IMG/VR virus record: IMGVR_UViG_3300025120_000076
Location: 1-52,422 of that record
Reading direction: 5' to 3' (one strand)
DNA length: 52,422 bases
DNA from: a virus
Taxonomy: Duplodnaviria > Caudoviricetes
Shown here: positions 1 to 52,422 of the stretch, piece by piece
How the letters are laid out: each line of letters begins with the position of its first letter
Position numbering within the stretch: position 1 is the first letter of the stretch
Translations under genes and position numbers: made by a program
Notes under the pieces: generated by a model
Seen by the model: the letters and a program-made list of their open reading frames with translations, nothing else
What the model was told of the DNA's origin: nothing
Database searches by the model: none

Positions 1-252
1 CGTAGCTTAATAGGTCAAAAGAAATATGGCGCTACAATGATGCAAGAGATTGAAGGTCAAAAGAAAGATCTTAATAGGTTTATGATAGACGTACAAGAAG
101 AATTGATGGATGCTATATTATACATTGAATCAGCTAGACACTGCTTAAGAGACGAAATAGAAGAAGCTATGTTAAACCGTATGAATATAGTAGGTCAAAA
201 TGGAAATGATGGTTTACATTATATAGAGGTCAATGATGAAGAAGTTTTATAA
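1..252 (+). CDS. 5'-truncated phage protein, possibly MazG-like all-alpha nucleotide pyrophosphohydrolase
   Basis: Frame is open from base 1 (RSLIGQKKYGATMM...). The GxxKYG and QEELMDAILY motifs are typical of small phage all-alpha NTP-PPase-like proteins, and the gene sits in a nucleotide metabolism module. Confidence 0.45.
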   Translation, partial: RSLIGQKKYGATMMQEIEGQKKDLNRFMIDVQEELMDAILYIESARHCLRDEIEEAMLNRMNIVGQNGNDGLHYIEVNDEEVL

Positions 253-688
253 AAAGAAAAAACGAGGACCTGTACAATCAAAAAAAATTACATATGACAA
301 TATAACTTTTGCATCAGGTTTAGAGCGTTATATGTATATGGCTTTGAAAAAAGCTAAGATCAAAGCTTTGTATGAAGGAGAAACATTTGAGCTTCAGGAA
401 GCTTTTGATTTTCCATTTGAATCATTTGAGCGTTGTGGAAATGGTAAAGGTGATTATAAAAATAGAGGTAATAAAAAAATACTTAATATAAAATATACAC
501 CTGATTTTGTTGGTAAAGGTTTTATAATAGAAACTAAAGGCCGAGCAAATGAATCATTTCCACTTAGATGGAAAATGTTTAAAAAGCTATTGACAGAAAA
601 TAAAATAGCTCCATTAACTTTATATAAACCACAAAATCAAAAAGAATGCGACGAAACAATAAGGCTAATCCTAAACTCGCGAAAGTAA
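233..688 (+). CDS. T7 endonuclease I-like PD-(D/E)xK nuclease / Holliday junction resolvase
   Basis: Motifs FASGLE, YTPDF and IIETKG match the phage endonuclease I family. Confidence 0.8.
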   Translation: MMKKFYKKKKRGPVQSKKITYDNITFASGLERYMYMALKKAKIKALYEGETFELQEAFDFPFESFERCGNGKGDYKNRGNKKILNIKYTPDFVGKGFIIETKGRANESFPLRWKMFKKLLTENKIAPLTLYKPQNQKECDETIRLILNSRK

Positions 689-822
689 TTGCTAGACAAA
701 AATATGCCGAAAGACAAATAGATACTTGGTGGAAGTGGAGTTGGAATATAAGAAAAAAAGTACTATACAAAGAGCTTGTAGAAGTACAAAACAAATATGG
801 AATAAAAGTATATGGAAAATGA
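646..822 (+). CDS. small hypothetical protein (58 aa, MRRNNKANPK...YGIKVYGK)
   Basis: Read by hand, below the ORF-track cutoff. Fills the gap in a tightly packed operon. Start is uncertain. Confidence 0.5.
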   Translation: MRRNNKANPKLAKVIARQKYAERQIDTWWKWSWNIRKKVLYKELVEVQNKYGIKVYGK

Positions 823-958
823 AATAAAAAACTGGAGTTTATCTTTTGGTTTTTATCCCGGTATATTACTAGGAATAAGATCTTACAATGAAGACAAACA
901 AGACACACACGTGTTATATCTACCATTTATAGATATAGCCTTAGAAATATATAAATAA
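812..958 (+). CDS. small hypothetical protein (48 aa, MENEIKNWSLSFGFYPGILLGIRSY...LYLPFIDIALEIYK)
   Basis: Read by hand. Its stop overlaps the nrdB start (TAATG), which indicates translational coupling. Confidence 0.65.
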   Translation: MENEIKNWSLSFGFYPGILLGIRSYNEDKQDTHVLYLPFIDIALEIYK

Positions 959-1926
959 TGGGATTATTTGACGAAAGAATACCGTATAAACCTTTTGAGT
1001 ATCCTGAGTACTACACGGAGGGTTGGTTGAAGCAAGCTCAGGCGTTTTGGTTACACACAGAAATACCTATGTCAGGTGATGTTAAAGACTGGAACGAGAA
1101 ATTAAATGAATCAGAGAAAAACCTAGTAGGAAATATCTTACTAGGGTTTGCTCAAACCGAATGTGCTGTGTCTGACTACTGGACACAAAAAGTTGTTGGT
1201 TGGTTTCCTAAACACGAAATACAACAAATGGCTATGATGTTTGGTTCACAAGAAACTATTCACGCAGTAGCATATAGTTATTTAAATGAAACACTTGGAC
1301 TTGAAAATTTTGAAGCTTTCCTGCACGAGCCAGCTACTGCTGATCGGTTTGACAATCTTGTTGCGTATGATGGCAATGAATCAGTCGGTATCGGAAAGTC
1401 ATTGGCTATTTTTTCTGCCTTCGCAGAAGGAGTATCTCTTTATTCTGCTTTTGCAGTATTGTATTCTTTTCAATTGCGCAACCTCCTTAAAGGAGTAGGT
1501 CAGCAAATGAAATGGTCTGTAAGAGATGAATCATTACATAGTAAAATGGGTTGTAGATTATTTAATCATATGTGTGAAGAAGATCCTACGTTATTAAAAG
1601 AGTGTGAGGACGATGTATATTTAGCAGCTAAAACAATGGTTAGTTTAGAAGAAAAGTATATAGATAAAATGTTTGAAATGGGAGATCTTGAAAATCTAAA
1701 AGCAGACGACTTAAAACAATTTATAAGAAAAAGAACTAATGAAAAACTTATTGAACTTGGTTACACAGATAAAAGAAAACTTTTTAAGTATGACTCTAAC
1801 AGAGCAGATAATCTCGATTGGTTTTATCATCTTACCGGGGGCCACACTCATACTGATTTTTTCGCCATACGTCCGACAGACTATAGCAAAGCTAATGAAG
1901 GTGAAGACTTTGAAGACATCTGGTAA
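958..1926 (+). CDS. nrdB: class I ribonucleotide reductase beta (R2) subunit
   Basis: YKPFEYP N-terminus, FW..E motif, metal ligands in AQTE, ETIHAVAY, AEGVSLYSAF and RDESLH, and a C-terminal DFF...TDY. Confidence 0.95.
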   Translation: MGLFDERIPYKPFEYPEYYTEGWLKQAQAFWLHTEIPMSGDVKDWNEKLNESEKNLVGNILLGFAQTECAVSDYWTQKVVGWFPKHEIQQMAMMFGSQETIHAVAYSYLNETLGLENFEAFLHEPATADRFDNLVAYDGNESVGIGKSLAIFSAFAEGVSLYSAFAVLYSFQLRNLLKGVGQQMKWSVRDESLHSKMGCRLFNHMCEEDPTLLKECEDDVYLAAKTMVSLEEKYIDKMFEMGDLENLKADDLKQFIRKRTNEKLIELGYTDKRKLFKYDSNRADNLDWFYHLTGGHTHTDFFAIRPTDYSKANEGEDFEDIW

Positions 1927-2014
1927 AATAAACATAACAGAAGAAGATATATACAATGATCTTAATTGGAGCGGCATGAGAGACCTTGTAAAAGATAAAG
2001 AAGAACTAAAATAA
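1910..2014 (+). CDS. possible tiny hypothetical protein (3' part of ORF 1739..2014)
   Basis: Open frame fills the gap between nrdB and the lipoprotein gene. A TTG start is assumed. Confidence 0.3.
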   Translation: MKTSGKINITEEDIYNDLNWSGMRDLVKDKEELK

Positions 2015-2019
2015 AATAT

Positions 2020-2436
2020 ATGAAAAAAATAATAATTATTGCGTTAACGTTTATACTTACGTCTTGTGGTAGTACTTATAATGTTTCTACTGATTATAGA
2101 ATTAAAAGTATATTAACAATAACAGAAAAAGGAGATACTTTAGCTGTACCAGTTAGAGATTTTAAATTTAGAGTACTTGATAGAAGAATAGAAGAAATAA
2201 TAAATCGTGAATCATTTAGGTATCAATACAGAGGTAATTGGCCAAACTGGAATTACAACTATTACACAATACCTTTTAATCAAGGATATAATAGATCAAA
2301 ACCTAATATTAAACCTAATATTAAACCAATTAATCCATCACCGCCCTCTATTAAACCTAACATGCCTATAAATACGCCTAGAGTTAAACCTATTTCAAAA
2401 CCCAATAACAAGAAAAATGATATACGTCAAAGATAA
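2020..2436 (+). CDS. predicted lipoprotein with proline-rich C-terminus
   Basis: Signal peptide II MKKIIIIALTFILTS-C (lipobox LTSC), and a C-terminal tail of KPNI/KP repeats. Confidence 0.75.
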   Translation: MKKIIIIALTFILTSCGSTYNVSTDYRIKSILTITEKGDTLAVPVRDFKFRVLDRRIEEIINRESFRYQYRGNWPNWNYNYYTIPFNQGYNRSKPNIKPNIKPINPSPPSIKPNMPINTPRVKPISKPNNKKNDIRQR

Positions 2437-2980
2437 TTTTTTACCTAAAAACTTATTTAATTCTTTAATTGAATACGCAGATAAGTTTAAGGAAGTTAAG
2501 TATCCAGATAAATCTTTTTGGGTTAAAGAATTACCAGATGAGTTTAATAAATATATAGTTAGTCAATTAGAAAAATTTGAAGGAAAAAAAATAAAAAATA
2601 TATTATCTTTTTTACGTGAAGCAAAGAAGGGTCAAGATAATGATTGGCGTATACATAATGATACTATAATAAATGGTCAACAACCTGATAGAGCTATAGT
2701 GTTTTTTGTAGATGCTGATGAAGAAGATATAAATGGAACTGCTTTATGGGAACATGTAGATTACGGCCATACTTATATTAAGTCTGATGACAATGAGTTT
2801 AATAGATTATTAAAGGAAGATTCAAACAATAAATTAAAATGGAAATTAAATTCAATAATAGGTTATAAGTCTAATAGACTATTGTCATATCCCTGTGAGT
2901 ATTTTCACAGCAAATATCCTAACGAATATACAAATAGAAGAATAGTTTTAGTAATGTTTTATAAATATGAAGGAAAGTAA
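2417..2980 (+). CDS. 2OG-Fe(II) oxygenase superfamily protein
   Basis: N-terminal DNFL, HxD (IHND), GTALW, NRLLSYP...FHS with distal His, and RIVLVMF with the 2OG-binding Arg. Confidence 0.75.
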   Translation: MIYVKDNFLPKNLFNSLIEYADKFKEVKYPDKSFWVKELPDEFNKYIVSQLEKFEGKKIKNILSFLREAKKGQDNDWRIHNDTIINGQQPDRAIVFFVDADEEDINGTALWEHVDYGHTYIKSDDNEFNRLLKEDSNNKLKWKLNSIIGYKSNRLLSYPCEYFHSKYPNEYTNRRIVLVMFYKYEGK

Positions 2981-3194
2981 ATTATTAGAAATGAAAAATA
3001 AAGTTGAAGCTTTAACAAGAGTTGTTCAACATTTATTAAATGAAATAACCCAAGTAAAAGATCTAGCAATAGGTACATTAGAAACAATTAAAAAAATGCC
3101 TGATTATGAAGAAGCAATCAACGCACTTAAAAAGGATGTGGTTGAAAAACCTAGTGAAACAGAGAAAATTAAGCCCGACAGAAAGACTAGCTAA
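2967..3194 (+). CDS. hypothetical protein, helical/coiled-coil
   Basis: ORF overlaps its neighbours in the operon and has an amphipathic heptad pattern. Confidence 0.65.
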   Translation: MKESKLLEMKNKVEALTRVVQHLLNEITQVKDLAIGTLETIKKMPDYEEAINALKKDVVEKPSETEKIKPDRKTS

Positions 3195-3384
3195 CAGGTT
3201 GGGATATATGGGCACTGCTTTCATGATGACAAGCCCACATCTACTGCCTGATGAAAGAGGTATGATTACATACATAATAGCTGGTATAATATCTATACCA
3301 CAAGTGTTTGTAGCAAAACAATGGAACTTAGTATTTGTTAATTTAAACGTAGCAATAGCCTACATAATATTATATTTTTCGTAA
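3106..3384 (+). CDS. small membrane protein (about 3 hydrophobic segments)
   Basis: Hydrophobic stretches LGYMGTAFMM, ITYIIAGIISIPQVFV and LVFVNLNVAIAYIILYF. Stop overlaps the nrdA ATG. True start may be 3136 or later. Confidence 0.65.
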   Translation: MKKQSTHLKRMWLKNLVKQRKLSPTERLANRLGYMGTAFMMTSPHLLPDERGMITYIIAGIISIPQVFVAKQWNLVFVNLNVAIAYIILYFS

Positions 3385-5081
3385 TGTGGAATAATGAATG
3401 GAAAAAAGGTATTGATTACCCTGAGTGGGGAGATACCGAAGTATATAAAAAAACAATATCAGGAGGATATTTATATCATGAAGAAACACCAAAACAAGCG
3501 TACGAAAGAGTTTCTAAAACAGTTGCGCGAAGATTACAAAAGCCTGAAATGGCAGAAACTTTTTTTGAATATATATGGAAAGGCTGGTTATGTCTTGCCT
3601 CGCCTGTTCTTAGCAATACTGGTACTGATAGGGGTTTGCCTATTAGTTGCTTTGGTATTGACGTCGCTGATTCTATATATGACATAGGAACTAAAAATTT
3701 AGAGATGATGCTACTCGCTAAACACGGCGGTGGAGTTGGTATCGGTATAAATCAAATAAGACCCGCCGGGGCAAACATAACAGGTAATGGAACAAGTGAT
3801 GGCGTTGTGCCGTTTTGTAAAATATACGATTCAACAATACTTGCCACTAATCAAGGATCTGTCAGACGAGGAGCTGCATCAGTTAATATTAATATTGATC
3901 ACGCCGATTTCGATGAGTGGCTCGAAATACGTGAACCCAAAGGAGACGTCAACCGTCAATCGCTTAACCTGCATCAATGCGCTGTTGTTGGCGATAAGTT
4001 TATGCGAAAGCTTGAACAAGGAAATGGAGAAGCTAGAAGACGTTGGGGACGACTACTTCAAAAGCGTAAAGCTACTGGAGAACCTTACATCTTATTTAAA
4101 GGGAATACAAATAAGAATAACCCAAAAGCATACAAAGATAATGGGTTAAAAGTACATATGACAAATATATGTTCTGAAATTACATTACACACAGATGAAT
4201 CACACAGTTTTGTTTGCTGTTTATCTAGTTTAAATTTAGCAAAATATGAAGAATGGAAAAACACTAATATCATTTATGATGCTATCTGGTTTTTGGATGG
4301 GGTACTTGAAGAATTTATCCAAAAAGCTAAAAGTAAAATTGGCTTTGGAAACTCCGTTAGATCAGCAGAAAAAGGCCGTGCGCTTGGGTTGGGAGTATTG
4401 GGCTGGCATACCTACCTCCAAGAAAAAGGATTACCATTTGAAGGGTTATCTTCCCAGTTTGAGACGCGCAGAATTTTTTCTCAGATTAAGATTGAGTCTG
4501 AACGCGCTTCAATGGATTTGGCAGAAATTTATGGAGAGCCTTTGTGGTGTGCTGGAACTGGCTTTCGCAATACTCACCTACGTGCTGTTGCTCCTACTGT
4601 TAGCAATAGTAAGCTCAGTGGAAATGTTTCGCCAGGTATTGAACCGTGGGCTGCGAATGTATTTACAGAGCAGAGTGCAAAGGGGACTTTTATTAGGAAA
4701 AACCCAACACTCGAAAAAGAATTAGAAAAACTTAAATTAAATACAAAAGAAATATGGGACAAAATTTTAGCAGACGGTGGTTCGGTTCAAAATATAAAAG
4801 GTTTAGAAGACTCTACGAAAGAAGTATTTAAAACATTTAAAGAACTTAATCAATTAGAATTAGTAAGACAAGCAGGTATAAGACAACAATATATAGATCA
4901 ATCTGTTAGTTTAAATTTAGCTTTCCCAAGTACAGCAACTCCTAAGTGGATTAATAAAGTACACTTCGATGCTTGGAAAAAAGGTATTAAAACTTTATAC
5001 TACGTTAGAACAGAATCTGTTTTGCGTGGCGACATAGCTGACCATGCCATGAGTGAAGACTGTGTTGCGTGTGATGGATAA
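3384..5081 (+). CDS. nrdA: class I ribonucleotide reductase alpha (R1) subunit, short form without ATP cone
   Basis: SPVLSN, LPISCF, GGGVG, TNICSEI (catalytic N-x-C-x-E), VCCLSS, APTVSNS, DQSVSLN, TLYY and C-terminal CVAC. Confidence 0.96.
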   Translation: MWNNEWKKGIDYPEWGDTEVYKKTISGGYLYHEETPKQAYERVSKTVARRLQKPEMAETFFEYIWKGWLCLASPVLSNTGTDRGLPISCFGIDVADSIYDIGTKNLEMMLLAKHGGGVGIGINQIRPAGANITGNGTSDGVVPFCKIYDSTILATNQGSVRRGAASVNINIDHADFDEWLEIREPKGDVNRQSLNLHQCAVVGDKFMRKLEQGNGEARRRWGRLLQKRKATGEPYILFKGNTNKNNPKAYKDNGLKVHMTNICSEITLHTDESHSFVCCLSSLNLAKYEEWKNTNIIYDAIWFLDGVLEEFIQKAKSKIGFGNSVRSAEKGRALGLGVLGWHTYLQEKGLPFEGLSSQFETRRIFSQIKIESERASMDLAEIYGEPLWCAGTGFRNTHLRAVAPTVSNSKLSGNVSPGIEPWAANVFTEQSAKGTFIRKNPTLEKELEKLKLNTKEIWDKILADGGSVQNIKGLEDSTKEVFKTFKELNQLELVRQAGIRQQYIDQSVSLNLAFPSTATPKWINKVHFDAWKKGIKTLYYVRTESVLRGDIADHAMSEDCVACDG

Positions 5082-5082
5082 T

Positions 5083-5112
5083 AAAAAAGGGGACCTCAAA
5101 TGAGATCCCCTT
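5083..5112 (-). terminator. intrinsic terminator at the convergence of the two arms
   Basis: Minus strand reads GGGGATCTC-attt-GAGGTCCCC followed by T6, and it lies between convergent genes. Confidence 0.8.
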
Positions 5113-5147
5113 CCGTTACAGGAACTTTTGGGTATGGTACGCCCAGT

Positions 5148-5384
5148 TTATTTTGTTCCTTTTTTTCTACCTTTTCTTTCCTTACCTTTTAAAGCATCAT
5201 CAATATCACCTAATTGATTACCTACTTCTTTTATTGCTTTAGCAACGTCTTGTAATTCTTTACTAGTTAGCTTGTATCTTTTTTTAATTTCTTTAACAGT
5301 AGCTATAGCTTTTTCGTCTATGCTTGTTTTACTCCACAGTAAAACCCACACGTCTTTCCAATATTGTTTAGTTAGTTTCCACAT
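5148..5384 (-). CDS. hypothetical protein
   Basis: 78-aa ORF, last gene of the late arm, with an amphipathic Trp-rich N-terminus and a basic tail. Confidence 0.7.
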   Translation of the reverse strand: MWKLTKQYWKDVWVLLWSKTSIDEKAIATVKEIKKRYKLTSKELQDVAKAIKEVGNQLGDIDDALKGKERKGRKKGTK

Positions 5385-5395
5385 ATCTTTTTATA

Positions 5396-5674
5396 TTAAC
5401 ATTTCCATCTGCGTCTAGCAGCTTTACCTCTTTCGCCTGTCCAACCTTTGGATCTAGCACAAAATGATTTTCTTCTTTTAGCAGCTTTGCTACCGGGCTT
5501 AACGTCACCTGTAACAGCTGTTTTTAATTTACTTCCTGGATTTTCTTTTTTATATTCTTTAACACCTTTACTAGTCATACCGGCGCCTTCGTCTGTTGAA
5601 AGAAAGTTTCTACCTTTACCTTTAGTTGTTTTTCTAACTCTAGTGAATGGTGAATTATGTTGTATATATGCCAT
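5396..5674 (-). CDS. small basic protein with MAYxQ..SPF leader and RRKSFCARS...RRRWKC module
   Basis: Leader MAYIQHNSPF and very K/R-rich. The SFCAR module is recurrent in small phage virion-associated proteins. Confidence 0.75.
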   Translation of the reverse strand: MAYIQHNSPFTRVRKTTKGKGRNFLSTDEGAGMTSKGVKEYKKENPGSKLKTAVTGDVKPGSKAAKRRKSFCARSKGWTGERGKAARRRWKC

Positions 5675-5685
5675 GATTAATTATT

Positions 5686-6162
5686 TTATTCTCCACATTT
5701 TTTGCTAGGATCATCTACTCTTCTCCAATCTTCTTTTTCAAACCAATCACGTAATGTAGCTCCTTTTTTTCTAGCTCCTTTTACGTTTGTTTTTGAAGAT
5801 CGTTTATATTTACCACTAGCTCCAGCAGATTTTTTAGAGTTAACTAATTCTTTTTTCTTTTCAGCAGACAAGTTATCTATTTTAGATTTAGGTAAACATG
5901 TTTTAGTTGTGCCTCCGCCTTTTTGCCTAGTTGCAGGAGAACTGCTTTTAGGCACGCAGTTAGGAACTTCTCTTCCACCCTTCATTTTTGTACCTTCTTG
6001 CTTATATGATTTCCAACAGTTGAGTGGTGATTCTTCTTCAATATAATCTTCTATTTTATCAGCTTGCGCAGCATGCATTTTAGAAGCTTTGTTTAATTGA
6101 GTAACAACTTTTTTTAAAATTTTTTTTCTTAAAAAAGGAGAATTAGTTTGTATGTATGCCAT
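5686..6162 (-). CDS. small basic modular protein with MAYxQ..SPF leader
   Basis: Leader MAYIQTNSPF. Internal SPLN and SPA separate modules, including CWKSY..GTK.KGGREVPNCVP and LRDWFEKEDW. Confidence 0.75.
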   Translation of the reverse strand: MAYIQTNSPFLRKKILKKVVTQLNKASKMHAAQADKIEDYIEEESPLNCWKSYKQEGTKMKGGREVPNCVPKSSSPATRQKGGGTTKTCLPKSKIDNLSAEKKKELVNSKKSAGASGKYKRSSKTNVKGARKKGATLRDWFEKEDWRRVDDPSKKCGE

Positions 6163-6347
6163 TATTTTTTACCTTTACCCATTTTACTTGGTCCACCAGC
6201 TTTAGTACATCTTACACCCCAACCAGAAGCGTAGGCGCTTGGCCAAACTTTAAATTTCTTTTTAGCCGCAGCTTTGCAAGGTCCACTTATAGAGCCGTTT
6301 AAAGGAGAACCTAAATTAAAAGGAGAATCGTATTGTTTGTATGCCAT
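6162..6347 (-). CDS. small basic protein with MAYKQ..SPF leader and KFKVWPSAYASG module
   Basis: Begins MAYKQYDSPFNLGSPLN. Its stop overlaps the next start. Confidence 0.75.
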   Translation of the reverse strand: MAYKQYDSPFNLGSPLNGSISGPCKAAAKKKFKVWPSAYASGWGVRCTKAGGPSKMGKGKK

Positions 6348-6349
6348 AA

Positions 6350-6505
6350 TTATTTATTTTTTTTTGATTGAATCCATTTGTCTACAGTATATCCTATTGT
6401 TACTAATAGTAAAAGAATTTTTAAAATCATTTCTATATTTGTGAAAGTGGTGACGCCTAGTGTTACACCGTTTATTACGTAAAGTTTTGCTTGTTGAAAA
6501 TCCAT
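6350..6505 (-). CDS. putative small holin (51 aa)
   Basis: Read by hand: MDFQQAKLYVINGVTLGVTTFTNIEMILKILLLLVTIGYTVDKWIQSKKNK. Hydrophobic segments plus a basic tail, immediately downstream of the endolysin. Confidence 0.6.
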   Translation of the reverse strand: MDFQQAKLYVINGVTLGVTTFTNIEMILKILLLLVTIGYTVDKWIQSKKNK

Positions 6506-6514
6506 TTTTTATTT

Positions 6515-6940
6515 TTATATATTACAATACTCTTCATAAGCGTTAAAACACGGACAGCTTTTCGCTGAAAATTCGTTGTGCCCATGTATCGTTGCTTTTG
6601 GATGTAGTTTTTTTAATACTCTTAATAACTCTAATAAAGTTGCTATTTGATTAGGCGTTCTAGTATCTTTAGCTATCCAGTCTCCATCAGATCCTCTTTC
6701 AGCTTCAACTCCACCAATATAACAAATACCTATACTACCCTTATTGTGATTTTTTACATGAGCACCTGTTTCTGTTATAGGTCTACCATATTCTATCATA
6801 CCATCTAAACCTATTACGTAATGATAACCTATACCTCTCCACCCTCTTTTTTTATGCCATTTGTCTATAGTAGCTGCAGATATCTCTTTACCTTCTTGTG
6901 TGGCAGAACAGTGTATTATTATTTTATCTATTGCCCTCAT
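6515..6940 (-). CDS. N-acetylmuramoyl-L-alanine amidase endolysin (T7 lysozyme / Amidase_2 type)
   Basis: Motifs IIIHCSAT, IGYHYVI, GAHV, SIGICYIGG, IHGH and KSCPCF supply the Zn ligands. Confidence 0.93.
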   Translation of the reverse strand: MRAIDKIIIHCSATQEGKEISAATIDKWHKKRGWRGIGYHYVIGLDGMIEYGRPITETGAHVKNHNKGSIGICYIGGVEAERGSDGDWIAKDTRTPNQIATLLELLRVLKKLHPKATIHGHNEFSAKSCPCFNAYEEYCNI

Positions 6941-9900
6941 TATATACCGTGTTTTTCTGCTAATTTTTCTAATCTAAATCTAGGCGTTTTTATATTAGTT
7001 TCTTTTTCTACTTTATATATACTATCTCTAATTTTTTGATTTGGTAATCCCCTTAAAACTTTTTGCCTAAAATTCTTATATTCTTTTTCTTTGATCTTAT
7101 TTTCTTCCCTAGTTTGCTTAGATTTTATTTTACCTTCTTCTTTTCTACGAGCTTTAGATTCAGTTTTCATTAAATCATGCTCTTCAACTCTAGCGTTAAC
7201 ATCCCACTGTCTCCAACCTAAACCTAAAGCTATACGTTGGTAGTTAGTATTACGAGTATCTAAAGCCTCTGTCAACGCGTTTACTTCATCAAATAATCTA
7301 TCTAATGGAAGATTTAAAGTAGCTGAACTTAATTCACCAAGCATATCATATGAAGGACTAAGTTGAAATTTACCATCTATCATTACGTCAAAACCTCTTT
7401 CAGCTATAACGTCTTTATCAAACTTTTGAGTTTGTAAAAAGTTATTAATTTTTCTTATTTTACTACCTATTGGTGGAGATATATTTAAAGCAGCAATTAA
7501 TATTTGTGCATTTTCTCTATTAAACTCTGTTTGCTCTTGTTGCTTGTTATATTCTAATAAAACATTTTTTACAGTAGATACAACCGCCCCAGCTAAACCA
7601 GAACCTCTAAGCATCGTATCAACCATGTTGTTGCCTACTCTACTTACTTTGCCATCTAATTTATTTTGTTTTCTTTCAAGATATTTATCTCTTTCTTTGT
7701 CTGTTTTAAAATCTTCTTCTTCATCTTCAAAACCTGGTAGCATTGCAAACAAAGCATTTTGTAATGTAGAAAATATTAAATTTTGCACAAACCCATAATA
7801 AACTATTTTACTTAAGTTTGTTTTTCTATCACCTCTATTATTTATTAAATCTTGACCAGCTTTTTTCATAAGCCTAGTGTATTGCATAGGGGTATTTTGA
7901 AAAGCTAATACTAATCTACCTAGCACGCTAGACTGCTGCCCAGATATAAGCATTGGATCTGCTGACTGTTGTGTTTCGTCTGATATAGCACTGAAGTCTG
8001 CAAATGCTTTTTTCTCTGCAGCATCTTGTTCAAATCCTGCTTTTTTATATGTGTTTATTCTATTTCTATAAAAGGTTGCACCACCTGTTGCTATGGCTAT
8101 ACTATCAGCAATTTGAGTAGGGGTAAATCCTAATTTTAATATATAAGAAATAACACCTTCCATGCCATTGTTCTTGGCAGCTTGAGCTATTTCAGCTTCT
8201 TGTATATCGCTTTGTAAACCTGATCTTCTTTGTTTTAATTTATCTGAATTAAACAGCTTAGCAACATCACCCCAGTATTGAGGTTGATTAGCAAAAGCAA
8301 TCCCAGCTTTCAATGGATTATTATCAGACCAATTAACGAAGTTTACAGAAGACATCAGCTGTAGTAACGCTGATCTTCTATTGAAGAACATTATAGCTCC
8401 AGTTGAATTATTAACCCAATTATTCCATCTAGTAACAATACGACCTTGACCGGTTGGTTTATTACTACCTGTTTTCATTCTATCTATAATATTAATTAAA
8501 GACTCTTTAACTCTAAAACCATATAAAGCTTCTACTTTATTTAGATTTTTATCACTAAATATTTGATCAACATTATCTGTAAATTCTTTTAAAAACTCTG
8601 CTCTATTTATATCTCTACCTACTCTACTTAAATCACCTATTATAGTTGTTCCGTCCCAAGCAGCTGTTGGTTCTACAAAATTATCTAATCTAGTTATAAG
8701 TTTTACTCCTTCTGAAAAAGCAACGAGATCTACATCTTTACCAAATTTTTTAACAATATCTTTTTGATCTGTTTTAGAAAGCCCAGGTATTTCAAAGCCT
8801 TCTTTATTCCATAAATATATTCTAGTAGCCTCGTCTAACGTATATTTTGTTCCTTGAAACTTTTTATTTAAACCTTTTCTTATTATAGGGTGAGCTTGTA
8901 ACAAAGCACTGTAATCTTTTCTTATTCTTTGCTTAGCTATTTCCATAGCATTAACACCTTTCATGTAAGGTTTAATAAGAGCTTTGTCAAAAAATGCTTG
9001 ATCAGCTTCACCCTGTTTTCCTTTACCAGCAAACGTATACATTGTTAAACCTCTAAAATCATCAGCTGATGGAGGAATAAAAAATGCAAACCTTTTTTGG
9101 TTACGACCTTTTCTTCTAGCGTTTATATCAGAAAAATTAGCTTTTGCTTTAACACCTTTATTTCTTTCTATCATTTTATTAAATTCACTATCTAATGATT
9201 TAGCGAATTTAACTCTAGCTTGTTGCACTCTAGATTTTACATCTAATACGTTGAATATTTCTTTAACAGCTTTTACATTTTTAAGAGCATCATCTGCAAA
9301 ATAAAAATCATTATATCCTTCTGCATATTTATCTACAAACCAATCTGCTTTTGCTTCTGGTCTTCCATCTGCTAAACCTGTTATATTTTTTAAAGGTATA
9401 CTAAGACCTAGTCCTTCTAAAAATTCTTTAATATTTAAAGCTGCAGCTTGAGGTCTTGCTGTTAATATAAATAAATCTTCAGATCCTCTTTTGTCTTGTA
9501 TTGTTTTAGCTACTTCAAATAATGGACCTTTTTTACCATCAATAACTTTATTAAATTGTGTAAAATCAAACTCAGCACCTTCGTCTAGCAAAGCTTGAGC
9601 ATCTGTAGCAAATTCTGTAGCAGATATTTTCTTACTACTACCATCAGGCATGTTAACTATAACCATGCTATTTGACTGAGCCAATGTATCGTCAAAATCA
9701 AATACTCTAGCTTTCTTTTTATTTTTAGAATACTTAATACTATTTCTAGCATTAGTCATAGCTTTATCAGCCTTGTTATTTTTTACTACAACTTTCTTAG
9801 CATCTGGTTTAAAAGTTTCATTTTCTCTATTAGTAACATCTCTATTAAACAACGCTTCGTCTTTTATTTCTCTTAATGTTTTATTACCAGAGAATAAATC

Positions 9901-12900
9901 ATTCATTAAAGTTTTCTGTAATTCTACAGGCACTTCATTTGTTTCAAAAAAGTACTCAGCTAAAGTTTGTTTAGTAGGTATATACATCATGCTGGATAAA
10001 TCTATACCAGCTTCACTTAATCTTATTGTAGATAATAAACCTTGGTCTAATTTTAATTTACCATCTTTATAAAGCTCAACACCTTTGTAGTAAGCATCAG
10101 GCATAGATGTTTTGAAATCTATATCTAATAAATCGTTGTTATCTAAATCTATCCAACCTTGCATATACGATGCTTCAACTATAGGCCAAACTTCATTTAC
10201 CCTACCATCTTTAGCGGCTTGAGTTAACATAGTACCTATGTTATTTTGAGGCTCAGTGTGTTCTTCAATACCCTTAACACCTCTTAATGGATTACCATCT
10301 GCATCTACTTGAACTATAAGAGCAGGCGCTAAAGCTCTATTAGGCGCGTTTTGAGAATTAGTAGCAGCTGAAGCTATTTCATCAAACACCCAAATGTCTT
10401 TAGGATTATCTTTTAAATAAGCTTCTGCAGCAACATAAAAATCTTTTAATACATTTAACTTAGCTTTTTCTTTTGCTACATAACCAGGTTCAAAAATAGA
10501 CTTAGCATAGGCGTTAGTTATTTTTCTATCTTTAGTAATAGGCGTTCTACGTATATCAAATTGTCTTCCAACGTTCTTAACACCTTCTTTAAATCTAGCT
10601 ACTACTCCGTATGGAGATCTTGTTTCACCAAAAACCAAAGCGTTTTTAAAATACGAATTATATCCTGGAAATCTTTCAGAAAAATTATTTAAAGTTCTAT
10701 TAAAACCTTGTATAACAGTTTCACCTTTAAAACTTCTAACACTTTCAGGTAGCGCCGCATCTCTATCGTATGCTCTGCCTGGCTTACCTTCTCTTTGTTT
10801 TGTTTTACTTACCTTATCAAAAGATCTTACTTGTTTTGTAGATTGCTCTACATAGCTAGATGTTTGTTTAGGAGATTTAGGTTTGGCTTTTGCAGCCATA
10901 ACTCTAGACTTACTTGAAGCAACGTCAGCTAGTATTTGTTTAGTTGGCTTAGCCGTTTTTACAGGTGACTGCTTTACTTTATCACGAGCAATAACGTTAG
11001 CCGTGTTTTGGCCCTGTAATTTAGCAGCACCTTTTAATAGTTGACCAATGTTTCTGTTATATAAATTTAATTCACCAGGAGGTGTAATACCTAATTCTGT
11101 TTTAAATTGTTCTACAACTTCAGCTGTAGGATTTTTAAATTCTTCTTTCAGTTCCCAAACCGCCGGTTGTGACGTTTTACCTTTAGATCTTTTACCTGTT
11201 TTATTATAAAAATAATTAAGTAATCTATTGTTTAAACCTAAAGCTCTACCCAATACATCTCTTGATACTTCTATGTTTTCACCTTGTTCATCTATAGTTG
11301 CAGACGAACTACTAACATTTTCAGGTGGTAATATTCTTATAAAGTTTCTAGCGTTTTGTCCTGATCTAAAAAACTCTTGTATATTACCAGCTTCTGATTG
11401 TTCTGGTATACCATTTACTATTTTTTTAGCGTACGTTAAGTTTTTCTTTGGATCAGTAATTTTAGCTTCTGGGACATTAAATATTTTAGCCGCAGCTTTA
11501 CCTGCATATCTATCAGAAACCTCTTTAAATGATAACCCAGGTATCTCCTCAGTCTTTATATCAACCACAGATTCAACTTCAGCTTTATTTACTTTGTCAA
11601 AATTTAATGGATTAATTCTAGTTTCTTTAACTATTGATTTTTCTTCTATAACAGTTTCCTCAGCTACAACTTCTTTTGCTTGTGGAGAGTCTAGTCTATC
11701 AGCTTCACGAGACAATCCTTTAACTTCCTCATATATCTGCTGTTGCTTAGGTCTCATGTTGTTATCTACAAATGTAGAAAACTTAGCTGTATTAGGATCA
11801 AACCTTTCTACTATACCTGGTAAAAATTCTCTAGCAGCAGACAATACATCTTCTCTTCTAAAATCACCTTTACGAGTATCATACTTTAATGCGTTTAAAG
11901 CTAGTAAATCAAATTGATTTAATAAAGCTTGATCTGCTTGTGCCACTTGTGAAGGTTGACTTGATGGAGATTTTTTTATTTGAACTAGCTCTTCAGGTGA
12001 CAAGTTGTCATAGAAAGATTTAGATTCTTTAACATTTGAATCATCTTTTATTTTATATTCTCTTTTAACTAAATCACCTTCTGCTCGTTCAGTAAATAAT
12101 TTTTCCTGCGCTTTTGTTAGTTTACCTTTTTCTAAACTTGTATTATAATCTTTAATAAAATTATAAACATCCTCAGCCTTATTAAACTTAATATTTTTTA
12201 ATCCTGCGTTTTGTAAAAATCTTCTTATTATATCTCCTACTTTAGTAAAAAAACCTTGGTTAAATTTTATATCACCAGTTTGTATAGCACCAGAGAATAA
12301 TGTTAAAACTTCCTCCATTTTTACAGCTTCAGGATCTGCTTTATACTGTTCTAGTCTAGCAGCAAACTCGGTATTTTCAATGCCTTCAATTTTAAACAAC
12401 TCTGTTTTTAATTCTTTACCTAAATTTATAGCAGTACCTTTGCTATTTTTTAAAGTCTTAAATAAAAGTGCATGTAAAAACTCATGATTAGCTACATCTA
12501 CAGCTAGGTCTTTAGCTGATTGTTCTTTGTTTATAACTATAGTTTGTTCTCCAGTTTCATTGTTTTGTAATATAAAACCTTGTTCACCAAAAGATTTTTT
12601 ATCAACATCTTTAAACTTAGGATCTTTAGCTAGCTCCTCTGCTTCTTTAGTATTTTCTACTGTAAAAACAGTTAAGCCTTCTACGCCTTCTGATAAATTA
12701 GTTATTGTTTCTGTAGATATTGTTAATTGATTTTCAGCGCTAATCTCACCTAATCTATTTTCTATTTCTACTAATTTTTTTCTTTGGGTATCAACAAGTG
12801 CTTTATTGTCTCCGGCTTTTTTTATTTCTGCTCTAATTAAAGAACTCTCTTCTAAAAGTTGAATTGTTTCTTTTAATAAAGGTCCTTGTATTTTTAAATT

Positions 12901-14349
12901 CTTAGCTACATTAACAGCGCCCTGTGTAGATCTAAAATTTATTTTTACATTGTCAGCTTCCTCAATCGTTAAATCACCTAAAGATACTTTGTTTTTTAAT
13001 TCTATATCTAGTTTTCTACTAGCAAACCTGTTTTCTGCTATTTTAATTTTATCATCTGTAATATCAGTTCCATCAAAAGCTTCTGCCACAGAAGTGTATT
13101 GGCTTTCATCAATAGTTCTACGCATAGAATTATTTGCTTGAGCATTTCTAACTATGGTTCCAGCTGTACCTGTACCACTCATACCACCACCAGTTGCAGC
13201 TCCTATTATAAAAGTATCAGCTAATTCTAACCAGTAATTTTCAAAAGCTTTTTCATCACCCATAATAAACTTATCAGCCATATTATTTATAGTTAATGTA
13301 GCTGATTCAGATAAACCTTCAGCGCCACTTTCTTTGCTTAATTTAAGAGTAACACCTTTTAATGTTTGTTTAACATATTCTTTACTTTTTCCAGCAAGAT
13401 CTTTAAACATTCTACCACCTATTTTTTTAGTGGTAATTTCTAATAAACCTTCTGAAGCGCCTATTACTGTTGAGTATATTAAATTTTTTGTATTTAATTT
13501 TTCTCCTTTAGCTATATTCTCTGCATCAGCCTGCGCAGCTTGACCAAGCACTATACTACCTATACCTATGCCAGGTGTCATTGCTTGAGCTATAGACGGT
13601 ATAGTTTCTAACGCGCCAGTAAAAGTTCTTGTTATACCCTCTATTAATTTGAGTTGAGAAAATGCTTGACCTATTGTATTGTCATATTCTGTTAAATCTT
13701 CTCTCCATTTTTCAGCAGACTTTTGTAGTTCTTCTGCTTTTTCTCTACCTGGCTTACCTAACTTTTGAATAGCTGATCCTGGATTAGCACCTAACGAAGG
13801 CATTGCACTATAAAAGTTTTGTATTAAATCATCTTGCTCTTGAGCACTAAGCGCGTCAAACTCATCTTCAAACTCTTGAGGTCCTAAAGATTTTACAATG
13901 TTAAATTGCAATCTGTTTAAGTAACCAGGCATATTAGCCAAGGTTTCACCTACACTTAATGTTGCTGCCCATATTCTTTCTGGAGCTTCGCTTAATTCTT
14001 GACCTACATCAAAACCACCTTCTTCACCTTTGTCGTATTTTTTTGCTAATCTAAATAAATTAGCAAAACCTAGACTTGGATTTATTAATGACTGCCCCAA
14101 TGAAACAACGTCCAATGCTGATTCCATAGTGCTTTTCTTCTCGGATGCATCCGGAACTTCGGGTATTACAGTTGCATCCATTTGGACCGCAACACCCTCT
14201 TGAAAATCTTGTTCTTGACTCTCTTCTTGATAAGGTTGAGCGCCTATAGAAGCCAAGAAACTTTCAACATCTAAGCCAAAGTTTTCTGCTTCTATTTTAA
14301 GTTCTTCTAGCGTTTTTAAAACGCCATCTACCATATATTTTTCTTCCAT
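6940..14349 (-). CDS. giant (2469 aa) internal virion / ejection-type multidomain protein with zincin HExxH, sigma-region-2-like and HAD-like domains
   Basis: Last gene of the virion module, with Gly/Ala-rich hydrophobic helices. Motifs: NHEFLH; VERFDPNTAKFSTF; VFDFDDTL...ILTARP...FADDALKN. Confidence 0.7.
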   Translation of the reverse strand: MEEKYMVDGVLKTLEELKIEAENFGLDVESFLASIGAQPYQEESQEQDFQEGVAVQMDATVIPEVPDASEKKSTMESALDVVSLGQSLINPSLGFANLFRLAKKYDKGEEGGFDVGQELSEAPERIWAATLSVGETLANMPGYLNRLQFNIVKSLGPQEFEDEFDALSAQEQDDLIQNFYSAMPSLGANPGSAIQKLGKPGREKAEELQKSAEKWREDLTEYDNTIGQAFSQLKLIEGITRTFTGALETIPSIAQAMTPGIGIGSIVLGQAAQADAENIAKGEKLNTKNLIYSTVIGASEGLLEITTKKIGGRMFKDLAGKSKEYVKQTLKGVTLKLSKESGAEGLSESATLTINNMADKFIMGDEKAFENYWLELADTFIIGAATGGGMSGTGTAGTIVRNAQANNSMRRTIDESQYTSVAEAFDGTDITDDKIKIAENRFASRKLDIELKNKVSLGDLTIEEADNVKINFRSTQGAVNVAKNLKIQGPLLKETIQLLEESSLIRAEIKKAGDNKALVDTQRKKLVEIENRLGEISAENQLTISTETITNLSEGVEGLTVFTVENTKEAEELAKDPKFKDVDKKSFGEQGFILQNNETGEQTIVINKEQSAKDLAVDVANHEFLHALLFKTLKNSKGTAINLGKELKTELFKIEGIENTEFAARLEQYKADPEAVKMEEVLTLFSGAIQTGDIKFNQGFFTKVGDIIRRFLQNAGLKNIKFNKAEDVYNFIKDYNTSLEKGKLTKAQEKLFTERAEGDLVKREYKIKDDSNVKESKSFYDNLSPEELVQIKKSPSSQPSQVAQADQALLNQFDLLALNALKYDTRKGDFRREDVLSAAREFLPGIVERFDPNTAKFSTFVDNNMRPKQQQIYEEVKGLSREADRLDSPQAKEVVAEETVIEEKSIVKETRINPLNFDKVNKAEVESVVDIKTEEIPGLSFKEVSDRYAGKAAAKIFNVPEAKITDPKKNLTYAKKIVNGIPEQSEAGNIQEFFRSGQNARNFIRILPPENVSSSSATIDEQGENIEVSRDVLGRALGLNNRLLNYFYNKTGKRSKGKTSQPAVWELKEEFKNPTAEVVEQFKTELGITPPGELNLYNRNIGQLLKGAAKLQGQNTANVIARDKVKQSPVKTAKPTKQILADVASSKSRVMAAKAKPKSPKQTSSYVEQSTKQVRSFDKVSKTKQREGKPGRAYDRDAALPESVRSFKGETVIQGFNRTLNNFSERFPGYNSYFKNALVFGETRSPYGVVARFKEGVKNVGRQFDIRRTPITKDRKITNAYAKSIFEPGYVAKEKAKLNVLKDFYVAAEAYLKDNPKDIWVFDEIASAATNSQNAPNRALAPALIVQVDADGNPLRGVKGIEEHTEPQNNIGTMLTQAAKDGRVNEVWPIVEASYMQGWIDLDNNDLLDIDFKTSMPDAYYKGVELYKDGKLKLDQGLLSTIRLSEAGIDLSSMMYIPTKQTLAEYFFETNEVPVELQKTLMNDLFSGNKTLREIKDEALFNRDVTNRENETFKPDAKKVVVKNNKADKAMTNARNSIKYSKNKKKARVFDFDDTLAQSNSMVIVNMPDGSSKKISATEFATDAQALLDEGAEFDFTQFNKVIDGKKGPLFEVAKTIQDKRGSEDLFILTARPQAAALNIKEFLEGLGLSIPLKNITGLADGRPEAKADWFVDKYAEGYNDFYFADDALKNVKAVKEIFNVLDVKSRVQQARVKFAKSLDSEFNKMIERNKGVKAKANFSDINARRKGRNQKRFAFFIPPSADDFRGLTMYTFAGKGKQGEADQAFFDKALIKPYMKGVNAMEIAKQRIRKDYSALLQAHPIIRKGLNKKFQGTKYTLDEATRIYLWNKEGFEIPGLSKTDQKDIVKKFGKDVDLVAFSEGVKLITRLDNFVEPTAAWDGTTIIGDLSRVGRDINRAEFLKEFTDNVDQIFSDKNLNKVEALYGFRVKESLINIIDRMKTGSNKPTGQGRIVTRWNNWVNNSTGAIMFFNRRSALLQLMSSVNFVNWSDNNPLKAGIAFANQPQYWGDVAKLFNSDKLKQRRSGLQSDIQEAEIAQAAKNNGMEGVISYILKLGFTPTQIADSIAIATGGATFYRNRINTYKKAGFEQDAAEKKAFADFSAISDETQQSADPMLISGQQSSVLGRLVLAFQNTPMQYTRLMKKAGQDLINNRGDRKTNLSKIVYYGFVQNLIFSTLQNALFAMLPGFEDEEEDFKTDKERDKYLERKQNKLDGKVSRVGNNMVDTMLRGSGLAGAVVSTVKNVLLEYNKQQEQTEFNRENAQILIAALNISPPIGSKIRKINNFLQTQKFDKDVIAERGFDVMIDGKFQLSPSYDMLGELSSATLNLPLDRLFDEVNALTEALDTRNTNYQRIALGLGWRQWDVNARVEEHDLMKTESKARRKEEGKIKSKQTREENKIKEKEYKNFRQKVLRGLPNQKIRDSIYKVEKETNIKTPRFRLEKLAEKHGI

Positions 14350-14350
14350 A

Positions 14351-15997
14351 TTATTTATATTTAGAAAACAATGCAGCAGGATTTGATACTTCTACCTCGT
14401 TATCATCTTTATCTGTAATGAAATACTTTCCATCTGAGAAACTCAAAGTTGAACTTGAATTAGGTATTTTAACTGCTGCTTGAAACTGAGCCGTAATACC
14501 ATCATCAAAAGGATTATCTTTTAAAATTTTATATAATCTTCTACCTTGTCTTGTTGCAGAGTCTGAACCACCACCACTTCCTTTGCTAACTTTTGGTATT
14601 GATGTTGTGCTTATTGTTTCATAAAAATAACCTTCTTGACCAGCAACATAACCTTGTATTCCTCTATCTTGCAAAGCCTCTACATCACTTTGATCTAATT
14701 TTCTTATTACTAATTTAAAACCTGGTGTTTGACCTTGTTGTATTACCTCATTAAGCTCACTGTCTGTATAAGCAGCGCCTGTTCTAGGGTTGATCTTACC
14801 CTTGAATTGATTTTCATCAAATTGATCTGCACCATCTACTTCTGGAACTAAATCATAATGCTCTCTCATAGCGATCATTTCTAACTCAGTTACTATTTCT
14901 ACTTTTTTAGATTGTGGTAATTTTAAAAACTCATCTATTTTTACTTCACCCATACCAAGCCTTTGTTCTAAATAAGCTTGTATTGCTTCTGGGTTGTCTT
15001 GTCCTAATATGTTTGCGGCTCTACCTTGTAATGTTGATTGAAACTTTGAATCTAAAGCTTGTATATCTACAAACTCTCTACTTATAACGTTTCTATATCC
15101 ATTGCCATCTTGAGTTTTAGGAGTTAATCTAGTTCTTAATGAGTCAACTAACTCACCGCTTTTTCCTATTAAGTTTTGCTCTTGAGCTATTTTAGAAAAA
15201 TCTGTACCATCAACTGTTTTGTTTAAAAGATTACCATCCCAAAGATCAAGATTTTTTTGCCATTGGAAAGTAACTGTACCATCACCGTTGTCTGTTATAA
15301 AATCTGCGCTTAAATCAAGACCTTTAATTATATCATTATCTTTACTTAATGTGCTGTTTACGGTAACAAAATTACCTTCTTCAGTATAAGTAGCTTCTTT
15401 CGTGCTTACAACACCATCTTGTTTCATTTCAGCTAAAGAAAATCCAGCTAATTGAGCTGATATTTTTTCTTGAGTAGTTTTACCCTCCCAAAACATTCCT
15501 TTGTTAGGACCACTTGTTCCAGCGTAACCTTTTATCATTTCTACATCGGTCATTATTTTACCACCACCCTCAATAATGCTATCAATGTTTGCTTCAGCTC
15601 TATTTACTATATTAGTGAGTTTATTTCTTTCTTCTTTACTTAGATTAGATTTAGTTAGTAATAAGGTTTGAGCTTCTATAGATCCCATCATGCCTTCACC
15701 ACCTTGCATCATTGTTTTTTGAATATTTTGAAACTGCTTAACTAGACTAGTATCTACACCCTGTTCTTTAGAGGCTTTAATTGTTTCTCTTAAGTTTTTG
15801 TTTTGAGCAAGTGCAACTTTGTTCCAAGCTAAATTAAACCTATCTTGTTTTTCATTAGCAACAGCTTTTTGTTGTTGTCTAAACTTAACCATGTTCTGTA
15901 TTGATTGAACCATGGTTTCACTAATCTTCGCAGCTGCATTGGCCCAAGCCATTGCGGATTGATCATTTATTATTCTTGGATTATCGTACGCACTCAT
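14351..15997 (-). CDS. putative internal virion / ejection protein
   Basis: 548 aa with a helical Q/A-rich N-terminus, located between two other ejection-type genes. Confidence 0.5.
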   Translation of the reverse strand: MSAYDNPRIINDQSAMAWANAAAKISETMVQSIQNMVKFRQQQKAVANEKQDRFNLAWNKVALAQNKNLRETIKASKEQGVDTSLVKQFQNIQKTMMQGGEGMMGSIEAQTLLLTKSNLSKEERNKLTNIVNRAEANIDSIIEGGGKIMTDVEMIKGYAGTSGPNKGMFWEGKTTQEKISAQLAGFSLAEMKQDGVVSTKEATYTEEGNFVTVNSTLSKDNDIIKGLDLSADFITDNGDGTVTFQWQKNLDLWDGNLLNKTVDGTDFSKIAQEQNLIGKSGELVDSLRTRLTPKTQDGNGYRNVISREFVDIQALDSKFQSTLQGRAANILGQDNPEAIQAYLEQRLGMGEVKIDEFLKLPQSKKVEIVTELEMIAMREHYDLVPEVDGADQFDENQFKGKINPRTGAAYTDSELNEVIQQGQTPGFKLVIRKLDQSDVEALQDRGIQGYVAGQEGYFYETISTTSIPKVSKGSGGGSDSATRQGRRLYKILKDNPFDDGITAQFQAAVKIPNSSSTLSFSDGKYFITDKDDNEVEVSNPAALFSKYK

Positions 15998-15998
15998 A

Positions 15999-16928
15999 TT
16001 AACTTATTCTTTTAAATTCAACATCAATTTTAGAGTAATTTACTCTATCATATCCGTCTATGTGGTTTACAACGGCTTCTTGTGGTATTTCATCTGACAT
16101 AACACCTTGGAAAATACCTTCACCTAACATCTTGTTTATGTATTCAAATGCATATATATTTAATCCACTATTAGATTTACCTATAAGTTTTATATTCTTT
16201 TTCATTCTTCTATCAGAAGTGGTGGTGGGCGGCACACCTGGAGCCATTGCACCCATCATACCAGCTGACATTAGTGCTCCACCAAAACCGCTTATAGCAC
16301 TACCCCATGCTTGACCTTGAGCAGCTTTAGCGTTAGCTTGGTTTTGAGCAGCTTGTTGCATATTACCAGCGGCAAAACCTAAATCAGCATTTGTTCTAGC
16401 TTCTCTAGCTTGAAACTCATACTGTATTCCAGCAGCATCTGCTTGTTGTAATCTCATTTGCTCACTCATTTTTAACTTATCAGCTTCACTTTGACCTTGT
16501 GCTCTAAGTTGTTCGTTGGCAGCTTCTTGTTGTTCTATACTAGCAGATATACCTTTTTTACTTTGTAAAGCGGCTTGAGCTAGAGCTGTTGCTCCACCTG
16601 CGCTAGCACCTGTTGTAGCTAATAAATCTAATGTATTAGCCAATGACATATCGGCTTGTTCTGCTTGAAATTCAGCAGCTTGAGTTGCCACTCCTAAATT
16701 AGCAAAAGGATTACTTACCATGCCGCTAAGATCAGTAACCCCAGCGTATGGGTTTACTATAGGAGTTCTAGCTGCTTTAATCTGCTCTATTTCATATCGA
16801 GCTCTTTCTTTGTCGTTTTTAAAACCTTTAGCTTGCTGCTTGGCTTGATTAGCTGCAACTGCTCCTCCAACGGCTGTTGCTGTTGCTCCTACGCCTATAG
16901 CTATTGCCGCAACTGTTCCTATTGCCAT
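15999..16928 (-). CDS. putative ejection (pilot-like) protein with C-terminal peptidase S74 autocleaving chaperone domain
   Basis: Ala/Gly-rich hydrophobic ends and a Q/A coiled coil. The C-terminus reads SDRRMKKNI...SGLNIY.F.Y...GVMSDEI...VNYSKI. Confidence 0.7.
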   Translation of the reverse strand: MAIGTVAAIAIGVGATATAVGGAVAANQAKQQAKGFKNDKERARYEIEQIKAARTPIVNPYAGVTDLSGMVSNPFANLGVATQAAEFQAEQADMSLANTLDLLATTGASAGGATALAQAALQSKKGISASIEQQEAANEQLRAQGQSEADKLKMSEQMRLQQADAAGIQYEFQAREARTNADLGFAAGNMQQAAQNQANAKAAQGQAWGSAISGFGGALMSAGMMGAMAPGVPPTTTSDRRMKKNIKLIGKSNSGLNIYAFEYINKMLGEGIFQGVMSDEIPQEAVVNHIDGYDRVNYSKIDVEFKRIS

Positions 16929-16940
16929 AATATTGTTATT

Positions 16941-17348
16941 TTAAATTATCATTTTTATCATTTCGTGTGACGGCTTTTCATCAACCGACCAACCTAATTT
17001 TTTATGTATCTTAAGTAAACTTTTACTTCTACTTATTGACATAATGCAAGTTTTACCTGCATCTTTAACCATTTGCTCTACAGTTTGTATTAAAAACTTT
17101 ACAGCTAAAGGTCTAGCTCTTTTATTACCATCATGGTCTGAAACCACCCAATCAAACCAGCACATACCTGAATTACTCCAGTATATAAATCCAGCTACAA
17201 TTGGTTTATTTTTATATTCAACCATTACCCCACCAGTTCCATTGTCTGGTAACACTGCTTTGTTAACAGCTGGCCAACCCCAAGCTTTCCACCATGTTTC
17301 TAAAAGACTATAGTCTTCTTCTCTTAATGCTCTTGTTTTTAATTCCAT
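16941..17348 (-). CDS. GNAT-fold (acetyltransferase-like) protein
   Basis: N-terminal RALREEDY, beta-strand PIVAGFIY and C-terminal KKLGW. This is the position such genes take between nozzle and ejection genes in podoviruses. Confidence 0.55.
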   Translation of the reverse strand: MELKTRALREEDYSLLETWWKAWGWPAVNKAVLPDNGTGGVMVEYKNKPIVAGFIYWSNSGMCWFDWVVSDHDGNKRARPLAVKFLIQTVEQMVKDAGKTCIMSISRSKSLLKIHKKLGWSVDEKPSHEMIKMII

Positions 17349-17358
17349 TTAATTTTAT

Positions 17359-18834
17359 TTAATACGATGATTCTACGTACTCAGAAGATACAGCAAATAA
17401 TTCTTTAGTTGCACCTACTTCTGTAGTGTTATCTGTTGATATTGTAACTGTTGCAAAATAACCTTTTATACCACTTACTTGGTTTCCAAATATAATTTCT
17501 CCTTGGTTTGCTGGTGTAGAGCTTATTAAGTTTGCAACATATTTATTTTCTTTTCTAACAAAGCCAGCATAATTTCTATTGTAAGGTGGATTTGTATTTC
17601 CAAAAACACTACCATACTGAGCTGGATATATAACCTCTCCGTTTGCTGGGTTTAAAATATATTCACCTTCCATATAACTTAGAATAGAATTAGTAGTATC
17701 ATTAGAGCTAGTGTATTGACCATTGTACTCATCAGGACCAGTTGCATCTGATATAAAACTATCAACTCTCCAACCATTACTACCTTCGTAGTTTATTGTT
17801 TTAAAATTCTTAGATAAACTAACAGCTGGGTTAAATATAAAAGTTATAGATGTACTGTTGTCTACGCCATAAAAATTACCTCTATTAACAGTTGTGCTAT
17901 AGTGTTGATATAAAGATCCATTATTAAAAGTAAAGAAATCATTTCTTAGACTAACCATAAAGTCAGGTTTGTAAGAAAAGAAACTAGACCAACCTCTTAC
18001 TTGTTCATCAAACGCTAAAGTGTTGTAATTGTTATTAGCTGTGTTTTGAAGAGAAACAACATATTGTTTATTATGTATATCCCAGCCACCTACAACAACA
18101 CCTTCGCTAGTAGTTGTGCTTATGCTACTAAACTCATCTCTAAAAAAGTCATACATACCATAATTAGAAACTTCTGTTATACCATCTCTAGATAATCTTA
18201 ATACAGCATTTCTATCTGTATCTACAAAATACTTTCTAAAACCATATGTAGCAAAGCTGTTTGGATTTTTGCTTATACCAAAGTTACCTAAGTAAGGAAC
18301 TATTTGACCAATAACTAAATTTAACTGACTAACCGCTGTTCCTCCTCCTTCAGCCGTATATATAGCATCTTTATCTATAAGTGCATAGCTAACTTTATTT
18401 TCTTGAAATATATTTAAATTAGTGTTTTCTGCGTATAATTTTTGTATACTACCCTGTGCAGGGTCTAAACTTTTAGAAATATCTTCACCAACTGGAAAAA
18501 CATTTGTTTGGTTTATACCTGTTCTAGAGTTAAATATACCTGAGTATATTAAAGAATTTAATCTTTGTGTACCATTAAGTTCTTCTTCTACTAAAAAAGC
18601 TCTAGGTCCAAAATCAACAGTTGTATTATTAAACCCACCTCTAATTCTAGCCTCTTCTATAAACCAGTTAGAGTCATTACCACCACCAGTAGATATAACT
18701 GGCCAAGAGCCATTAACACCTGTAGGCACACCTCTAGAACCATTCCATTTAGGTTCTTCGTTACCAGCTGATCCTTGATTTGTCTTTTTCAATAGAAAAG
18801 AATTAAAATACTTTACTTCTATTATAGCTGCCAT
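17359..18834 (-). CDS. tail nozzle / stabilization protein (beta-propeller-like), second part
   Basis: Motifs GSIQKL, FGISKNP.SFA, VLRLSRDGITEVS, GWSSFFSY and FVRKENKY. Lies in the tail module. Confidence 0.65.
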   Translation of the reverse strand: MAAIIEVKYFNSFLLKKTNQGSAGNEEPKWNGSRGVPTGVNGSWPVISTGGGNDSNWFIEEARIRGGFNNTTVDFGPRAFLVEEELNGTQRLNSLIYSGIFNSRTGINQTNVFPVGEDISKSLDPAQGSIQKLYAENTNLNIFQENKVSYALIDKDAIYTAEGGGTAVSQLNLVIGQIVPYLGNFGISKNPNSFATYGFRKYFVDTDRNAVLRLSRDGITEVSNYGMYDFFRDEFSSISTTTSEGVVVGGWDIHNKQYVVSLQNTANNNYNTLAFDEQVRGWSSFFSYKPDFMVSLRNDFFTFNNGSLYQHYSTTVNRGNFYGVDNSTSITFIFNPAVSLSKNFKTINYEGSNGWRVDSFISDATGPDEYNGQYTSSNDTTNSILSYMEGEYILNPANGEVIYPAQYGSVFGNTNPPYNRNYAGFVRKENKYVANLISSTPANQGEIIFGNQVSGIKGYFATVTISTDNTTEVGATKELFAVSSEYVESSY

Positions 18835-18835
18835 A

Positions 18836-19225
18836 TTATATAATTACACTATTATAAATTAATTTAGGTGGTTTGTTAGTTAAAATCTGAGGAAAATCCC
18901 ATGTTTGCCAAAACAAACCGTCAATCCATTCGCCTTTTCTTTGCATTGCTCTAGGAAAACCTCTATCATAAGACTTAGCTGTGTATGGTTTTGTTATATC
19001 AAGTTGATCTTCACTAATATAAAAAATATCAAATGGTCCTATTTCTCTACCTTGCTCTATTAGTTCAAATATATCGCTTGAATTGTAAGGACCAATCATA
19101 CATATATCTATGTCTTTTGTTTCTTTTTTATGAAGAGCTCCTCCTACTAAATAAAGTTTGTAATCTTTCCAATCAAGTTTTAACAGATTTTTTATGTATT
19201 TTTTTATTTGATTTTGATTATACAT
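18836..19225 (-). CDS. minimal Pol-beta-superfamily nucleotidyltransferase
   Basis: LYLVGG-x7-DIDI motif, with a third Asp in PFDIF. Confidence 0.65.
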   Translation of the reverse strand: MYNQNQIKKYIKNLLKLDWKDYKLYLVGGALHKKETKDIDICMIGPYNSSDIFELIEQGREIGPFDIFYISEDQLDITKPYTAKSYDRGFPRAMQRKGEWIDGLFWQTWDFPQILTNKPPKLIYNSVII

Positions 19226-22200
19226 TACACTACTACGAATTGATAACCTGAAGTACTCTCTGTATCTATGTTTGTTATTGTAACTGTTCTACCCATAGCA
19301 TCTTCAAACAAACCTATTACAGCGCTTTGAGTAGATGCAAAAAACCAATCTCCATTAAAATTACTACAATTTCCGGTGCAAGCGTTAGTATTATCTATTT
19401 CAATTGGATTAGCATTGTTTAAATTATTCCACGTACCATCGTAAAGATAGTAACCATTTTGACTACTTAAACCATCTTGTATTTGAATTATCACCCACAC
19501 AACATCATCTCTATCACTACCAGAGCCAGTATATCCATCATAAGATTTTACATATGTAGGTATATTGCCCATTGTTACTTCTATGGTTTGATCTGTTGAA
19601 GCACCTGGATCAGAAACTCTAGTTACTATAGTATAAGCTTGAATTACAAACGTGCTATCGATAAGTCCACCACCACCAGTTGATCTTTGTAATCTACCTA
19701 TATTGTATAAATCACTTGGATTTCCAGAATTACCTATAATTTGAAATTTATTATTATAAGTATTACCATCAGCCCCTGTAGCAGACACAATGCTCCAAGT
19801 AAGATCTTTTCCTCTATTGTTGTTATTCGGTGTGTTTGCTCCGTTTCTAGCTCTAATATCTGTTATAAATGTGTTACCATAAGTTAATTCTATAGGGCTA
19901 GTAGGTGTAACGCTTTCTATAACCGGTACTCTGTTAATTAAATCTCTTGTAACAGTAAAACTTGTAGTAACAGGAGATTGAAGATTAGGTGTAACACTTA
20001 CTACAAAATTAAAAGTAAAACTTCTTTTACCAGCATCGCTACCATACCACACATTGTCATCCCATAAAGATGTTAATTCTAAAAACCAACCACTATTTTG
20101 ATCACCTGCCCAATTTAAAAAATAATTTGTAACATTAACCGGTGTTGATTCATTTGTAAATACGCTTATTAAACTAAAACTAACTACATTAGTTCCAACT
20201 GGATTTGTATTAGCTGTTTGTATAATTTGCCCTGCGGCATCCAGCGCTTTGTATTTAAATATTTCCTCGCCTTCAGACAATTCTTCAGTGAAAAAAGAAG
20301 ATGTATAATTATCTTGAAGAGATGATGCCGCCCCGGTATCTGAATCACTAACATTATTTATTTGCGTTATTAATCCAGCTGATGTAGTTTCGTAGTATAT
20401 ATCTATAACAGATTCAGTTGGGTCTGTTTCTACAACAGCTAATTGTTGAATACCTGGTAGCGCTGAACTTCCACCTGTTAAAACAGCAGATTTACCAACA
20501 GGTACGTCTATATCATCGGCAAGTAGGATGTATTGTTTTCTTGGCGTTGTTTCAGGATTACTTGAAGCGCCACCTGGAAGATTAGTACAACTGAAATCCC
20601 AACCTAAAACAATAACGTTTGTAGGTCCACCAGCCCAATTAGCAACATATGGATTTACACTAGTGTAAGGTGTATTAAAATTAACTCCTTGTACATCTGT
20701 TGCAAAAACAGGAGTACTAGAAGGCGCGTAATAAGTATTATTGGCAGTATCAGTCCATGCACCAGTAGTACAAATTGTGCTTATTGGAAGAAAAGGATAT
20801 CCTAACTTAAAACTTATATTAGTGTATGAAGAATTACCACTTGGTGTTAAAAAACTAGCTCTTTGACCTAATTTAGAATTTACACCTAATTGAGCTATTA
20901 AAGGGTTAGAATCGTATAAATAAAATTGAGGAAAATTATTAGGTACAGGAGGATTTGTGGGATCATAATCAAACAAGTCTCTAAGATTAGATATAGTACT
21001 TACAGTAATACCTTCTATTTCTGGTAGTATTTGTTCGTTACCTAATCCTATTCCATACTGTGTGTTATTTCGATTATTTGTTGGAACTGTATCTGTATTG
21101 ATAACTCTTGGAAATAATATTACAGAACTTCTAAATTGTCTTTGCTGTGGCCCTACTTCAGATAAATCTCTAGGTATTTTATTTATATTATCACCAACTA
21201 AAACTGTATTTGATACATTAGCTTGGTTAATACTAGGATTAATGCCCGCTACTATAGGCTGAGAAGACATTATACCAGGTAAATAAGCATTGTAATAATC
21301 TTGTTGAGTTTGTTTTACTACTATTCTATAAGAATACCATCCTAGTGGATTATAACTTGATGAAGTTGCATCACCATCATAAATTCCAGGCCAATTAGTA
21401 TTTTGATCTGGGCTTGAAGGTCCTATAGAGTTATTTAATATTACTTTTAAAGAATCTCCAGGAAAATTATCAGCTCCAGTAGTTGTTGAATAATTAGAGT
21501 ATGGGTGATACAAGGTTGAACCACCATAAGTTATACCTCCTATAGTTACAGTTTGATCCGTGTTAGACAGTACGACAGAAGAAGATCTACCATATCTATC
21601 TGATAAAACAAAACCAACTTGATAATTTCTATTTTGTTTTAAAGAACTATTAGGATATTCTATTTTACTTGTGGTATTTTTTACAACATCTGTCCCTGTG
21701 TATACAGCAAAATCTGATTTAGTAGTGGCTGTAACATTATAATCTAAACCCTCAGGTGACGTGTGTTTATCTTGATAATTACCATAAATAATTCTATTAC
21801 TAGAAACCTCTTGTGCTAAAGCCTTAACTGGTACCTTATCATAAACCCTGCTTATTTCAGAAGATGGTAGTGTTTTAAATGGTTTTGTAGATTCATATAC
21901 ATATTTAACAACAGTGTTAGTTCCCTCTGCTGTTATTTGGGCTGCATCTATGGTATCTATAAGTTGTAAGGCTAAACCACTAGATTCTTTACCTATTATT
22001 TCTATTTCATCTATATCAAAAGTAGATGCAATCGTGTTCGCTGCCGCTCTATTTCCGTCTGATTTCAAAGGCATCGGTATAAGAGCTCCTATTTTATCTA
22101 CTTTATTTTCCATGAATTTAACTATAGTAGTTTGAAAACTATCTTTCATGTCTTCTTGAACGTTGCTAGCATTAGAATCATCATAAATAAAATAACCATC

Positions 22201-23040
22201 TTGCTTTGGAATAAAAGCTATTTGTGTAAAAGGAGCTAATACAGAATATTCTCCATCTTTAAATTTAAATCTATATGAAAATCTTATAAACTTATCATCA
22301 AGAAATTCTTGATCACCAGCATAATCAGCTTCATAATAAGGATTAGTAGGGTTTACTGCTGGATTAGTTGTAACATCTAATGGTAAGAACTCATCAGCCA
22401 CATTAAACATCGTTGTTTGATATTCGCCAATACCTTGGTTTGTAGATGGAGCTTTAAAATCAGCGGCAATAGCTGCTGTTATTTCCTCGTATAATTCTAT
22501 AGGTTGATAAGGACTTAATTTTGCTACAGATATTTTATCTTCTGAATTATAAAAAGCGCTGTTAGAAGCAGCTATACCTACGTTTATTTTTCTAGGTTGA
22601 TTTCTGTTATCTGTAAAAAACAAAAAATCTTCTAATATGTTTATACCATATACTGGGTTTTGTGTAGAAAAATTTAAGAAAGCTCCTTCAACTAATTTAG
22701 TAGATGTTTCAGAAACTGTGTTATATCTATATATATAGTTATTAGCCATTTTATTATAAATAGACCCACTATGATCTGTTAAAAACACATATATAAAGTT
22801 GTTTAATTCATCTACATGTGCACCTATTACATTCAGTGTGCCAGCAGCCAAACCTTCTTTTACTGAAAAATCCACTTTTAAAGCATTACCTAATACATTT
22901 TCAAGAGCACCAACATCAGCACCTTCAGATCTACTTATCTGAGCATTTATAGCATTTCTATATTCTCCAGAAGGAACAAGTCTTGCTTCAAGATCTTTGT
23001 TCATTTTAGAACCTACAAAAGCATTTTTAACTTCAGCCAT
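19225..23040 (-). CDS. large tail nozzle / stabilization protein
   Basis: N-terminus KMNKDLEARLVPSGEYRNA.N, plus LFFTDNRNQPRKIN, RFSYRFKF and NRIIYGNY, characteristic of nozzle proteins of Bacteroidota podoviruses. Confidence 0.7.
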   Translation of the reverse strand: MAEVKNAFVGSKMNKDLEARLVPSGEYRNAINAQISRSEGADVGALENVLGNALKVDFSVKEGLAAGTLNVIGAHVDELNNFIYVFLTDHSGSIYNKMANNYIYRYNTVSETSTKLVEGAFLNFSTQNPVYGINILEDFLFFTDNRNQPRKINVGIAASNSAFYNSEDKISVAKLSPYQPIELYEEITAAIAADFKAPSTNQGIGEYQTTMFNVADEFLPLDVTTNPAVNPTNPYYEADYAGDQEFLDDKFIRFSYRFKFKDGEYSVLAPFTQIAFIPKQDGYFIYDDSNASNVQEDMKDSFQTTIVKFMENKVDKIGALIPMPLKSDGNRAAANTIASTFDIDEIEIIGKESSGLALQLIDTIDAAQITAEGTNTVVKYVYESTKPFKTLPSSEISRVYDKVPVKALAQEVSSNRIIYGNYQDKHTSPEGLDYNVTATTKSDFAVYTGTDVVKNTTSKIEYPNSSLKQNRNYQVGFVLSDRYGRSSSVVLSNTDQTVTIGGITYGGSTLYHPYSNYSTTTGADNFPGDSLKVILNNSIGPSSPDQNTNWPGIYDGDATSSSYNPLGWYSYRIVVKQTQQDYYNAYLPGIMSSQPIVAGINPSINQANVSNTVLVGDNINKIPRDLSEVGPQQRQFRSSVILFPRVINTDTVPTNNRNNTQYGIGLGNEQILPEIEGITVSTISNLRDLFDYDPTNPPVPNNFPQFYLYDSNPLIAQLGVNSKLGQRASFLTPSGNSSYTNISFKLGYPFLPISTICTTGAWTDTANNTYYAPSSTPVFATDVQGVNFNTPYTSVNPYVANWAGGPTNVIVLGWDFSCTNLPGGASSNPETTPRKQYILLADDIDVPVGKSAVLTGGSSALPGIQQLAVVETDPTESVIDIYYETTSAGLITQINNVSDSDTGAASSLQDNYTSSFFTEELSEGEEIFKYKALDAAGQIIQTANTNPVGTNVVSFSLISVFTNESTPVNVTNYFLNWAGDQNSGWFLELTSLWDDNVWYGSDAGKRSFTFNFVVSVTPNLQSPVTTSFTVTRDLINRVPVIESVTPTSPIELTYGNTFITDIRARNGANTPNNNNRGKDLTWSIVSATGADGNTYNNKFQIIGNSGNPSDLYNIGRLQRSTGGGGLIDSTFVIQAYTIVTRVSDPGASTDQTIEVTMGNIPTYVKSYDGYTGSGSDRDDVVWVIIQIQDGLSSQNGYYLYDGTWNNLNNANPIEIDNTNACTGNCSNFNGDWFFASTQSAVIGLFEDAMGRTVTITNIDTESTSGYQFVVV

Positions 23041-23045
23041 TTAAT

Positions 23046-24296
23046 TTAGTGTTTTATCCATTTAGATTTACCACGCATAACTTGAACTATTTCATCAAGC
23101 TTAATATTAGATAATCTTATCTTTGTGTTTCTAAGTTTTGCACTTTTTTCTCTCTTGAATCTTTGTACAATATATTCAGGTTGATTTATTCTACTAGCTA
23201 ATACAGCATGAGATATATAAGAATACATAGCGTCTTCTGCTAGTTTAGGAATTTTAGTATCCATATCTGTAGCTAAGCCATCAGATATATATTCAAATAT
23301 AATCAACTTATCTTTTAAATTACTAGAAAAAGAAACTTTACCTTCTCTTTCATTCATGTTAAACCAACCGTTTGCTTGTGATGTTTGAGGTTCTAACCCA
23401 TACATTTGACCCCAACTAGCACCAAACCAAGAACCTGTATAATCCCAGTTATAAGCCCACATGTCATTTGTAAAATCATTTGTATTGAAGTTACCATTTA
23501 TAAACTTATCATTTGCTTCATGCCATCTTTCTTGTGTTATTGAAGAACCTTCAAGATCATTTCCAAAATTATCTTGAGTAGGTATTCCTTGACTGTCTTG
23601 AATTTGCGTATTATAAGGACTTGTTGTTAAGTTGTTTGTTGGATAAATAGGATGTAAAACACCTAAAGCATCTACCCAAGAAAACTTTACATAATTAACA
23701 TAATCCTGTGGCAACACTAGTGTTAATCCATCAGGTATAGTTAGTTCAGATGATTTAATGCTTTTTAATGTATCATAACTAAACTCTTGTATAGCTCTTT
23801 TTGCATGAAAAACTATATCAGTTCTTTTTACATCTAATATTAATTTACCTTCACCTACATAAGCTACTATAAAATTATTTACAATATCTTCTAGTTTTAC
23901 GTATTGATAACCGCCATAATTATCTTCTACGGTTTGACCATATGCTTTGTCAGCAGGCGTAGCGCCGTATTTTCCTCCGTCAAGTATTGTTAATTGAACA
24001 ACTATATAGTCTGTTGTAGCTACGGTTATAGTTATATCGTTACCACTAACACTATAACCAGAGGTTATTTCAACCCAAGAGCCTGGAGTAGCCGTACCAC
24101 TTTTATATATTTTAAAATTATTTAAAGCATAGTCTGCGTTATTAGGATTTATGTCACCTAAATATAAATCTGTATTAAAAGTTGTTTTTAATATTTGATT
24201 CGCAGTATTATCCCCTTTAAATGGTTGAGCACCTTGGTAATATTGTTGACCAGTTTCTGTTATTAATCCATTAGTTGGAGGTTTTATTACACTCAT
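23046..24296 (-). CDS. structural protein, probable tail adaptor / ring protein
   Basis: Motifs LPQDYVNYVK, FEYISDG and IPKLAEDA. Lies between capsid and nozzle genes. Confidence 0.6.
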   Translation of the reverse strand: MSVIKPPTNGLITETGQQYYQGAQPFKGDNTANQILKTTFNTDLYLGDINPNNADYALNNFKIYKSGTATPGSWVEITSGYSVSGNDITITVATTDYIVVQLTILDGGKYGATPADKAYGQTVEDNYGGYQYVKLEDIVNNFIVAYVGEGKLILDVKRTDIVFHAKRAIQEFSYDTLKSIKSSELTIPDGLTLVLPQDYVNYVKFSWVDALGVLHPIYPTNNLTTSPYNTQIQDSQGIPTQDNFGNDLEGSSITQERWHEANDKFINGNFNTNDFTNDMWAYNWDYTGSWFGASWGQMYGLEPQTSQANGWFNMNEREGKVSFSSNLKDKLIIFEYISDGLATDMDTKIPKLAEDAMYSYISHAVLASRINQPEYIVQRFKREKSAKLRNTKIRLSNIKLDEIVQVMRGKSKWIKH

Positions 24297-24302
24297 GATT
24301 TA

Positions 24303-25520
24303 TTATGATTTAGAGTTTGATTCTTCTGCTTGTATAGCTTGTGTTGCTACTTGTACTATTTGTGGATCTCTTATGACCACTCCAGCATATGCTAGTATTC
24401 TTACGATTACTTCTGTTTGCTCTACATTAGACAACTCAAATTGTGTTGACGTAGAACTACTATACACATATTGACCAAGCGTTCCTACTGTAAATCCCCA
24501 TATAGGATTATTAGGTTTTCTAATATAACTAATATCTATATCAGAAACAGTAGTTATACTTTTAGGATATACTAATACGTGTTGTTGACCTGTATTAGAT
24601 CCAGAAGTTCCTTGAGTTGCTTGTTCATATAGATAAACAGGGAAAGTTTCAGAAGGTTTTGTAATAGGAGATAAGTTTAAATACAATAGTTCGTTTCTAT
24701 CTACTCTTTGTATTTCTTTGTTTTTATAAATAACAGTACCTATTCTATGTGTATTTGATGGTGGTAAAAAATATAAATCTATGTTTATAGAATTAATAGT
24801 TGCGGTTGCGTTTGCACCACCGCCATTTATATTTACTATATCATTAACAGAATATCCACTACCAAGAGCATTTATAGATGCAGAAGATATAGCTCCTACA
24901 CTTGCACTTGTTAATGTTATAGCGCCTGTTCCACTACTTCCAGCTTGTGTTATGGTTAAAACTTCATTTCCACCAGTATAACCTGTTCCTGGTTGATTAA
25001 TTGTTAATCCAGTTATAGCACCTGTATTACTAACGCTGTTTATATTTACAGTTAAATCATTATTACCAGTTGTTCCGGTTACGGTTGCTAATCCTACTCC
25101 GTTAGTATAGCCAGTTCCAGGTGTTGATATAATAAACCCCGGTGTTACTGTTTGTATATTTAAAGTTAAATCATTGTTACTTCCAGCTAATGTAGTACCT
25201 ACATTATTTGTGTCTGCATATCCTGTTCCAGCGGCTGTTATTGATAAATCTAAAACCGCTCCAATAGGTACAGATATGGGTTTAGCAAATGTTTTAAATA
25301 TTGATATTGCTGTGTTAATATTTTTTTGCCTATTAACATACTCAGTATCTGTTTGTGGTATTCTTAATAATTGATTATAATCTTCAAAGTAATTTTCAAA
25401 TATCTCTAATTGTACTTGAGCGGCTAGTTTATTAAACTCATCTGGAGTTATATAACCTCTCTGTTCTTTGTTTAAAATAGATAAAACAGTAGTGTATACA
25501 GTGTTTACGTTAATTGCCAT
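24303..25520 (-). CDS. structural protein, probable head-tail adaptor with inserted GxGY-repeat domain
   Basis: Conserved-looking ends (ILNKEQRGYITPDEFN; YIRKP..P.WGF) flank a T/G/N-rich insert with four G[TS]GY repeats. Confidence 0.6.
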   Translation of the reverse strand: MAINVNTVYTTVLSILNKEQRGYITPDEFNKLAAQVQLEIFENYFEDYNQLLRIPQTDTEYVNRQKNINTAISIFKTFAKPISVPIGAVLDLSITAAGTGYADTNNVGTTLAGSNNDLTLNIQTVTPGFIISTPGTGYTNGVGLATVTGTTGNNDLTVNINSVSNTGAITGLTINQPGTGYTGGNEVLTITQAGSSGTGAITLTSASVGAISSASINALGSGYSVNDIVNINGGGANATATINSINIDLYFLPPSNTHRIGTVIYKNKEIQRVDRNELLYLNLSPITKPSETFPVYLYEQATQGTSGSNTGQQHVLVYPKSITTVSDIDISYIRKPNNPIWGFTVGTLGQYVYSSSTSTQFELSNVEQTEVIVRILAYAGVVIRDPQIVQVATQAIQAEESNSKS

Positions 25521-25539
25521 AAGTTTTTATTATATTAAG

Positions 25540-25567
25540 GATAGGTGATCACAAATGACCACCTATC
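25540..25567 (-). promoter_or_regulatory. intergenic hairpin (leader stem-loop or weak terminator)
   Basis: Minus strand reads GATAGGTGGTCA-tttg-TGATCACCTATC, a 12-bp stem with one G-U pair and no strong U-tract. Confidence 0.55.
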
Positions 25568-25570
25568 ATT

Positions 25571-25600
25571 AATAATCACTTGTTAATTTATTTTTTTATC
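25571..25600 (-). promoter_or_regulatory. putative late promoter motif, copy 3
   Basis: GATAAAAA-N11-AAGTGATTAT, with the same spacing as the copies at 43201 and 50722. Confidence 0.45.
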
Positions 25601-26347
25601 TATAGATTTGTAAACCTCTACACCTTCGTCTGTTTTTAAATAAGCAGCAAAAGCTGAATAAGGATTTTCATCAAAAGGAACATTCATTAATTTTTTTCCA
25701 TTTGAACCCCAGGTAAAAGTTCTTTGATCTGGCGATAGTTTAATCACGTTAGATTCGGTTGCTTTAATCGCAAAGTTTCTAAGTTGAACATTTTCGTCAT
25801 TAGCTAATGCAATAAATGTTTTAGGATTTTGTTTAGCAAATAAAAGTAAATCTCTTTTTATTTCTTTTGAGCTCATTTTGTTTACTTGGCTTCCTAATTC
25901 AACTCTTAGTATTGCTTCTTGATGTTCTATATCCATTTGTTTAGCAGCGTTTAATGCTGTTATTTCTAACTCTATAACTTCAAGCTCATCATTAGCCACT
26001 TCTATTCTATCGTGCTCTCTATACAAACCATTTAATAACGGATGGTAAAGAGAAAGTATTTTTTGTAAGTTCTGTTTATTCTTTTGAACAGTTAAAACAC
26101 CATCTTTAAAAGTAATATGACCCATTGTAGCTTCGCCTAATTGCTCATCTACAAAAACAGATGATTGATTAGTTGCATAACGCAACTCTCTTTGCATCCC
26201 TTTTTCTTCGTCATACCAAAGTAAAGCGTGTTTTTTTGTATGCTTACTAGGTATTGTTAATGTTAACGGACTTTTGTTCCCCGTTAAATAATAATGTCTA
26301 TCTTTCATTTCCCAACCTTCAGGTTGAGATATTTTTTGTTTTTTCAT
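25583..26347 (-). CDS. hypothetical protein downstream of the major capsid gene
   Basis: 254-aa ORF in the head module with no recognised motif. Confidence 0.75.
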   Translation of the reverse strand: MKKQKISQPEGWEMKDRHYYLTGNKSPLTLTIPSKHTKKHALLWYDEEKGMQRELRYATNQSSVFVDEQLGEATMGHITFKDGVLTVQKNKQNLQKILSLYHPLLNGLYREHDRIEVANDELEVIELEITALNAAKQMDIEHQEAILRVELGSQVNKMSSKEIKRDLLLFAKQNPKTFIALANDENVQLRNFAIKATESNVIKLSPDQRTFTWGSNGKKLMNVPFDENPYSAFAAYLKTDEGVEVYKSIDKKIN

Positions 26348-26370
26348 AATATAATATAATAAAATTAATA

Positions 26371-26407
26371 AAAGTAATAATTACCCCCGTTGATTTAACG
26401 AGGGTAA
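26371..26407 (-). terminator. probable terminator after the major capsid gene
   Basis: Minus strand reads TTACCCTCGTT-aaatc-AACGGGGGTAA followed by TTATTACTTTT. Confidence 0.65.
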
Positions 26408-26423
26408 GAATTACATTAATATA

Positions 26424-27911
26424 CTAGATACCTTTGAATAATACAAAGTTGTTTCTAGCTTGAGTTACTAAACATCTTTCAGATAAGAAGTTAACTTCCA
26501 TAGCATCTAAAGAAGAAGTAAATGCACCGCCAACTGAACCAGTTAACCATGATTTCATTCGTCTGTCATCAGCTTGAGAAGCTCTATATCTTACATGTAA
26601 GAAAGGACGTCTAATGTTTGTACCTAAGATTTGGTCATAAACAGTAGAAGTACCTGCAGGAACTAATACTCCTTCAATTGAAGCAGGACCAGTCATTGCA
26701 CCACGCGTTGAAGCGTCGTTTAAGTATTTCCAATCTGTTTTATAGAAATCATAAGAACCTCTTCTAAATCCAGAGAATCCTAAGTTCAATGCCATTTCTT
26801 CAGAGTTTTCGAATAAACCGAAAGCTACACCACCTGCAAAACCTCCAGAGATAGAAGCTAACATGTCGTCAAAATCAAGAGCAGTAGATCTGTTCAAGAA
26901 TAACATGTTTTCTTCAATAGCTCCTTGAGTATCAAGGTTTTTAAGAATGTCATCAAAAGCATCTAAACCAGCAGCAGCAGTGAAACCTACTTCAACGTTA
27001 CCACCGTTTTGAATAGCTGCAAATAAACCTTCAGTTCCAGGATTAGCAGCTGGTACACCAGCAGCTCCTGCGTTAAGTTCACCTTCAACCATCGCCATTT
27101 CTAAGTAATCTTCAAATCTCAATCTTGTTTCAGATTCAGCTTTTAGATACCATAAATAACCTCCAGTTCCGTCTTCAGTAGCAACTTCTACCCAACCTAT
27201 CTGAGCAGTGTCAGAACCATTGATTGTGTATTGGCTTCTTAAGATTATTGGAGAGTTAGAAAAAGTAGTAAATGCAGGATCAACAGTAACCATTGGGTTA
27301 TTTGCTGAAGCGCCAACGTTAATTCCTTGAGGAGCATTTAACGTATTACTTCCTTTTTGAAAGTCAGAACCGTATACAAAGATCTTAACTGGGTTACCGT
27401 TAACGATACCACTAGCAGCTAAGTTAGCTCCTTGATAAGGCTCAACAATTAATTGTCCTGGAGTACCAGCACCACCTGCAGCGTTTGTGTTAGATGATGT
27501 TACTAAACATTTTACTTCGTTTCCAAAGTCATCCATTACAACGATTGTTGATAGTGGAGATATAACGTTTAGAATTGGCACAGCGGCACCAGCAGCTGTA
27601 ACAGGAATTGTAATAGTTGCACCGGCACCACCGGCTCCTGCTACTACACAGTTGTCATATGAAATATGTAGTCTGGTTTGTTCAGACCAAATAACTTGAT
27701 CAGATGTCATTGGCATCTCTGCTCCAACCATACGTAGAAATCCTGATAACGTTCTGTTACCATATCTCTCTACCTCTTGCTCATAAAGCTCAGGTAAATA
27801 TTGTTGTGCAAAGTTTCCGCCAGCAGCACCGTCAAATTGTAGATAATTGTTTGCAAGCGTTTGTTGAGACGCTGAAGGTATTATCGAACCAAATTGTGGA
27901 CTTATAGCCAT
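26424..27911 (-). CDS. major capsid protein
   Basis: 495 aa following portal and scaffold and followed by a terminator. Motifs YLPELYEQEVERYG, RLRFEDYLE and SERCLVT. Codon usage looks like a highly expressed gene. Confidence 0.8.
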   Translation of the reverse strand: MAISPQFGSIIPSASQQTLANNYLQFDGAAGGNFAQQYLPELYEQEVERYGNRTLSGFLRMVGAEMPMTSDQVIWSEQTRLHISYDNCVVAGAGGAGATITIPVTAAGAAVPILNVISPLSTIVVMDDFGNEVKCLVTSSNTNAAGGAGTPGQLIVEPYQGANLAASGIVNGNPVKIFVYGSDFQKGSNTLNAPQGINVGASANNPMVTVDPAFTTFSNSPIILRSQYTINGSDTAQIGWVEVATEDGTGGYLWYLKAESETRLRFEDYLEMAMVEGELNAGAAGVPAANPGTEGLFAAIQNGGNVEVGFTAAAGLDAFDDILKNLDTQGAIEENMLFLNRSTALDFDDMLASISGGFAGGVAFGLFENSEEMALNLGFSGFRRGSYDFYKTDWKYLNDASTRGAMTGPASIEGVLVPAGTSTVYDQILGTNIRRPFLHVRYRASQADDRRMKSWLTGSVGGAFTSSLDAMEVNFLSERCLVTQARNNFVLFKGI

Positions 27912-27927
27912 AATAAATAATTTTTAA

Positions 27928-29154
27928 TTAGTTAAACTTTTTTGTTTTGATTTTTAATTTTGTTGAGTCTAATCCACTAATCGATTTTACTTTTAATCCA
28001 TTTATAAAAACATTTCCGTCTGCAACTTGCCTTGGGCCGTCTTTGGAGGGATTTTTGGAAGTGTTGATAACGTTTTTAACGCCATCAGCTTTTCCTTGTT
28101 CATAAAAATGATGAGCAATTTTATCAGCATTCATTGCAGCATACATAGCTTTATGATACCCAGCTGGATCTACAATTTGTCCTTCATCATTAGAATATCT
28201 ACTAATAAAGTTCTGTACATCTATTTGAGTCTCACCAACTTTAACAGGATCTTTTACTCCATATCTAAATTTTTTATCTCCTACATTGAAATCAAAACCT
28301 TTGAATTCTGAAGAAAATAATTTTTTAGTATTGTCTCTAAAGTCACCGTGTAATCTAGTTGCAGTTTCTTGTTGCAATTTATATTGGTCATAAAAACTTA
28401 ACGCTTCTTGCTGCTCTTGAGTTACACCCGGTCTCAACTTGATCTCGTCGTAATATTTTTTCTTAGAGCTTTCTAAAAATTGTTTTGCTTTTGCAACCTC
28501 TTCTTTATAAGCAAGTTTTTTCTTTCGAATATCTCTTGCCTCGTCCACATCTTCGTCAAAGTTAAAATTATCTTCTAATAAAAAATTAATTTCATCTAAT
28601 TCTAAATGTGGTTTAGTTTTTTTGTAAAATTCATGGAGTAATTGAGCACTGTCTAATTTTTCATAATCTTTATTTAAAGTTACGTAATCTTCTACAGAGC
28701 CACCAGTTTCTTCCATGAATGAAACTAGTTTTTCAATATTTTCTGGTAAAGGTTTTCCAAGAATTTTTTCATCTCTTACAGCTTTTTTAACCTCTTGTTT
28801 TATTTCTTTTACCTCTTCTTCTGTTATTTCTTGGAGTGGGCTTTCTTGATTTTTATCATCTTCGCTGGACTGCTGTATTTGTTCGTCCACTTTAATGCTA
28901 TCTCCGGCTTGTTTGCCCACAGCCACTTCTGTTGTTTCTCCGATTTGAATGGCATCTTCTTCTTGTTTTAATGCTTCTTTAGGAACTTCAACCTTTACAA
29001 CATCTGGAACTACTTCTCCAGTTGCTTCTGGTTTAGTTAAATCAACTTTAGTTATTTTATCTACTTTTTTACCTAATTGTCTAGGTTTAGTTTTTTTAGC
29101 TTTTAAACTAAAATCACCTTCTTGCTTTACAGCTTCTTGTGTTTGTTCTGACAT
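27928..29154 (-). CDS. capsid scaffolding protein
   Basis: Acidic E/K-rich low-complexity N-half and a helical C-half (HFYEQGKAD), located between portal and capsid genes. Confidence 0.65.
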   Translation of the reverse strand: MSEQTQEAVKQEGDFSLKAKKTKPRQLGKKVDKITKVDLTKPEATGEVVPDVVKVEVPKEALKQEEDAIQIGETTEVAVGKQAGDSIKVDEQIQQSSEDDKNQESPLQEITEEEVKEIKQEVKKAVRDEKILGKPLPENIEKLVSFMEETGGSVEDYVTLNKDYEKLDSAQLLHEFYKKTKPHLELDEINFLLEDNFNFDEDVDEARDIRKKKLAYKEEVAKAKQFLESSKKKYYDEIKLRPGVTQEQQEALSFYDQYKLQQETATRLHGDFRDNTKKLFSSEFKGFDFNVGDKKFRYGVKDPVKVGETQIDVQNFISRYSNDEGQIVDPAGYHKAMYAAMNADKIAHHFYEQGKADGVKNVINTSKNPSKDGPRQVADGNVFINGLKVKSISGLDSTKLKIKTKKFN

Positions 29155-29185
29155 AATATAATATAATTTAGTGTTTACTTAAAAA

Positions 29186-31561
29186 TTAAATAAGAGATTG
29201 TTGCTGTTCAAAATCAATAGGCAATAAATCATTTTGTCTTTGATCTATCATTTGACTTTGTTGACTACCTTCCATTTTAATTCTTTTATCTTTACGATTT
29301 TCAATTTCTTGTTCTTTAACCGTACGTTTATTAATATCTAATTCAGCTAGTTGTCTATCGTATTCAAACTGCTGAGACATTAAATGTTTTTTACCTTCTA
29401 ATTCAACCTGCATTCTCTGTATTTCAAATTGAGATTTAGCATTTTCTAGATTAACCTTTTGCTCTGTTATTGCTTGTTGTTTTTGAACTTCAGCTAAAGC
29501 AGCTTGTTCATTTTGTTGAGCATTGGCCTGCGCTTGCGCTTGTATGTTAGCCCTAGCATTATTTGCTTCTCTAGCTAATTTTTGTTTACGCTTTTGTTTT
29601 AATAATTGATTTGCTAATTTAAGATTTTTTATTTGCCTAACATCTATAGCATCTTCTAAATCTATACCTCCTGACTGTAAAGCTACTTGTATGTTTTGTT
29701 CTAGCTGAGCTTTAGCTTCATCATCTGGTTCTAATTCTAAAAATATTCCAAAATCATGTAGGTTTAAATAACTAACTTCTTTTAAAGTTTCAACATTATA
29801 CAATGATATACTTTCTATTAAACTATTTGCTGTTAGTGGAAAATCTAAAACATCTGCTAACTTTAAAGATATGTTTTCACATACACGTAAAGCTAAATAT
29901 AAACTAGCGTTATTTATGTGTTTAGTAGCTATGTTTGATTGATTAGCCGCCATTTTAGCTAAACCTACTAAAGCATCTTTATCAGGCAAGCTACCATCTC
30001 TAGCTTCATTTAATCCGGTCACATCTCTTATCATTTGTAAATAATATTGATAAGTTTGTATTAAAGCTCCTAGCTTAGCTCCTGACGCTGATGTTTGTAG
30101 TTCTTGAATAGGGATTCTTCCTCTATTAGGATCACCTTCTTGTGTCAACGATCTACCAACAATACTACCTGTTTGAAAATACATGTTTAATGCTTCGGCT
30201 GGATTATAGTTTGTGCCATTACCAAGATCAACTTCTGCTAATCCGTCCATGTCTAAAAATACTCCATCAGGTACCATGCGTGATAATACTTGTTGCATTT
30301 TTAAATGCGTAATTTGTATCATATCAGCAAAACCAGTACATCTACTGACTATAGATTCTATTCTTCCTTTGTACATTCTTGGCGCTACAATAGTATAGTT
30401 CATTTCAACTTTGGTAGTATCAGCATATGGCCTAGTCATGTTTTCAGCTAACTCCCATTTTAAAATTGTATTAGTTCCTAAAACTTTAGCGCCACTATAT
30501 AAAACTTCTATACTTCTTCCTACCTTATCGTAGGTGTCTGATGGTGGAGGATTAAACTCATCAGTTTTTTGAATTATTTTTTCTAATCCATTTTCTGTTT
30601 TCTTTAACTTAAATACTTGGTTCATGTAAGTTTTATATTCAAAATATAATACTTGAACTGTATTGTTATCATAATTTCCCCAACCAGTTATATATTGTCT
30701 GTTACCTGGCATTTCCTGTATTCTCTGTAATTCTTCATTAGAAATATCTGGAAATTGCTTTTTAAGCTCAGGTATAGTTATTGATTTAACTTCTCCAACA
30801 TAATATATATCTTCAAAGTTAGGATCTTCTGTATAAGAATATATTAAATAAGCTGGATCTACATAATCTAATGTTATGCCATTTGCTTTATTAAAGTTAG
30901 TTTTGGCACAAGCTATTCCACATACTACTAAATCATGATTTAATCTTCTTTTAGTTAATTCCCATTTGTTTTGAGATAACGTTTGAGATATAGCTTCCTC
31001 TTCAGCTATTTCAACAGCTTGCTTATATGATAATTGCATGTGAAGCTCTAAGTCTTCTTTTGTTTTAGGTAACTCATCTTGCGGAACATTAGACTGAGAC
31101 ATATTTATACCTAATTGTTGTTGAGCTTTTTGTATTTGAGCTGAGGCAAACATATCTCTAGCCACATTAGTAGCGTATTGAGTTCTTTCTTTTACTGACT
31201 CAGGATCTTGAGAATACGCTTTAATATCATACTCTTTACTTGAAATACCATTAACTACTATATCAACAAATTTTGATAATATAGGGACAGGTTTCCAGTC
31301 TAAGTTTAAATAGCTTAAGTCACCATTAATAGATAATTCATCTTTATATTTTTGAACAGGTTGTTCTCCTCTAGCGTATAAACGTAGATGATGATAATTA
31401 TTCCAGCTTGTTAAATATCGGTTACCGTTAGTTCTACCTTGATTAAACCATTCTGTCTCAATAGCTGATGCTACTTGTGAACCATATTCCCAGGAAGCTT
31501 TTTCTGCATCCGGTACTACCTGACTCGGAAAAGCGCTATTAGAGTTTGTGTATAAATTCAT
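29186..31561 (-). CDS. portal protein
   Basis: 791 aa directly after the terminase. Motifs PILSKFVDIV and IRDVTGLNEARDG, with a Q-rich C-terminal coiled-coil barrel as in podoviral portals. Confidence 0.8.
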   Translation of the reverse strand: MNLYTNSNSAFPSQVVPDAEKASWEYGSQVASAIETEWFNQGRTNGNRYLTSWNNYHHLRLYARGEQPVQKYKDELSINGDLSYLNLDWKPVPILSKFVDIVVNGISSKEYDIKAYSQDPESVKERTQYATNVARDMFASAQIQKAQQQLGINMSQSNVPQDELPKTKEDLELHMQLSYKQAVEIAEEEAISQTLSQNKWELTKRRLNHDLVVCGIACAKTNFNKANGITLDYVDPAYLIYSYTEDPNFEDIYYVGEVKSITIPELKKQFPDISNEELQRIQEMPGNRQYITGWGNYDNNTVQVLYFEYKTYMNQVFKLKKTENGLEKIIQKTDEFNPPPSDTYDKVGRSIEVLYSGAKVLGTNTILKWELAENMTRPYADTTKVEMNYTIVAPRMYKGRIESIVSRCTGFADMIQITHLKMQQVLSRMVPDGVFLDMDGLAEVDLGNGTNYNPAEALNMYFQTGSIVGRSLTQEGDPNRGRIPIQELQTSASGAKLGALIQTYQYYLQMIRDVTGLNEARDGSLPDKDALVGLAKMAANQSNIATKHINNASLYLALRVCENISLKLADVLDFPLTANSLIESISLYNVETLKEVSYLNLHDFGIFLELEPDDEAKAQLEQNIQVALQSGGIDLEDAIDVRQIKNLKLANQLLKQKRKQKLAREANNARANIQAQAQANAQQNEQAALAEVQKQQAITEQKVNLENAKSQFEIQRMQVELEGKKHLMSQQFEYDRQLAELDINKRTVKEQEIENRKDKRIKMEGSQQSQMIDQRQNDLLPIDFEQQQSLI

Positions 31562-33769
31562 TTATTCAATTATTTTTGACAATGTACCTTTATTGTTATA
31601 TTTTTTTATTCCTATATCAAAAACTTGTCTTGTAGTTTTAGCTATGGGTCTATATTTGTTTTTATTGCAAGCCATTATAGCTAAGCCAGAACTAATAGAA
31701 GCATCATGACTTGTTCTGTTATTTATGTTAAATTTAGCCCAATCTTCTAATGTTCTTTGAAGATACATTTGACCATACTCTCCATTACTTTTTATTCCAA
31801 TAAAATCTTCAATATAAGATTCTATAGCGGCAGCGTGAGCTTGTTTAATATCTTCACTTGAATTAGGTATTCCACCTATTTCTCTTTCAGTTACAGATAG
31901 TTTTATTTTATCCGGCCGGTTCATTGCAAAACCTCTATAGCCTCTTCTTTTAAAATGATATAATAATCTTGGCTTATTATTTTCAGCTAATATAGGCATG
32001 CTATAAAAAATACAAGCCATTAAAACATCTTCAAAAAATATTTCAGCAGTTTGTGGTCTAGCTATATATTCTAAGAAAAAATGATTTGCTGGCGCATTTT
32101 CCATGCTAAACTTTGTTAGCCCGTGTAGAGAACCTTTTGATCCTCTTTTATCTACTGTTCCTGATATATCATAACTATCACACCCGAAAGCACCTATATG
32201 TTCATTAGCAGGATATTTTAATCCTCTTTTTATTACAATATTATTTTGTAGGTTAAGAGGTGGTGTCCAGGTGATAAAAAATCTTCCTTTGTTATGAGGA
32301 ACAAATATAACTTTAGTATCTTTTATTCCGTTTTCCCAATGAAAATTTCCTTGTGTAACTAAATTACTATTTCTTAAATCTCCGTTCCAGTCTATTTGCT
32401 CGTATATTTTTGTTAAATTAAAAAGAGAGGCTTTTGCCTCATCTCTAAAAGCATGTTCTTCAGTTCTTGGAAATTGTCTATAAAATTCATTTAATGCATC
32501 TTGATCTGTTTTTAAACCATCAACTTCATTTTGCCAATAGTCTATAACACCTAATTTTATCTGCGTGCCATGAGCATCTGTTGTTTTTTTATTTGGAGTG
32601 TCGAATACAGGTACTCCATGAGAATCAATGTATCCCTCGTAGTTCCATTCCATAGGTATGAACAAACTATATAATCCCGAGCGAGTCTGTCCGTTGGCGT
32701 TTCTATTTGTGACATCTGAATCATAATATAATTTTTTAAAATTATCACCTCCTTTATCTAATGAATTTGAGGTTGATCCCATCATACACTTTCCAATTAT
32801 TCTACTACCTAATCTAAGTGTAGTTTTTGTAACCCTCCAGTTATTTTGAATATTATTAGGTCTTTCCCATTTACCACTTTCATCGTGTACTAAAAGCTTA
32901 AGTTTTTCTCCATCATAAGAGTTGTCGCCTGTATTTTTCCAATCGATTGTTGTGTCAAGTCCTTCAAGCTCAGCTGCTGTTTCATTAGAGTCGAGCTTTC
33001 TACGGGTAAATTTAGATGCTGGTACTCTGTAAGCAAGCTCAGTCTTGGGGCGATCCATACCGTCTTGTATTGGTTTGAAAAAAAACGGGTAGTTAACTGA
33101 TATTGGTACGACCTTATCGGTAAACATTGTTTTTGCATCTGGTCCAGATTTTGATAATATACCATATCTTGAGTCTGAATTAATGGTTGCGAGATTAACA
33201 ACCTCTCCTGAGGCCATAAATGAAAATCCTGATCTACGGTTTTTAAGGTAGCACATTCCATAGCTTCTGTAGTCTGCTTTGCAAGCTTCCCAGAAAATAT
33301 AGAATAATCTATTTGCTTCTCTAAAATCTGGTTTCCCAACATCAATCTTGGACCACTGCAAGTACATATAGTGAGTACCAGTAATGTAAGTAGCCACGTT
33401 TTTATTATAGAACCAAAAACCTTGTTCTCTTCGAAGAAATTCTTTATCAATGTAATCATACCAGTGTTCTTTAAAGTCAACCGGATATTTCTCCCAATCA
33501 AATCTCGTTTTTATTTTTTTTAATTCTTCAGGTATAATAGATCTATGCCATGCATTTTTTTCAAACTTAACTACATTATCTTTTTTTGGCAGAGCTATTT
33601 TTAGATTTTGTATTTCGTATATTTCACCTATCTCACCTGTTCTACTAATTATAATTATATCATATTTATCATTATAACCGTACTCCCACTTTTTATTTCT
33701 ATTGTTTCTTTTTAATATATTAGAATCAATGTAATTTTCTAAAACTTTATATAAGTTTTGCTTATACAT
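31562..33769 (-). CDS. terminase large subunit
   Basis: Walker A-like LKNRRSGFS, Walker B LLVHDESGK, coupling motif GSTSN, nuclease AFGCDSYD and C-terminal HDASISSG. Confidence 0.88.
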   Translation of the reverse strand: MYKQNLYKVLENYIDSNILKRNNRNKKWEYGYNDKYDIIIISRTGEIGEIYEIQNLKIALPKKDNVVKFEKNAWHRSIIPEELKKIKTRFDWEKYPVDFKEHWYDYIDKEFLRREQGFWFYNKNVATYITGTHYMYLQWSKIDVGKPDFREANRLFYIFWEACKADYRSYGMCYLKNRRSGFSFMASGEVVNLATINSDSRYGILSKSGPDAKTMFTDKVVPISVNYPFFFKPIQDGMDRPKTELAYRVPASKFTRRKLDSNETAAELEGLDTTIDWKNTGDNSYDGEKLKLLVHDESGKWERPNNIQNNWRVTKTTLRLGSRIIGKCMMGSTSNSLDKGGDNFKKLYYDSDVTNRNANGQTRSGLYSLFIPMEWNYEGYIDSHGVPVFDTPNKKTTDAHGTQIKLGVIDYWQNEVDGLKTDQDALNEFYRQFPRTEEHAFRDEAKASLFNLTKIYEQIDWNGDLRNSNLVTQGNFHWENGIKDTKVIFVPHNKGRFFITWTPPLNLQNNIVIKRGLKYPANEHIGAFGCDSYDISGTVDKRGSKGSLHGLTKFSMENAPANHFFLEYIARPQTAEIFFEDVLMACIFYSMPILAENNKPRLLYHFKRRGYRGFAMNRPDKIKLSVTEREIGGIPNSSEDIKQAHAAAIESYIEDFIGIKSNGEYGQMYLQRTLEDWAKFNINNRTSHDASISSGLAIMACNKNKYRPIAKTTRQVFDIGIKKYNNKGTLSKIIE

Positions 33770-34041
33770 TATTTAGATCTTGTTTCTGCAAAACCTTTAA
33801 AACTTTTTTCTTTTGTTTCTTTTGGTTTTTCATTTATAATATTTTCTTCCTCTTGTATTTTTTGTAAAATTTCAAAGGCATCAAATATAGCTAATTTTTT
33901 TGTTGCAGCTGCGTTTTTTAATCTATCCGCTGATATATCTTCTGCTGTATCTACAATAGGTTCTTTAGCCACCTTTATTAATTCCTCAACTGCTATTTGC
34001 CCAGCTTGGATTATATTCTTCTTGGTTTTCTTTATTTCCAT
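33769..34041 (-). CDS. small helical protein, candidate terminase small subunit
   Basis: 90 aa, translationally coupled to the terminase large gene. The call rests on position only. Confidence 0.4.
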   Translation of the reverse strand: MEIKKTKKNIIQAGQIAVEELIKVAKEPIVDTAEDISADRLKNAAATKKLAIFDAFEILQKIQEEENIINEKPKETKEKSFKGFAETRSK

Positions 34042-34591
34042 ATTTAATTACAATATCATTAGATTTCATACAGTATAATCTTTCATCGTTTATAATAAAA
34101 TCATACTCTCCATAAGGTGTGTATCCTACAACGTCTCCCTCACTCACACCCGCAGCTTCTAAGAAGCTATTACCTATTTTTAATACACCAATAAGCTTTT
34201 GTTCTTTATTTATATTAAAATCATTTTTTGATTTTAAAGGTTTTACAAAACATCTATTGTTTATTGACTTAAAATCTTCTTTATTTTTATATAAATATAT
34301 TTGATCTAAAGAACAGAAATATAAATCTTCTTTAAACCAAGATCTACTTTTTTTCTTATTACCTCTTATATCATAAAAAGTTCTAAATACATTATGATGT
34401 ATAACTATAATATCACCAACTTTAATTGGGGTGTTGTATGCTATAGGTGTTTTAACTACAACAGCTAGATTATTAACAAATTTAAAATTTTCTATTTTAG
34501 TATTTAAAATTAATTTTATCCCACCTATTGTTATATCATTAGAATACTCTTTACCTAAAGGTTTTACAACAAAATCATATATTGACCTCAT
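33986..34591 (-). CDS. GroES-like (tandem Cpn10-fold) protein
   Basis: Two halves, each with a VKP...(K/E)xGD[IV][IV] pattern. The second ends LYCMKSNDIV, which resembles the GroES C-terminus. Confidence 0.5.
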   Translation of the reverse strand: MRSIYDFVVKPLGKEYSNDITIGGIKLILNTKIENFKFVNNLAVVVKTPIAYNTPIKVGDIIVIHHNVFRTFYDIRGNKKKSRSWFKEDLYFCSLDQIYLYKNKEDFKSINNRCFVKPLKSKNDFNINKEQKLIGVLKIGNSFLEAAGVSEGDVVGYTPYGEYDFIINDERLYCMKSNDIVIKYGNKENQEEYNPSWANSS

Positions 34592-34830
34592 TAATATTCT
34601 AAATCATATTCAACTGATATTGCCATGTTAGAGTTAAATTTCTTCCACGGCAATACTTCATTGTTTTTCTTTATGTGTATATTATAAGAATTATCAGACT
34701 CTTCAAAAAGTATATGAGATATTTCATGTCCTCCATAAACCTGTTGTCCTATGGAATAATGCATCGCATCGTTTTTGTAATCAGAGCCAATGCTAATTTT
34801 TCTAATATTACTTGGCATCTTCTTTTTCAA
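34591..34830 (-). CDS. hypothetical protein
   Basis: ORF containing IRKISIGSDYKNDAMHY..., coupled to its neighbours. True start is probably at the internal Met. Confidence 0.7.
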   Translation of the reverse strand: MKKKMPSNIRKISIGSDYKNDAMHYSIGQQVYGGHEISHILFEESDNSYNIHIKKNNEVLPWKKFNSNMAISVEYDLEY

Positions 34831-35059
34831 TTTTAGAATAAACCCCGTCTTCTAGACTTATATTAACTTGACCATATTTTTCTTCAAGTTCTTTTTTTAG
34901 CTCTTCTAAAGTATCAGCTTCTTGTTTAGCTAGTTTAATTAAATTTGTTTTTTGAAGTTCTCTAAAACCTAGTTCACTTAATAAACCTTGGTATTTTATA
35001 TTTGCTTCTTTAACACTTTTTAATTCTTCTTCTGTTATTTTATTAACTTTTTTTGACAT
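34808..35059 (-). CDS. small coiled-coil protein
   Basis: E/K/L heptads and C-terminal LEEKYGQVNISLEDG. Confidence 0.7.
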   Translation of the reverse strand: MSKKVNKITEEELKSVKEANIKYQGLLSELGFRELQKTNLIKLAKQEADTLEELKKELEEKYGQVNISLEDGVYSKIEKEDAK

Positions 35060-35087
35060 TTGATTTAATTTAATTAATTAATTGTTT

Positions 35088-35492
35088 CTACTTATTACTA
35101 TTATTACTTATTTTTTTACCTTTTTCCCATGATCTTCCTACAAAGTAAGCTCCATAAACGGTTACTAATAATGTTTGAAATATTGGTATGTATTCTTCTG
35201 CTATTTTAAACTCACCTATGTTACCATCAAAAAACGCACAAACAGTAAATATAACAGTTAAGTATATTAACACCATAGGGCGTATGTTCTTTGACAAAAC
35301 AGAATCAGACTTCATGTCTGACTCCCATCTTGATGTAACTTGCTCTTGTGCTTCGCTGTCGGCTTTTTCTAATATTTGTGTTATTAATCTTTGAGCTTCT
35401 AGCTTTTCTTCTTTAGTAGTAGTTAAACTGTCTATGACTTGACCAACTTCTTTAATAACATTGCCAGTGAGCCATTCCCAAAGTTTTTTCAT
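35088..35492 (-). CDS. holin-like membrane protein (GTA-type 3TM holin family)
   Basis: Motif RWESDMKSDS.LSKNIRP followed by two TM segments and YFVGRSWEK. Confidence 0.7.
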   Translation of the reverse strand: MKKLWEWLTGNVIKEVGQVIDSLTTTKEEKLEAQRLITQILEKADSEAQEQVTSRWESDMKSDSVLSKNIRPMVLIYLTVIFTVCAFFDGNIGEFKIAEEYIPIFQTLLVTVYGAYFVGRSWEKGKKISNNSNK

Positions 35493-35495
35493 AAT

Positions 35496-36092
35496 TTAAT
35501 TGTTTACTGCACAACCACAAGAATTACCGCCACGTTTACTACCACCGCTTTTAGTTCTAGGTCCCATAGATAAACTAGGCTTTCCAATTTTTATAGATTT
35601 TCTACCTTTACCTGGCACCTTAAATCCTGGAGGCAATTGCTTTTCTTTTTTCGCTGGTGGTGGTGGTGGTGGTGGATTTGGAACAAATGTTAAATTTGAT
35701 CTTTTTTTCTCACCATAATTTTTAGGAATTGCTGGTGTTTTCTTTCCTTTAATTTTTGTTTCATACTTTTTAGGATTGTCTTTAATCCATTGTTTCTGCT
35801 TTGCTCTTTCTTCAGGATCTTTACTAAAAGGGACTTTCTTAGGAGGTGTTGTTTTTCCAGGTTTTCCAGGAATCTCAAAGTCAGTTTGATAATTTGTTTT
35901 TGTGTATGTACCTTTTACACCATCTTTTGAACCTTTGTAGGTTTCACTACCAGTTTGTCTTTCTACATCACAAGGAGGATTACCTGGAGTTCCACAAGGA
36001 CCAGCGTTAATAGGACTCATAACTCTAGAAATGCCACCAAAAGGAGTTCTGTTTTGTTTTTGGGATTTAGATCCCATACTCATTCTAAACAT
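35496..36092 (-). CDS. basic, Pro/Lys-rich protein carrying the GISRVMSPIN linker
   Basis: Low complexity with a poly-Pro run. Shares G[IV]SRVMSP with ORF 39019..39792. Confidence 0.7.
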   Translation of the reverse strand: MFRMSMGSKSQKQNRTPFGGISRVMSPINAGPCGTPGNPPCDVERQTGSETYKGSKDGVKGTYTKTNYQTDFEIPGKPGKTTPPKKVPFSKDPEERAKQKQWIKDNPKKYETKIKGKKTPAIPKNYGEKKRSNLTFVPNPPPPPPPAKKEKQLPPGFKVPGKGRKSIKIGKPSLSMGPRTKSGGSKRGGNSCGCAVNN

Positions 36093-36097
36093 AATAT

Positions 36098-36811
36098 TTA
36101 TTTTTTATTTTTATTAGCAGCGTATTCTTTTCTTCTTTTAACAAGGTCTGCAACAGCTTGAGATTTTTTAGTTTGTTGCTCAGCTTTTTTACTTGCCCTC
36201 GACTTCTTGTATGTTTCTCTTCTCTTATCTAAATCAGCTTTGTTTTGAGCTTTTTTGGCTGCATTGGCTTTTCTTTTATTATCTGTTTTTATAGATCCAT
36301 AAGCTGTTTTTGTTTGCGTAGTTCCAGAAGATACTTTACCATCAACTATGTTAACTGAGCCAGTCTTTTTTAATTGTCTACGAACATCTTTTTCTTTTAC
36401 GTTTGGATATTGTTTACTAGTAAAAGCATCAATTGAACCTGCACCACCTCCTCGCGTACCTGTTTTTACTTCAAGTAAATTTCTTCCACCTACTTTAACT
36501 TTACCGCCGCTGCCGCCTCTCATGTACCCTTGAGTATTTAAAGCATCACCATCAGCATCTCTAGTGTTAGCGGCTTTAGTTAAATCTGCTGCTAATTTAT
36601 TTCTAGATTTTCTATTTTGTCTTTTAGTCCCTGGTTTAACAGCTACTTGTCTAGTATATCTATCCTTTTCTCCATCATGCTCATGATCAAAATCCATGTC
36701 ATGATTTAATGGTGAAGAGCCTAATCTAAACAAAGAAGATTGACCCGCGACTTGCTTTGTCTTGTTGTAACCCGAAGTTCGTGACGGGCCAAAATTTTGT
36801 TTATATGCCAT
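36098..36811 (-). CDS. basic protein with MAYKQNFGP leader
   Basis: First 11 residues are identical to ORF 39019..39792. Contains SSPLN and is K/R-rich. Confidence 0.75.
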   Translation of the reverse strand: MAYKQNFGPSRTSGYNKTKQVAGQSSLFRLGSSPLNHDMDFDHEHDGEKDRYTRQVAVKPGTKRQNRKSRNKLAADLTKAANTRDADGDALNTQGYMRGGSGGKVKVGGRNLLEVKTGTRGGGAGSIDAFTSKQYPNVKEKDVRRQLKKTGSVNIVDGKVSSGTTQTKTAYGSIKTDNKRKANAAKKAQNKADLDKRRETYKKSRASKKAEQQTKKSQAVADLVKRRKEYAANKNKK

Positions 36812-36814
36812 GTT

Positions 36815-37411
36815 TTATTTTTTTTTATCCATACCCGGATCAGATTTGTAAGCTCTTTTTCCTTTACTTTTTTCCATACCTTTAGACTCATCTCTACGAT
36901 CTTTCATAGATTGTTTCTTGCTAGATTCTTTACCATCTTTAGCTAAACTTTCGTCAAGTTTATCATTGTATCCTTGTCTTGACATTCCTTTTTCCGCCAT
37001 ACTAGCATGTGCTGCTTTTCTTTGGTCGTCACTTTTATATCTTGACATTCCGTCTTTGCCTTGAGATTTTTTTATTGCAGCATCTTTTTTAGCCATGTAT
37101 TCTTCAGTAGAATGCTCAGACGTATGTCTTGACATTCCGCCGTCTATACCGTCTAATGCAGCTTGTCCTTTAGTTTTTCTAGACATTCCTTCTGAACCTT
37201 GTATGCCTTTTAATTTTTCAGCAGGTACTCCATATGAATAACCATCCATACCTTTTTGTCCGTTCATAGCACCTGACATTCCTTTCAGGTATTGAACAGA
37301 ATTATCTAATGGAGACATCGCTGTGTCTGCTCCACTCATGATTCTTGAAATCATGTCTTTTCCGTGTTTTGAACCTTTTCTGTTTGGTCCAAATTTTTGA
37401 TTATATGCCAT
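36815..37411 (-). CDS. basic modular protein with MAYNQKFGP leader and four GMSR repeats
   Basis: MSPLD followed by four GMSR motifs separating short modules. Confidence 0.75.
   Translation of the reverse strand: MAYNQKFGPNRKGSKHGKDMISRIMSGADTAMSPLDNSVQYLKGMSGAMNGQKGMDGYSYGVPAEKLKGIQGSEGMSRKTKGQAALDGIDGGMSRHTSEHSTEEYMAKKDAAIKKSQGKDGMSRYKSDDQRKAAHASMAEKGMSRQGYNDKLDESLAKDGKESSKKQSMKDRRDESKGMEKSKGKRAYKSDPGMDKKK
36977..37189 (-). repeat. four 12-bp repeats encoding GMSR
   Basis: TCTTGACATTCC at 36977, 37040 and 37127, and TCTAGACATTCC at 37178 (plus-strand text). Confidence 0.85.
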
Positions 37412-37416
37412 TTTTT

Positions 37417-37746
37417 TTAATATTTTTCGTAGTTATCTGTTTTACTATATGCTTCTTTTTCCCATGGTAAATTAGGATTACCCTCATTCATTTTTGAACG
37501 AGAATATGTTTTTCCTTTCCAATAGACGTTTTTATTATCATAATCTAGATCACCTCTTTTTATTTGATCTATATGAACTTCTTCATGATCAATTATACTT
37601 TGAGTTTGCTCTGAATCTTTAGTTATATCCTCGGAAATTAATATAGTACCGTTTTTATTGCCTTTACCTAAAATACCTTCTGGTAATTCTCTTTCATACA
37701 CAGGAGTGTTAAATAAAGGAAATGGTGAACTCATTTTAAATGCCAT
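37417..37746 (-). CDS. small zincin-like metallopeptidase with MAFKMSSPF leader
   Basis: IIDHEEVHIDQ (HExxH) preceded by G.I.I strands, with downstream LPWEKEAY providing a probable third ligand Glu. Confidence 0.7.
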   Translation of the reverse strand: MAFKMSSPFPLFNTPVYERELPEGILGKGNKNGTILISEDITKDSEQTQSIIDHEEVHIDQIKRGDLDYDNKNVYWKGKTYSRSKMNEGNPNLPWEKEAYSKTDNYEKY

Positions 37747-37747
37747 A

Positions 37748-37903
37748 TTAGTTTTTATAAGGAAACATTTTATTCAATGTTGTTTGTCGTTTTTTACAAC
37801 CACAGGGGACGTTAAGTCCGCTAGATATTCTATCTACAACGGACTTAATTCCTGTTCTTTGTGTAAACTTAGCAACATCGTCGCCTAATCCCCTAGACTT
37901 CAT
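37748..37903 (-). CDS. small protein (51 aa) with GLGD...CGC..R...LN..FP pattern
   Basis: Read by hand: MKSRGLGDDVAKFTQRTGIKSVVDRISSGLNVPCGCKKRQTTLNKMFPYKN. It exactly fills the gap between neighbours. Confidence 0.7.
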   Translation of the reverse strand: MKSRGLGDDVAKFTQRTGIKSVVDRISSGLNVPCGCKKRQTTLNKMFPYKN

Positions 37904-37910
37904 CTAAATA

Positions 37911-38390
37911 TTATAGAGAAGCTAAAGATGAAAATGTAGCTTGATTCCAATACATTTGGTCATCAGCTAATAATCCAGCACCATCTTTACCTAATTGACA
38001 AGTAGAAGATACTCCACCTGGATTAGCAGTAAGTGCTCTGTTGATTATTTGAGAAGGCATGTTACCTGCTACAGTTACCGTGGCAGGATTAACAATAGCA
38101 ACTGCTCCTGTTCCTTGTGTATCTGCTGGATCTGAAATAGTGCTAGTACCTACAAGTAAAGTAAGTATTCTTCCACCTACTGTTCCAGCTGGTACTGTAG
38201 CGCCATCAGCGTGTCCTGCTTCTAACCCTACGTATTCACTTAGTGTAACAACTACACTGTAAGCACCACCACCAGATACTGCATCTGATATGCTTTCGAT
38301 TTTGTCAACATCTAGTAATACTGATCTTGATCCTGTACCACTTCCTAAAGTAGCATTGTTTGCGATGTTAAATTTAATAAATTTCGCCAT
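37911..38390 (-). CDS. hypothetical protein, possibly an abundant virion / decoration protein
   Basis: 159 aa, G/A/T/V-rich, with capsid-like codon usage. Confidence 0.65.
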   Translation of the reverse strand: MAKFIKFNIANNATLGSGTGSRSVLLDVDKIESISDAVSGGGAYSVVVTLSEYVGLEAGHADGATVPAGTVGGRILTLLVGTSTISDPADTQGTGAVAIVNPATVTVAGNMPSQIINRALTANPGGVSSTCQLGKDGAGLLADDQMYWNQATFSSLASL

Positions 38391-38468
38391 AATTTTTGTT
38401 TTTGTTTTTGTTAATGTTTATGTGATTGTTTTTATGTGAGTTTTATTACAGACCTCTACTGTTATTTT

Positions 38469-39005
38469 TTATCCTTCTTCTACTGGGTTTGTAAGATCTC
38501 CACTTATAGGTAGTGTTCCTCTAGAAGCTCCAGCAATAGAGTTTGTAGCACCTTGTGCACCTCCAGATATAAATTCGTTAGAAACTTGCTCTGCAGCACC
38601 TGCTTCTTGAGCAACAGCGGCATCTTCGCCTTCTGTTGTTGCACCTGCGTCATCACCTGCTAATTGACTTTCTATAGAATCTAGTTTAGTTATTATTTCT
38701 TGGTGTCTTCCTTTTCTTCCTCTCCCTCTTCTTTTTCCACCAAGTATAGCCGCGGCAGCTCCAGCAAGAAAACCAAAATTAGCTGGTGAATCATTGTGCT
38801 CAGCACCTGTTGAATTTTTACCATCATAATTATAACTACCATGAGCATCGTCAAATAAAGCTTCAGCGTGGCCTTTGTGACCTTCTTTCATTTGTCGCTT
38901 ACCTCTTTTTACATCTTCTTCTTCCCATGAGTTAACCATGTGACGTCTAGAGTGTTTAGCGTTTCCGCTGTATTGACCATAATGTCCTTTTTGTTTATAT
39001 GCCAT
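38469..39005 (-). CDS. modular protein with MAYKQ leader
   Basis: MAYKQKG..., a His-rich module, DSPAN, then a hydrophobic plus basic segment and an acidic tail. Confidence 0.7.
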   Translation of the reverse strand: MAYKQKGHYGQYSGNAKHSRRHMVNSWEEEDVKRGKRQMKEGHKGHAEALFDDAHGSYNYDGKNSTGAEHNDSPANFGFLAGAAAAILGGKRRGRGRKGRHQEIITKLDSIESQLAGDDAGATTEGEDAAVAQEAGAAEQVSNEFISGGAQGATNSIAGASRGTLPISGDLTNPVEEG

Positions 39006-39018
39006 AACTTTGTATTTA

Positions 39019-39792
39019 TTAACCTAATCTAAAAGTATCAGAACTTGAATTATAATAAATAGATTGACCTTTAGGTATATCTCCTTTATTTATTTTCTTT
39101 TCAATTTTTTTTGATTGTCTTTTAGATTGTCTTTTAGTTTTTGACTCTTGTCTTTTAGTGACTTTATCTAGTTTATTTTTGTTTCTTTTTGTAACTCTTT
39201 TAGCTTTTTCAGATTGTCTTTTAGTCGTTCTATCTATTCTACCTTGTATTCTAGCTTCTTTAGCTTTATTACCTTTACCTTGTTTAGCTGCTTTAAGTTT
39301 TCTATCTAGTCTGTTTAATCTACCTTTACCCTCATTACTATCACGCTTTACATTATCATTACCACCACTTACAGCACCACTACCACTTATTGTTGCTCCT
39401 TCAAATTCACCAAAGTCTACATCATATCTTTCTGGAGACGAATAAGAATTTTCACCAGTTTGAACATCGTTATTATTTTGCAAAACAAAACTTGAAAAAT
39501 CAGGTTCAGCATTTAAAGGAGATTCTGTTCTACTTAAACCCATTAGAGTTTTAGCTAAATGAGCTTGTTTTTCTAACTTACCACCTTTATTTTCTTTTAT
39601 AACTTTATTAGCATACGCGGCCGTACTCATGCCCGCTTTCTCTGCTTTAGCTTTAAATTGTCCTTTGCTATTTTTGGTAGCATCAGCTATCCAATCTTTA
39701 GCATCTAGTGGACTCATTACTCTTGAAACGCCGCACATAGACATAGCTTTGCCAGATTTTCTAGATGGTCCAAAATTTTGTTTATATGCCAT
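39019..39792 (-). CDS. basic modular protein with MAYKQNFGP leader
   Basis: GVSRVMSPLD and GLSRTESPLN bracket a WIADA...AGMS...LAKTL module. The C-half is K/R-rich. Confidence 0.75.
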   Translation of the reverse strand: MAYKQNFGPSRKSGKAMSMCGVSRVMSPLDAKDWIADATKNSKGQFKAKAEKAGMSTAAYANKVIKENKGGKLEKQAHLAKTLMGLSRTESPLNAEPDFSSFVLQNNNDVQTGENSYSSPERYDVDFGEFEGATISGSGAVSGGNDNVKRDSNEGKGRLNRLDRKLKAAKQGKGNKAKEARIQGRIDRTTKRQSEKAKRVTKRNKNKLDKVTKRQESKTKRQSKRQSKKIEKKINKGDIPKGQSIYYNSSSDTFRLG

Positions 39793-39802
39793 AATTTGTT
39801 TT

Positions 39803-40306
39803 TTAATCTAGTTTATCTAATAATACTATGTCAATAGGAGGTGTTGGTGAAGATGCAAAAACTTTTACTACTTGTAAGTCAAGTATCTTGCCAGCTGGAA
39901 TATTATTTACAGTTGTTGTGTTACCTGAAACATCTGTAATTTTAACGTCACCTGTAGTTCCAAAGTATAAAGAGTAACCCTCACTACCAGCTACATTACC
40001 TTTGTATATTTCATACACATCATTAGCTGCTATTGCAACACCCGTTGTATCTATAGTTATAGTTGTATCGCTTACCACATTTTTAACTTGATAGCATTTG
40101 CTCTGCGTTTTGTTATATATGATATCACCACTGCTTATGTTATATCCTAAAGCATTTGTTTTAGCATTCGTGAACTCAGCAGATGAATCAACTAAGGTTG
40201 TAGTATTAGAACCCGCTGCAGCTGACCCAGTTTTCAATAACCCAGGTTGAGGTAAATTATAATCGTCACTGGGTATAACGGTTAATGATGAAATGTATGT
40301 GCTCAT
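39803..40306 (-). CDS. hypothetical beta-rich protein, probably virion-associated
   Basis: Patterns TTLVDSSA.F, GDIIYN and LYFGTTGDVKI...IPAG.IL..QV.KV are seen in small phage structural proteins. Confidence 0.55.
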   Translation of the reverse strand: MSTYISSLTVIPSDDYNLPQPGLLKTGSAAAGSNTTTLVDSSAEFTNAKTNALGYNISSGDIIYNKTQSKCYQVKNVVSDTTITIDTTGVAIAANDVYEIYKGNVAGSEGYSLYFGTTGDVKITDVSGNTTTVNNIPAGKILDLQVVKVFASSPTPPIDIVLLDKLD

Positions 40307-40330
40307 GTTTTAATTTTTAAAGTTCTTATA

Positions 40331-40555
40331 TTACACGCCCTGTGCTTTTAACACTGGATTCATACCACCGCCTTTTACAGGTGCTTTTAGTATTTCCATA
40401 CCAGTTATACCTGAACTTGAACCTATACCGTGAGCTCTACCAGCTTGGTCTAGTGGTCCGTCCCAAACATGAGATTCACCTACTATACCAACCTTACTAC
40501 CTGGTTTTAATTTTTCCATTGAAGGATCGTATTTTCCGTGGCCTTTTTGATGCAT
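40331..40555 (-). CDS. hypothetical protein
   Basis: 74-aa Gly-rich ORF in the operon. Confidence 0.65.
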   Translation of the reverse strand: MHQKGHGKYDPSMEKLKPGSKVGIVGESHVWDGPLDQAGRAHGIGSSSGITGMEILKAPVKGGGMNPVLKAQGV

Positions 40556-40559
40556 AATT

Positions 40560-41009
40560 TTAATTTTTATATTTATCTTTGTTTGCGTTATATATAGATT
40601 TTGATAATACTTTATCTGTATATGTTTTTCTTTTAATTATAGAATTTCTTCTTTGACTTGAAGGTATTTCCTCTTTGCCTAGCATTATTCTATATATTCT
40701 TTTTATAAGTTGCTTTCCTTTAAAAGAAACTTTGTATATATTGTAAGTTTGAGTAGTTCTATTTCTTTTTCTCCATACAACAACCCAATCATTTTTTATT
40801 AACCTGCTCCATCTTCTATTGTCCCAACTATAAGAATAAGATCCTTCTTTAAAATCTTTTAATGTAAAAAGATCTATACAATCTAAATATATTAAAAGTT
40901 CTAAATCAGCTTCATTTATGCCGTTGTTTTTGGAAGCCCATTTGCGTATTATACGATAATGTTTTAACAGATTAATTTTTTTTAAATCTTCTGCATCTAG
41001 CTTTTTCAT
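40560..41009 (-). CDS. putative winged-helix (MarR-like) DNA-binding protein
   Basis: Basic. INEADLELLIYL helix, RLIKNDWV recognition-helix end and YKVSFKGKQL wing motif. Confidence 0.55.
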   Translation of the reverse strand: MKKLDAEDLKKINLLKHYRIIRKWASKNNGINEADLELLIYLDCIDLFTLKDFKEGSYSYSWDNRRWSRLIKNDWVVVWRKRNRTTQTYNIYKVSFKGKQLIKRIYRIMLGKEEIPSSQRRNSIIKRKTYTDKVLSKSIYNANKDKYKN

Positions 41010-41269
41010 AAAACAACGACCACATCTTGTAGTTTAATAACGTGGTAAGCTTTATTTTCTATTTCTATTTTATGACCTGAGTGCTTATCGTAAAATATTT
41101 CATCACCTACAGCAACTCCAGCCACATCATCACCCATGCTTATAATATTAGCCCTTAAATACCTAATGTCATCTTTGTGTGATTCTGCTAATAGTAAACC
41201 TCCTTTTGTTGAGGTTGTACCATCTTTTATTTTTTCTATAATTAAATTTCTACCTAGTGCTTTCATCAA
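41006..41269 (-). CDS. groES: co-chaperonin GroES (Cpn10)
   Basis: KALGRNLII, mobile loop TKGGLLL, VAVGDEIFY and IKLQDVV. Adjacent to groEL. Confidence 0.85.
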   Translation of the reverse strand: MMKALGRNLIIEKIKDGTTSTKGGLLLAESHKDDIRYLRANIISMGDDVAGVAVGDEIFYDKHSGHKIEIENKAYHVIKLQDVVVVL

Positions 41270-42824
41270 CTCTTACATTATTAATTACACAATCAGTAGA
41301 TATTATAGTAGTCGCTACGGAAGCCGCATTAATTAAAGCACTTTTAGTAACTAGTAGTGGATCTATAATACCATGTTTAACCATATTTACCATATTTCCT
41401 GTAACTACATCTAAACCTTCGCCTTTATTATTTTTTAAATGATCATTTTGCTTGTCTGTTACAACAACACCTGCATTATTTAATATTTTAAAAAAAGGAG
41501 CTTTTATAGCTCTTAATAAAGCTTTTTCTCCATTAGACTTAGATTTTAAACTATTTGAAGCGTTGAACAAGGCTATACCTCCGCCAGATACTATTCCTTC
41601 TTTTATTGCGGCTTTTGTAGCGCATATAGCGTCTTCTACTCTATCTGTTTTTTCTTTTAATTCAATATCAGAATTAGCACCTACTTTTACTATAGCTACT
41701 TTACCAGATAAACGAGCTAAACGTTTTTCTAGGTTTATAACAACGTGAGGTTTATTTTTCTTTGTTAAATCTTTTTTAATTTGATTTATAATATCTTTTA
41801 CTTCCTCACTTGTTTCATTAACTGTTATTAATGTTTTGTCACTATCAGAAGAAGCTTTAATACATGAACCTAAGTAATCAATATCTATAATACTTAAGTC
41901 ATCACCTAAATCTTCGTTTATAATAGTTGATCCCGTCAATAAAGCCAAGTCATCTAAAATAGTTTTTCTATTTAAACCATAAGCTGGAGGGTCTATAACA
42001 TTTATCTTTATATTCCCTTTCATTTTATTCATTACTAAAGCAGATAAAACAGCGTTTTCTACTTCACCTATAATCAATAAAGCTTTGTTGTTTTTTATAA
42101 CATGCTCTAGTACTGATTGTATCTGCCTAATTGAATCTACTTTTGATTCCATTATTAGCATTAGTGGATTTTCTAAATCAGCAGTGCTTTTGTCTTTATC
42201 AGTAGTAAAATTTATATGTGCAAAACCTTTATTATATTCTACACCTTCTACAATTTTAACCTCAGTGTCTCCAGTTTCAGAACCTTCCATTGTTACAACA
42301 CCTGTTTTACCAACTTCTCTAAAAGCATCAGCAATTAACTTACCTAACTCTTTATCATTGTTAGTAGATATTGTGGCTATGTTGTCAATCATTTCACCAG
42401 AAACTGGTAAACTGTTTTTTTCTAAATATTTTACAACTTTACCAACGCCGTCTAAAATACCTTTTTTAGTTATTCTTATATTAGCGTCTTTTTCTTTTGA
42501 TGAATAAACTTGATCCAATATAGCGTGCGCTAATATTGTTGCTGTTGTTGTTCCATCACCTGCTTCCCTAACTGTTTTACGAGATGCTTCTTTTAATAAA
42601 GTAGCACCCATATTTTCTATAGGATCTTTTAATATAATAGAGTTTGCAACTGTTACACCATCTTTGGTTATAACTGGGTGACCACTTGAGTCTTCCATTA
42701 TAACACATTTACCGCTGGCTCCAAGTGTGGAGCCAACAGCATTAGTGAGTTGTTCTATTCCTTTAAATACTTTAAACTTAGCTTCGTCACCAAAGCTTAA
42801 GTTCTTGACTATTGAGTCTGACAT
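41250..42824 (-). CDS. groEL: chaperonin GroEL (Cpn60)
   Basis: Motifs TLG..G, ITKDGVTVA, AGDGTTTAT, DRVEDAICATKAA, GIVSGGG and GIIDP..VT. Confidence 0.96.
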   Translation of the reverse strand: MSDSIVKNLSFGDEAKFKVFKGIEQLTNAVGSTLGASGKCVIMEDSSGHPVITKDGVTVANSIILKDPIENMGATLLKEASRKTVREAGDGTTTATILAHAILDQVYSSKEKDANIRITKKGILDGVGKVVKYLEKNSLPVSGEMIDNIATISTNNDKELGKLIADAFREVGKTGVVTMEGSETGDTEVKIVEGVEYNKGFAHINFTTDKDKSTADLENPLMLIMESKVDSIRQIQSVLEHVIKNNKALLIIGEVENAVLSALVMNKMKGNIKINVIDPPAYGLNRKTILDDLALLTGSTIINEDLGDDLSIIDIDYLGSCIKASSDSDKTLITVNETSEEVKDIINQIKKDLTKKNKPHVVINLEKRLARLSGKVAIVKVGANSDIELKEKTDRVEDAICATKAAIKEGIVSGGGIALFNASNSLKSKSNGEKALLRAIKAPFFKILNNAGVVVTDKQNDHLKNNKGEGLDVVTGNMVNMVKHGIIDPLLVTKSALINAASVATTIISTDCVINNVRVDESTR

Positions 42825-42851
42825 ATTTGATTTAATTTAATTTTATTTATT

Positions 42852-43142
42852 TTACTTAAAGGTCTTAACGACTTGTGGTCCGCGAATATAAGAAAGCTTT
42901 TTCTCATAGTGGTTAATGGAAGCATCTATTGCTTGTTCAGCTCCTTCCATTGTTTCGCGTCTCGTTACATCGATCCAAGAATCTTCTTGTTTTGGATCAA
43001 GGTATTCAGTTTGGTAGAATCCGTTTGGTAGTTGTACAATTCTCCAGTTTTTCTTTTGAATTATATGCTCCCATACTTTTTTGGTCTCTTCCGTTATTTG
43101 TGGTTGACTACTCCACGAACTAGTCTGGTAATATAGTGTCAT
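42852..43142 (-). CDS. hypothetical protein
   Basis: 96-aa ORF (WRIVQLPNGFYQTE...WIDVTRRET) upstream of groEL. Confidence 0.75.
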   Translation of the reverse strand: MTLYYQTSSWSSQPQITEETKKVWEHIIQKKNWRIVQLPNGFYQTEYLDPKQEDSWIDVTRRETMEGAEQAIDASINHYEKKLSYIRGPQVVKTFK

Positions 43143-43200
43143 CGGTTTTGGTTTTTAAATTTGACATTGGTTATTGCTCTCACCGAGCAGGTATGTTTTT

Positions 43201-43229
43201 ATTATCACTTGATTTTAGTGATTTTTACA
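43201..43229 (-). promoter_or_regulatory. putative late promoter motif, copy 2
   Basis: TGTAAAAA-N11-AAGTGATAAT, intergenic and upstream of the groEL unit. Confidence 0.55.
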
Positions 43230-43230
43230 T

Positions 43231-43536
43231 TTAAGTAAAACTTAACGTTTCATCTTCTTCTTTAGCTAACTCATTTACTTCATTTGCACAAGCTATTATT
43301 AAATCATCTGAATAAGGTTTTGTCCAGTCAATAAGTTTAGCTTTAAATTCTGGTGTATCCTCCCATTCAACAAAGTTATCAGGGTCAAAAGTTAATTTTG
43401 TAACTCCACTATGACTGGAAGAGTATTTCCCATCATCAGCTTTAACCGTAAAGCTAACGTATTCAATAACGTGTTCTTTTCCTTCTAAGGATTTTTTAGC
43501 TTTTATATTTGTTATTTCTATTGAAGCGTTTATCAT
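43231..43536 (-). CDS. small tail-fibre-associated protein (assembly-chaperone-like)
   Basis: Directly downstream of a fibre gene. The DPDNFVEW...LIDW pattern is common in such proteins. Confidence 0.5.
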   Translation of the reverse strand: MINASIEITNIKAKKSLEGKEHVIEYVSFTVKADDGKYSSSHSGVTKLTFDPDNFVEWEDTPEFKAKLIDWTKPYSDDLIIACANEVNELAKEEDETLSFT

Positions 43537-43547
43537 TATAATTTATT

Positions 43548-46500
43548 TTAAAAAGTATCAACATCAAATATTCTATATCTTATTTTTATAGATATACTTG
43601 TCAACCCTGATGGGTATGCGCCAGAGTTTTGTTTATGTATAGTAGTTGCTTTATTAACAGCGTATGTTCTACCTTGAGAACCAGAGCCAGTAGGTATATC
43701 TCTTGTATAAAATCCATAAAATGGAGCTGACCCTGATTGAGATTGATTAACTATTTCATTAAATCTTAAAGCAGGTAAAATTGACACTGAAGCACTAGCT
43801 TGGGCTAAATTTGCTTGTCTTATTTCTAGATTGTTTGATGTTGATCCAGTTGAAGAATATTTCATCATCCAATCGGTATATGTAATTACAACGGCTTTGT
43901 CAGCGCCTGGAGCTGATATTAAAGTTTGACCTAGTGTTGAATTAAGTTGCGCAAGTGTAAACGTAAAAGTAGCTTCTTGTTCGCCTCTTACAACGTTACC
44001 ATCTGGATCAACACATAATGCAGCTAGCGTATCTTGGGTTGCAGCTTGGTTATCTTGATTAGGGCTTAGAGGTCCAGTTGTTGAAACTGCTATAGCTGTA
44101 TAAGGATCAAAAGCAATTTTTCCTTCTTTTACAGTAATTTGTTTTTTACCTTTACTTACAAGGCTTACTCCGTTAGCAGCATCAAAACTACCTAATCCTG
44201 TGTCGTCATCACCCGCACATGTAAAATCAGCAGCATTAACTCCTTTAACTTGAACTTGGCTATTAACAAATAAAACTCCAGTTGATACTTCTGCTAACCC
44301 AGAATTTGAGGTTATACTTGAACTACCGTTAAAAATAGCTATTTCTCCACTTGTACCTGTACCTGTTACTGTACCTTGAGGCACACCAGATATAGCATTA
44401 TCTACATAAAGTTTATTAGCCGCATCTGTAGAATCGGTTACGGTATCAACACCTTGTATTCTTCCAGTTCCTTGTAAAAAAAGATCTCCGGAAGTTATAA
44501 TTAATCTACCTGAGGTAGTTATTGACATTCTTTCAGCAGACTCATCATTCATAAAAAAGTCTAGCGTCTCAGCGCTGCAATCAAATTTAATTGCCGCAGC
44601 TTGGTTAGTTGGATCTTGGGCGTCAATAAAAACAAGACCTGCTTTAGTTTCTGCTGTATTTTCAATTATCAAGTCTTTTGTATCACCTGATATTTTAACA
44701 TCACTACTAAATGTTTTAGCTCCCGAAATTGTTTGGGTCGTGTCTAGCGTTACGTAGTTAGTTAAACTTGGTATACTTGCATCAACATAAGCTTTATTCG
44801 CCGCATCAGTTGAATCAGACACTGTATCTACACCTTGTATCCTTCCTGTACCATCTAAAACTATTTGACCATTGCTGACAGTTACAGTACTTGAGAAAGT
44901 AGCTGCAGTTGCTGTCAATCCTTGGATTTCCATATTTTTATTAACCTCTATATGCTCACCGCCATTAGTAGTAATAAATCTCATATATAAATCAGAGCCT
45001 TGTTTTATTTCTAAAGCAGCACCGCCATTATCTATCATTAAAATATCAGAACTACTTGAAGTCAAATCAATGTCACCTATTATACCAATACCTGTGTTTG
45101 TAGTTTCAAACTTTTTAGAGTTATCGTAATAAAGCTCTATTGGCCCGTCTAGTGTGAATTTAGCATAGTTTTCTCCTAATGCTCCTGACTTTATATTAAC
45201 ACCTGTGTCTGAGTATATTTCTAAACTTCCTGGACCTGATTCTTCAATAAACGAACCAGTACCCATGCTTGAGTGAAATATTCGAAGGTCAGAAGAATTA
45301 CCAAATTGTGCTTTTACATTATCTTCTAAGTCTATACTTCCAGTCATTGTCCCACCAGCAAGTGGTAAGAAAGGCCCAAGTCCTCCACCGTGAGAGTCCA
45401 CGTAAGCTTTAGTTGCAGCATCTGCTCCGGCAGTTGGTGTCGCTAAATCATAGATTTTTTGGTCGTTCATATGTAACGGAACAAAACTATTAACTTCTGA
45501 AGCAGTTATATTAAAATACGTAGGAGAAGCATCGCTATCTCTAAAATTATGACTAACTGCATCGTAATAAGCGCTACCACTATTGTACAATTCTATATTA
45601 GCACCAGTTGGTGTTGAAAGAATAATATTATTTGAACTGGCTATACTGTTTGCTGATAATGTAATTTGACCACTATTTCCTGCTGCAGCTTCAATATTAC
45701 CTGAAAAACTCCCTGCTCCTTGGTGGCTATTCCAATTTGGAGTTTCAGTATCAGGGTTTGATGAATGGATTAAAGTACCAGTGGGTGTTCCAGCTGATGG
45801 AGTTGTAAATATTTCAGAGGTGCTTGGATTTGATATAACTTCAACTACAGGTTGAGCAAAATCATCAACGCATAACCATATTTCTACTTGACCATCACTT
45901 AATTCATATACCTCTAAATAGACGTCATCTAAAGTAGCTATATCTCCATCATATCTAAACACAAAGTTTTTAGTTGAACCTCTTCTTTGAAATATAGCTT
46001 CTTGAACCATTTGGTCATTATTACCATAATCAAACGCTCTGTCTATTTTAAATCTTGCGTACCCGTCTGTTGTATTTGTATTTTTGTAAATTTTAAACTT
46101 TTCAGCGCCTGAGCTTGATGAAATACCTATAAAAGCTTTTTGACCCGTAAGAGAATTAGAACTTATCTGTGTATTATATTTTACAGTTGTTCCAATAAGC
46201 CCACCAGTTAAAGTTCCACCAGCAAGTGGTAAGTAAGCACCACCTGTTGCGGGCGCGCCACCTATGTCACTTAGTACTTGTGCTCCAGTTCTGTATTTTA
46301 CTGTACCACCATCACTTACTAAAAATTTATCAGTATCTGATGTTGCGTTTGATATAGTTTGAAACGTACCTGTTCCTTGTACATTTACATTTGTAACATT
46401 ACTTGCTGGTGCTCCAAAGTATACAGTGCCGCCGCTTGTGCCTGTGTTAATAAAACTGGTACTAGAAGATTGAAACATTTGCAAAAAAGTAGTTCCACTA

Positions 46501-46847
46501 GCTTGCAAGGTTATACTTGCTGTAGCGTCTGAACCAACTGTAATTGATCTTCCAAACGTAGTAGCGCCACCTTTTAAATAAGATCCAGTGGATGCGTCAC
46601 TTGATATTAATACTTTGTTACTACCACCGTTAGCTAATCTTAATTCCATTGCATCACCATCAGATGCATAAAAACCAGAAGATGAACTGTAATCACCACC
46701 ACCATTTTTAGTTTGAACTAACAATGCAAAACTGTCACTTAGAGAACTATTTTGTTTGACATGAAGTGTTGCACCAGTGCTGTTTTGGCGTCCAGTCATT
46801 AACGTGTCACCTGTTACTGTAGAACTATTTTTAAGATTTATTGACAT
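43548..46847 (-). CDS. tail fibre protein
   Basis: S/T/G-rich. Repeats [YF]LPLAGGT.TG x2, DAA[NT]K.YVD x3 and GTGRIQGVDTV x2, plus QTISGAKTF. Confidence 0.8.
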   Translation of the reverse strand: MSINLKNSSTVTGDTLMTGRQNSTGATLHVKQNSSLSDSFALLVQTKNGGGDYSSSSGFYASDGDAMELRLANGGSNKVLISSDASTGSYLKGGATTFGRSITVGSDATASITLQASGTTFLQMFQSSSTSFINTGTSGGTVYFGAPASNVTNVNVQGTGTFQTISNATSDTDKFLVSDGGTVKYRTGAQVLSDIGGAPATGGAYLPLAGGTLTGGLIGTTVKYNTQISSNSLTGQKAFIGISSSSGAEKFKIYKNTNTTDGYARFKIDRAFDYGNNDQMVQEAIFQRRGSTKNFVFRYDGDIATLDDVYLEVYELSDGQVEIWLCVDDFAQPVVEVISNPSTSEIFTTPSAGTPTGTLIHSSNPDTETPNWNSHQGAGSFSGNIEAAAGNSGQITLSANSIASSNNIILSTPTGANIELYNSGSAYYDAVSHNFRDSDASPTYFNITASEVNSFVPLHMNDQKIYDLATPTAGADAATKAYVDSHGGGLGPFLPLAGGTMTGSIDLEDNVKAQFGNSSDLRIFHSSMGTGSFIEESGPGSLEIYSDTGVNIKSGALGENYAKFTLDGPIELYYDNSKKFETTNTGIGIIGDIDLTSSSSDILMIDNGGAALEIKQGSDLYMRFITTNGGEHIEVNKNMEIQGLTATAATFSSTVTVSNGQIVLDGTGRIQGVDTVSDSTDAANKAYVDASIPSLTNYVTLDTTQTISGAKTFSSDVKISGDTKDLIIENTAETKAGLVFIDAQDPTNQAAAIKFDCSAETLDFFMNDESAERMSITTSGRLIITSGDLFLQGTGRIQGVDTVTDSTDAANKLYVDNAISGVPQGTVTGTGTSGEIAIFNGSSSITSNSGLAEVSTGVLFVNSQVQVKGVNAADFTCAGDDDTGLGSFDAANGVSLVSKGKKQITVKEGKIAFDPYTAIAVSTTGPLSPNQDNQAATQDTLAALCVDPDGNVVRGEQEATFTFTLAQLNSTLGQTLISAPGADKAVVITYTDWMMKYSSTGSTSNNLEIRQANLAQASASVSILPALRFNEIVNQSQSGSAPFYGFYTRDIPTGSGSQGRTYAVNKATTIHKQNSGAYPSGLTSISIKIRYRIFDVDTF

Positions 46848-46867
46848 CTTTTTTTATTAAATTAAAT

Positions 46868-46889
46868 ACCGGTCCAATTAAGAACCGGT
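46868..46889 (-). promoter_or_regulatory. intergenic hairpin between the fibre genes
   Basis: Minus strand reads ACCGGTTC-ttaatt-GGACCGGT followed by an AT-rich tract. Confidence 0.5.
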
Positions 46890-46898
46890 TAGATTAAA

Positions 46899-49418
46899 TT
46901 AAGCTACTTTTATTATAAGAGCTTGATATGTACCTTGTGATATGCTACTACCTACAAAGTTAATAGTTAAATCATTACCCGATCTAGTTACATCAGCATA
47001 AACTGTTTCACCGCCCGAAGTTATAACCTCACATTTTGTATTTATTGCAGTTGCACCTAAAACTGAATTAGTATCTATAACCCAACCTTCTGTACCAGCT
47101 GGTGGACCTGATTGTTGTGATACACCTGATGTAGAAGTATTAAGAACTACATTAGCAGCACTAAATGCTCCAGCAGCAGAGAAAGGTAAATCAGATACTA
47201 AACCTTTTTTAACATTATTATCATCTGCATCACTATACATTATTGTATCTGTAAGTGCTATGGCAGTTCCTTCTAAATCAGTTGCTGTTTCAATTATGTT
47301 ATCTGTTCCTAAGTAATCAACCGCAAACTCAGTTCCACTTAATGTTAAACCATCACCAGCTGTGTAAGTTGTATTAGTACCTGTTAAAGTAATTGTATTT
47401 CCAGTTTGCGAAGCTGTAACACTACCCGCACCTAATACTAACACCGTTCCACCACTTGCGCTAAGCTCTATACCTGAATCAGTATTATTAGTACCAACAC
47501 CAGATATTGTTTGATTAGCATTTTGTGTGTCTGTCCACGGTATGTTAACAACCATTTTGTCATTTTCAGTTAACTGAATTCCATACCATCTACTAGTTGT
47601 AGTTGAAATACCATTAACACCAGATTCAGTTACATCAGTGTCACTGAATAACTTAACACCACCAAGTACTGAAGTTGTTGCAGTTGGTAAAGAATAGGCC
47701 GATGTATAAGTTGGTATAGCCCACTCATTATCTTTACTTAAGAATCTAGTTGTAGAAGTAGCACTAGAACCATCTGCAGCAGATAAATCAGCGTCAAGTT
47801 CTACGGCACCAGTAGTTGCGGTTGTTGGTGACATTGTTAAATATGATGAATTAGCGCTGTCTGCTTTAAAACTATTTACAACTACACCTTGAGATATTAA
47901 TGACCAGTCTGAACAAACAGAAGCGTTAGCAGATGCAACTTCAACACCTATTACAGCATCACCTACATCTAAGAAACTAGTTGTTGCACACGTACCAGTA
48001 CCTCCACTTCCGTAGAAATTACCACCAGTATTTGCTACTACATAGTAATCACCAAGTGCTACAGCAACCCTTGCCGCGGCTGGATTAAAGTCAGAACCTG
48101 ATAATTGATACAAATAACTACCATCATTATCTCCTGATAATATTTCACCAGTATCAGCTCTAAATGTTCCTTTAAATGTTAATCCACCAGCGACTAAACC
48201 ATCAACATAATCTTTTGTTACAAGCGTTGTGCTAGCATCAGTTCCTGCTGTAGAAGCTGATTGAGCTTTACCTGCTGTTTTTATTGAATCAACACCACTA
48301 CCTAAAACCTCTAATTGAGTGGTGATTTTTACTGTATTTGGTAAACCAAAAATGTAAGCATCTTCTGCTACACCTGTTACCTCTACTTCATCACCTGTTC
48401 CGCTAAATGTTATTGTATCTTGTACACTACCATTTTTAGCAAGTGTTAAATCAGTACTATTAGCTGCTTTGTCTAATGCATATGTGTTCTGCGAATTGTT
48501 ATCTGTCCAAGGAACATTAACAACTAATTTAGCATCACCTACAGCTGAGTCGTTATCAAGTTGCACTGCGTAATATCTACCAGTTGTTGTAGATAAACCC
48601 TGAGTATTTTCACCTGATTGAGTATTATTAACATTAGCACTAAAAACAGTACCTGTTAATGTAAGACCATTTCCAGCTGTATATTGTGTATTGTCGTTCG
48701 GTAGTTGAATAGCCATTACGTATGGATCACTTGTACTACCCGATCCACTTACTGTAACACCAGCTGTTCCAGTTGCGGCGGTAAGCTTCACAAATTTACC
48801 AGTTGTAATATCGCTGTCAGAATCTGCAGAGTCTCTTAAAACCCATTTGTTGTAGTTGTCAGCAGTTGTTGCAACTGAAATTTCACTGCTCGAAACTCTA
48901 GTTATATTTATAAGATTTCCACCAGTTAATTTAACATTGTCATCAGCACCAGTACTAGGGTCTAATGTTAAAAATGGATTATCATCGCTACCAACACTGG
49001 ATTGGTTTGCTAGAAAATCATAAGTTGTATCAACACTACCTGTTGGTACTGCCCATGTACCGTCTGCTCGTAAGAAGTTGGTGTCTTGAGTTTCTCCATT
49101 TGAACTTGGTACGTGACCAACATTAGAATCTCCATCAAAAGCCATTGACTTAATAAGAACAGCTCCAGTTGTTGGATCTACTACTATTGGTACTCCTGTT
49201 GACGTGCCTGGTGTTGTTTCGTCTACAGAAGTAACCGAACCAGCTATTGTAACCCAAGCACTACCCTCACCTACTTTTAAAACGTTTAAAGTTGTGTCAT
49301 AATATAACTGACCATCTACAGGTGTCCCAGCGTCGGTGTCGTTTAATTGATTATCGATCACAGGTTGCTTGAGCTGGTTTTGATTGTAGCTAACCGTGTT
49401 TAAAAAGTTTATTGCCAT
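46899..49418 (-). CDS. tail fibre protein
   Basis: Motifs FLRADGTW, YTAG.GLTL.GT x2, VVN[VI]PWTD x2, YSLPTAT...LGGVK and TKDYVD. Confidence 0.8.
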   Translation of the reverse strand: MAINFLNTVSYNQNQLKQPVIDNQLNDTDAGTPVDGQLYYDTTLNVLKVGEGSAWVTIAGSVTSVDETTPGTSTGVPIVVDPTTGAVLIKSMAFDGDSNVGHVPSSNGETQDTNFLRADGTWAVPTGSVDTTYDFLANQSSVGSDDNPFLTLDPSTGADDNVKLTGGNLINITRVSSSEISVATTADNYNKWVLRDSADSDSDITTGKFVKLTAATGTAGVTVSGSGSTSDPYVMAIQLPNDNTQYTAGNGLTLTGTVFSANVNNTQSGENTQGLSTTTGRYYAVQLDNDSAVGDAKLVVNVPWTDNNSQNTYALDKAANSTDLTLAKNGSVQDTITFSGTGDEVEVTGVAEDAYIFGLPNTVKITTQLEVLGSGVDSIKTAGKAQSASTAGTDASTTLVTKDYVDGLVAGGLTFKGTFRADTGEILSGDNDGSYLYQLSGSDFNPAAARVAVALGDYYVVANTGGNFYGSGGTGTCATTSFLDVGDAVIGVEVASANASVCSDWSLISQGVVVNSFKADSANSSYLTMSPTTATTGAVELDADLSAADGSSATSTTRFLSKDNEWAIPTYTSAYSLPTATTSVLGGVKLFSDTDVTESGVNGISTTTSRWYGIQLTENDKMVVNIPWTDTQNANQTISGVGTNNTDSGIELSASGGTVLVLGAGSVTASQTGNTITLTGTNTTYTAGDGLTLSGTEFAVDYLGTDNIIETATDLEGTAIALTDTIMYSDADDNNVKKGLVSDLPFSAAGAFSAANVVLNTSTSGVSQQSGPPAGTEGWVIDTNSVLGATAINTKCEVITSGGETVYADVTRSGNDLTINFVGSSISQGTYQALIIKVA

Positions 49419-49428
49419 GATTGTTTTT

Positions 49429-50115
49429 TTAGTTTAAGTATACTTTCCCTGTTATGTTTTGAGAAAAGTTGATTTTTAGTGTGTTTACTGTTAAATATGT
49501 TACTTGACCATATATCTCTACATTGTTGTTTGATATAACAGATACAGATGGGTTTTTGTTTAAATTATGTGTTACATTCCATTGCGCTTGATTAACAAAA
49601 GCTTCTTCGTAGTTTTTATCACCCACGTCTCCTGCTAAAACAAAATTTGCGAAGTCATAGTTTTTGTTGTTAACTAAGGACCCGTTACCTCCTATGTATG
49701 TTAATGCTAACGTATATGTTGTTGCTCCAGCGTCAATAGTATATGCTGTTATTTTGTAATGTCCAAAATTACTTATTTGTTTTTGTTCATTTATTAGTAA
49801 ATCACTATCTACTAAATAATTTAAGAACTGTACTACATTTTGCCCACTTATATCTACTATAGAAACAGTAAGACTAGTTATTGCACTGAAGTTAGTTGAA
49901 TCAGCAACGCCGCTAAACTCTCCGTTTCCAGTGCCACCTACTACAAATTTAAATACCATTTGCGCAGATACTGATATCTTAGCATTGATATTTAAATATT
50001 CAGCTATTCCAGCTGCTGTGAACTGACGTGTTAATTGGTTAGAGTATTCCGTTCCTATCCACGCGTCGTTATCTTGTATAGTTTTATCTATAGGATAAGA
50101 ACTTATTCTTGCCAT
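49429..50115 (-). CDS. structural (tail/collar) protein
   Basis: Starts MARISSYP. The C-terminal W.VTHNLNKNPSVSV...I.FS...GKVYLN domain is typical of fibre-attachment proteins. Confidence 0.6.
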   Translation of the reverse strand: MARISSYPIDKTIQDNDAWIGTEYSNQLTRQFTAAGIAEYLNINAKISVSAQMVFKFVVGGTGNGEFSGVADSTNFSAITSLTVSIVDISGQNVVQFLNYLVDSDLLINEQKQISNFGHYKITAYTIDAGATTYTLALTYIGGNGSLVNNKNYDFANFVLAGDVGDKNYEEAFVNQAQWNVTHNLNKNPSVSVISNNNVEIYGQVTYLTVNTLKINFSQNITGKVYLN

Positions 50116-50116
50116 G

Positions 50117-50677
50117 TTATGTAAAGTTTACAATTCTATATAGAATGTTTAGTTTAATAGGTGAGTTACCTTGTGATACTGTAGTGCCGGATGTTGCTGT
50201 TAAAGTGAAAGCTGTGTTTGGTTCGTAAACCATCTCATCATTGTTAGGGAAATCAAAAACAGTATATCTATCTTGTGTAATGTTTAATTCTGTTGAAGGG
50301 TTAAGAGTATGAAAAGTGCTTACTGCTCCTAATTTAAAAGCGATAACATCGCTTAAACCAGTGGTTGCAAAATTATATACAGTACCTCCATAGTCTAAAA
50401 ACATTGCCATGTTTAATATTGATATTAATTGTCCGGCACCTGCAGCAGGTATAAGGTCTATTACTCCACCTCCGTTTAATGCTAGCATGTCAGACGCTGA
50501 AAGTGTAATTTCTTTTAGTTTTAAAATACTATTATCTACGGAAAATGAAGCTACATCAGTTATACTGAAGTTTCTAGTAACTGGAAGATCATCCGAGTTA
50601 GCTTTTGGAACAACTGTACCGAGTAACATATCGTCTGCCTTTGGCGTTCCTTTAGGGTAACTTTGGATTATTGACAT
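50117..50677 (-). CDS. structural protein, first gene of the late arm
   Basis: Starts MSIIQSYP. The C-terminal domain resembles the tip domain of fibre 43548..46847. Confidence 0.6.
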   Translation of the reverse strand: MSIIQSYPKGTPKADDMLLGTVVPKANSDDLPVTRNFSITDVASFSVDNSILKLKEITLSASDMLALNGGGVIDLIPAAGAGQLISILNMAMFLDYGGTVYNFATTGLSDVIAFKLGAVSTFHTLNPSTELNITQDRYTVFDFPNNDEMVYEPNTAFTLTATSGTTVSQGNSPIKLNILYRIVNFT

Positions 50678-50721
50678 CTGTTAGTGTGTGTGTTAGTTTT
50701 AGTGTATTATTTATATCTTAT

Positions 50722-50750
50722 ATACTCACATATAATAAGGCGTTTTTACA
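50722..50750 (-). promoter_or_regulatory. putative late promoter motif, copy 1
   Basis: TGTAAAAA-N11-ATGTGAGTAT, about 45 bp upstream of the first late gene. Confidence 0.55.
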
Positions 50751-50963
50751 TAGCTTGTGACAATAGGTACTTACTTACTTATATTATAAGGCTAGTGTCA
50801 AAGTTTTTAAGTGTAGAGACGTGTAGTGTTGCCACTCTTTTCTCTGCACTATCTTTGTATAGGAAAACCACTTTGTTTTGACCGGGTTCCCCATGCTTTA
50901 CCTCGCTCAACCGTGACGTTTCGAATTTTCCATGCACGACCTTAAAAGCTTAGCACTTTGTTT

Positions 50964-50993
50964 ACAGAACTACTACGTAGATGATTAGATAAT
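50964..50993 (+). promoter_or_regulatory. putative early promoter motif, copy 1
   Basis: ACA-N7-TACG-N8-TAGATAAT. Confidence 0.65.
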
Positions 50994-51065
50994 TTACATG
51001 TAAGTTCATTCACATACTGTCTCACTACTCGCTTCGCTACTATAATATAATATATAATAGCAATA

Positions 51066-51171
51066 TGACAACTTGTCACTACATATATGACTGATTGTCA
51101 TGACATTATGTCACAGTTATAATACATATATACTATGACACTATGACACTTCGCGGTATGACACTATGACA
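51066..51171. repeat. array of five 13-bp TGAC(A/T)-N3-TG(T/A)CA units
   Basis: Units at 51066, 51088 and 51101 have inverted half-sites. Units at 51136 and 51159 have direct half-sites (TGACACTATGACA). Confidence 0.85.
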
Positions 51172-51203
51172 TATTTAATAAGTAAACTAAATTACATACT
51201 TAA

Positions 51204-51233
51204 ACAAACTAAATACGTAACGAACTAGATAAT
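51204..51233 (+). promoter_or_regulatory. putative early promoter motif, copy 2
   Basis: ACA-N7-TACG-N8-TAGATAAT, about 40 bp upstream of ORF 51275. Confidence 0.7.
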
Positions 51234-51274
51234 ATAAATGTAACTAAATAATAATAATAATTAAAATTAAAACT

Positions 51275-51499
51275 ATGCAATTAAATTCTAAAAGATTTGT
51301 CATCAGACAATCACTAATCGGAAAAAATCAAACAATCAATGTAACTTTCAAAAATGGTAAAACATACACTTACAATCACGATAAAGTGTGGGAAATTATG
51401 AAAGATAAATTATCAGAAATGAATTGTTTTATTAAGTACAAATCTTACACTTCATCAACTAGTGTACCAGTAGTACTAAGAGATAAAGAGGTAGTATAA
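51275..51499 (+). CDS. small early hypothetical protein
   Basis: 74 aa with an A-rich leader ending ACTATG, followed by a hairpin. Confidence 0.75.
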   Translation: MQLNSKRFVIRQSLIGKNQTINVTFKNGKTYTYNHDKVWEIMKDKLSEMNCFIKYKSYTSSTSVPVVLRDKEVV

Positions 51500-51512
51500 C
51501 TACTACTTCTTT
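51487..51512 (+). terminator. hairpin over the stop codon (possible weak terminator or processing site)
   Basis: AGAGGTAGTA-taac-TACTACTTCT followed by a short T run. Confidence 0.45.
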
Positions 51513-51619
51513 ACCAAACGGTGACTATCCGAACCGAGTCGGCAACAGGCTAAACTGGATATTATACAGGCGCGTTTCGCTTATATTAATCACCTGTCTA
51601 AATAATGTTGAATGAGCAA

Positions 51620-51665
51620 TGTCATTATGGTACAAGAGTGTGTTCGATTCACACTATGACAACTA
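51620..51665 (+). ncRNA. tRNA-like minihelix (acceptor stem plus T-arm only)
   Basis: TGTCAT pairs with ATGACA. T-arm GTGTG-TTCGATT-CACAC and 3' ACTA. No D or anticodon arm. Confidence 0.55.
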
Positions 51666-51683
51666 ACAAATTAAATTATAACT

Positions 51684-51893
51684 ATGTCAAAATTCAAATT
51701 CAGAGGATTTATTCCTGCAGTAACTAAATATGTAAAATCAAAACCACTAGTAGAAGTGGTAGCGGAAGTAATAGCCTTCGGTTTACTAATGCCATTAGCG
51801 TTTGGCGGAATTACCTTCTTCATCTTTATGATGATAACAGGTCAAGTTGATTATTCAGCGATGGATTCTATTAACTGTCAAATCTGCTACTAA
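51684..51893 (+). CDS. small early membrane protein
   Basis: Long hydrophobic stretch, C-terminal CQIC and an ACTATG start context. Confidence 0.7.
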   Translation: MSKFKFRGFIPAVTKYVKSKPLVEVVAEVIAFGLLMPLAFGGITFFIFMMITGQVDYSAMDSINCQICY

Positions 51894-52024
51894 TGAAAGT
51901 TTACTATAGCAAACTACAAGAGAGATTTATAGCTCGTGAAGAATACTTTGACGAGCTACTCTTTGGAACTCTTAATGATGAGAACTATGACAAGCCAATA
52001 CAAAACAACTACGATAAAAAGTAG
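51893..52024 (+). CDS. small early hypothetical protein (43 aa)
   Basis: Read by hand (MKVYYSKLQERFIAREEYFDELL...). TAATG coupling to the previous gene. Confidence 0.55.
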   Translation: MKVYYSKLQERFIAREEYFDELLFGTLNDENYDKPIQNNYDKK

Positions 52025-52029
52025 ATAAT
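52000..52029 (+). promoter_or_regulatory. putative early promoter motif, copy 3
   Basis: ACA-N7-TACG-N8-TAGATAAT, 11 bp upstream of ATG 52041. Confidence 0.65.
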
Positions 52030-52040
52030 ATAATAAAATC

Positions 52041-52181
52041 ATGCAAAGAATAATATACATATCAAAACTATCACTCTGGTTACAAAGTAATCACGAAATA
52101 CTATCAGTTCTTCCTCAGGAAATACTCGATGAAGTGTATGTATATCAACGCTTTCAAACTAAACTAATTAATAATCTTTAA
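52041..52181 (+). CDS. small early hypothetical protein (46 aa)
   Basis: Read by hand (MQRIIYISKLSLWLQ...). Confidence 0.5.
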   Translation: MQRIIYISKLSLWLQSNHEILSVLPQEILDEVYVYQRFQTKLINNL

Positions 52182-52193
52182 AAATATAATACT

Positions 52194-52313
52194 ATGAGCA
52201 ATTTCTCTTACACACTACTAAAAATATCTTGGCGAGTATACGACAAGCATTACACTAAATTAACTGACGAAGAAAAGTCTAATGTACTAGATATCTATTA
52301 TGATTTCTATTAA
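52194..52313 (+). CDS. small early hypothetical protein (39 aa)
   Basis: Read by hand (MSNFSYTLLKISWRVYDKHY...). ACTATG start context. Confidence 0.55.
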   Translation: MSNFSYTLLKISWRVYDKHYTKLTDEEKSNVLDIYYDFY

Positions 52314-52324
52314 AATAATTAACT

Positions 52325-52422
52325 ATGCAATTTATACTAACATGCCCTAATGGCAAAGAAATCGATATGACTCACTACGTCGGTAAACAAATGGATGGTG
52401 AGTTAACTAGACAAGATGTTCT
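52325..52422 (+). CDS. 3'-truncated early hypothetical protein
   Basis: MQFILTCPNGKEIDM... is open to the window end. ACTATG start context. Confidence 0.55.
   Translation, partial: MQFILTCPNGKEIDMTHYVGKQMDGELTRQDV

Follow-up and report, generated by a model that had tools for sequence, protein, structure and literature searches.

A conserved sigma-70 domain 2-like segment in a giant, probably virion-borne protein of an uncultured marine phage

The giant protein P0001 of an uncultured, marine, podovirus-like phage, kin to phages of Flavobacteriaceae, carries a helical segment that is conserved in sequence, sits between fixed neighbours and has a predicted fold resembling domain 2 of the sigma-70 factors, a three-helix module by which these factors hold RNA polymerase at its beta-prime clamp helices. 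Our tentative interpretation, to which we give slightly less than even confidence, is that the segment is a strongly diverged sigma-70 domain 2, and that it would serve as an RNA polymerase-targeting module in a Cys-free polyvalent virion protein that may be packaged, ejected and cleaved and may bind the polymerase. The segment is not a complete sigma factor, and is more likely to be a polymerase-targeting module than a stand-alone promoter reader.

The main features of the window (the whole stretch of 52,422 nucleotides that was analysed) are listed in Table 1. The sequence-only reading had placed the region 11690-12020 inside a giant ejection protein. This region does fall within the minus-strand reading frame of P0001, the plus-strand frame there being riddled with stop codons, and the gene order is that expected of a virion or ejection protein, since further virion structural genes lie upstream of P0001 on the same strand. 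Family searches with the whole protein matched no PHROGs family and gave only spurious weak matches to Pfam and NCBIfam, and a sequence search of the PDB returned nothing useful. Residues 604-1140 found no DNA or protein match in 50,697 GenBank phage records, and thus no cultured relative with the module.

Table 1. Features of the giant open reading frame, its genomic surroundings and the promoter-like motif.
Feature	Position (nt)	Strand	Residues of P0001	Remarks
Giant open reading frame P0001	6940..14349	minus	2469 aa	Closes the virion structural block as its last large gene
Terminase	31562-33769	same as P0001		Upstream of P0001
Portal	29186-31561	same as P0001		Upstream of P0001
Amidase_2 gene, probable endolysin	6515..6940	minus		Directly downstream of P0001; Pfam PF01510, E 7e-16
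Zincin-like metallopeptidase domain	12010..12540	minus	~604-780	HEFLH at 622-626
Peptide VKESKSF	12013..12033	minus	773-779	Immediately precedes the sigma-like module
Sigma-2-like helical domain	11698..11955	minus	799-884	
Acidic linker	11626..11706	minus	882-908	Predicted disordered
Conserved alpha/beta domain	10900..11625	minus	909-1150	pLDDT ~90 or more
Presumed HAD-type motif I, VFDFDDTL	9682..9705	minus	1549-1556	Phosphatase-like cargo domain; no Pfam match
Conserved C-terminal core	7150..9162	minus	~1730-2400	Covered by 29 of 31 homologues
Promoter-like motif ACG-N8-TAGATAAT, three copies	50975-50993, 51215-51233, 52011-52029	plus		Upstream of small plus-strand open reading frames

P0001 is probably a polyvalent virion protein that would be packaged in the virion. 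It combines several unrelated domains with a zincin-like peptidase (HExxH and a downstream Glu), it is encoded with virion genes as judged from the gene order, and it contains no Cys, a feature that is suggestive only and is shared by 97 of 118 full-length relatives. The blank PHROGs search and the lack of a proteomic record for any member would also suit an unpackaged, late cytoplasmic product, for example a factor for late transcription or assembly. Such a product seems to us very unlikely, however, because the gene lies between the tail or virion genes and the lysis amidase, the syntenic giant gene of the isolate elemoE is annotated as structural, and P0001 is a giant, modular protein that lacks Cys and has variable cargo around a zincin-like hub, in the manner of the injected polyvalent proteins presented in the main text of PMC5512222.

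The residues on which the sigma-like segment had originally been recognized are all present, at residues 809-867 of P0001: LLNQFDLLALNALKY at 809-823 (nucleotides 11881-11925), REDVLSAAREF at 832-842 and FSTFVDNNMRP at 857-867 (nucleotides 11749-11781). The helices of the domain span residues 799-820, 832-840, 843-849 and 857-884, with an FDP-x3-KFSTF motif at the loop that precedes the last of them. When compared with sigma-70 domain 2 (SigB, 8x6g; the N-terminal domain of SigE, 8b3z; RpoS, 5h6x), the segment has a like order of helices of approximately similar lengths, and its L..Y..L....A.KY, ED, RFD and KFST[FY] patterns align in register.

At least 318 protein clusters (50% identity), nearly all of giant proteins, carry the segment in conserved form; 118 of the 179 members that were fetched have 1800 or more residues. 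The family comes almost exclusively from uncultured marine phages of Bacteroidota type and has no member among the GenBank phage isolates. That homologues keep the FD...FST motif, as had been expected, holds for one part of the family, with FST[FYW] in 72 of 174 segments, but 73 of the 174 carry LAAY at the same place instead.

On the comparisons of sequence made here, the likeness of the segment to sigma region 2 is beyond chance yet weak. A phmmer search of 177,635 PDB sequences with residues 761-900 gave a single match at E<=10, Staphylococcus aureus SigB (8x6g_H, E 0.023), in register across regions 2.1-2.3, and five of the six PDB matches of a 25-sequence profile were sigma factors (E 0.03-0.2). 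Alignment of the profile of 174 family segments to 28 Flavobacteriaceae sigma open reading frames with hhalign scored 27.3 (P 8.6e-4), in the sigma-2 columns. Among 150 column shuffles (mean 11.6, sd 2.5) one reached 26, among 150 block shuffles (mean 12.9) none did and the reversed profile scored 11.8, so that the score was reached by one in 300 shuffled profiles. The FST subtype and the mixed remainder gave P values of 4.8e-4 and 2.9e-4, respectively. Across runs against sigma factors the register was correct and P lay between 3e-4 and 1e-3, with a probability of just 18-40%.

None of the sequence searches for sigma likeness reached conventional significance. Pfam Sigma70_r2 (PF04542; gathering cut-off 24 bits) matched neither P0001 nor its segment at E<=10, and a six-frame search of the window was likewise empty. 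It matched two of 25 family segments, with a best E of 0.0084 that is under the cut-off. For 51 further members 25 families were listed and Sigma70_r2 was not one of them, so that at most one of these 51 could match and only at E >0.077. The same scan of the 25 segments returned noise to unrelated families (DUF2963 in five of the 25; VG15 with E 0.0058). A sigma HMM built from the 28 host-family open reading frames gave single segments at most 8.6 bits compared with 8.3 for shuffled ones, and reversed segments were also not separated. The LAAY subtype produced no sigma signal with either Pfam or hhalign.

Structure prediction also gave a resemblance to sigma domain 2. The AlphaFold2 model built from one alignment (A1) has a pLDDT of 82.4 and a second, from a different alignment, 84.6. 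A check of the predicted fold with Foldseek, which the sequence-only reading had proposed, found sigma domain 2 as the best match for both models, though at E >0.05. For the first model 42 of the 46 matches listed among 350,542 PDB chains were sigma factors (best E 0.46, probability at most 0.90, TM 0.5-0.6); for the second, 28 of the 44 PDB matches listed were sigma entries. In BFVD, 18 of the 50 matches listed were named sigma factors. All Foldseek E-values exceeded 0.05 and those against the PDB were 0.24 or more, and long alignments to whole small sigma factors had r.m.s.d. values of 13-22 Å. Because the same weak signal in the sequence may have steered AlphaFold towards a sigma-like fold, the evidence from the fold is not independent of that from the sequence. 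Prediction of a complex between the segment (A1) and a clamp-helix fragment of Flavobacteriaceae beta-prime (A4) gave 0.26 and 0.19 against a mark of 0.32, in runs without controls, and is neutral on binding.

Could the segment be an ordinary helical bundle of the particle or ejection channel, used for packing, chaperoning or spacing of cargo, with a convergent likeness to sigma domain 2 that AlphaFold amplified? All of the statistics are marginal, the Pfam noise to DUF2963 and VG15 is similarly strong, the LAAY half of the family lacks the sigma signal, and a TM of about 0.5 is easily attained by small helical domains. We nevertheless regard this alternative as rather unlikely, for out of so many PDB chains Foldseek selects sigma domain 2 in nearly all of the matches listed for the first model, the PDB sequence and profile matches are nearly all sigma factors, and regions 2.1, 2.2 and 2.3 align in register with an hhalign score that shuffled profiles hardly ever reach.

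The case for a diverged sigma-70 domain 2 draws further on what surrounds the segment. The HExxH domain is located about 174 residues upstream in P0001, where HEFLHAL occupies residues 622-628. An alignment of 31 sequences shows no variation at the H, E and H of HExxH or at an EE pair that follows 53-54 residues later. HExxH lies no more than 330 residues upstream of the segment in 136 of 150 eligible members, which bears out the earlier claim that a zincin domain adjoins it. Sub-threshold Pfam matches to zincins (DUF3267 in seven and Peptidase_M78 in three of the 31) accompany this pattern, and a profile of the domain found no peptidase among the PDB sequences. At the site of VKESKSF relatives have ILKFSKS, IVKESRS or ISLSKST, and a loose regular expression for such peptides gives a cluster at -40 to -1 from the segment start in 27 of 118 full-length members. 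The peptide is a candidate module boundary or processing site, at which cleavage may occur.

The linker that follows the segment has a pLDDT below 50 (model residues 93-119) and varies in length and sequence in the alignment (A3). The alpha/beta domain invariably follows the sigma-like domain. It has no convincing fold match in the PDB or BFVD, and a profile of residues 790-1150 gave none for it by sequence in the PDB. Farther along P0001, VFDFDDTL, which we take to be HAD motif I (DxDxT), falls below 90% conservation over 109 relatives and was therefore treated as variable cargo; relatives carry other cargo, for example Zeta_toxin/AAA_33. Residues 1531-2400 matched only viral hypothetical proteins in the ESM Atlas. 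An RNA polymerase within the giant protein was considered and rejected, there being no DxDxD motif.

The sequence-only reading of the segment as like sigma-70 region 2 stands as far as the sequence, the profiles and the predicted fold resemble one, and falls short at the Sigma70_r2 cut-off, the WW pair and sigma-4. In E. coli sigma-70 the -10 element is melted and read by F427, Y430, W433, W434, Q437 and T440 of regions 2.3/2.4. The family does not keep the full set of conserved aromatic and basic residues of these regions: F-S-T-[FYW] stands in 72 of 174 segments, and the WW positions of region 2.3 are non-aromatic, with NN in P0001, T/S/G-N in the relatives and an invariant P-K after them. 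A Pro-Gly pair also interrupts the helix that corresponds to region 2.2, and regions 3 and 4 were undetected. For sigma-4, neither PF04545 nor PF08281 matched the window at E<=10, and a helix-turn-helix-like stretch at about residues 943-963 lies in a part (residues 905-1010) that hhalign aligned to region 4.2 with a P of only 0.045; for these reasons no sigma-4 domain is claimed.

An early promoter motif had been proposed at three places near the end of the window, and ACG-N8-TAGATAAT indeed occurs there three times. With up to one mismatch there are five copies against 1.2 expected, a number reached by one in 100 shuffles. TAGATAAT is unlike the -7 element of Bacteroidota, TAnnTTTG. We take the motif as a candidate element of early promoters, with a putative tie to the giant protein. 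In a relative that is 99% complete (G029) it is clustered, with two exact and two one-mismatch copies within 4.3 kb, and in G035 (92% complete, LAAY subtype) a near-identical ACGA-N7-TGGATAAT occurs three times within 1.7 kb. No copies were found in Elemovirus, where the sigma-like segment was likewise undetected, or in 170 fetched loci, which are mostly structural regions.

These observations bear on a more ambitious explanation, namely a working virion-delivered sigma factor that, bound to the host core polymerase, reads ACG-N8-TAGATAAT and fires early transcription ahead of phage gene expression. Whatever speaks for a sigma-2-like domain speaks for it as well. The motif stands on one strand, clustered before small open reading frames at the edge of the genome; it is clustered in G029 too, absent in Elemovirus and, in TAGATAAT, unlike the host-type element. 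The T4 protein gp55 provides a precedent, and no canonical sigma factor or T7-type RNA polymerase was found in the window, although for the latter the blank with PF00940 carries little weight because the search control was also silent. We nevertheless consider a working sigma factor improbable, given that no sigma-4 domain was found and that the melting-Trp positions are not aromatic. In addition, G035 has nearly the same motif cluster with a segment merely 12-16% identical to that of P0001; a promoter that is conserved while its reader is not would be unexpected, which argues weakly against the segment reading the motif.

The polymerase-targeting module that we favour can be pictured as follows. 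A copy of sigma-70 domain 2 (residues ~799-884) would be built into a multi-domain protein that is packed in the capsid and ejected with the DNA. The unit of residues ~782-1150, comprising the sigma-2-like domain, the linker and the alpha/beta domain, would dock on the host core RNA polymerase in place of the host sigma factor, perhaps after the zincin-like peptidase next to it has cut it free at the conserved peptides on its flanks. Once docked, it might pull the polymerase towards the incoming phage DNA or off host promoters. In a bolder version, which we regard as a long shot, the capsid-borne giant protein of short-tailed phages of marine Flavobacteriaceae would process itself and free a minimal sigma factor, made of the sigma-2-like domain and a new alpha/beta DNA-reading domain, that steers the host core RNA polymerase to early promoters of the phage as the DNA enters.

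Three ways are known in which phages begin an infection: reliance on the host holoenzyme, injection of a whole RNA polymerase, and injection of enzymes such as T4 Alt that modify the polymerase of the host. An injected piece of a sigma factor, if true, would be a further route by which to seize the host polymerase before phage genes are read. The minimal sigma factor, if it exists, would be a third solution to early transcription beside the virion RNA polymerases (N4, phiKZ and crAss-like phages) and the plain host holoenzyme. With 318 clusters, almost all from uncultured marine Bacteroidota-type phages, and no GenBank isolates among them, a whole abundant branch of ocean phages would share the mechanism. 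Even a domain that does no more than bind the polymerase would offer a testable handle on giant virion proteins that are otherwise unexplained.

Sigma factors are free proteins of 170-600 residues, whereas the segment is embedded in one of 2469. An isolate for comparison is the Flavobacterium phage vB_FspP_elemoE_6-9C, the portal of which is 39% identical to that of the source phage. Its gp18 (YP_010109083.1, 3694 residues, 'structural protein; DUF3293') is syntenic with P0001 at the end of the virion block, and around HExxH the two are weakly alike (26% over 116 columns; pairwise E 0.006). Searched with the family profiles, gp18 showed no sigma-like segment, and the promoter-like motif is absent from the genome.

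One close class is that of the polyvalent proteins (Iyer et al., 2017; PMC5512222). According to the main text of that catalogue zincin-like peptidases are their commonest hub domain and N4-like virion RNA polymerases are without exception fusions with such peptidases; the proteins are proposed to be carried into the host along with the DNA, where the peptidase would process them. P0001 is like them in being giant and multi-domain, in lying beside virion genes and in combining a constant zincin-like peptidase with variable cargo. The word 'sigma' does not occur in the main text of PMC5512222, so a sigma-2-like cargo is apparently uncatalogued there and would add a type that this text leaves unmentioned. 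The cargo of P0001 relatives that matches the polyvalent type includes P-loop kinase/Zeta-toxin-like and HAD-like domains.

For a factor with likeness to sigma region 2 only, the precedent is T4 gp55, a late sigma-like factor that binds the beta-prime clamp helices and steers the choice of promoters without a sigma-4 domain, and to which the segment can be likened by description. T4 gp55 is small and free, is made after infection, acts together with gp33 and the sliding clamp, and does not belong to the cargo of the virion. For delivery, the comparison is with gp50 of phage N4, a giant virion RNA polymerase that is packed in the capsid, ejected and starts early transcription. Like gp50, which with its relatives is among the subjects of PMC13434306, P0001 is a giant protein of a short-tailed phage with a zincin-like domain, and it is probably packaged too. 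Whereas N4 delivers a whole single-subunit polymerase, P0001 would deliver at most a piece that binds one.

The region at 11690-12020 lies within a minus-strand open reading frame (6940..14349) encoding P0001, a giant protein of 2469 amino acids whose gene is the last large one in the minus-strand virion block. The sigma-2-like strings reported from this protein are indeed there, at residues 809-823, 832-842 and 857-867. The window (an IMG/VR virus record; 52,422 bases, 33% G+C, estimated completeness 81%) carries a portal whose relatives, 87 records all of less than 60% identity, belong to podoviruses of Flavobacterium, Cellulophaga, Maribacter and Tenacibaculum. P0001 itself has no family match in Pfam, NCBIfam or PHROG and no match among GenBank phages; a word-based search recovered 34 giant homologues, conserved over residues 600-1150 and 1530-2400. 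The window phage encodes a GroEL-type chaperonin; a GroES is encoded by the related Elemovirus.

Features of the window and of P0001 (residue numbers refer to P0001)
Feature	Nucleotides	Strand	Residues	Remarks
Ribonucleotide reductase, small and large subunit genes	958-1926 and 3384-5081	+		Strand opposite the virion block
Amidase_2 gene	6515-6940			Directly downstream of the P0001 gene
HAD-type DxDxT motif VFDFDDTL	9682-9705	-	1549-1556	DxDxT at residue 1551; followed by LTAR and FADD motifs
SKSRVMAAK peptide	about 10885-10915	-		Downstream flank of the sigma-like and alpha/beta unit
Alpha/beta domain	10900-11625	-	909-1150	Predicted, confident (pLDDT about 90 or more)
Disordered linker			882-908	Predicted, pLDDT <50 (A3 model)
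VKESKSF peptide	12013-12033	-		Upstream flank; flanking peptides of relatives are ILKFSKS and LMFSK
Portal	29186-31561	-		Virion block
Large terminase	31562-33769	-		Virion block
'Virion structural protein' families, several		-		Virion block; PHROG
GroEL-type chaperonin	41250-42824	-		PHROG 5725, E 1e-136
Two large ORFs, 1099 and 839 aa	43548-46847 and 46899-49418	-		Marginal PHROG matches only, no Pfam family
ACG-N8-TAGATAAT, three exact copies	50975-50993, 51215-51233, 52011-52029	+		Ahead of small plus-strand ORFs

No search for sigma likeness in the segment passes a curated or conventional threshold. With residues 761-900 as the phmmer query, the only PDB match at E ≤ 10 was S. aureus SigB (E 0.023), aligned across regions 2.1-2.3 with one gap. 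The profile of A1, our 25-sequence segment alignment, gave six PDB matches, five of which are sigma factors (SigB and RpoS, four entries; E 0.03-0.2), and placed the sigma string 'KFDPxxGxxFSTYATWWIRQ' opposite 'RFDPetakFSTfVtknlrp' of the segment. Pfam gave no match for the segment of the window itself; Sigma70_r2 was matched by two of the 25 A1 members (best E 0.0084). When 51 further family members were searched, Sigma70_r2 was missing from the 25 listed out of 66 families, which leaves at most one of the 51 as a match, at E >0.077. With a sigma HMM built from host-family ORFs, single segments were indistinguishable from shuffled ones.

Profile comparison was made with hhalign against 28 sigma ORFs from two Flavobacteriaceae genomes that also carry relatives of the zincin domain. 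A1 gave P 9.4e-4, and an alignment of all 174 segments gave P 8.6e-4 with a score of 27.3 over template columns 54-120, the sigma-2 part. The reversed profile scored 11.8; 150 column shuffles averaged 11.6 (sd 2.5), one of them reaching 26, and 150 shuffles of seven-column blocks averaged 12.9 (sd 2.6), none reaching 26.

An AlphaFold2 model based on A1 (pLDDT 82.4) has helices at residues 799-820, 832-840, 843-849 and 857-884. Foldseek found no match for it at E ≤ 0.001 among 350,542 PDB chains; judged by title, 42 of the 46 matches listed are sigma-factor entries and the other four are unrelated. The top match, the SigE N-terminal domain (8b3z; E 0.46, probability 0.89-0.90, TM 0.51-0.62), superposes with an rmsd of 3.2 Å over 72-73 columns. 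A second model (pLDDT 84.6) covered residues 790-1150 and used A3, an alignment of 28 sequences drawn from DNA loci only and different from A1; it reproduced the segment helices. Sigma entries make up 28 of its 44 listed PDB matches (best E 0.24), and named phage sigma factors 18 of the 50 listed from BFVD, where the best E, 0.059, is to an 'HTH domain protein'. Since the predictor works from the very sequences that carry the sequence signal, the two lines of evidence are not independent.

The alpha/beta domain always accompanies the sigma-like domain and has no convincing match in the PDB or BFVD. We do not claim a sigma-4 domain here: the Pfam region 4 models have no match in the window, residues 943-963 align in sequence to region 4.2 at no better than P 0.045, and those A3-model alignments that run across 160-240 columns of complete small sigma factors do so with an rmsd of 13-22 Å.

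The segment family comprises 318 clusters at E ≤ 0.001 (A1 profile against 1.84 billion representatives). At least 1800 amino acids are present in 118 of 179 fetched members; the shorter members have the appearance of contig fragments. Conservation of the FD...FST motif, singled out by the sequence-only reading, holds in one half of the family, with FST[FYW] in 72 of the 174 segments, the window's among them, but not in the other, where LAAY takes the same place (73 of 174, within '...DLIKEYDPESGVPLAAYINKFLPARAIEA'). The FST subtype retains the hhalign signal (P 4.8e-4), as does the mixed remainder (P 2.9e-4); the LAAY subtype has no sigma match in Pfam (eight tested) or hhalign. Taken together, we consider that the segment is probably a real, distant sigma-2-like domain. 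That it is instead a helical bundle with no polymerase role is a serious rival, if a rather unlikely one; the sub-threshold searches and the LAAY subtype leave room for it, and the shuffled profiles and the sigma entries among the structural matches speak for the sigma-like domain.

The sequence-only reading proposed a virion-delivered sigma factor that reads an early promoter-like motif. The strings it rests on are confirmed, and the interpretation finds partial support in the weak sigma-2 likeness and the zincin-like neighbour; on the other side, the tryptophan pair of region 2.3 is replaced, searches turned up no sigma-4 domain, and the likeness stays below threshold. A Pro-Gly (LPGI) breaks the would-be region 2.2 helix. 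The two positions held by tryptophan in region 2.3 of E. coli sigma-70, which melt and read the -10 element, are N-N in the window and T/S/G-N in relatives, followed by an invariant P-K. With these residues replaced, the sequence gives no expectation of classical sigma function.

The three ACG-N8-TAGATAAT copies sit near the right end of the window, in a region of divergent intergenic sequence and small ORFs, and with one mismatch allowed there are five sites against 1.2 expected. A related phage genome of the FST subtype (G029, 99% complete) carries, on a single strand and inside 4.3 kb, two exact copies and two with one mismatch; in a phage of the LAAY subtype (G035, 92% complete) ACGA-N7-TGGATAAT occurs three times over 1.7 kb. 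The Elemovirus NC_055854.1 has no copy of the motif, which therefore accompanies this clade of phages with giant proteins and is a probable clade-specific promoter. The motif hardly varies, yet the segment residues that would read DNA are completely different between the subtypes, which argues weakly against the segment as its reader. A working sigma factor that reads the motif is possible, but improbable. Our preferred, still tentative, reading is of a module that would target RNA polymerase by docking in the manner of sigma.

The zincin-like domain carries HEFLHAL at residues 622-628; both histidines and the glutamate of HExxH are invariant in 31 sequences, as is a Glu-Glu pair 53-54 residues further on, and sub-threshold Pfam matches fall on the zincin families DUF3267 (7/31) and Peptidase_M78 (3/31). 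HExxH occurs within 330 residues upstream of the segment in 136 of the 150 members with enough upstream sequence (median distance 174). By a crude regular expression, K-[FLE]-S-[KR]-S or x-F-S-K peptides cluster immediately upstream of the segment in 27 of 118 members and again 300-400 residues past it in 47 of 118. These peptides bracket a unit of sigma-like domain, linker and alpha/beta domain, and are candidates for sites at which the zincin-like domain would process the protein. P0001 contains no cysteine, nor do 97 of 118 full-length relatives, which fits a protein suited to crossing the periplasm unfolded. The stretch with VFDFDDTL, LTAR and FADD looks like a predicted phosphatase cargo domain; it has no Pfam match and the motif is not conserved across 109 relatives. 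Other cargo, Zeta_toxin/AAA_33, occurs in relatives. P0001 is a probable virion-delivered polyvalent protein in which the sigma-like segment adjoins a zincin-like peptidase.

Flavobacterium phage elemoE 6-9C likewise has a giant gene in the same slot, annotated as a structural protein, but its 3694-residue product is only weakly similar to P0001, centred on HExxH (pairwise E 0.006). Among the titles and abstracts that literature searches returned, none reports a virion-borne sigma-like domain, and the word 'sigma' is absent from the main text of Iyer et al. (2017; PMC5512222). That text describes zincin-like peptidases as the commonest hub of polyvalent proteins, to which N4-like virion RNA polymerases are without exception fused, and proposes them as polypeptide processors. 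P0001 matches the architecture of the polyvalent proteins described there.

Follow-up and report, generated by a model that had tools for sequence, protein, structure and literature searches.

A bipartite N-terminal leader on mostly basic proteins of marine podoviruses and its probable link to a predicted minimal zincin

Why should proteins with little else in common begin with the same short peptide, and why should a small HExxH protein be encoded among them? The question is raised by a locus (positions 35,496 to 39,792) in an uncultured marine podovirus record (81% complete), which we analysed over its whole 52,422 nucleotides (the window). The original prediction was that the leader routes cargo into the procapsid and that the peptidase cuts it at SP/GxSR sites. 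The window encodes GroEL/GroES, TerL and a portal that is 26-49% identical to portals of phages with Flavobacteriia hosts. All leader-bearing genomes that we checked fall within one broad GroEL/TerL family, a large group of uncultured marine podoviruses whose hosts are probably Bacteroidota. The leader-tagged genes of the main locus belong to the late structural operon, immediately before TerL, and not to an early region; according to Pfam and PHROGs, genes for GroEL, GroES and another GroES-like protein flank the locus. A holin gene of the 3-TM GTA type (35088..35492, minus strand; PF11351, E 1.3e-05; phrog_3427, E 5.3e-28) forms the downstream border of this variable slot. The lack of a canonical prohead protease, suspected from the head module, held up: no such family was matched in the 42 window ORFs (Pfam, PHROGs) nor in the 65 scanned ORFs of a complete relative, G008 (Pfam). 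Cellulophaga phage phi38:1 encodes two small basic proteins in the syntenic region, gp069 and gp080, and both carry an annotation as structural proteins.

All the N-termini and motifs quoted in the original prediction are present at their places. A scan for ATG-GCN-T[AT][CT] returned 10 sites, eight of which are the starts of real ORFs on the minus strand, 61-257 aa long (5396, 5686, 6162, 36098, 36815, 37417, 38469 and 39019), the others being a 3-aa ORF and a site within an 839-aa ORF. Seven of these eight MA[YF] genes begin with MAYxQ, and 37417 begins with MAFKM. The first 23 nt of 36098 and 39019 are indeed identical; G-P-S-R, which comes next, is encoded in the two genes by different, synonymous codons at all four positions, and the A-rich DNA upstream of the two genes is not conserved, which argues for selection on the leader at the peptide level. 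The leader is bipartite and 12-33 residues long. Its carriers form a changing set and comprise Lys-rich, largely disordered proteins as well as small Cys modules. Part A reads M-[AGP]-[YF]-x-[QLM]-x(1-4), then [NS]-P-[FL] or [FW]-G-x-S-R; part B reads G-[ILMV]-S-R-x(0-3)-S-P-[LIF]-[ND] and may recur inside proteins and before domain modules. The reported recurrence of the internal motifs is borne out: SP[LFIA][ND] occurs 9 times in the nine leader-set proteins (1,488 aa) and never in the other 51 ORFs (15,396 aa), with a shuffle mean of 0.09 and none of 2,000 shuffles reaching 9, and G[MVLI]SR occurs 7 times against once. Since both expressions were drawn up after the sequences had been seen, the comparison with the other ORFs is a fairer control than the shuffles.

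The leader is also more frequent than background. The strict grammar was found at 63 of 915 unique ORF N-termini from 81 family loci, against zero among both 566 ORFs from nine control loci and 546 antisense ORFs, and core matches stood right after Met1 in 56 of 58 cases (one after an internal Met, one truly internal). MAYxQxNNP[LF] was present in 119 stretches of viral contigs versus 18 in 185,579 prokaryote genomes, and a single one of those 18 (L312) resembles a phage leader gene. The leader thus appears to be phage-specific and lineage-wide.

The tagged proteins of the main locus, all encoded on the minus strand, show how variable the part behind the leader is. The 257-aa basic protein (39019..39792, net +30) has part A MAYKQNFGPSRK and part B GVSRVMSPLD, a second part-B copy (GLSRTESPLN, residues 85-94) and a Lys/Arg-rich C-terminal tail; its residues 33-87 match phrog_20603, of unknown function. 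The 178-aa acidic protein that follows (38469..39005, net -4) begins with MAYKQKGHYG and had been counted as tagged; it has MAYKQ in common with the leader and nothing more, its orthologues at other loci begin with MEKGH or MGYQKGH, and its membership is doubtful. The 198-aa protein at 36815..37411 (net +15) starts 5 nt past the stop of the HExxH gene and carries MAYNQKFGPNRK, then ISRIMS...SPLD and four GMSR repeats. Over residues 143-197 it shares 87% identity with a segment of a protein of locus L032 that bears a different leader, which shows module shuffling. A basic protein of 237 aa (36098..36811, net +33) begins with MAYKQNFGPSR...SSPLN, and a basic Pro-rich protein of 198 aa (35496..36092, net +29) has the variant leader MFRMSMGSKSQKQNRTPFGGISRVMSPIN, of the form MFRMS...TPFGGISRVMSPIN; the first 30 residues of its L006 orthologue are almost identical. 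The description of the family as basic fits seven of the nine leader-set proteins (net +11 to +33) and fails for 38469 and the HExxH protein (both -4). That the members are otherwise unrelated is mostly right, except that 36098, 36815 and 39019 are weakly similar over their full length (23-26% identity, E 1e-4 to 1e-8), a similarity driven by composition. Where the HExxH protein is 87-91% identical between loci, the tagged proteins reach only 37-69% identity, differ by indels and have modules exchanged. The putative cargo is thus fast-evolving behind a constant leader.

The HExxH protein itself (109 aa; 37417..37746, minus strand) is a predicted minimal zincin, on the basis of 562 homologues and of fold matches. 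The motif that had been noticed is invariant (H54, E55 and H58) in 107 aligned homologues, as are Q61, E88, E96 and E98. Its N-terminal element, MAFK[LMI]xPPF, is conserved (F3 and P8 at 90% or more) and unstructured in the AF2 model (pLDDT 70). Fold matches of this model were nearly all zincins: PprI/IrrE was the best (Z 7.1, rmsd 3.7, 86 aligned), and CapP (Z 5.3), Wss1/Spartan, abylysin and selecase were matched as well, with Z 7.1 and 5.7 against 8sln_A and Z 5.5 against 4jiu (Foldseek E 0.06, probability 1.00). With all Z below 8 and no Foldseek match at E <= 0.001, the model weakly suggests membership of the zincin fold class. No match was obtained to Pfam, NCBIfam or PADLOC models, and the best PDB chain sequence had an E of 0.14. 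Directly upstream lies a gene for a conserved 51-aa protein with a PCGC motif (37748..37903, minus strand; phrog_32048, function unknown). It has relatives in family loci (47 BLAST subjects, the window's own ORF counted) and adjoins the zincin upstream in 17 of 67 loci and downstream in 3.

Several observations support a tie between the leader and this protein. A canonical-type leader opens the zincins P0130 (MAYKQKNNPL) and P0125 (MYKQKRNPF), although it counts against the tie that only 7 of 56 zincins fit the strict cargo grammar; most begin with MAFKLKPPF, some with extra residues in front. Moreover, in 69 of 73 longer homologues the zincin is N-terminal and is followed by a tail of 106-443 aa with a K+R fraction of 0.12-0.27; 49 fusions contain M-x(0-5)-F-[KQ]-L..G..NNKPF within 50 residues past the zincin, and in an alignment of 50 fusion sequences three linker positions, F119, L121 and L139, are invariant and the remaining tail is unconserved. 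Fusions of a putative zincin to Lys/Arg-rich tails, many through an internal leader-like element, are new here. Co-occurrence had been proposed as a test. Of the 80 leader-pattern loci, the 50 whose contigs measure at least roughly 34 kb were tested; the zincin was found on 28 contigs, among them all nine records with a completeness of 90% or more, and not on the other 22, all of them 59-86% complete. Four of four cultured relatives had neither zincin (profile, E <= 0.1) nor leader, and a distant homologue in phage Melnitz (32% identity) has no leader genes nearby. This co-occurrence is confounded by common descent within one broad GroEL/TerL family, so that the independent events may number one or two. 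Taken together, gene fusion, the common N-terminal element and co-occurrence support a probable link between leader and zincin.

A second cluster of tagged genes, also on the minus strand, provides a possible connection to virions. Its 61-aa product (6162..6347) has MAYKQYDSPFNLGSPLN and then a Cys module (WPSAYASG), the 158-aa product (5686..6162) begins with MAYIQTNSPF and has SPLN immediately before a CW..Y...PNCV module, and in the 92-aa product (5396..5674) MAYIQHNSPF is followed by DUF6321 (PF19846, 45 bits, cut-off 28.5). The three modules match residues 213-241 (E 1e-07), 233-286 (E 1e-05) and 408-490 (E 2e-10), respectively, of gp029 of Synechococcus phage S-SCSM1, a 517-aa protein whose gene adjoins the terminase gene and which is labelled 'virion protein' in its record; such labels are based, according to the S-SCSM1 paper, on MS of CsCl-purified virions. 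The modules follow the same order in gp029 as in the separate genes of the window, but gp029 is a single polypeptide that lacks both the MAYxQ leader and SP[LF]N linkers, and S-SCSM1 is a T4-like myovirus with its own T4-type machinery. These shared modules and the record label form the only link of the tagged proteins to virions, and it is an indirect one. DUF6321 proteins of pelagiphages HTVC028P and HTVC010P begin with MAIRKTTKGK at the point where the window protein continues past MAYIQHNSPF, which makes the leader an add-on. The pelagiphage gene lies in the lysis region, just past endolysin and membrane-protein genes, and the second cluster abuts an amidase endolysin and a 51-aa membrane protein.

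What stands of the original prediction is a real N-terminal leader, under peptide-level selection, on fast-evolving and mostly basic proteins, and its tie to the HExxH protein. From there, we infer the binding partner of the leader, the packaging of the cargo, its cleavage and the fate of the products. Our tentative choice, credible yet held with less than even confidence, is that the leader is a common address and processing signal of a cargo system coupled to the phage-encoded 109-aa zincin, which would probably serve in the loading and trimming of proteins carried inside the virus particle. The free N-terminal leader would route the tagged proteins, and the zincin with its own leader variant, into the assembling procapsid. 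There the zincin, as candidate protease, would strip the leader and cut at part-B sites, and the basic products, now internal or ejected proteins, would remain associated with the DNA. The setting for these steps would be the late operon just upstream of the TerL, portal and capsid genes.

Other readings of the locus differ in how much of this proposal they leave standing. It is most improbable, and largely refuted already, that there is no signal and that these are paralogues by local duplication whose N-terminus is kept by translation-initiation constraints, in an AT-rich phage with a host that does not use Shine-Dalgarno sequences. Such an origin could account for the common 23 nt, the A-rich upstream regions and the weak similarity of three proteins, but not for the same residues in different codons, nor for a logo in which M, Y, Q, P and F/L are constant and the x positions vary. 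Moreover, the leader stands on unrelated domains (DUF6321, Cys modules, zincin), part B recurs within proteins, leader-like elements are conserved inside fusions, free of initiation constraint, and most other ORFs of the same genomes have no leader. A rather unlikely reading keeps the leader as a targeting or assembly signal that stays on or is cut by a host peptidase, and gives the zincin another job, such as the site-specific cutting of a regulator or host defence protein, like IrrE, ImmA and CapP. The best folds are indeed single-substrate regulatory proteases (PprI/IrrE and CapP), the Melnitz homologue has no leader genes nearby, and the N-terminal 20 residues of P22 gp7 are cut by a host protease (PMC4992974). 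On the other hand, it sits poorly with the 69 fusions, in which the basic tail is of leader type and a leader-like linker is conserved, with the canonical leader on some zincins, with the zincin in all nine nearly complete leader-bearing genomes, and with the absence beside it of any HTH or partner-regulator gene recognised by Pfam or PHROGs.

The main rivals to the cargo reading are another binding partner and a role in lysis. In the former, which we consider unlikely, the leader would be a short linear motif that one shared partner binds outside the capsid, be it a protein of the host or a phage factor such as the phage chaperonin, and the tagged proteins would be cytoplasmic effectors in anti-defence or takeover. 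Their disorder, rapid evolution and module shuffling do resemble arms-race effectors, and the chaperonin genes flank the locus; however, a simple binding motif would not usually be confined so strictly to the N-terminus, the genes belong to the late structural operon and not to an early region, homologous modules occur in the S-SCSM1 'virion protein', and PADLOC returned no matches. That the locus is part of a lysis cassette, whose cationic proteins, perhaps cut by the zincin, attack the envelope, is quite unlikely. Cationic outer-membrane disruptors serve in place of spanins, and no spanin was recognised among the window ORFs by Pfam or PHROGs. This reading is kept alive by the position of the zincin gene, which the holin follows after 0-3 genes in 41 of 67 loci (none between in 20, one in 18), and the reading also draws on the lysis neighbours of the second cluster and of the pelagiphage DUF6321 gene. 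Since the holin is itself within the late structural operon, its adjacency says little. Moreover, up to nine proteins with about 1,400 aa in all far exceed the needs of lysis, hydrophobic residues are few (0.17-0.20) in sequences without an amphipathic look, and the S-SCSM1 virion label also speaks against it.

Returning to the cargo reading, its parts have counterparts in known systems. In IrrE/PprI, ImmA and CapP (M78-type) and in the minigluzincins, as in the model of the putative window zincin, an HExxH helix follows a small beta-sheet and a second helix bears the invariant Glu residues; the minigluzincins abylysin, jannalysin and selecase, at roughly 105-110 aa, match it in size. Unlike IrrE/PprI, ImmA and CapP, it has no HTH, GAF or partner-regulator domain, and the likeness is structural, without a sequence-level match in PDB, Pfam, NCBIfam or PADLOC. 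P22 is close to our reading in another respect. This podovirus lacks a prohead protease, and its internal or ejection protein gp7 carries an N-terminal leader of 20 residues, which a host protease takes off before assembly (PMC4992974). P22 relies on one protein and a host enzyme, whereas the window family has up to nine leader proteins per genome and an enzyme candidate that is phage-encoded, tiny, sometimes fused to its presumed substrate and without a Pfam peptidase match. The host protease for gp7 is reportedly oligopeptidase A (Conlin et al., 1992). Oligopeptidase A is an HExxH metallopeptidase.

The T4 system is similar in its logic. Internal proteins IPI-III and Alt carry a capsid targeting sequence (CTS) that is removed by the prohead protease gp21, and in these loci gene content is hypervariable and the leader alone is conserved (PMC3012670). 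The window differs in being from a podovirus and not a T4-like myovirus (the record of a relative labels the portal 'P22 like') and in having no gp21-type protease recognised by Pfam or PHROGs, with a 109-aa HExxH zincin as candidate instead; the packaging of its tagged proteins would be a further, putative likeness. The CTS is described as helical and the T4 cut motif has the consensus L/I-x-E. The window leader is probably extended, because it contains Pro and Gly and is bipartite, and its family logo has no L/I-x-E motif. Nevertheless, both are short common N-terminal peptides on diverse, fast-changing and often basic proteins, and the behaviour of the tagged locus supports a likeness to the hypervariable internal-protein loci of T4. 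The likeness may extend to the enzyme: gp21 is part of the prohead core, and the window zincin itself appears to bear the address.

The short N-terminal sequence that the original prediction described in otherwise unrelated proteins, together with every N-terminus and internal motif quoted there, was found in the window. Eight real ORFs start with MA[YF], MAYxQ being present in seven, and most pairs of tagged proteins have only this leader in common. The nine leader-set proteins (1,488 aa) have nine copies of SP[LFIA][ND], a number that 0 of 2,000 shuffles reached, and the remaining 51 ORFs (15,396 aa) have none; for G[MVLI]SR the corresponding counts are 7 and 1. The description of these proteins as basic holds for seven of the nine (net +11 to +33), which also have a low hydrophobic content (0.17-0.20), but not for 38469 and the HExxH protein, which are slightly acidic. 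The starts of 36098 and 39019, two minus-strand genes of the first cluster, do share 23 identical nt. Immediately after these, both proteins have G-P-S-R but differ in all four of its codons, and the upstream DNA is not alike, so it is the peptide and not the DNA that is constrained. The leader comprises a part A, which begins at the start and extends to [NS]-P-[FL] or [FW]-G-x-S-R, and a part B, G-[ILMV]-S-R-x(0-3)-S-P-[LIF]-[ND]. Further copies of part B, or of SP[FL]x alone, are present within the proteins, mostly directly preceding a domain module, as in ..EESPLN-CWKSYK.. of 5686, a gene of the second cluster, or ..ESPFEK-RKTTKGKGRNF.. of many DUF6321 proteins.

Family loci were obtained from IMG/VR via the HExxH protein (80 loci). 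A gene module recurs in them, with GroEL, GroES, 148-aa basic, 72-aa and 165-aa proteins, a 51-aa Cys protein, the HExxH protein, a holin, a GroES-like protein and the large terminase (TerL). The spaces between the conserved genes are taken up by small, variable genes whose content differs by locus, and whose starts include MAYKQNNNPLSRKSSPLN, MPYTQKWGISRNAFQSPLN, MAYIQHSSPFLKK and MGYKQNNPLPRMKS. A strict leader grammar was found in 63 of 915 unique N-termini of the family loci. It had no match among 546 antisense ORFs of these loci, nor among the 566 ORFs of nine control loci, which come from the myovirus Melnitz, two cyanophages, two pelagiphages and four cultured relatives. The core motif stands immediately after Met1 in 56 of 58 occurrences, and the position logo of 67 leaders conserves M, A/G/P, Y, Q, N/F, P, F/L, R and K. 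In cultured relatives, the matches to an MGYHQ-type pattern were 16-18-aa ORFs or an unrelated folded protein and are thus regarded as chance matches. A DNA pattern for MAYxQxNNP[LF] matched 119 stretches in viral contigs, many of them a leader with DUF6321 and others a leader with unrelated bodies. Among 185,579 prokaryote genomes this pattern matched 18 stretches, mostly internally or by chance; one, L312, on a 63-kb Sphingobacteriales MAG contig, looks like a phage leader gene. These results bear out the initial observation and extend it to a real leader that sits at the N-terminus, is selected as a peptide, is portable and phage-specific, and occurs throughout the lineage.

The gene on L312 starts with MAYIQKNNPFKLVRRGRKKHARS, near to that of the viral locus L119, and is the only phage-like one in the 185,579 genomes; the contig may come from a phage that was binned together with its host, and would then give a host lead. 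In loci L088-L167, many leader-DUF6321 proteins have a conserved PVTSCGRRR element directly after the leader.

The cargo behind the leader is diverse. The product of 5396-5674 (minus strand) carries DUF6321 (PF19846) at residues 28-81, past the leader (45 bits for a cut-off of 28.5, E 1.7e-11); DUF6321 apart, no tagged protein matched Pfam, NCBIfam or PADLOC. Relatives of the DUF6321 protein occur in 73 cultured-phage records, mainly from pelagiphages and cyanophages. The best of them align only from residue 13 on, and the proteins of HTVC028P and HTVC010P begin with MAIRKTTKGK where the window protein goes on after MAYIQHNSPF. On these alignments the leader is an add-on to the DUF6321 protein. 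Across the four closest loci, identity is 87-91% for the HExxH protein but only 37-69% for the tagged proteins, which are rich in indels and retain mainly their first 25-30 residues. Moreover, tagged orthologues show swapped modules; in 36815, residues 143-197 match part of an L032 protein with another leader subtype at 87% identity. With 39019 as query, tblastn found no counterpart in cultured phages, probably owing to the low-complexity filter.

The window, with an estimated completeness of 81%, carries nearly all of its genes on the minus strand. Recognised genes include those for ribonucleotide reductase, an amidase endolysin (6515-6940), the major capsid protein (26424-27911), a candidate scaffold (27928-29154), the portal (29186-31561), the large terminase (31562-33769), a holin with three transmembrane segments (35088-35492), and GroES and GroEL (together 41006-42824; separately 41006-41269 and 41250-42824, minus strand), as well as, immediately before the terminase gene, one for a GroES-like protein of 201 aa (33986-34591, minus strand). 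A 2,469-aa ORF (6940-14349, minus strand) has no family match; giant ORFs are also present in relatives, of 2,343 and 3,789 aa in the complete relative G008, and as a 1,691-aa 'structural protein' of phi38:1 in the position of 6940-14349. Among the virion structural proteins, one of 491 aa (17359-18834, minus strand) has the C-terminal domain of the crAss-phage muzzle protein (PF25729, E 4.4e-08), a hint that this podovirus family has a tail architecture of the crAss-like type. With the portals of 87 phage-collection records, that of the window shares 26-49% identity. Flavobacterium, Cellulophaga, Tenacibaculum or Maribacter is in the name of 85 of these records; the matches include the elemo phages, Maribacter phage Panino, phi38:1 and the metagenomic record ctfjg026. 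GroEL and GroES with a second GroES-like gene before the terminase are an arrangement also seen in phi38:1, the elemo phages and Panino. Terminases of the window type are found at 73-99% identity in more than 600 IMG/VR stretches. In G008, a gene for a 60-aa Hc1 histone-H1-like protein (L207:5387-5569, PF07432, E 9.4e-20) adjoins a leader-DUF6321 gene.

The HExxH motif attributed to the 109-aa product of 37417..37746 (minus strand) is present and conserved, since H54, E55 and H58 are invariant in 107 sequences, as are Q61, D66, E88, E96 and E98, and the first three are also invariant in 50 fusion forms. The protein has 562 relatives of 59-191 aa. Its AF2 model (pLDDT 70) has three strands, the HExxH helix, two hairpins and an E96-x-E98-A helix, with E96-x-x-A99 lying within the predicted helix 94-102, and D66, E88, E96 and E98 are candidates for a third metal ligand; a second model, of a fusion form, reached a pLDDT of 81-89 in the core. 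The top fold matches were almost all HExxH enzymes and were weak: the best by Foldseek was abylysin (4jiu, E 0.06), none being at or below 0.001, and those by VIA were PprI/IrrE (Z 5.7 and 7.1), Spartan (5.6), abylysin (5.5), CapP (5.3) and Wss1 (5.2). Atlas neighbours labelled M78 or SprT (scores of 0.84-0.86) are leads only. No curated family was matched in Pfam (E <= 0.01, Peptidase_M78 and SprT-like included), NCBIfam or PADLOC, Pfam gave nothing on the long or variant forms of loci L223, L224 and L226, and the best match among PDB chains was an unrelated protein (E 0.14). Given these weak matches and the absence of a curated model, we class the protein as a predicted minimal zincin, similar in kind to IrrE/ImmA, SprT or the minigluzincins, and do not assign it to a named family. 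Its usual neighbour, upstream in 17 of 67 loci and downstream in 3 of 67, is a 51-aa protein (37748-37903, minus strand; GLGD..AKFT..TGIK....PCGC..RQ), which had no family match in Pfam, NCBIfam or PADLOC and may be a partner or regulator of the zincin.

Gene fusion appears to tie the leader to this conserved, predicted minimal zincin. Seventy-three relatives are longer, and in 69 of them an N-terminal zincin is followed by a tail of 106-443 aa; the tails are Lys/Arg-rich and poor in hydrophobic residues, as in the products of leader genes. In 49 fusions, M-x(0-5)-F-[KQ]-L-x-G-..-N-N-K-P-F-..-G-L-I lies at most 50 residues past the zincin, always with Met just before, although many of them are close relatives that form about eight subgroups by eye. 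F119, L121 and L139 of this linker are invariant in a 50-sequence alignment, like the catalytic residues and unlike the rest of the tail. The zincin itself usually starts with MAFKLKPPF, a segment that is conserved (F3 and P8 at 90% or more) yet unstructured in both models, and canonical leader starts occur on the relatives P0130 (MAYKQKNNPL), P0125 (MYKQKRNPF) and P0176 (MSYKQKG). In the window, the start codon of 36815 stands 5 nt past the stop codon of the zincin. That only 7 of 56 zincins fit the strict cargo grammar counts against the proposed reading or for others. None of the tagged proteins of the window had a BLAST match at E <= 1e-3 in the tails of the 73 longer forms. The anticipated co-occurrence of peptidase and leader in related phages was seen in all nine records that are at least 90% complete. 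Fifty of 80 leader-pattern loci were tested (contigs of about 34 kb or more); the zincin is on 28 contigs, and the 22 zincin-less ones are all 59-86% complete. Neither a zincin (E <= 0.1) nor a leader gene was found over the whole records of four cultured relatives. All leader-bearing genomes inspected belong to one broad GroEL/TerL family, so the association may rest on very few independent events. A complex prediction for the zincin with residues 1-45 of 39019 (score 0.02, mark 0.32) speaks neither way on binding. In the AF2 model of the P0145 fusion (206 aa, 50-row alignment), pLDDT was from below 50 to about 60 in the linker and below 45 in the tail, and a docking of the leader-like linker on the zincin is therefore not readable.

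An indirect link with the virion comes from the second cluster, whose three genes match, in order, three modules of the 517-aa cyanophage protein S-SCSM1 gp029 (E 1e-07, 1e-05 and 2e-10). The record labels gp029 a 'virion protein', and virion proteins of S-SCSM1, with 45 detected, were identified by mass spectrometry of CsCl-purified particles, according to the methods text consulted (PMC9602691); its status rests on this label and this text. If the three modules, made as separate polypeptides, have to reach one place, each would need an address to itself, in keeping with a leader on every one of them. The same stretch of the window (5396-6347, minus strand) corresponds to L085:1280-2833, and PHROG 727 (450 positions) holds the three modules in the same order. 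Two small basic proteins of phi38:1 encoded upstream of TerL, gp069 and gp080, carry a structural annotation that derives from similarity to another Cellulophaga phage; the two have no detectable homology to proteins of the window, gp069 having no significant similarity to 39019 (E 1.6), so that only an analogy is claimed, and the parts consulted of a phi38:1 methylation proteomics paper have no mention of either protein (PMC13288928). Lysis genes are also neighbours of the leader genes, which speaks against the proposed reading or for others. In 41 of 67 loci, the zincin gene precedes that of the holin by 0-3 genes, with tagged genes filling the slot between, the second cluster adjoins the endolysin, and the DUF6321 gene of pelagiphages sits in the lysis region. 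In Melnitz, a distant zincin homologue has no leader genes around it, and this likewise counts against the reading or for others.

Taken together, the leader is very probably a functional signal. Its coupling to the zincin is somewhat favoured, whereas the full model, capsid loading followed by trimming, stays tentative and would fall short of an even chance. In its widest form, which we consider rather unlikely, a portable bipartite leader and a co-addressed 109-aa zincin would load and process a fast-evolving basic arsenal into the capsids of podoviruses without a prohead protease, independently of the known prohead protease class and over hundreds of marine phage contigs, the zincin-cargo fusion being a self-processing polyprotein. 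To our knowledge, how phages without a head protease choose the proteins that travel in the capsid is poorly understood, and leader-directed loading has been worked out only for T4. If true, the leader would make it possible to read from sequence alone which proteins are internal or ejected in uncultured phages that abound in the ocean, and it would be a candidate packaging tag for engineering, together with a natural zincin of about 100 residues with a defined linear target. Since the proteins behind the leader change fast, they likely act in the contest between phage and host, and the leader marks genes worth testing.

Our literature searches found no paper on this leader or DUF6321, and only T4 and SPN3US-type work on phage internal-protein metallopeptidases or propeptides. 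The prediction that the head module has no canonical prohead protease agrees with the 0 matches to this family among 42 ORFs of the window, which is 81% complete, by Pfam or PHROGs. There were likewise 0 among 65 scanned ORFs of G008, a scan of ORFs of at least 60 aa that left out one ORF and four ORFs crossing fetch borders. The T4 prohead protease cuts at an L/I-x-E motif, which is not conserved in the logo of 67 leaders. Two cyanomyovirus genes next to one for a DUF6321-bearing protein (L086:457-1149 and L085:2833-3153) start with MKTYQELMEV and MKTFKQFMSE, which we take to resemble the T4 capsid targeting sequence. In P22, the N-terminal leader of gp7, a podovirus ejection protein, is removed by a protease that is not a prohead protease, as described in the part of the study consulted (PMC4992974). 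Unlike in the pair of P22 gp7 and oligopeptidase A, the candidate enzyme here is phage-encoded, has 109 aa and matches no Pfam peptidase model, M3 included. The T4 capsid targeting sequence is, in the part of the source consulted, a conserved short leader on varied, fast-changing internal proteins (PMC3012670). The present case differs from T4 in the phage type and in having no gp21-type protease. Among known systems, it is nevertheless the T4 sequence that the leader would most resemble in its working: it is a short N-terminus shared by dissimilar proteins, and its cargo, like the T4 internal proteins, is a hypervariable set behind a constant leader.
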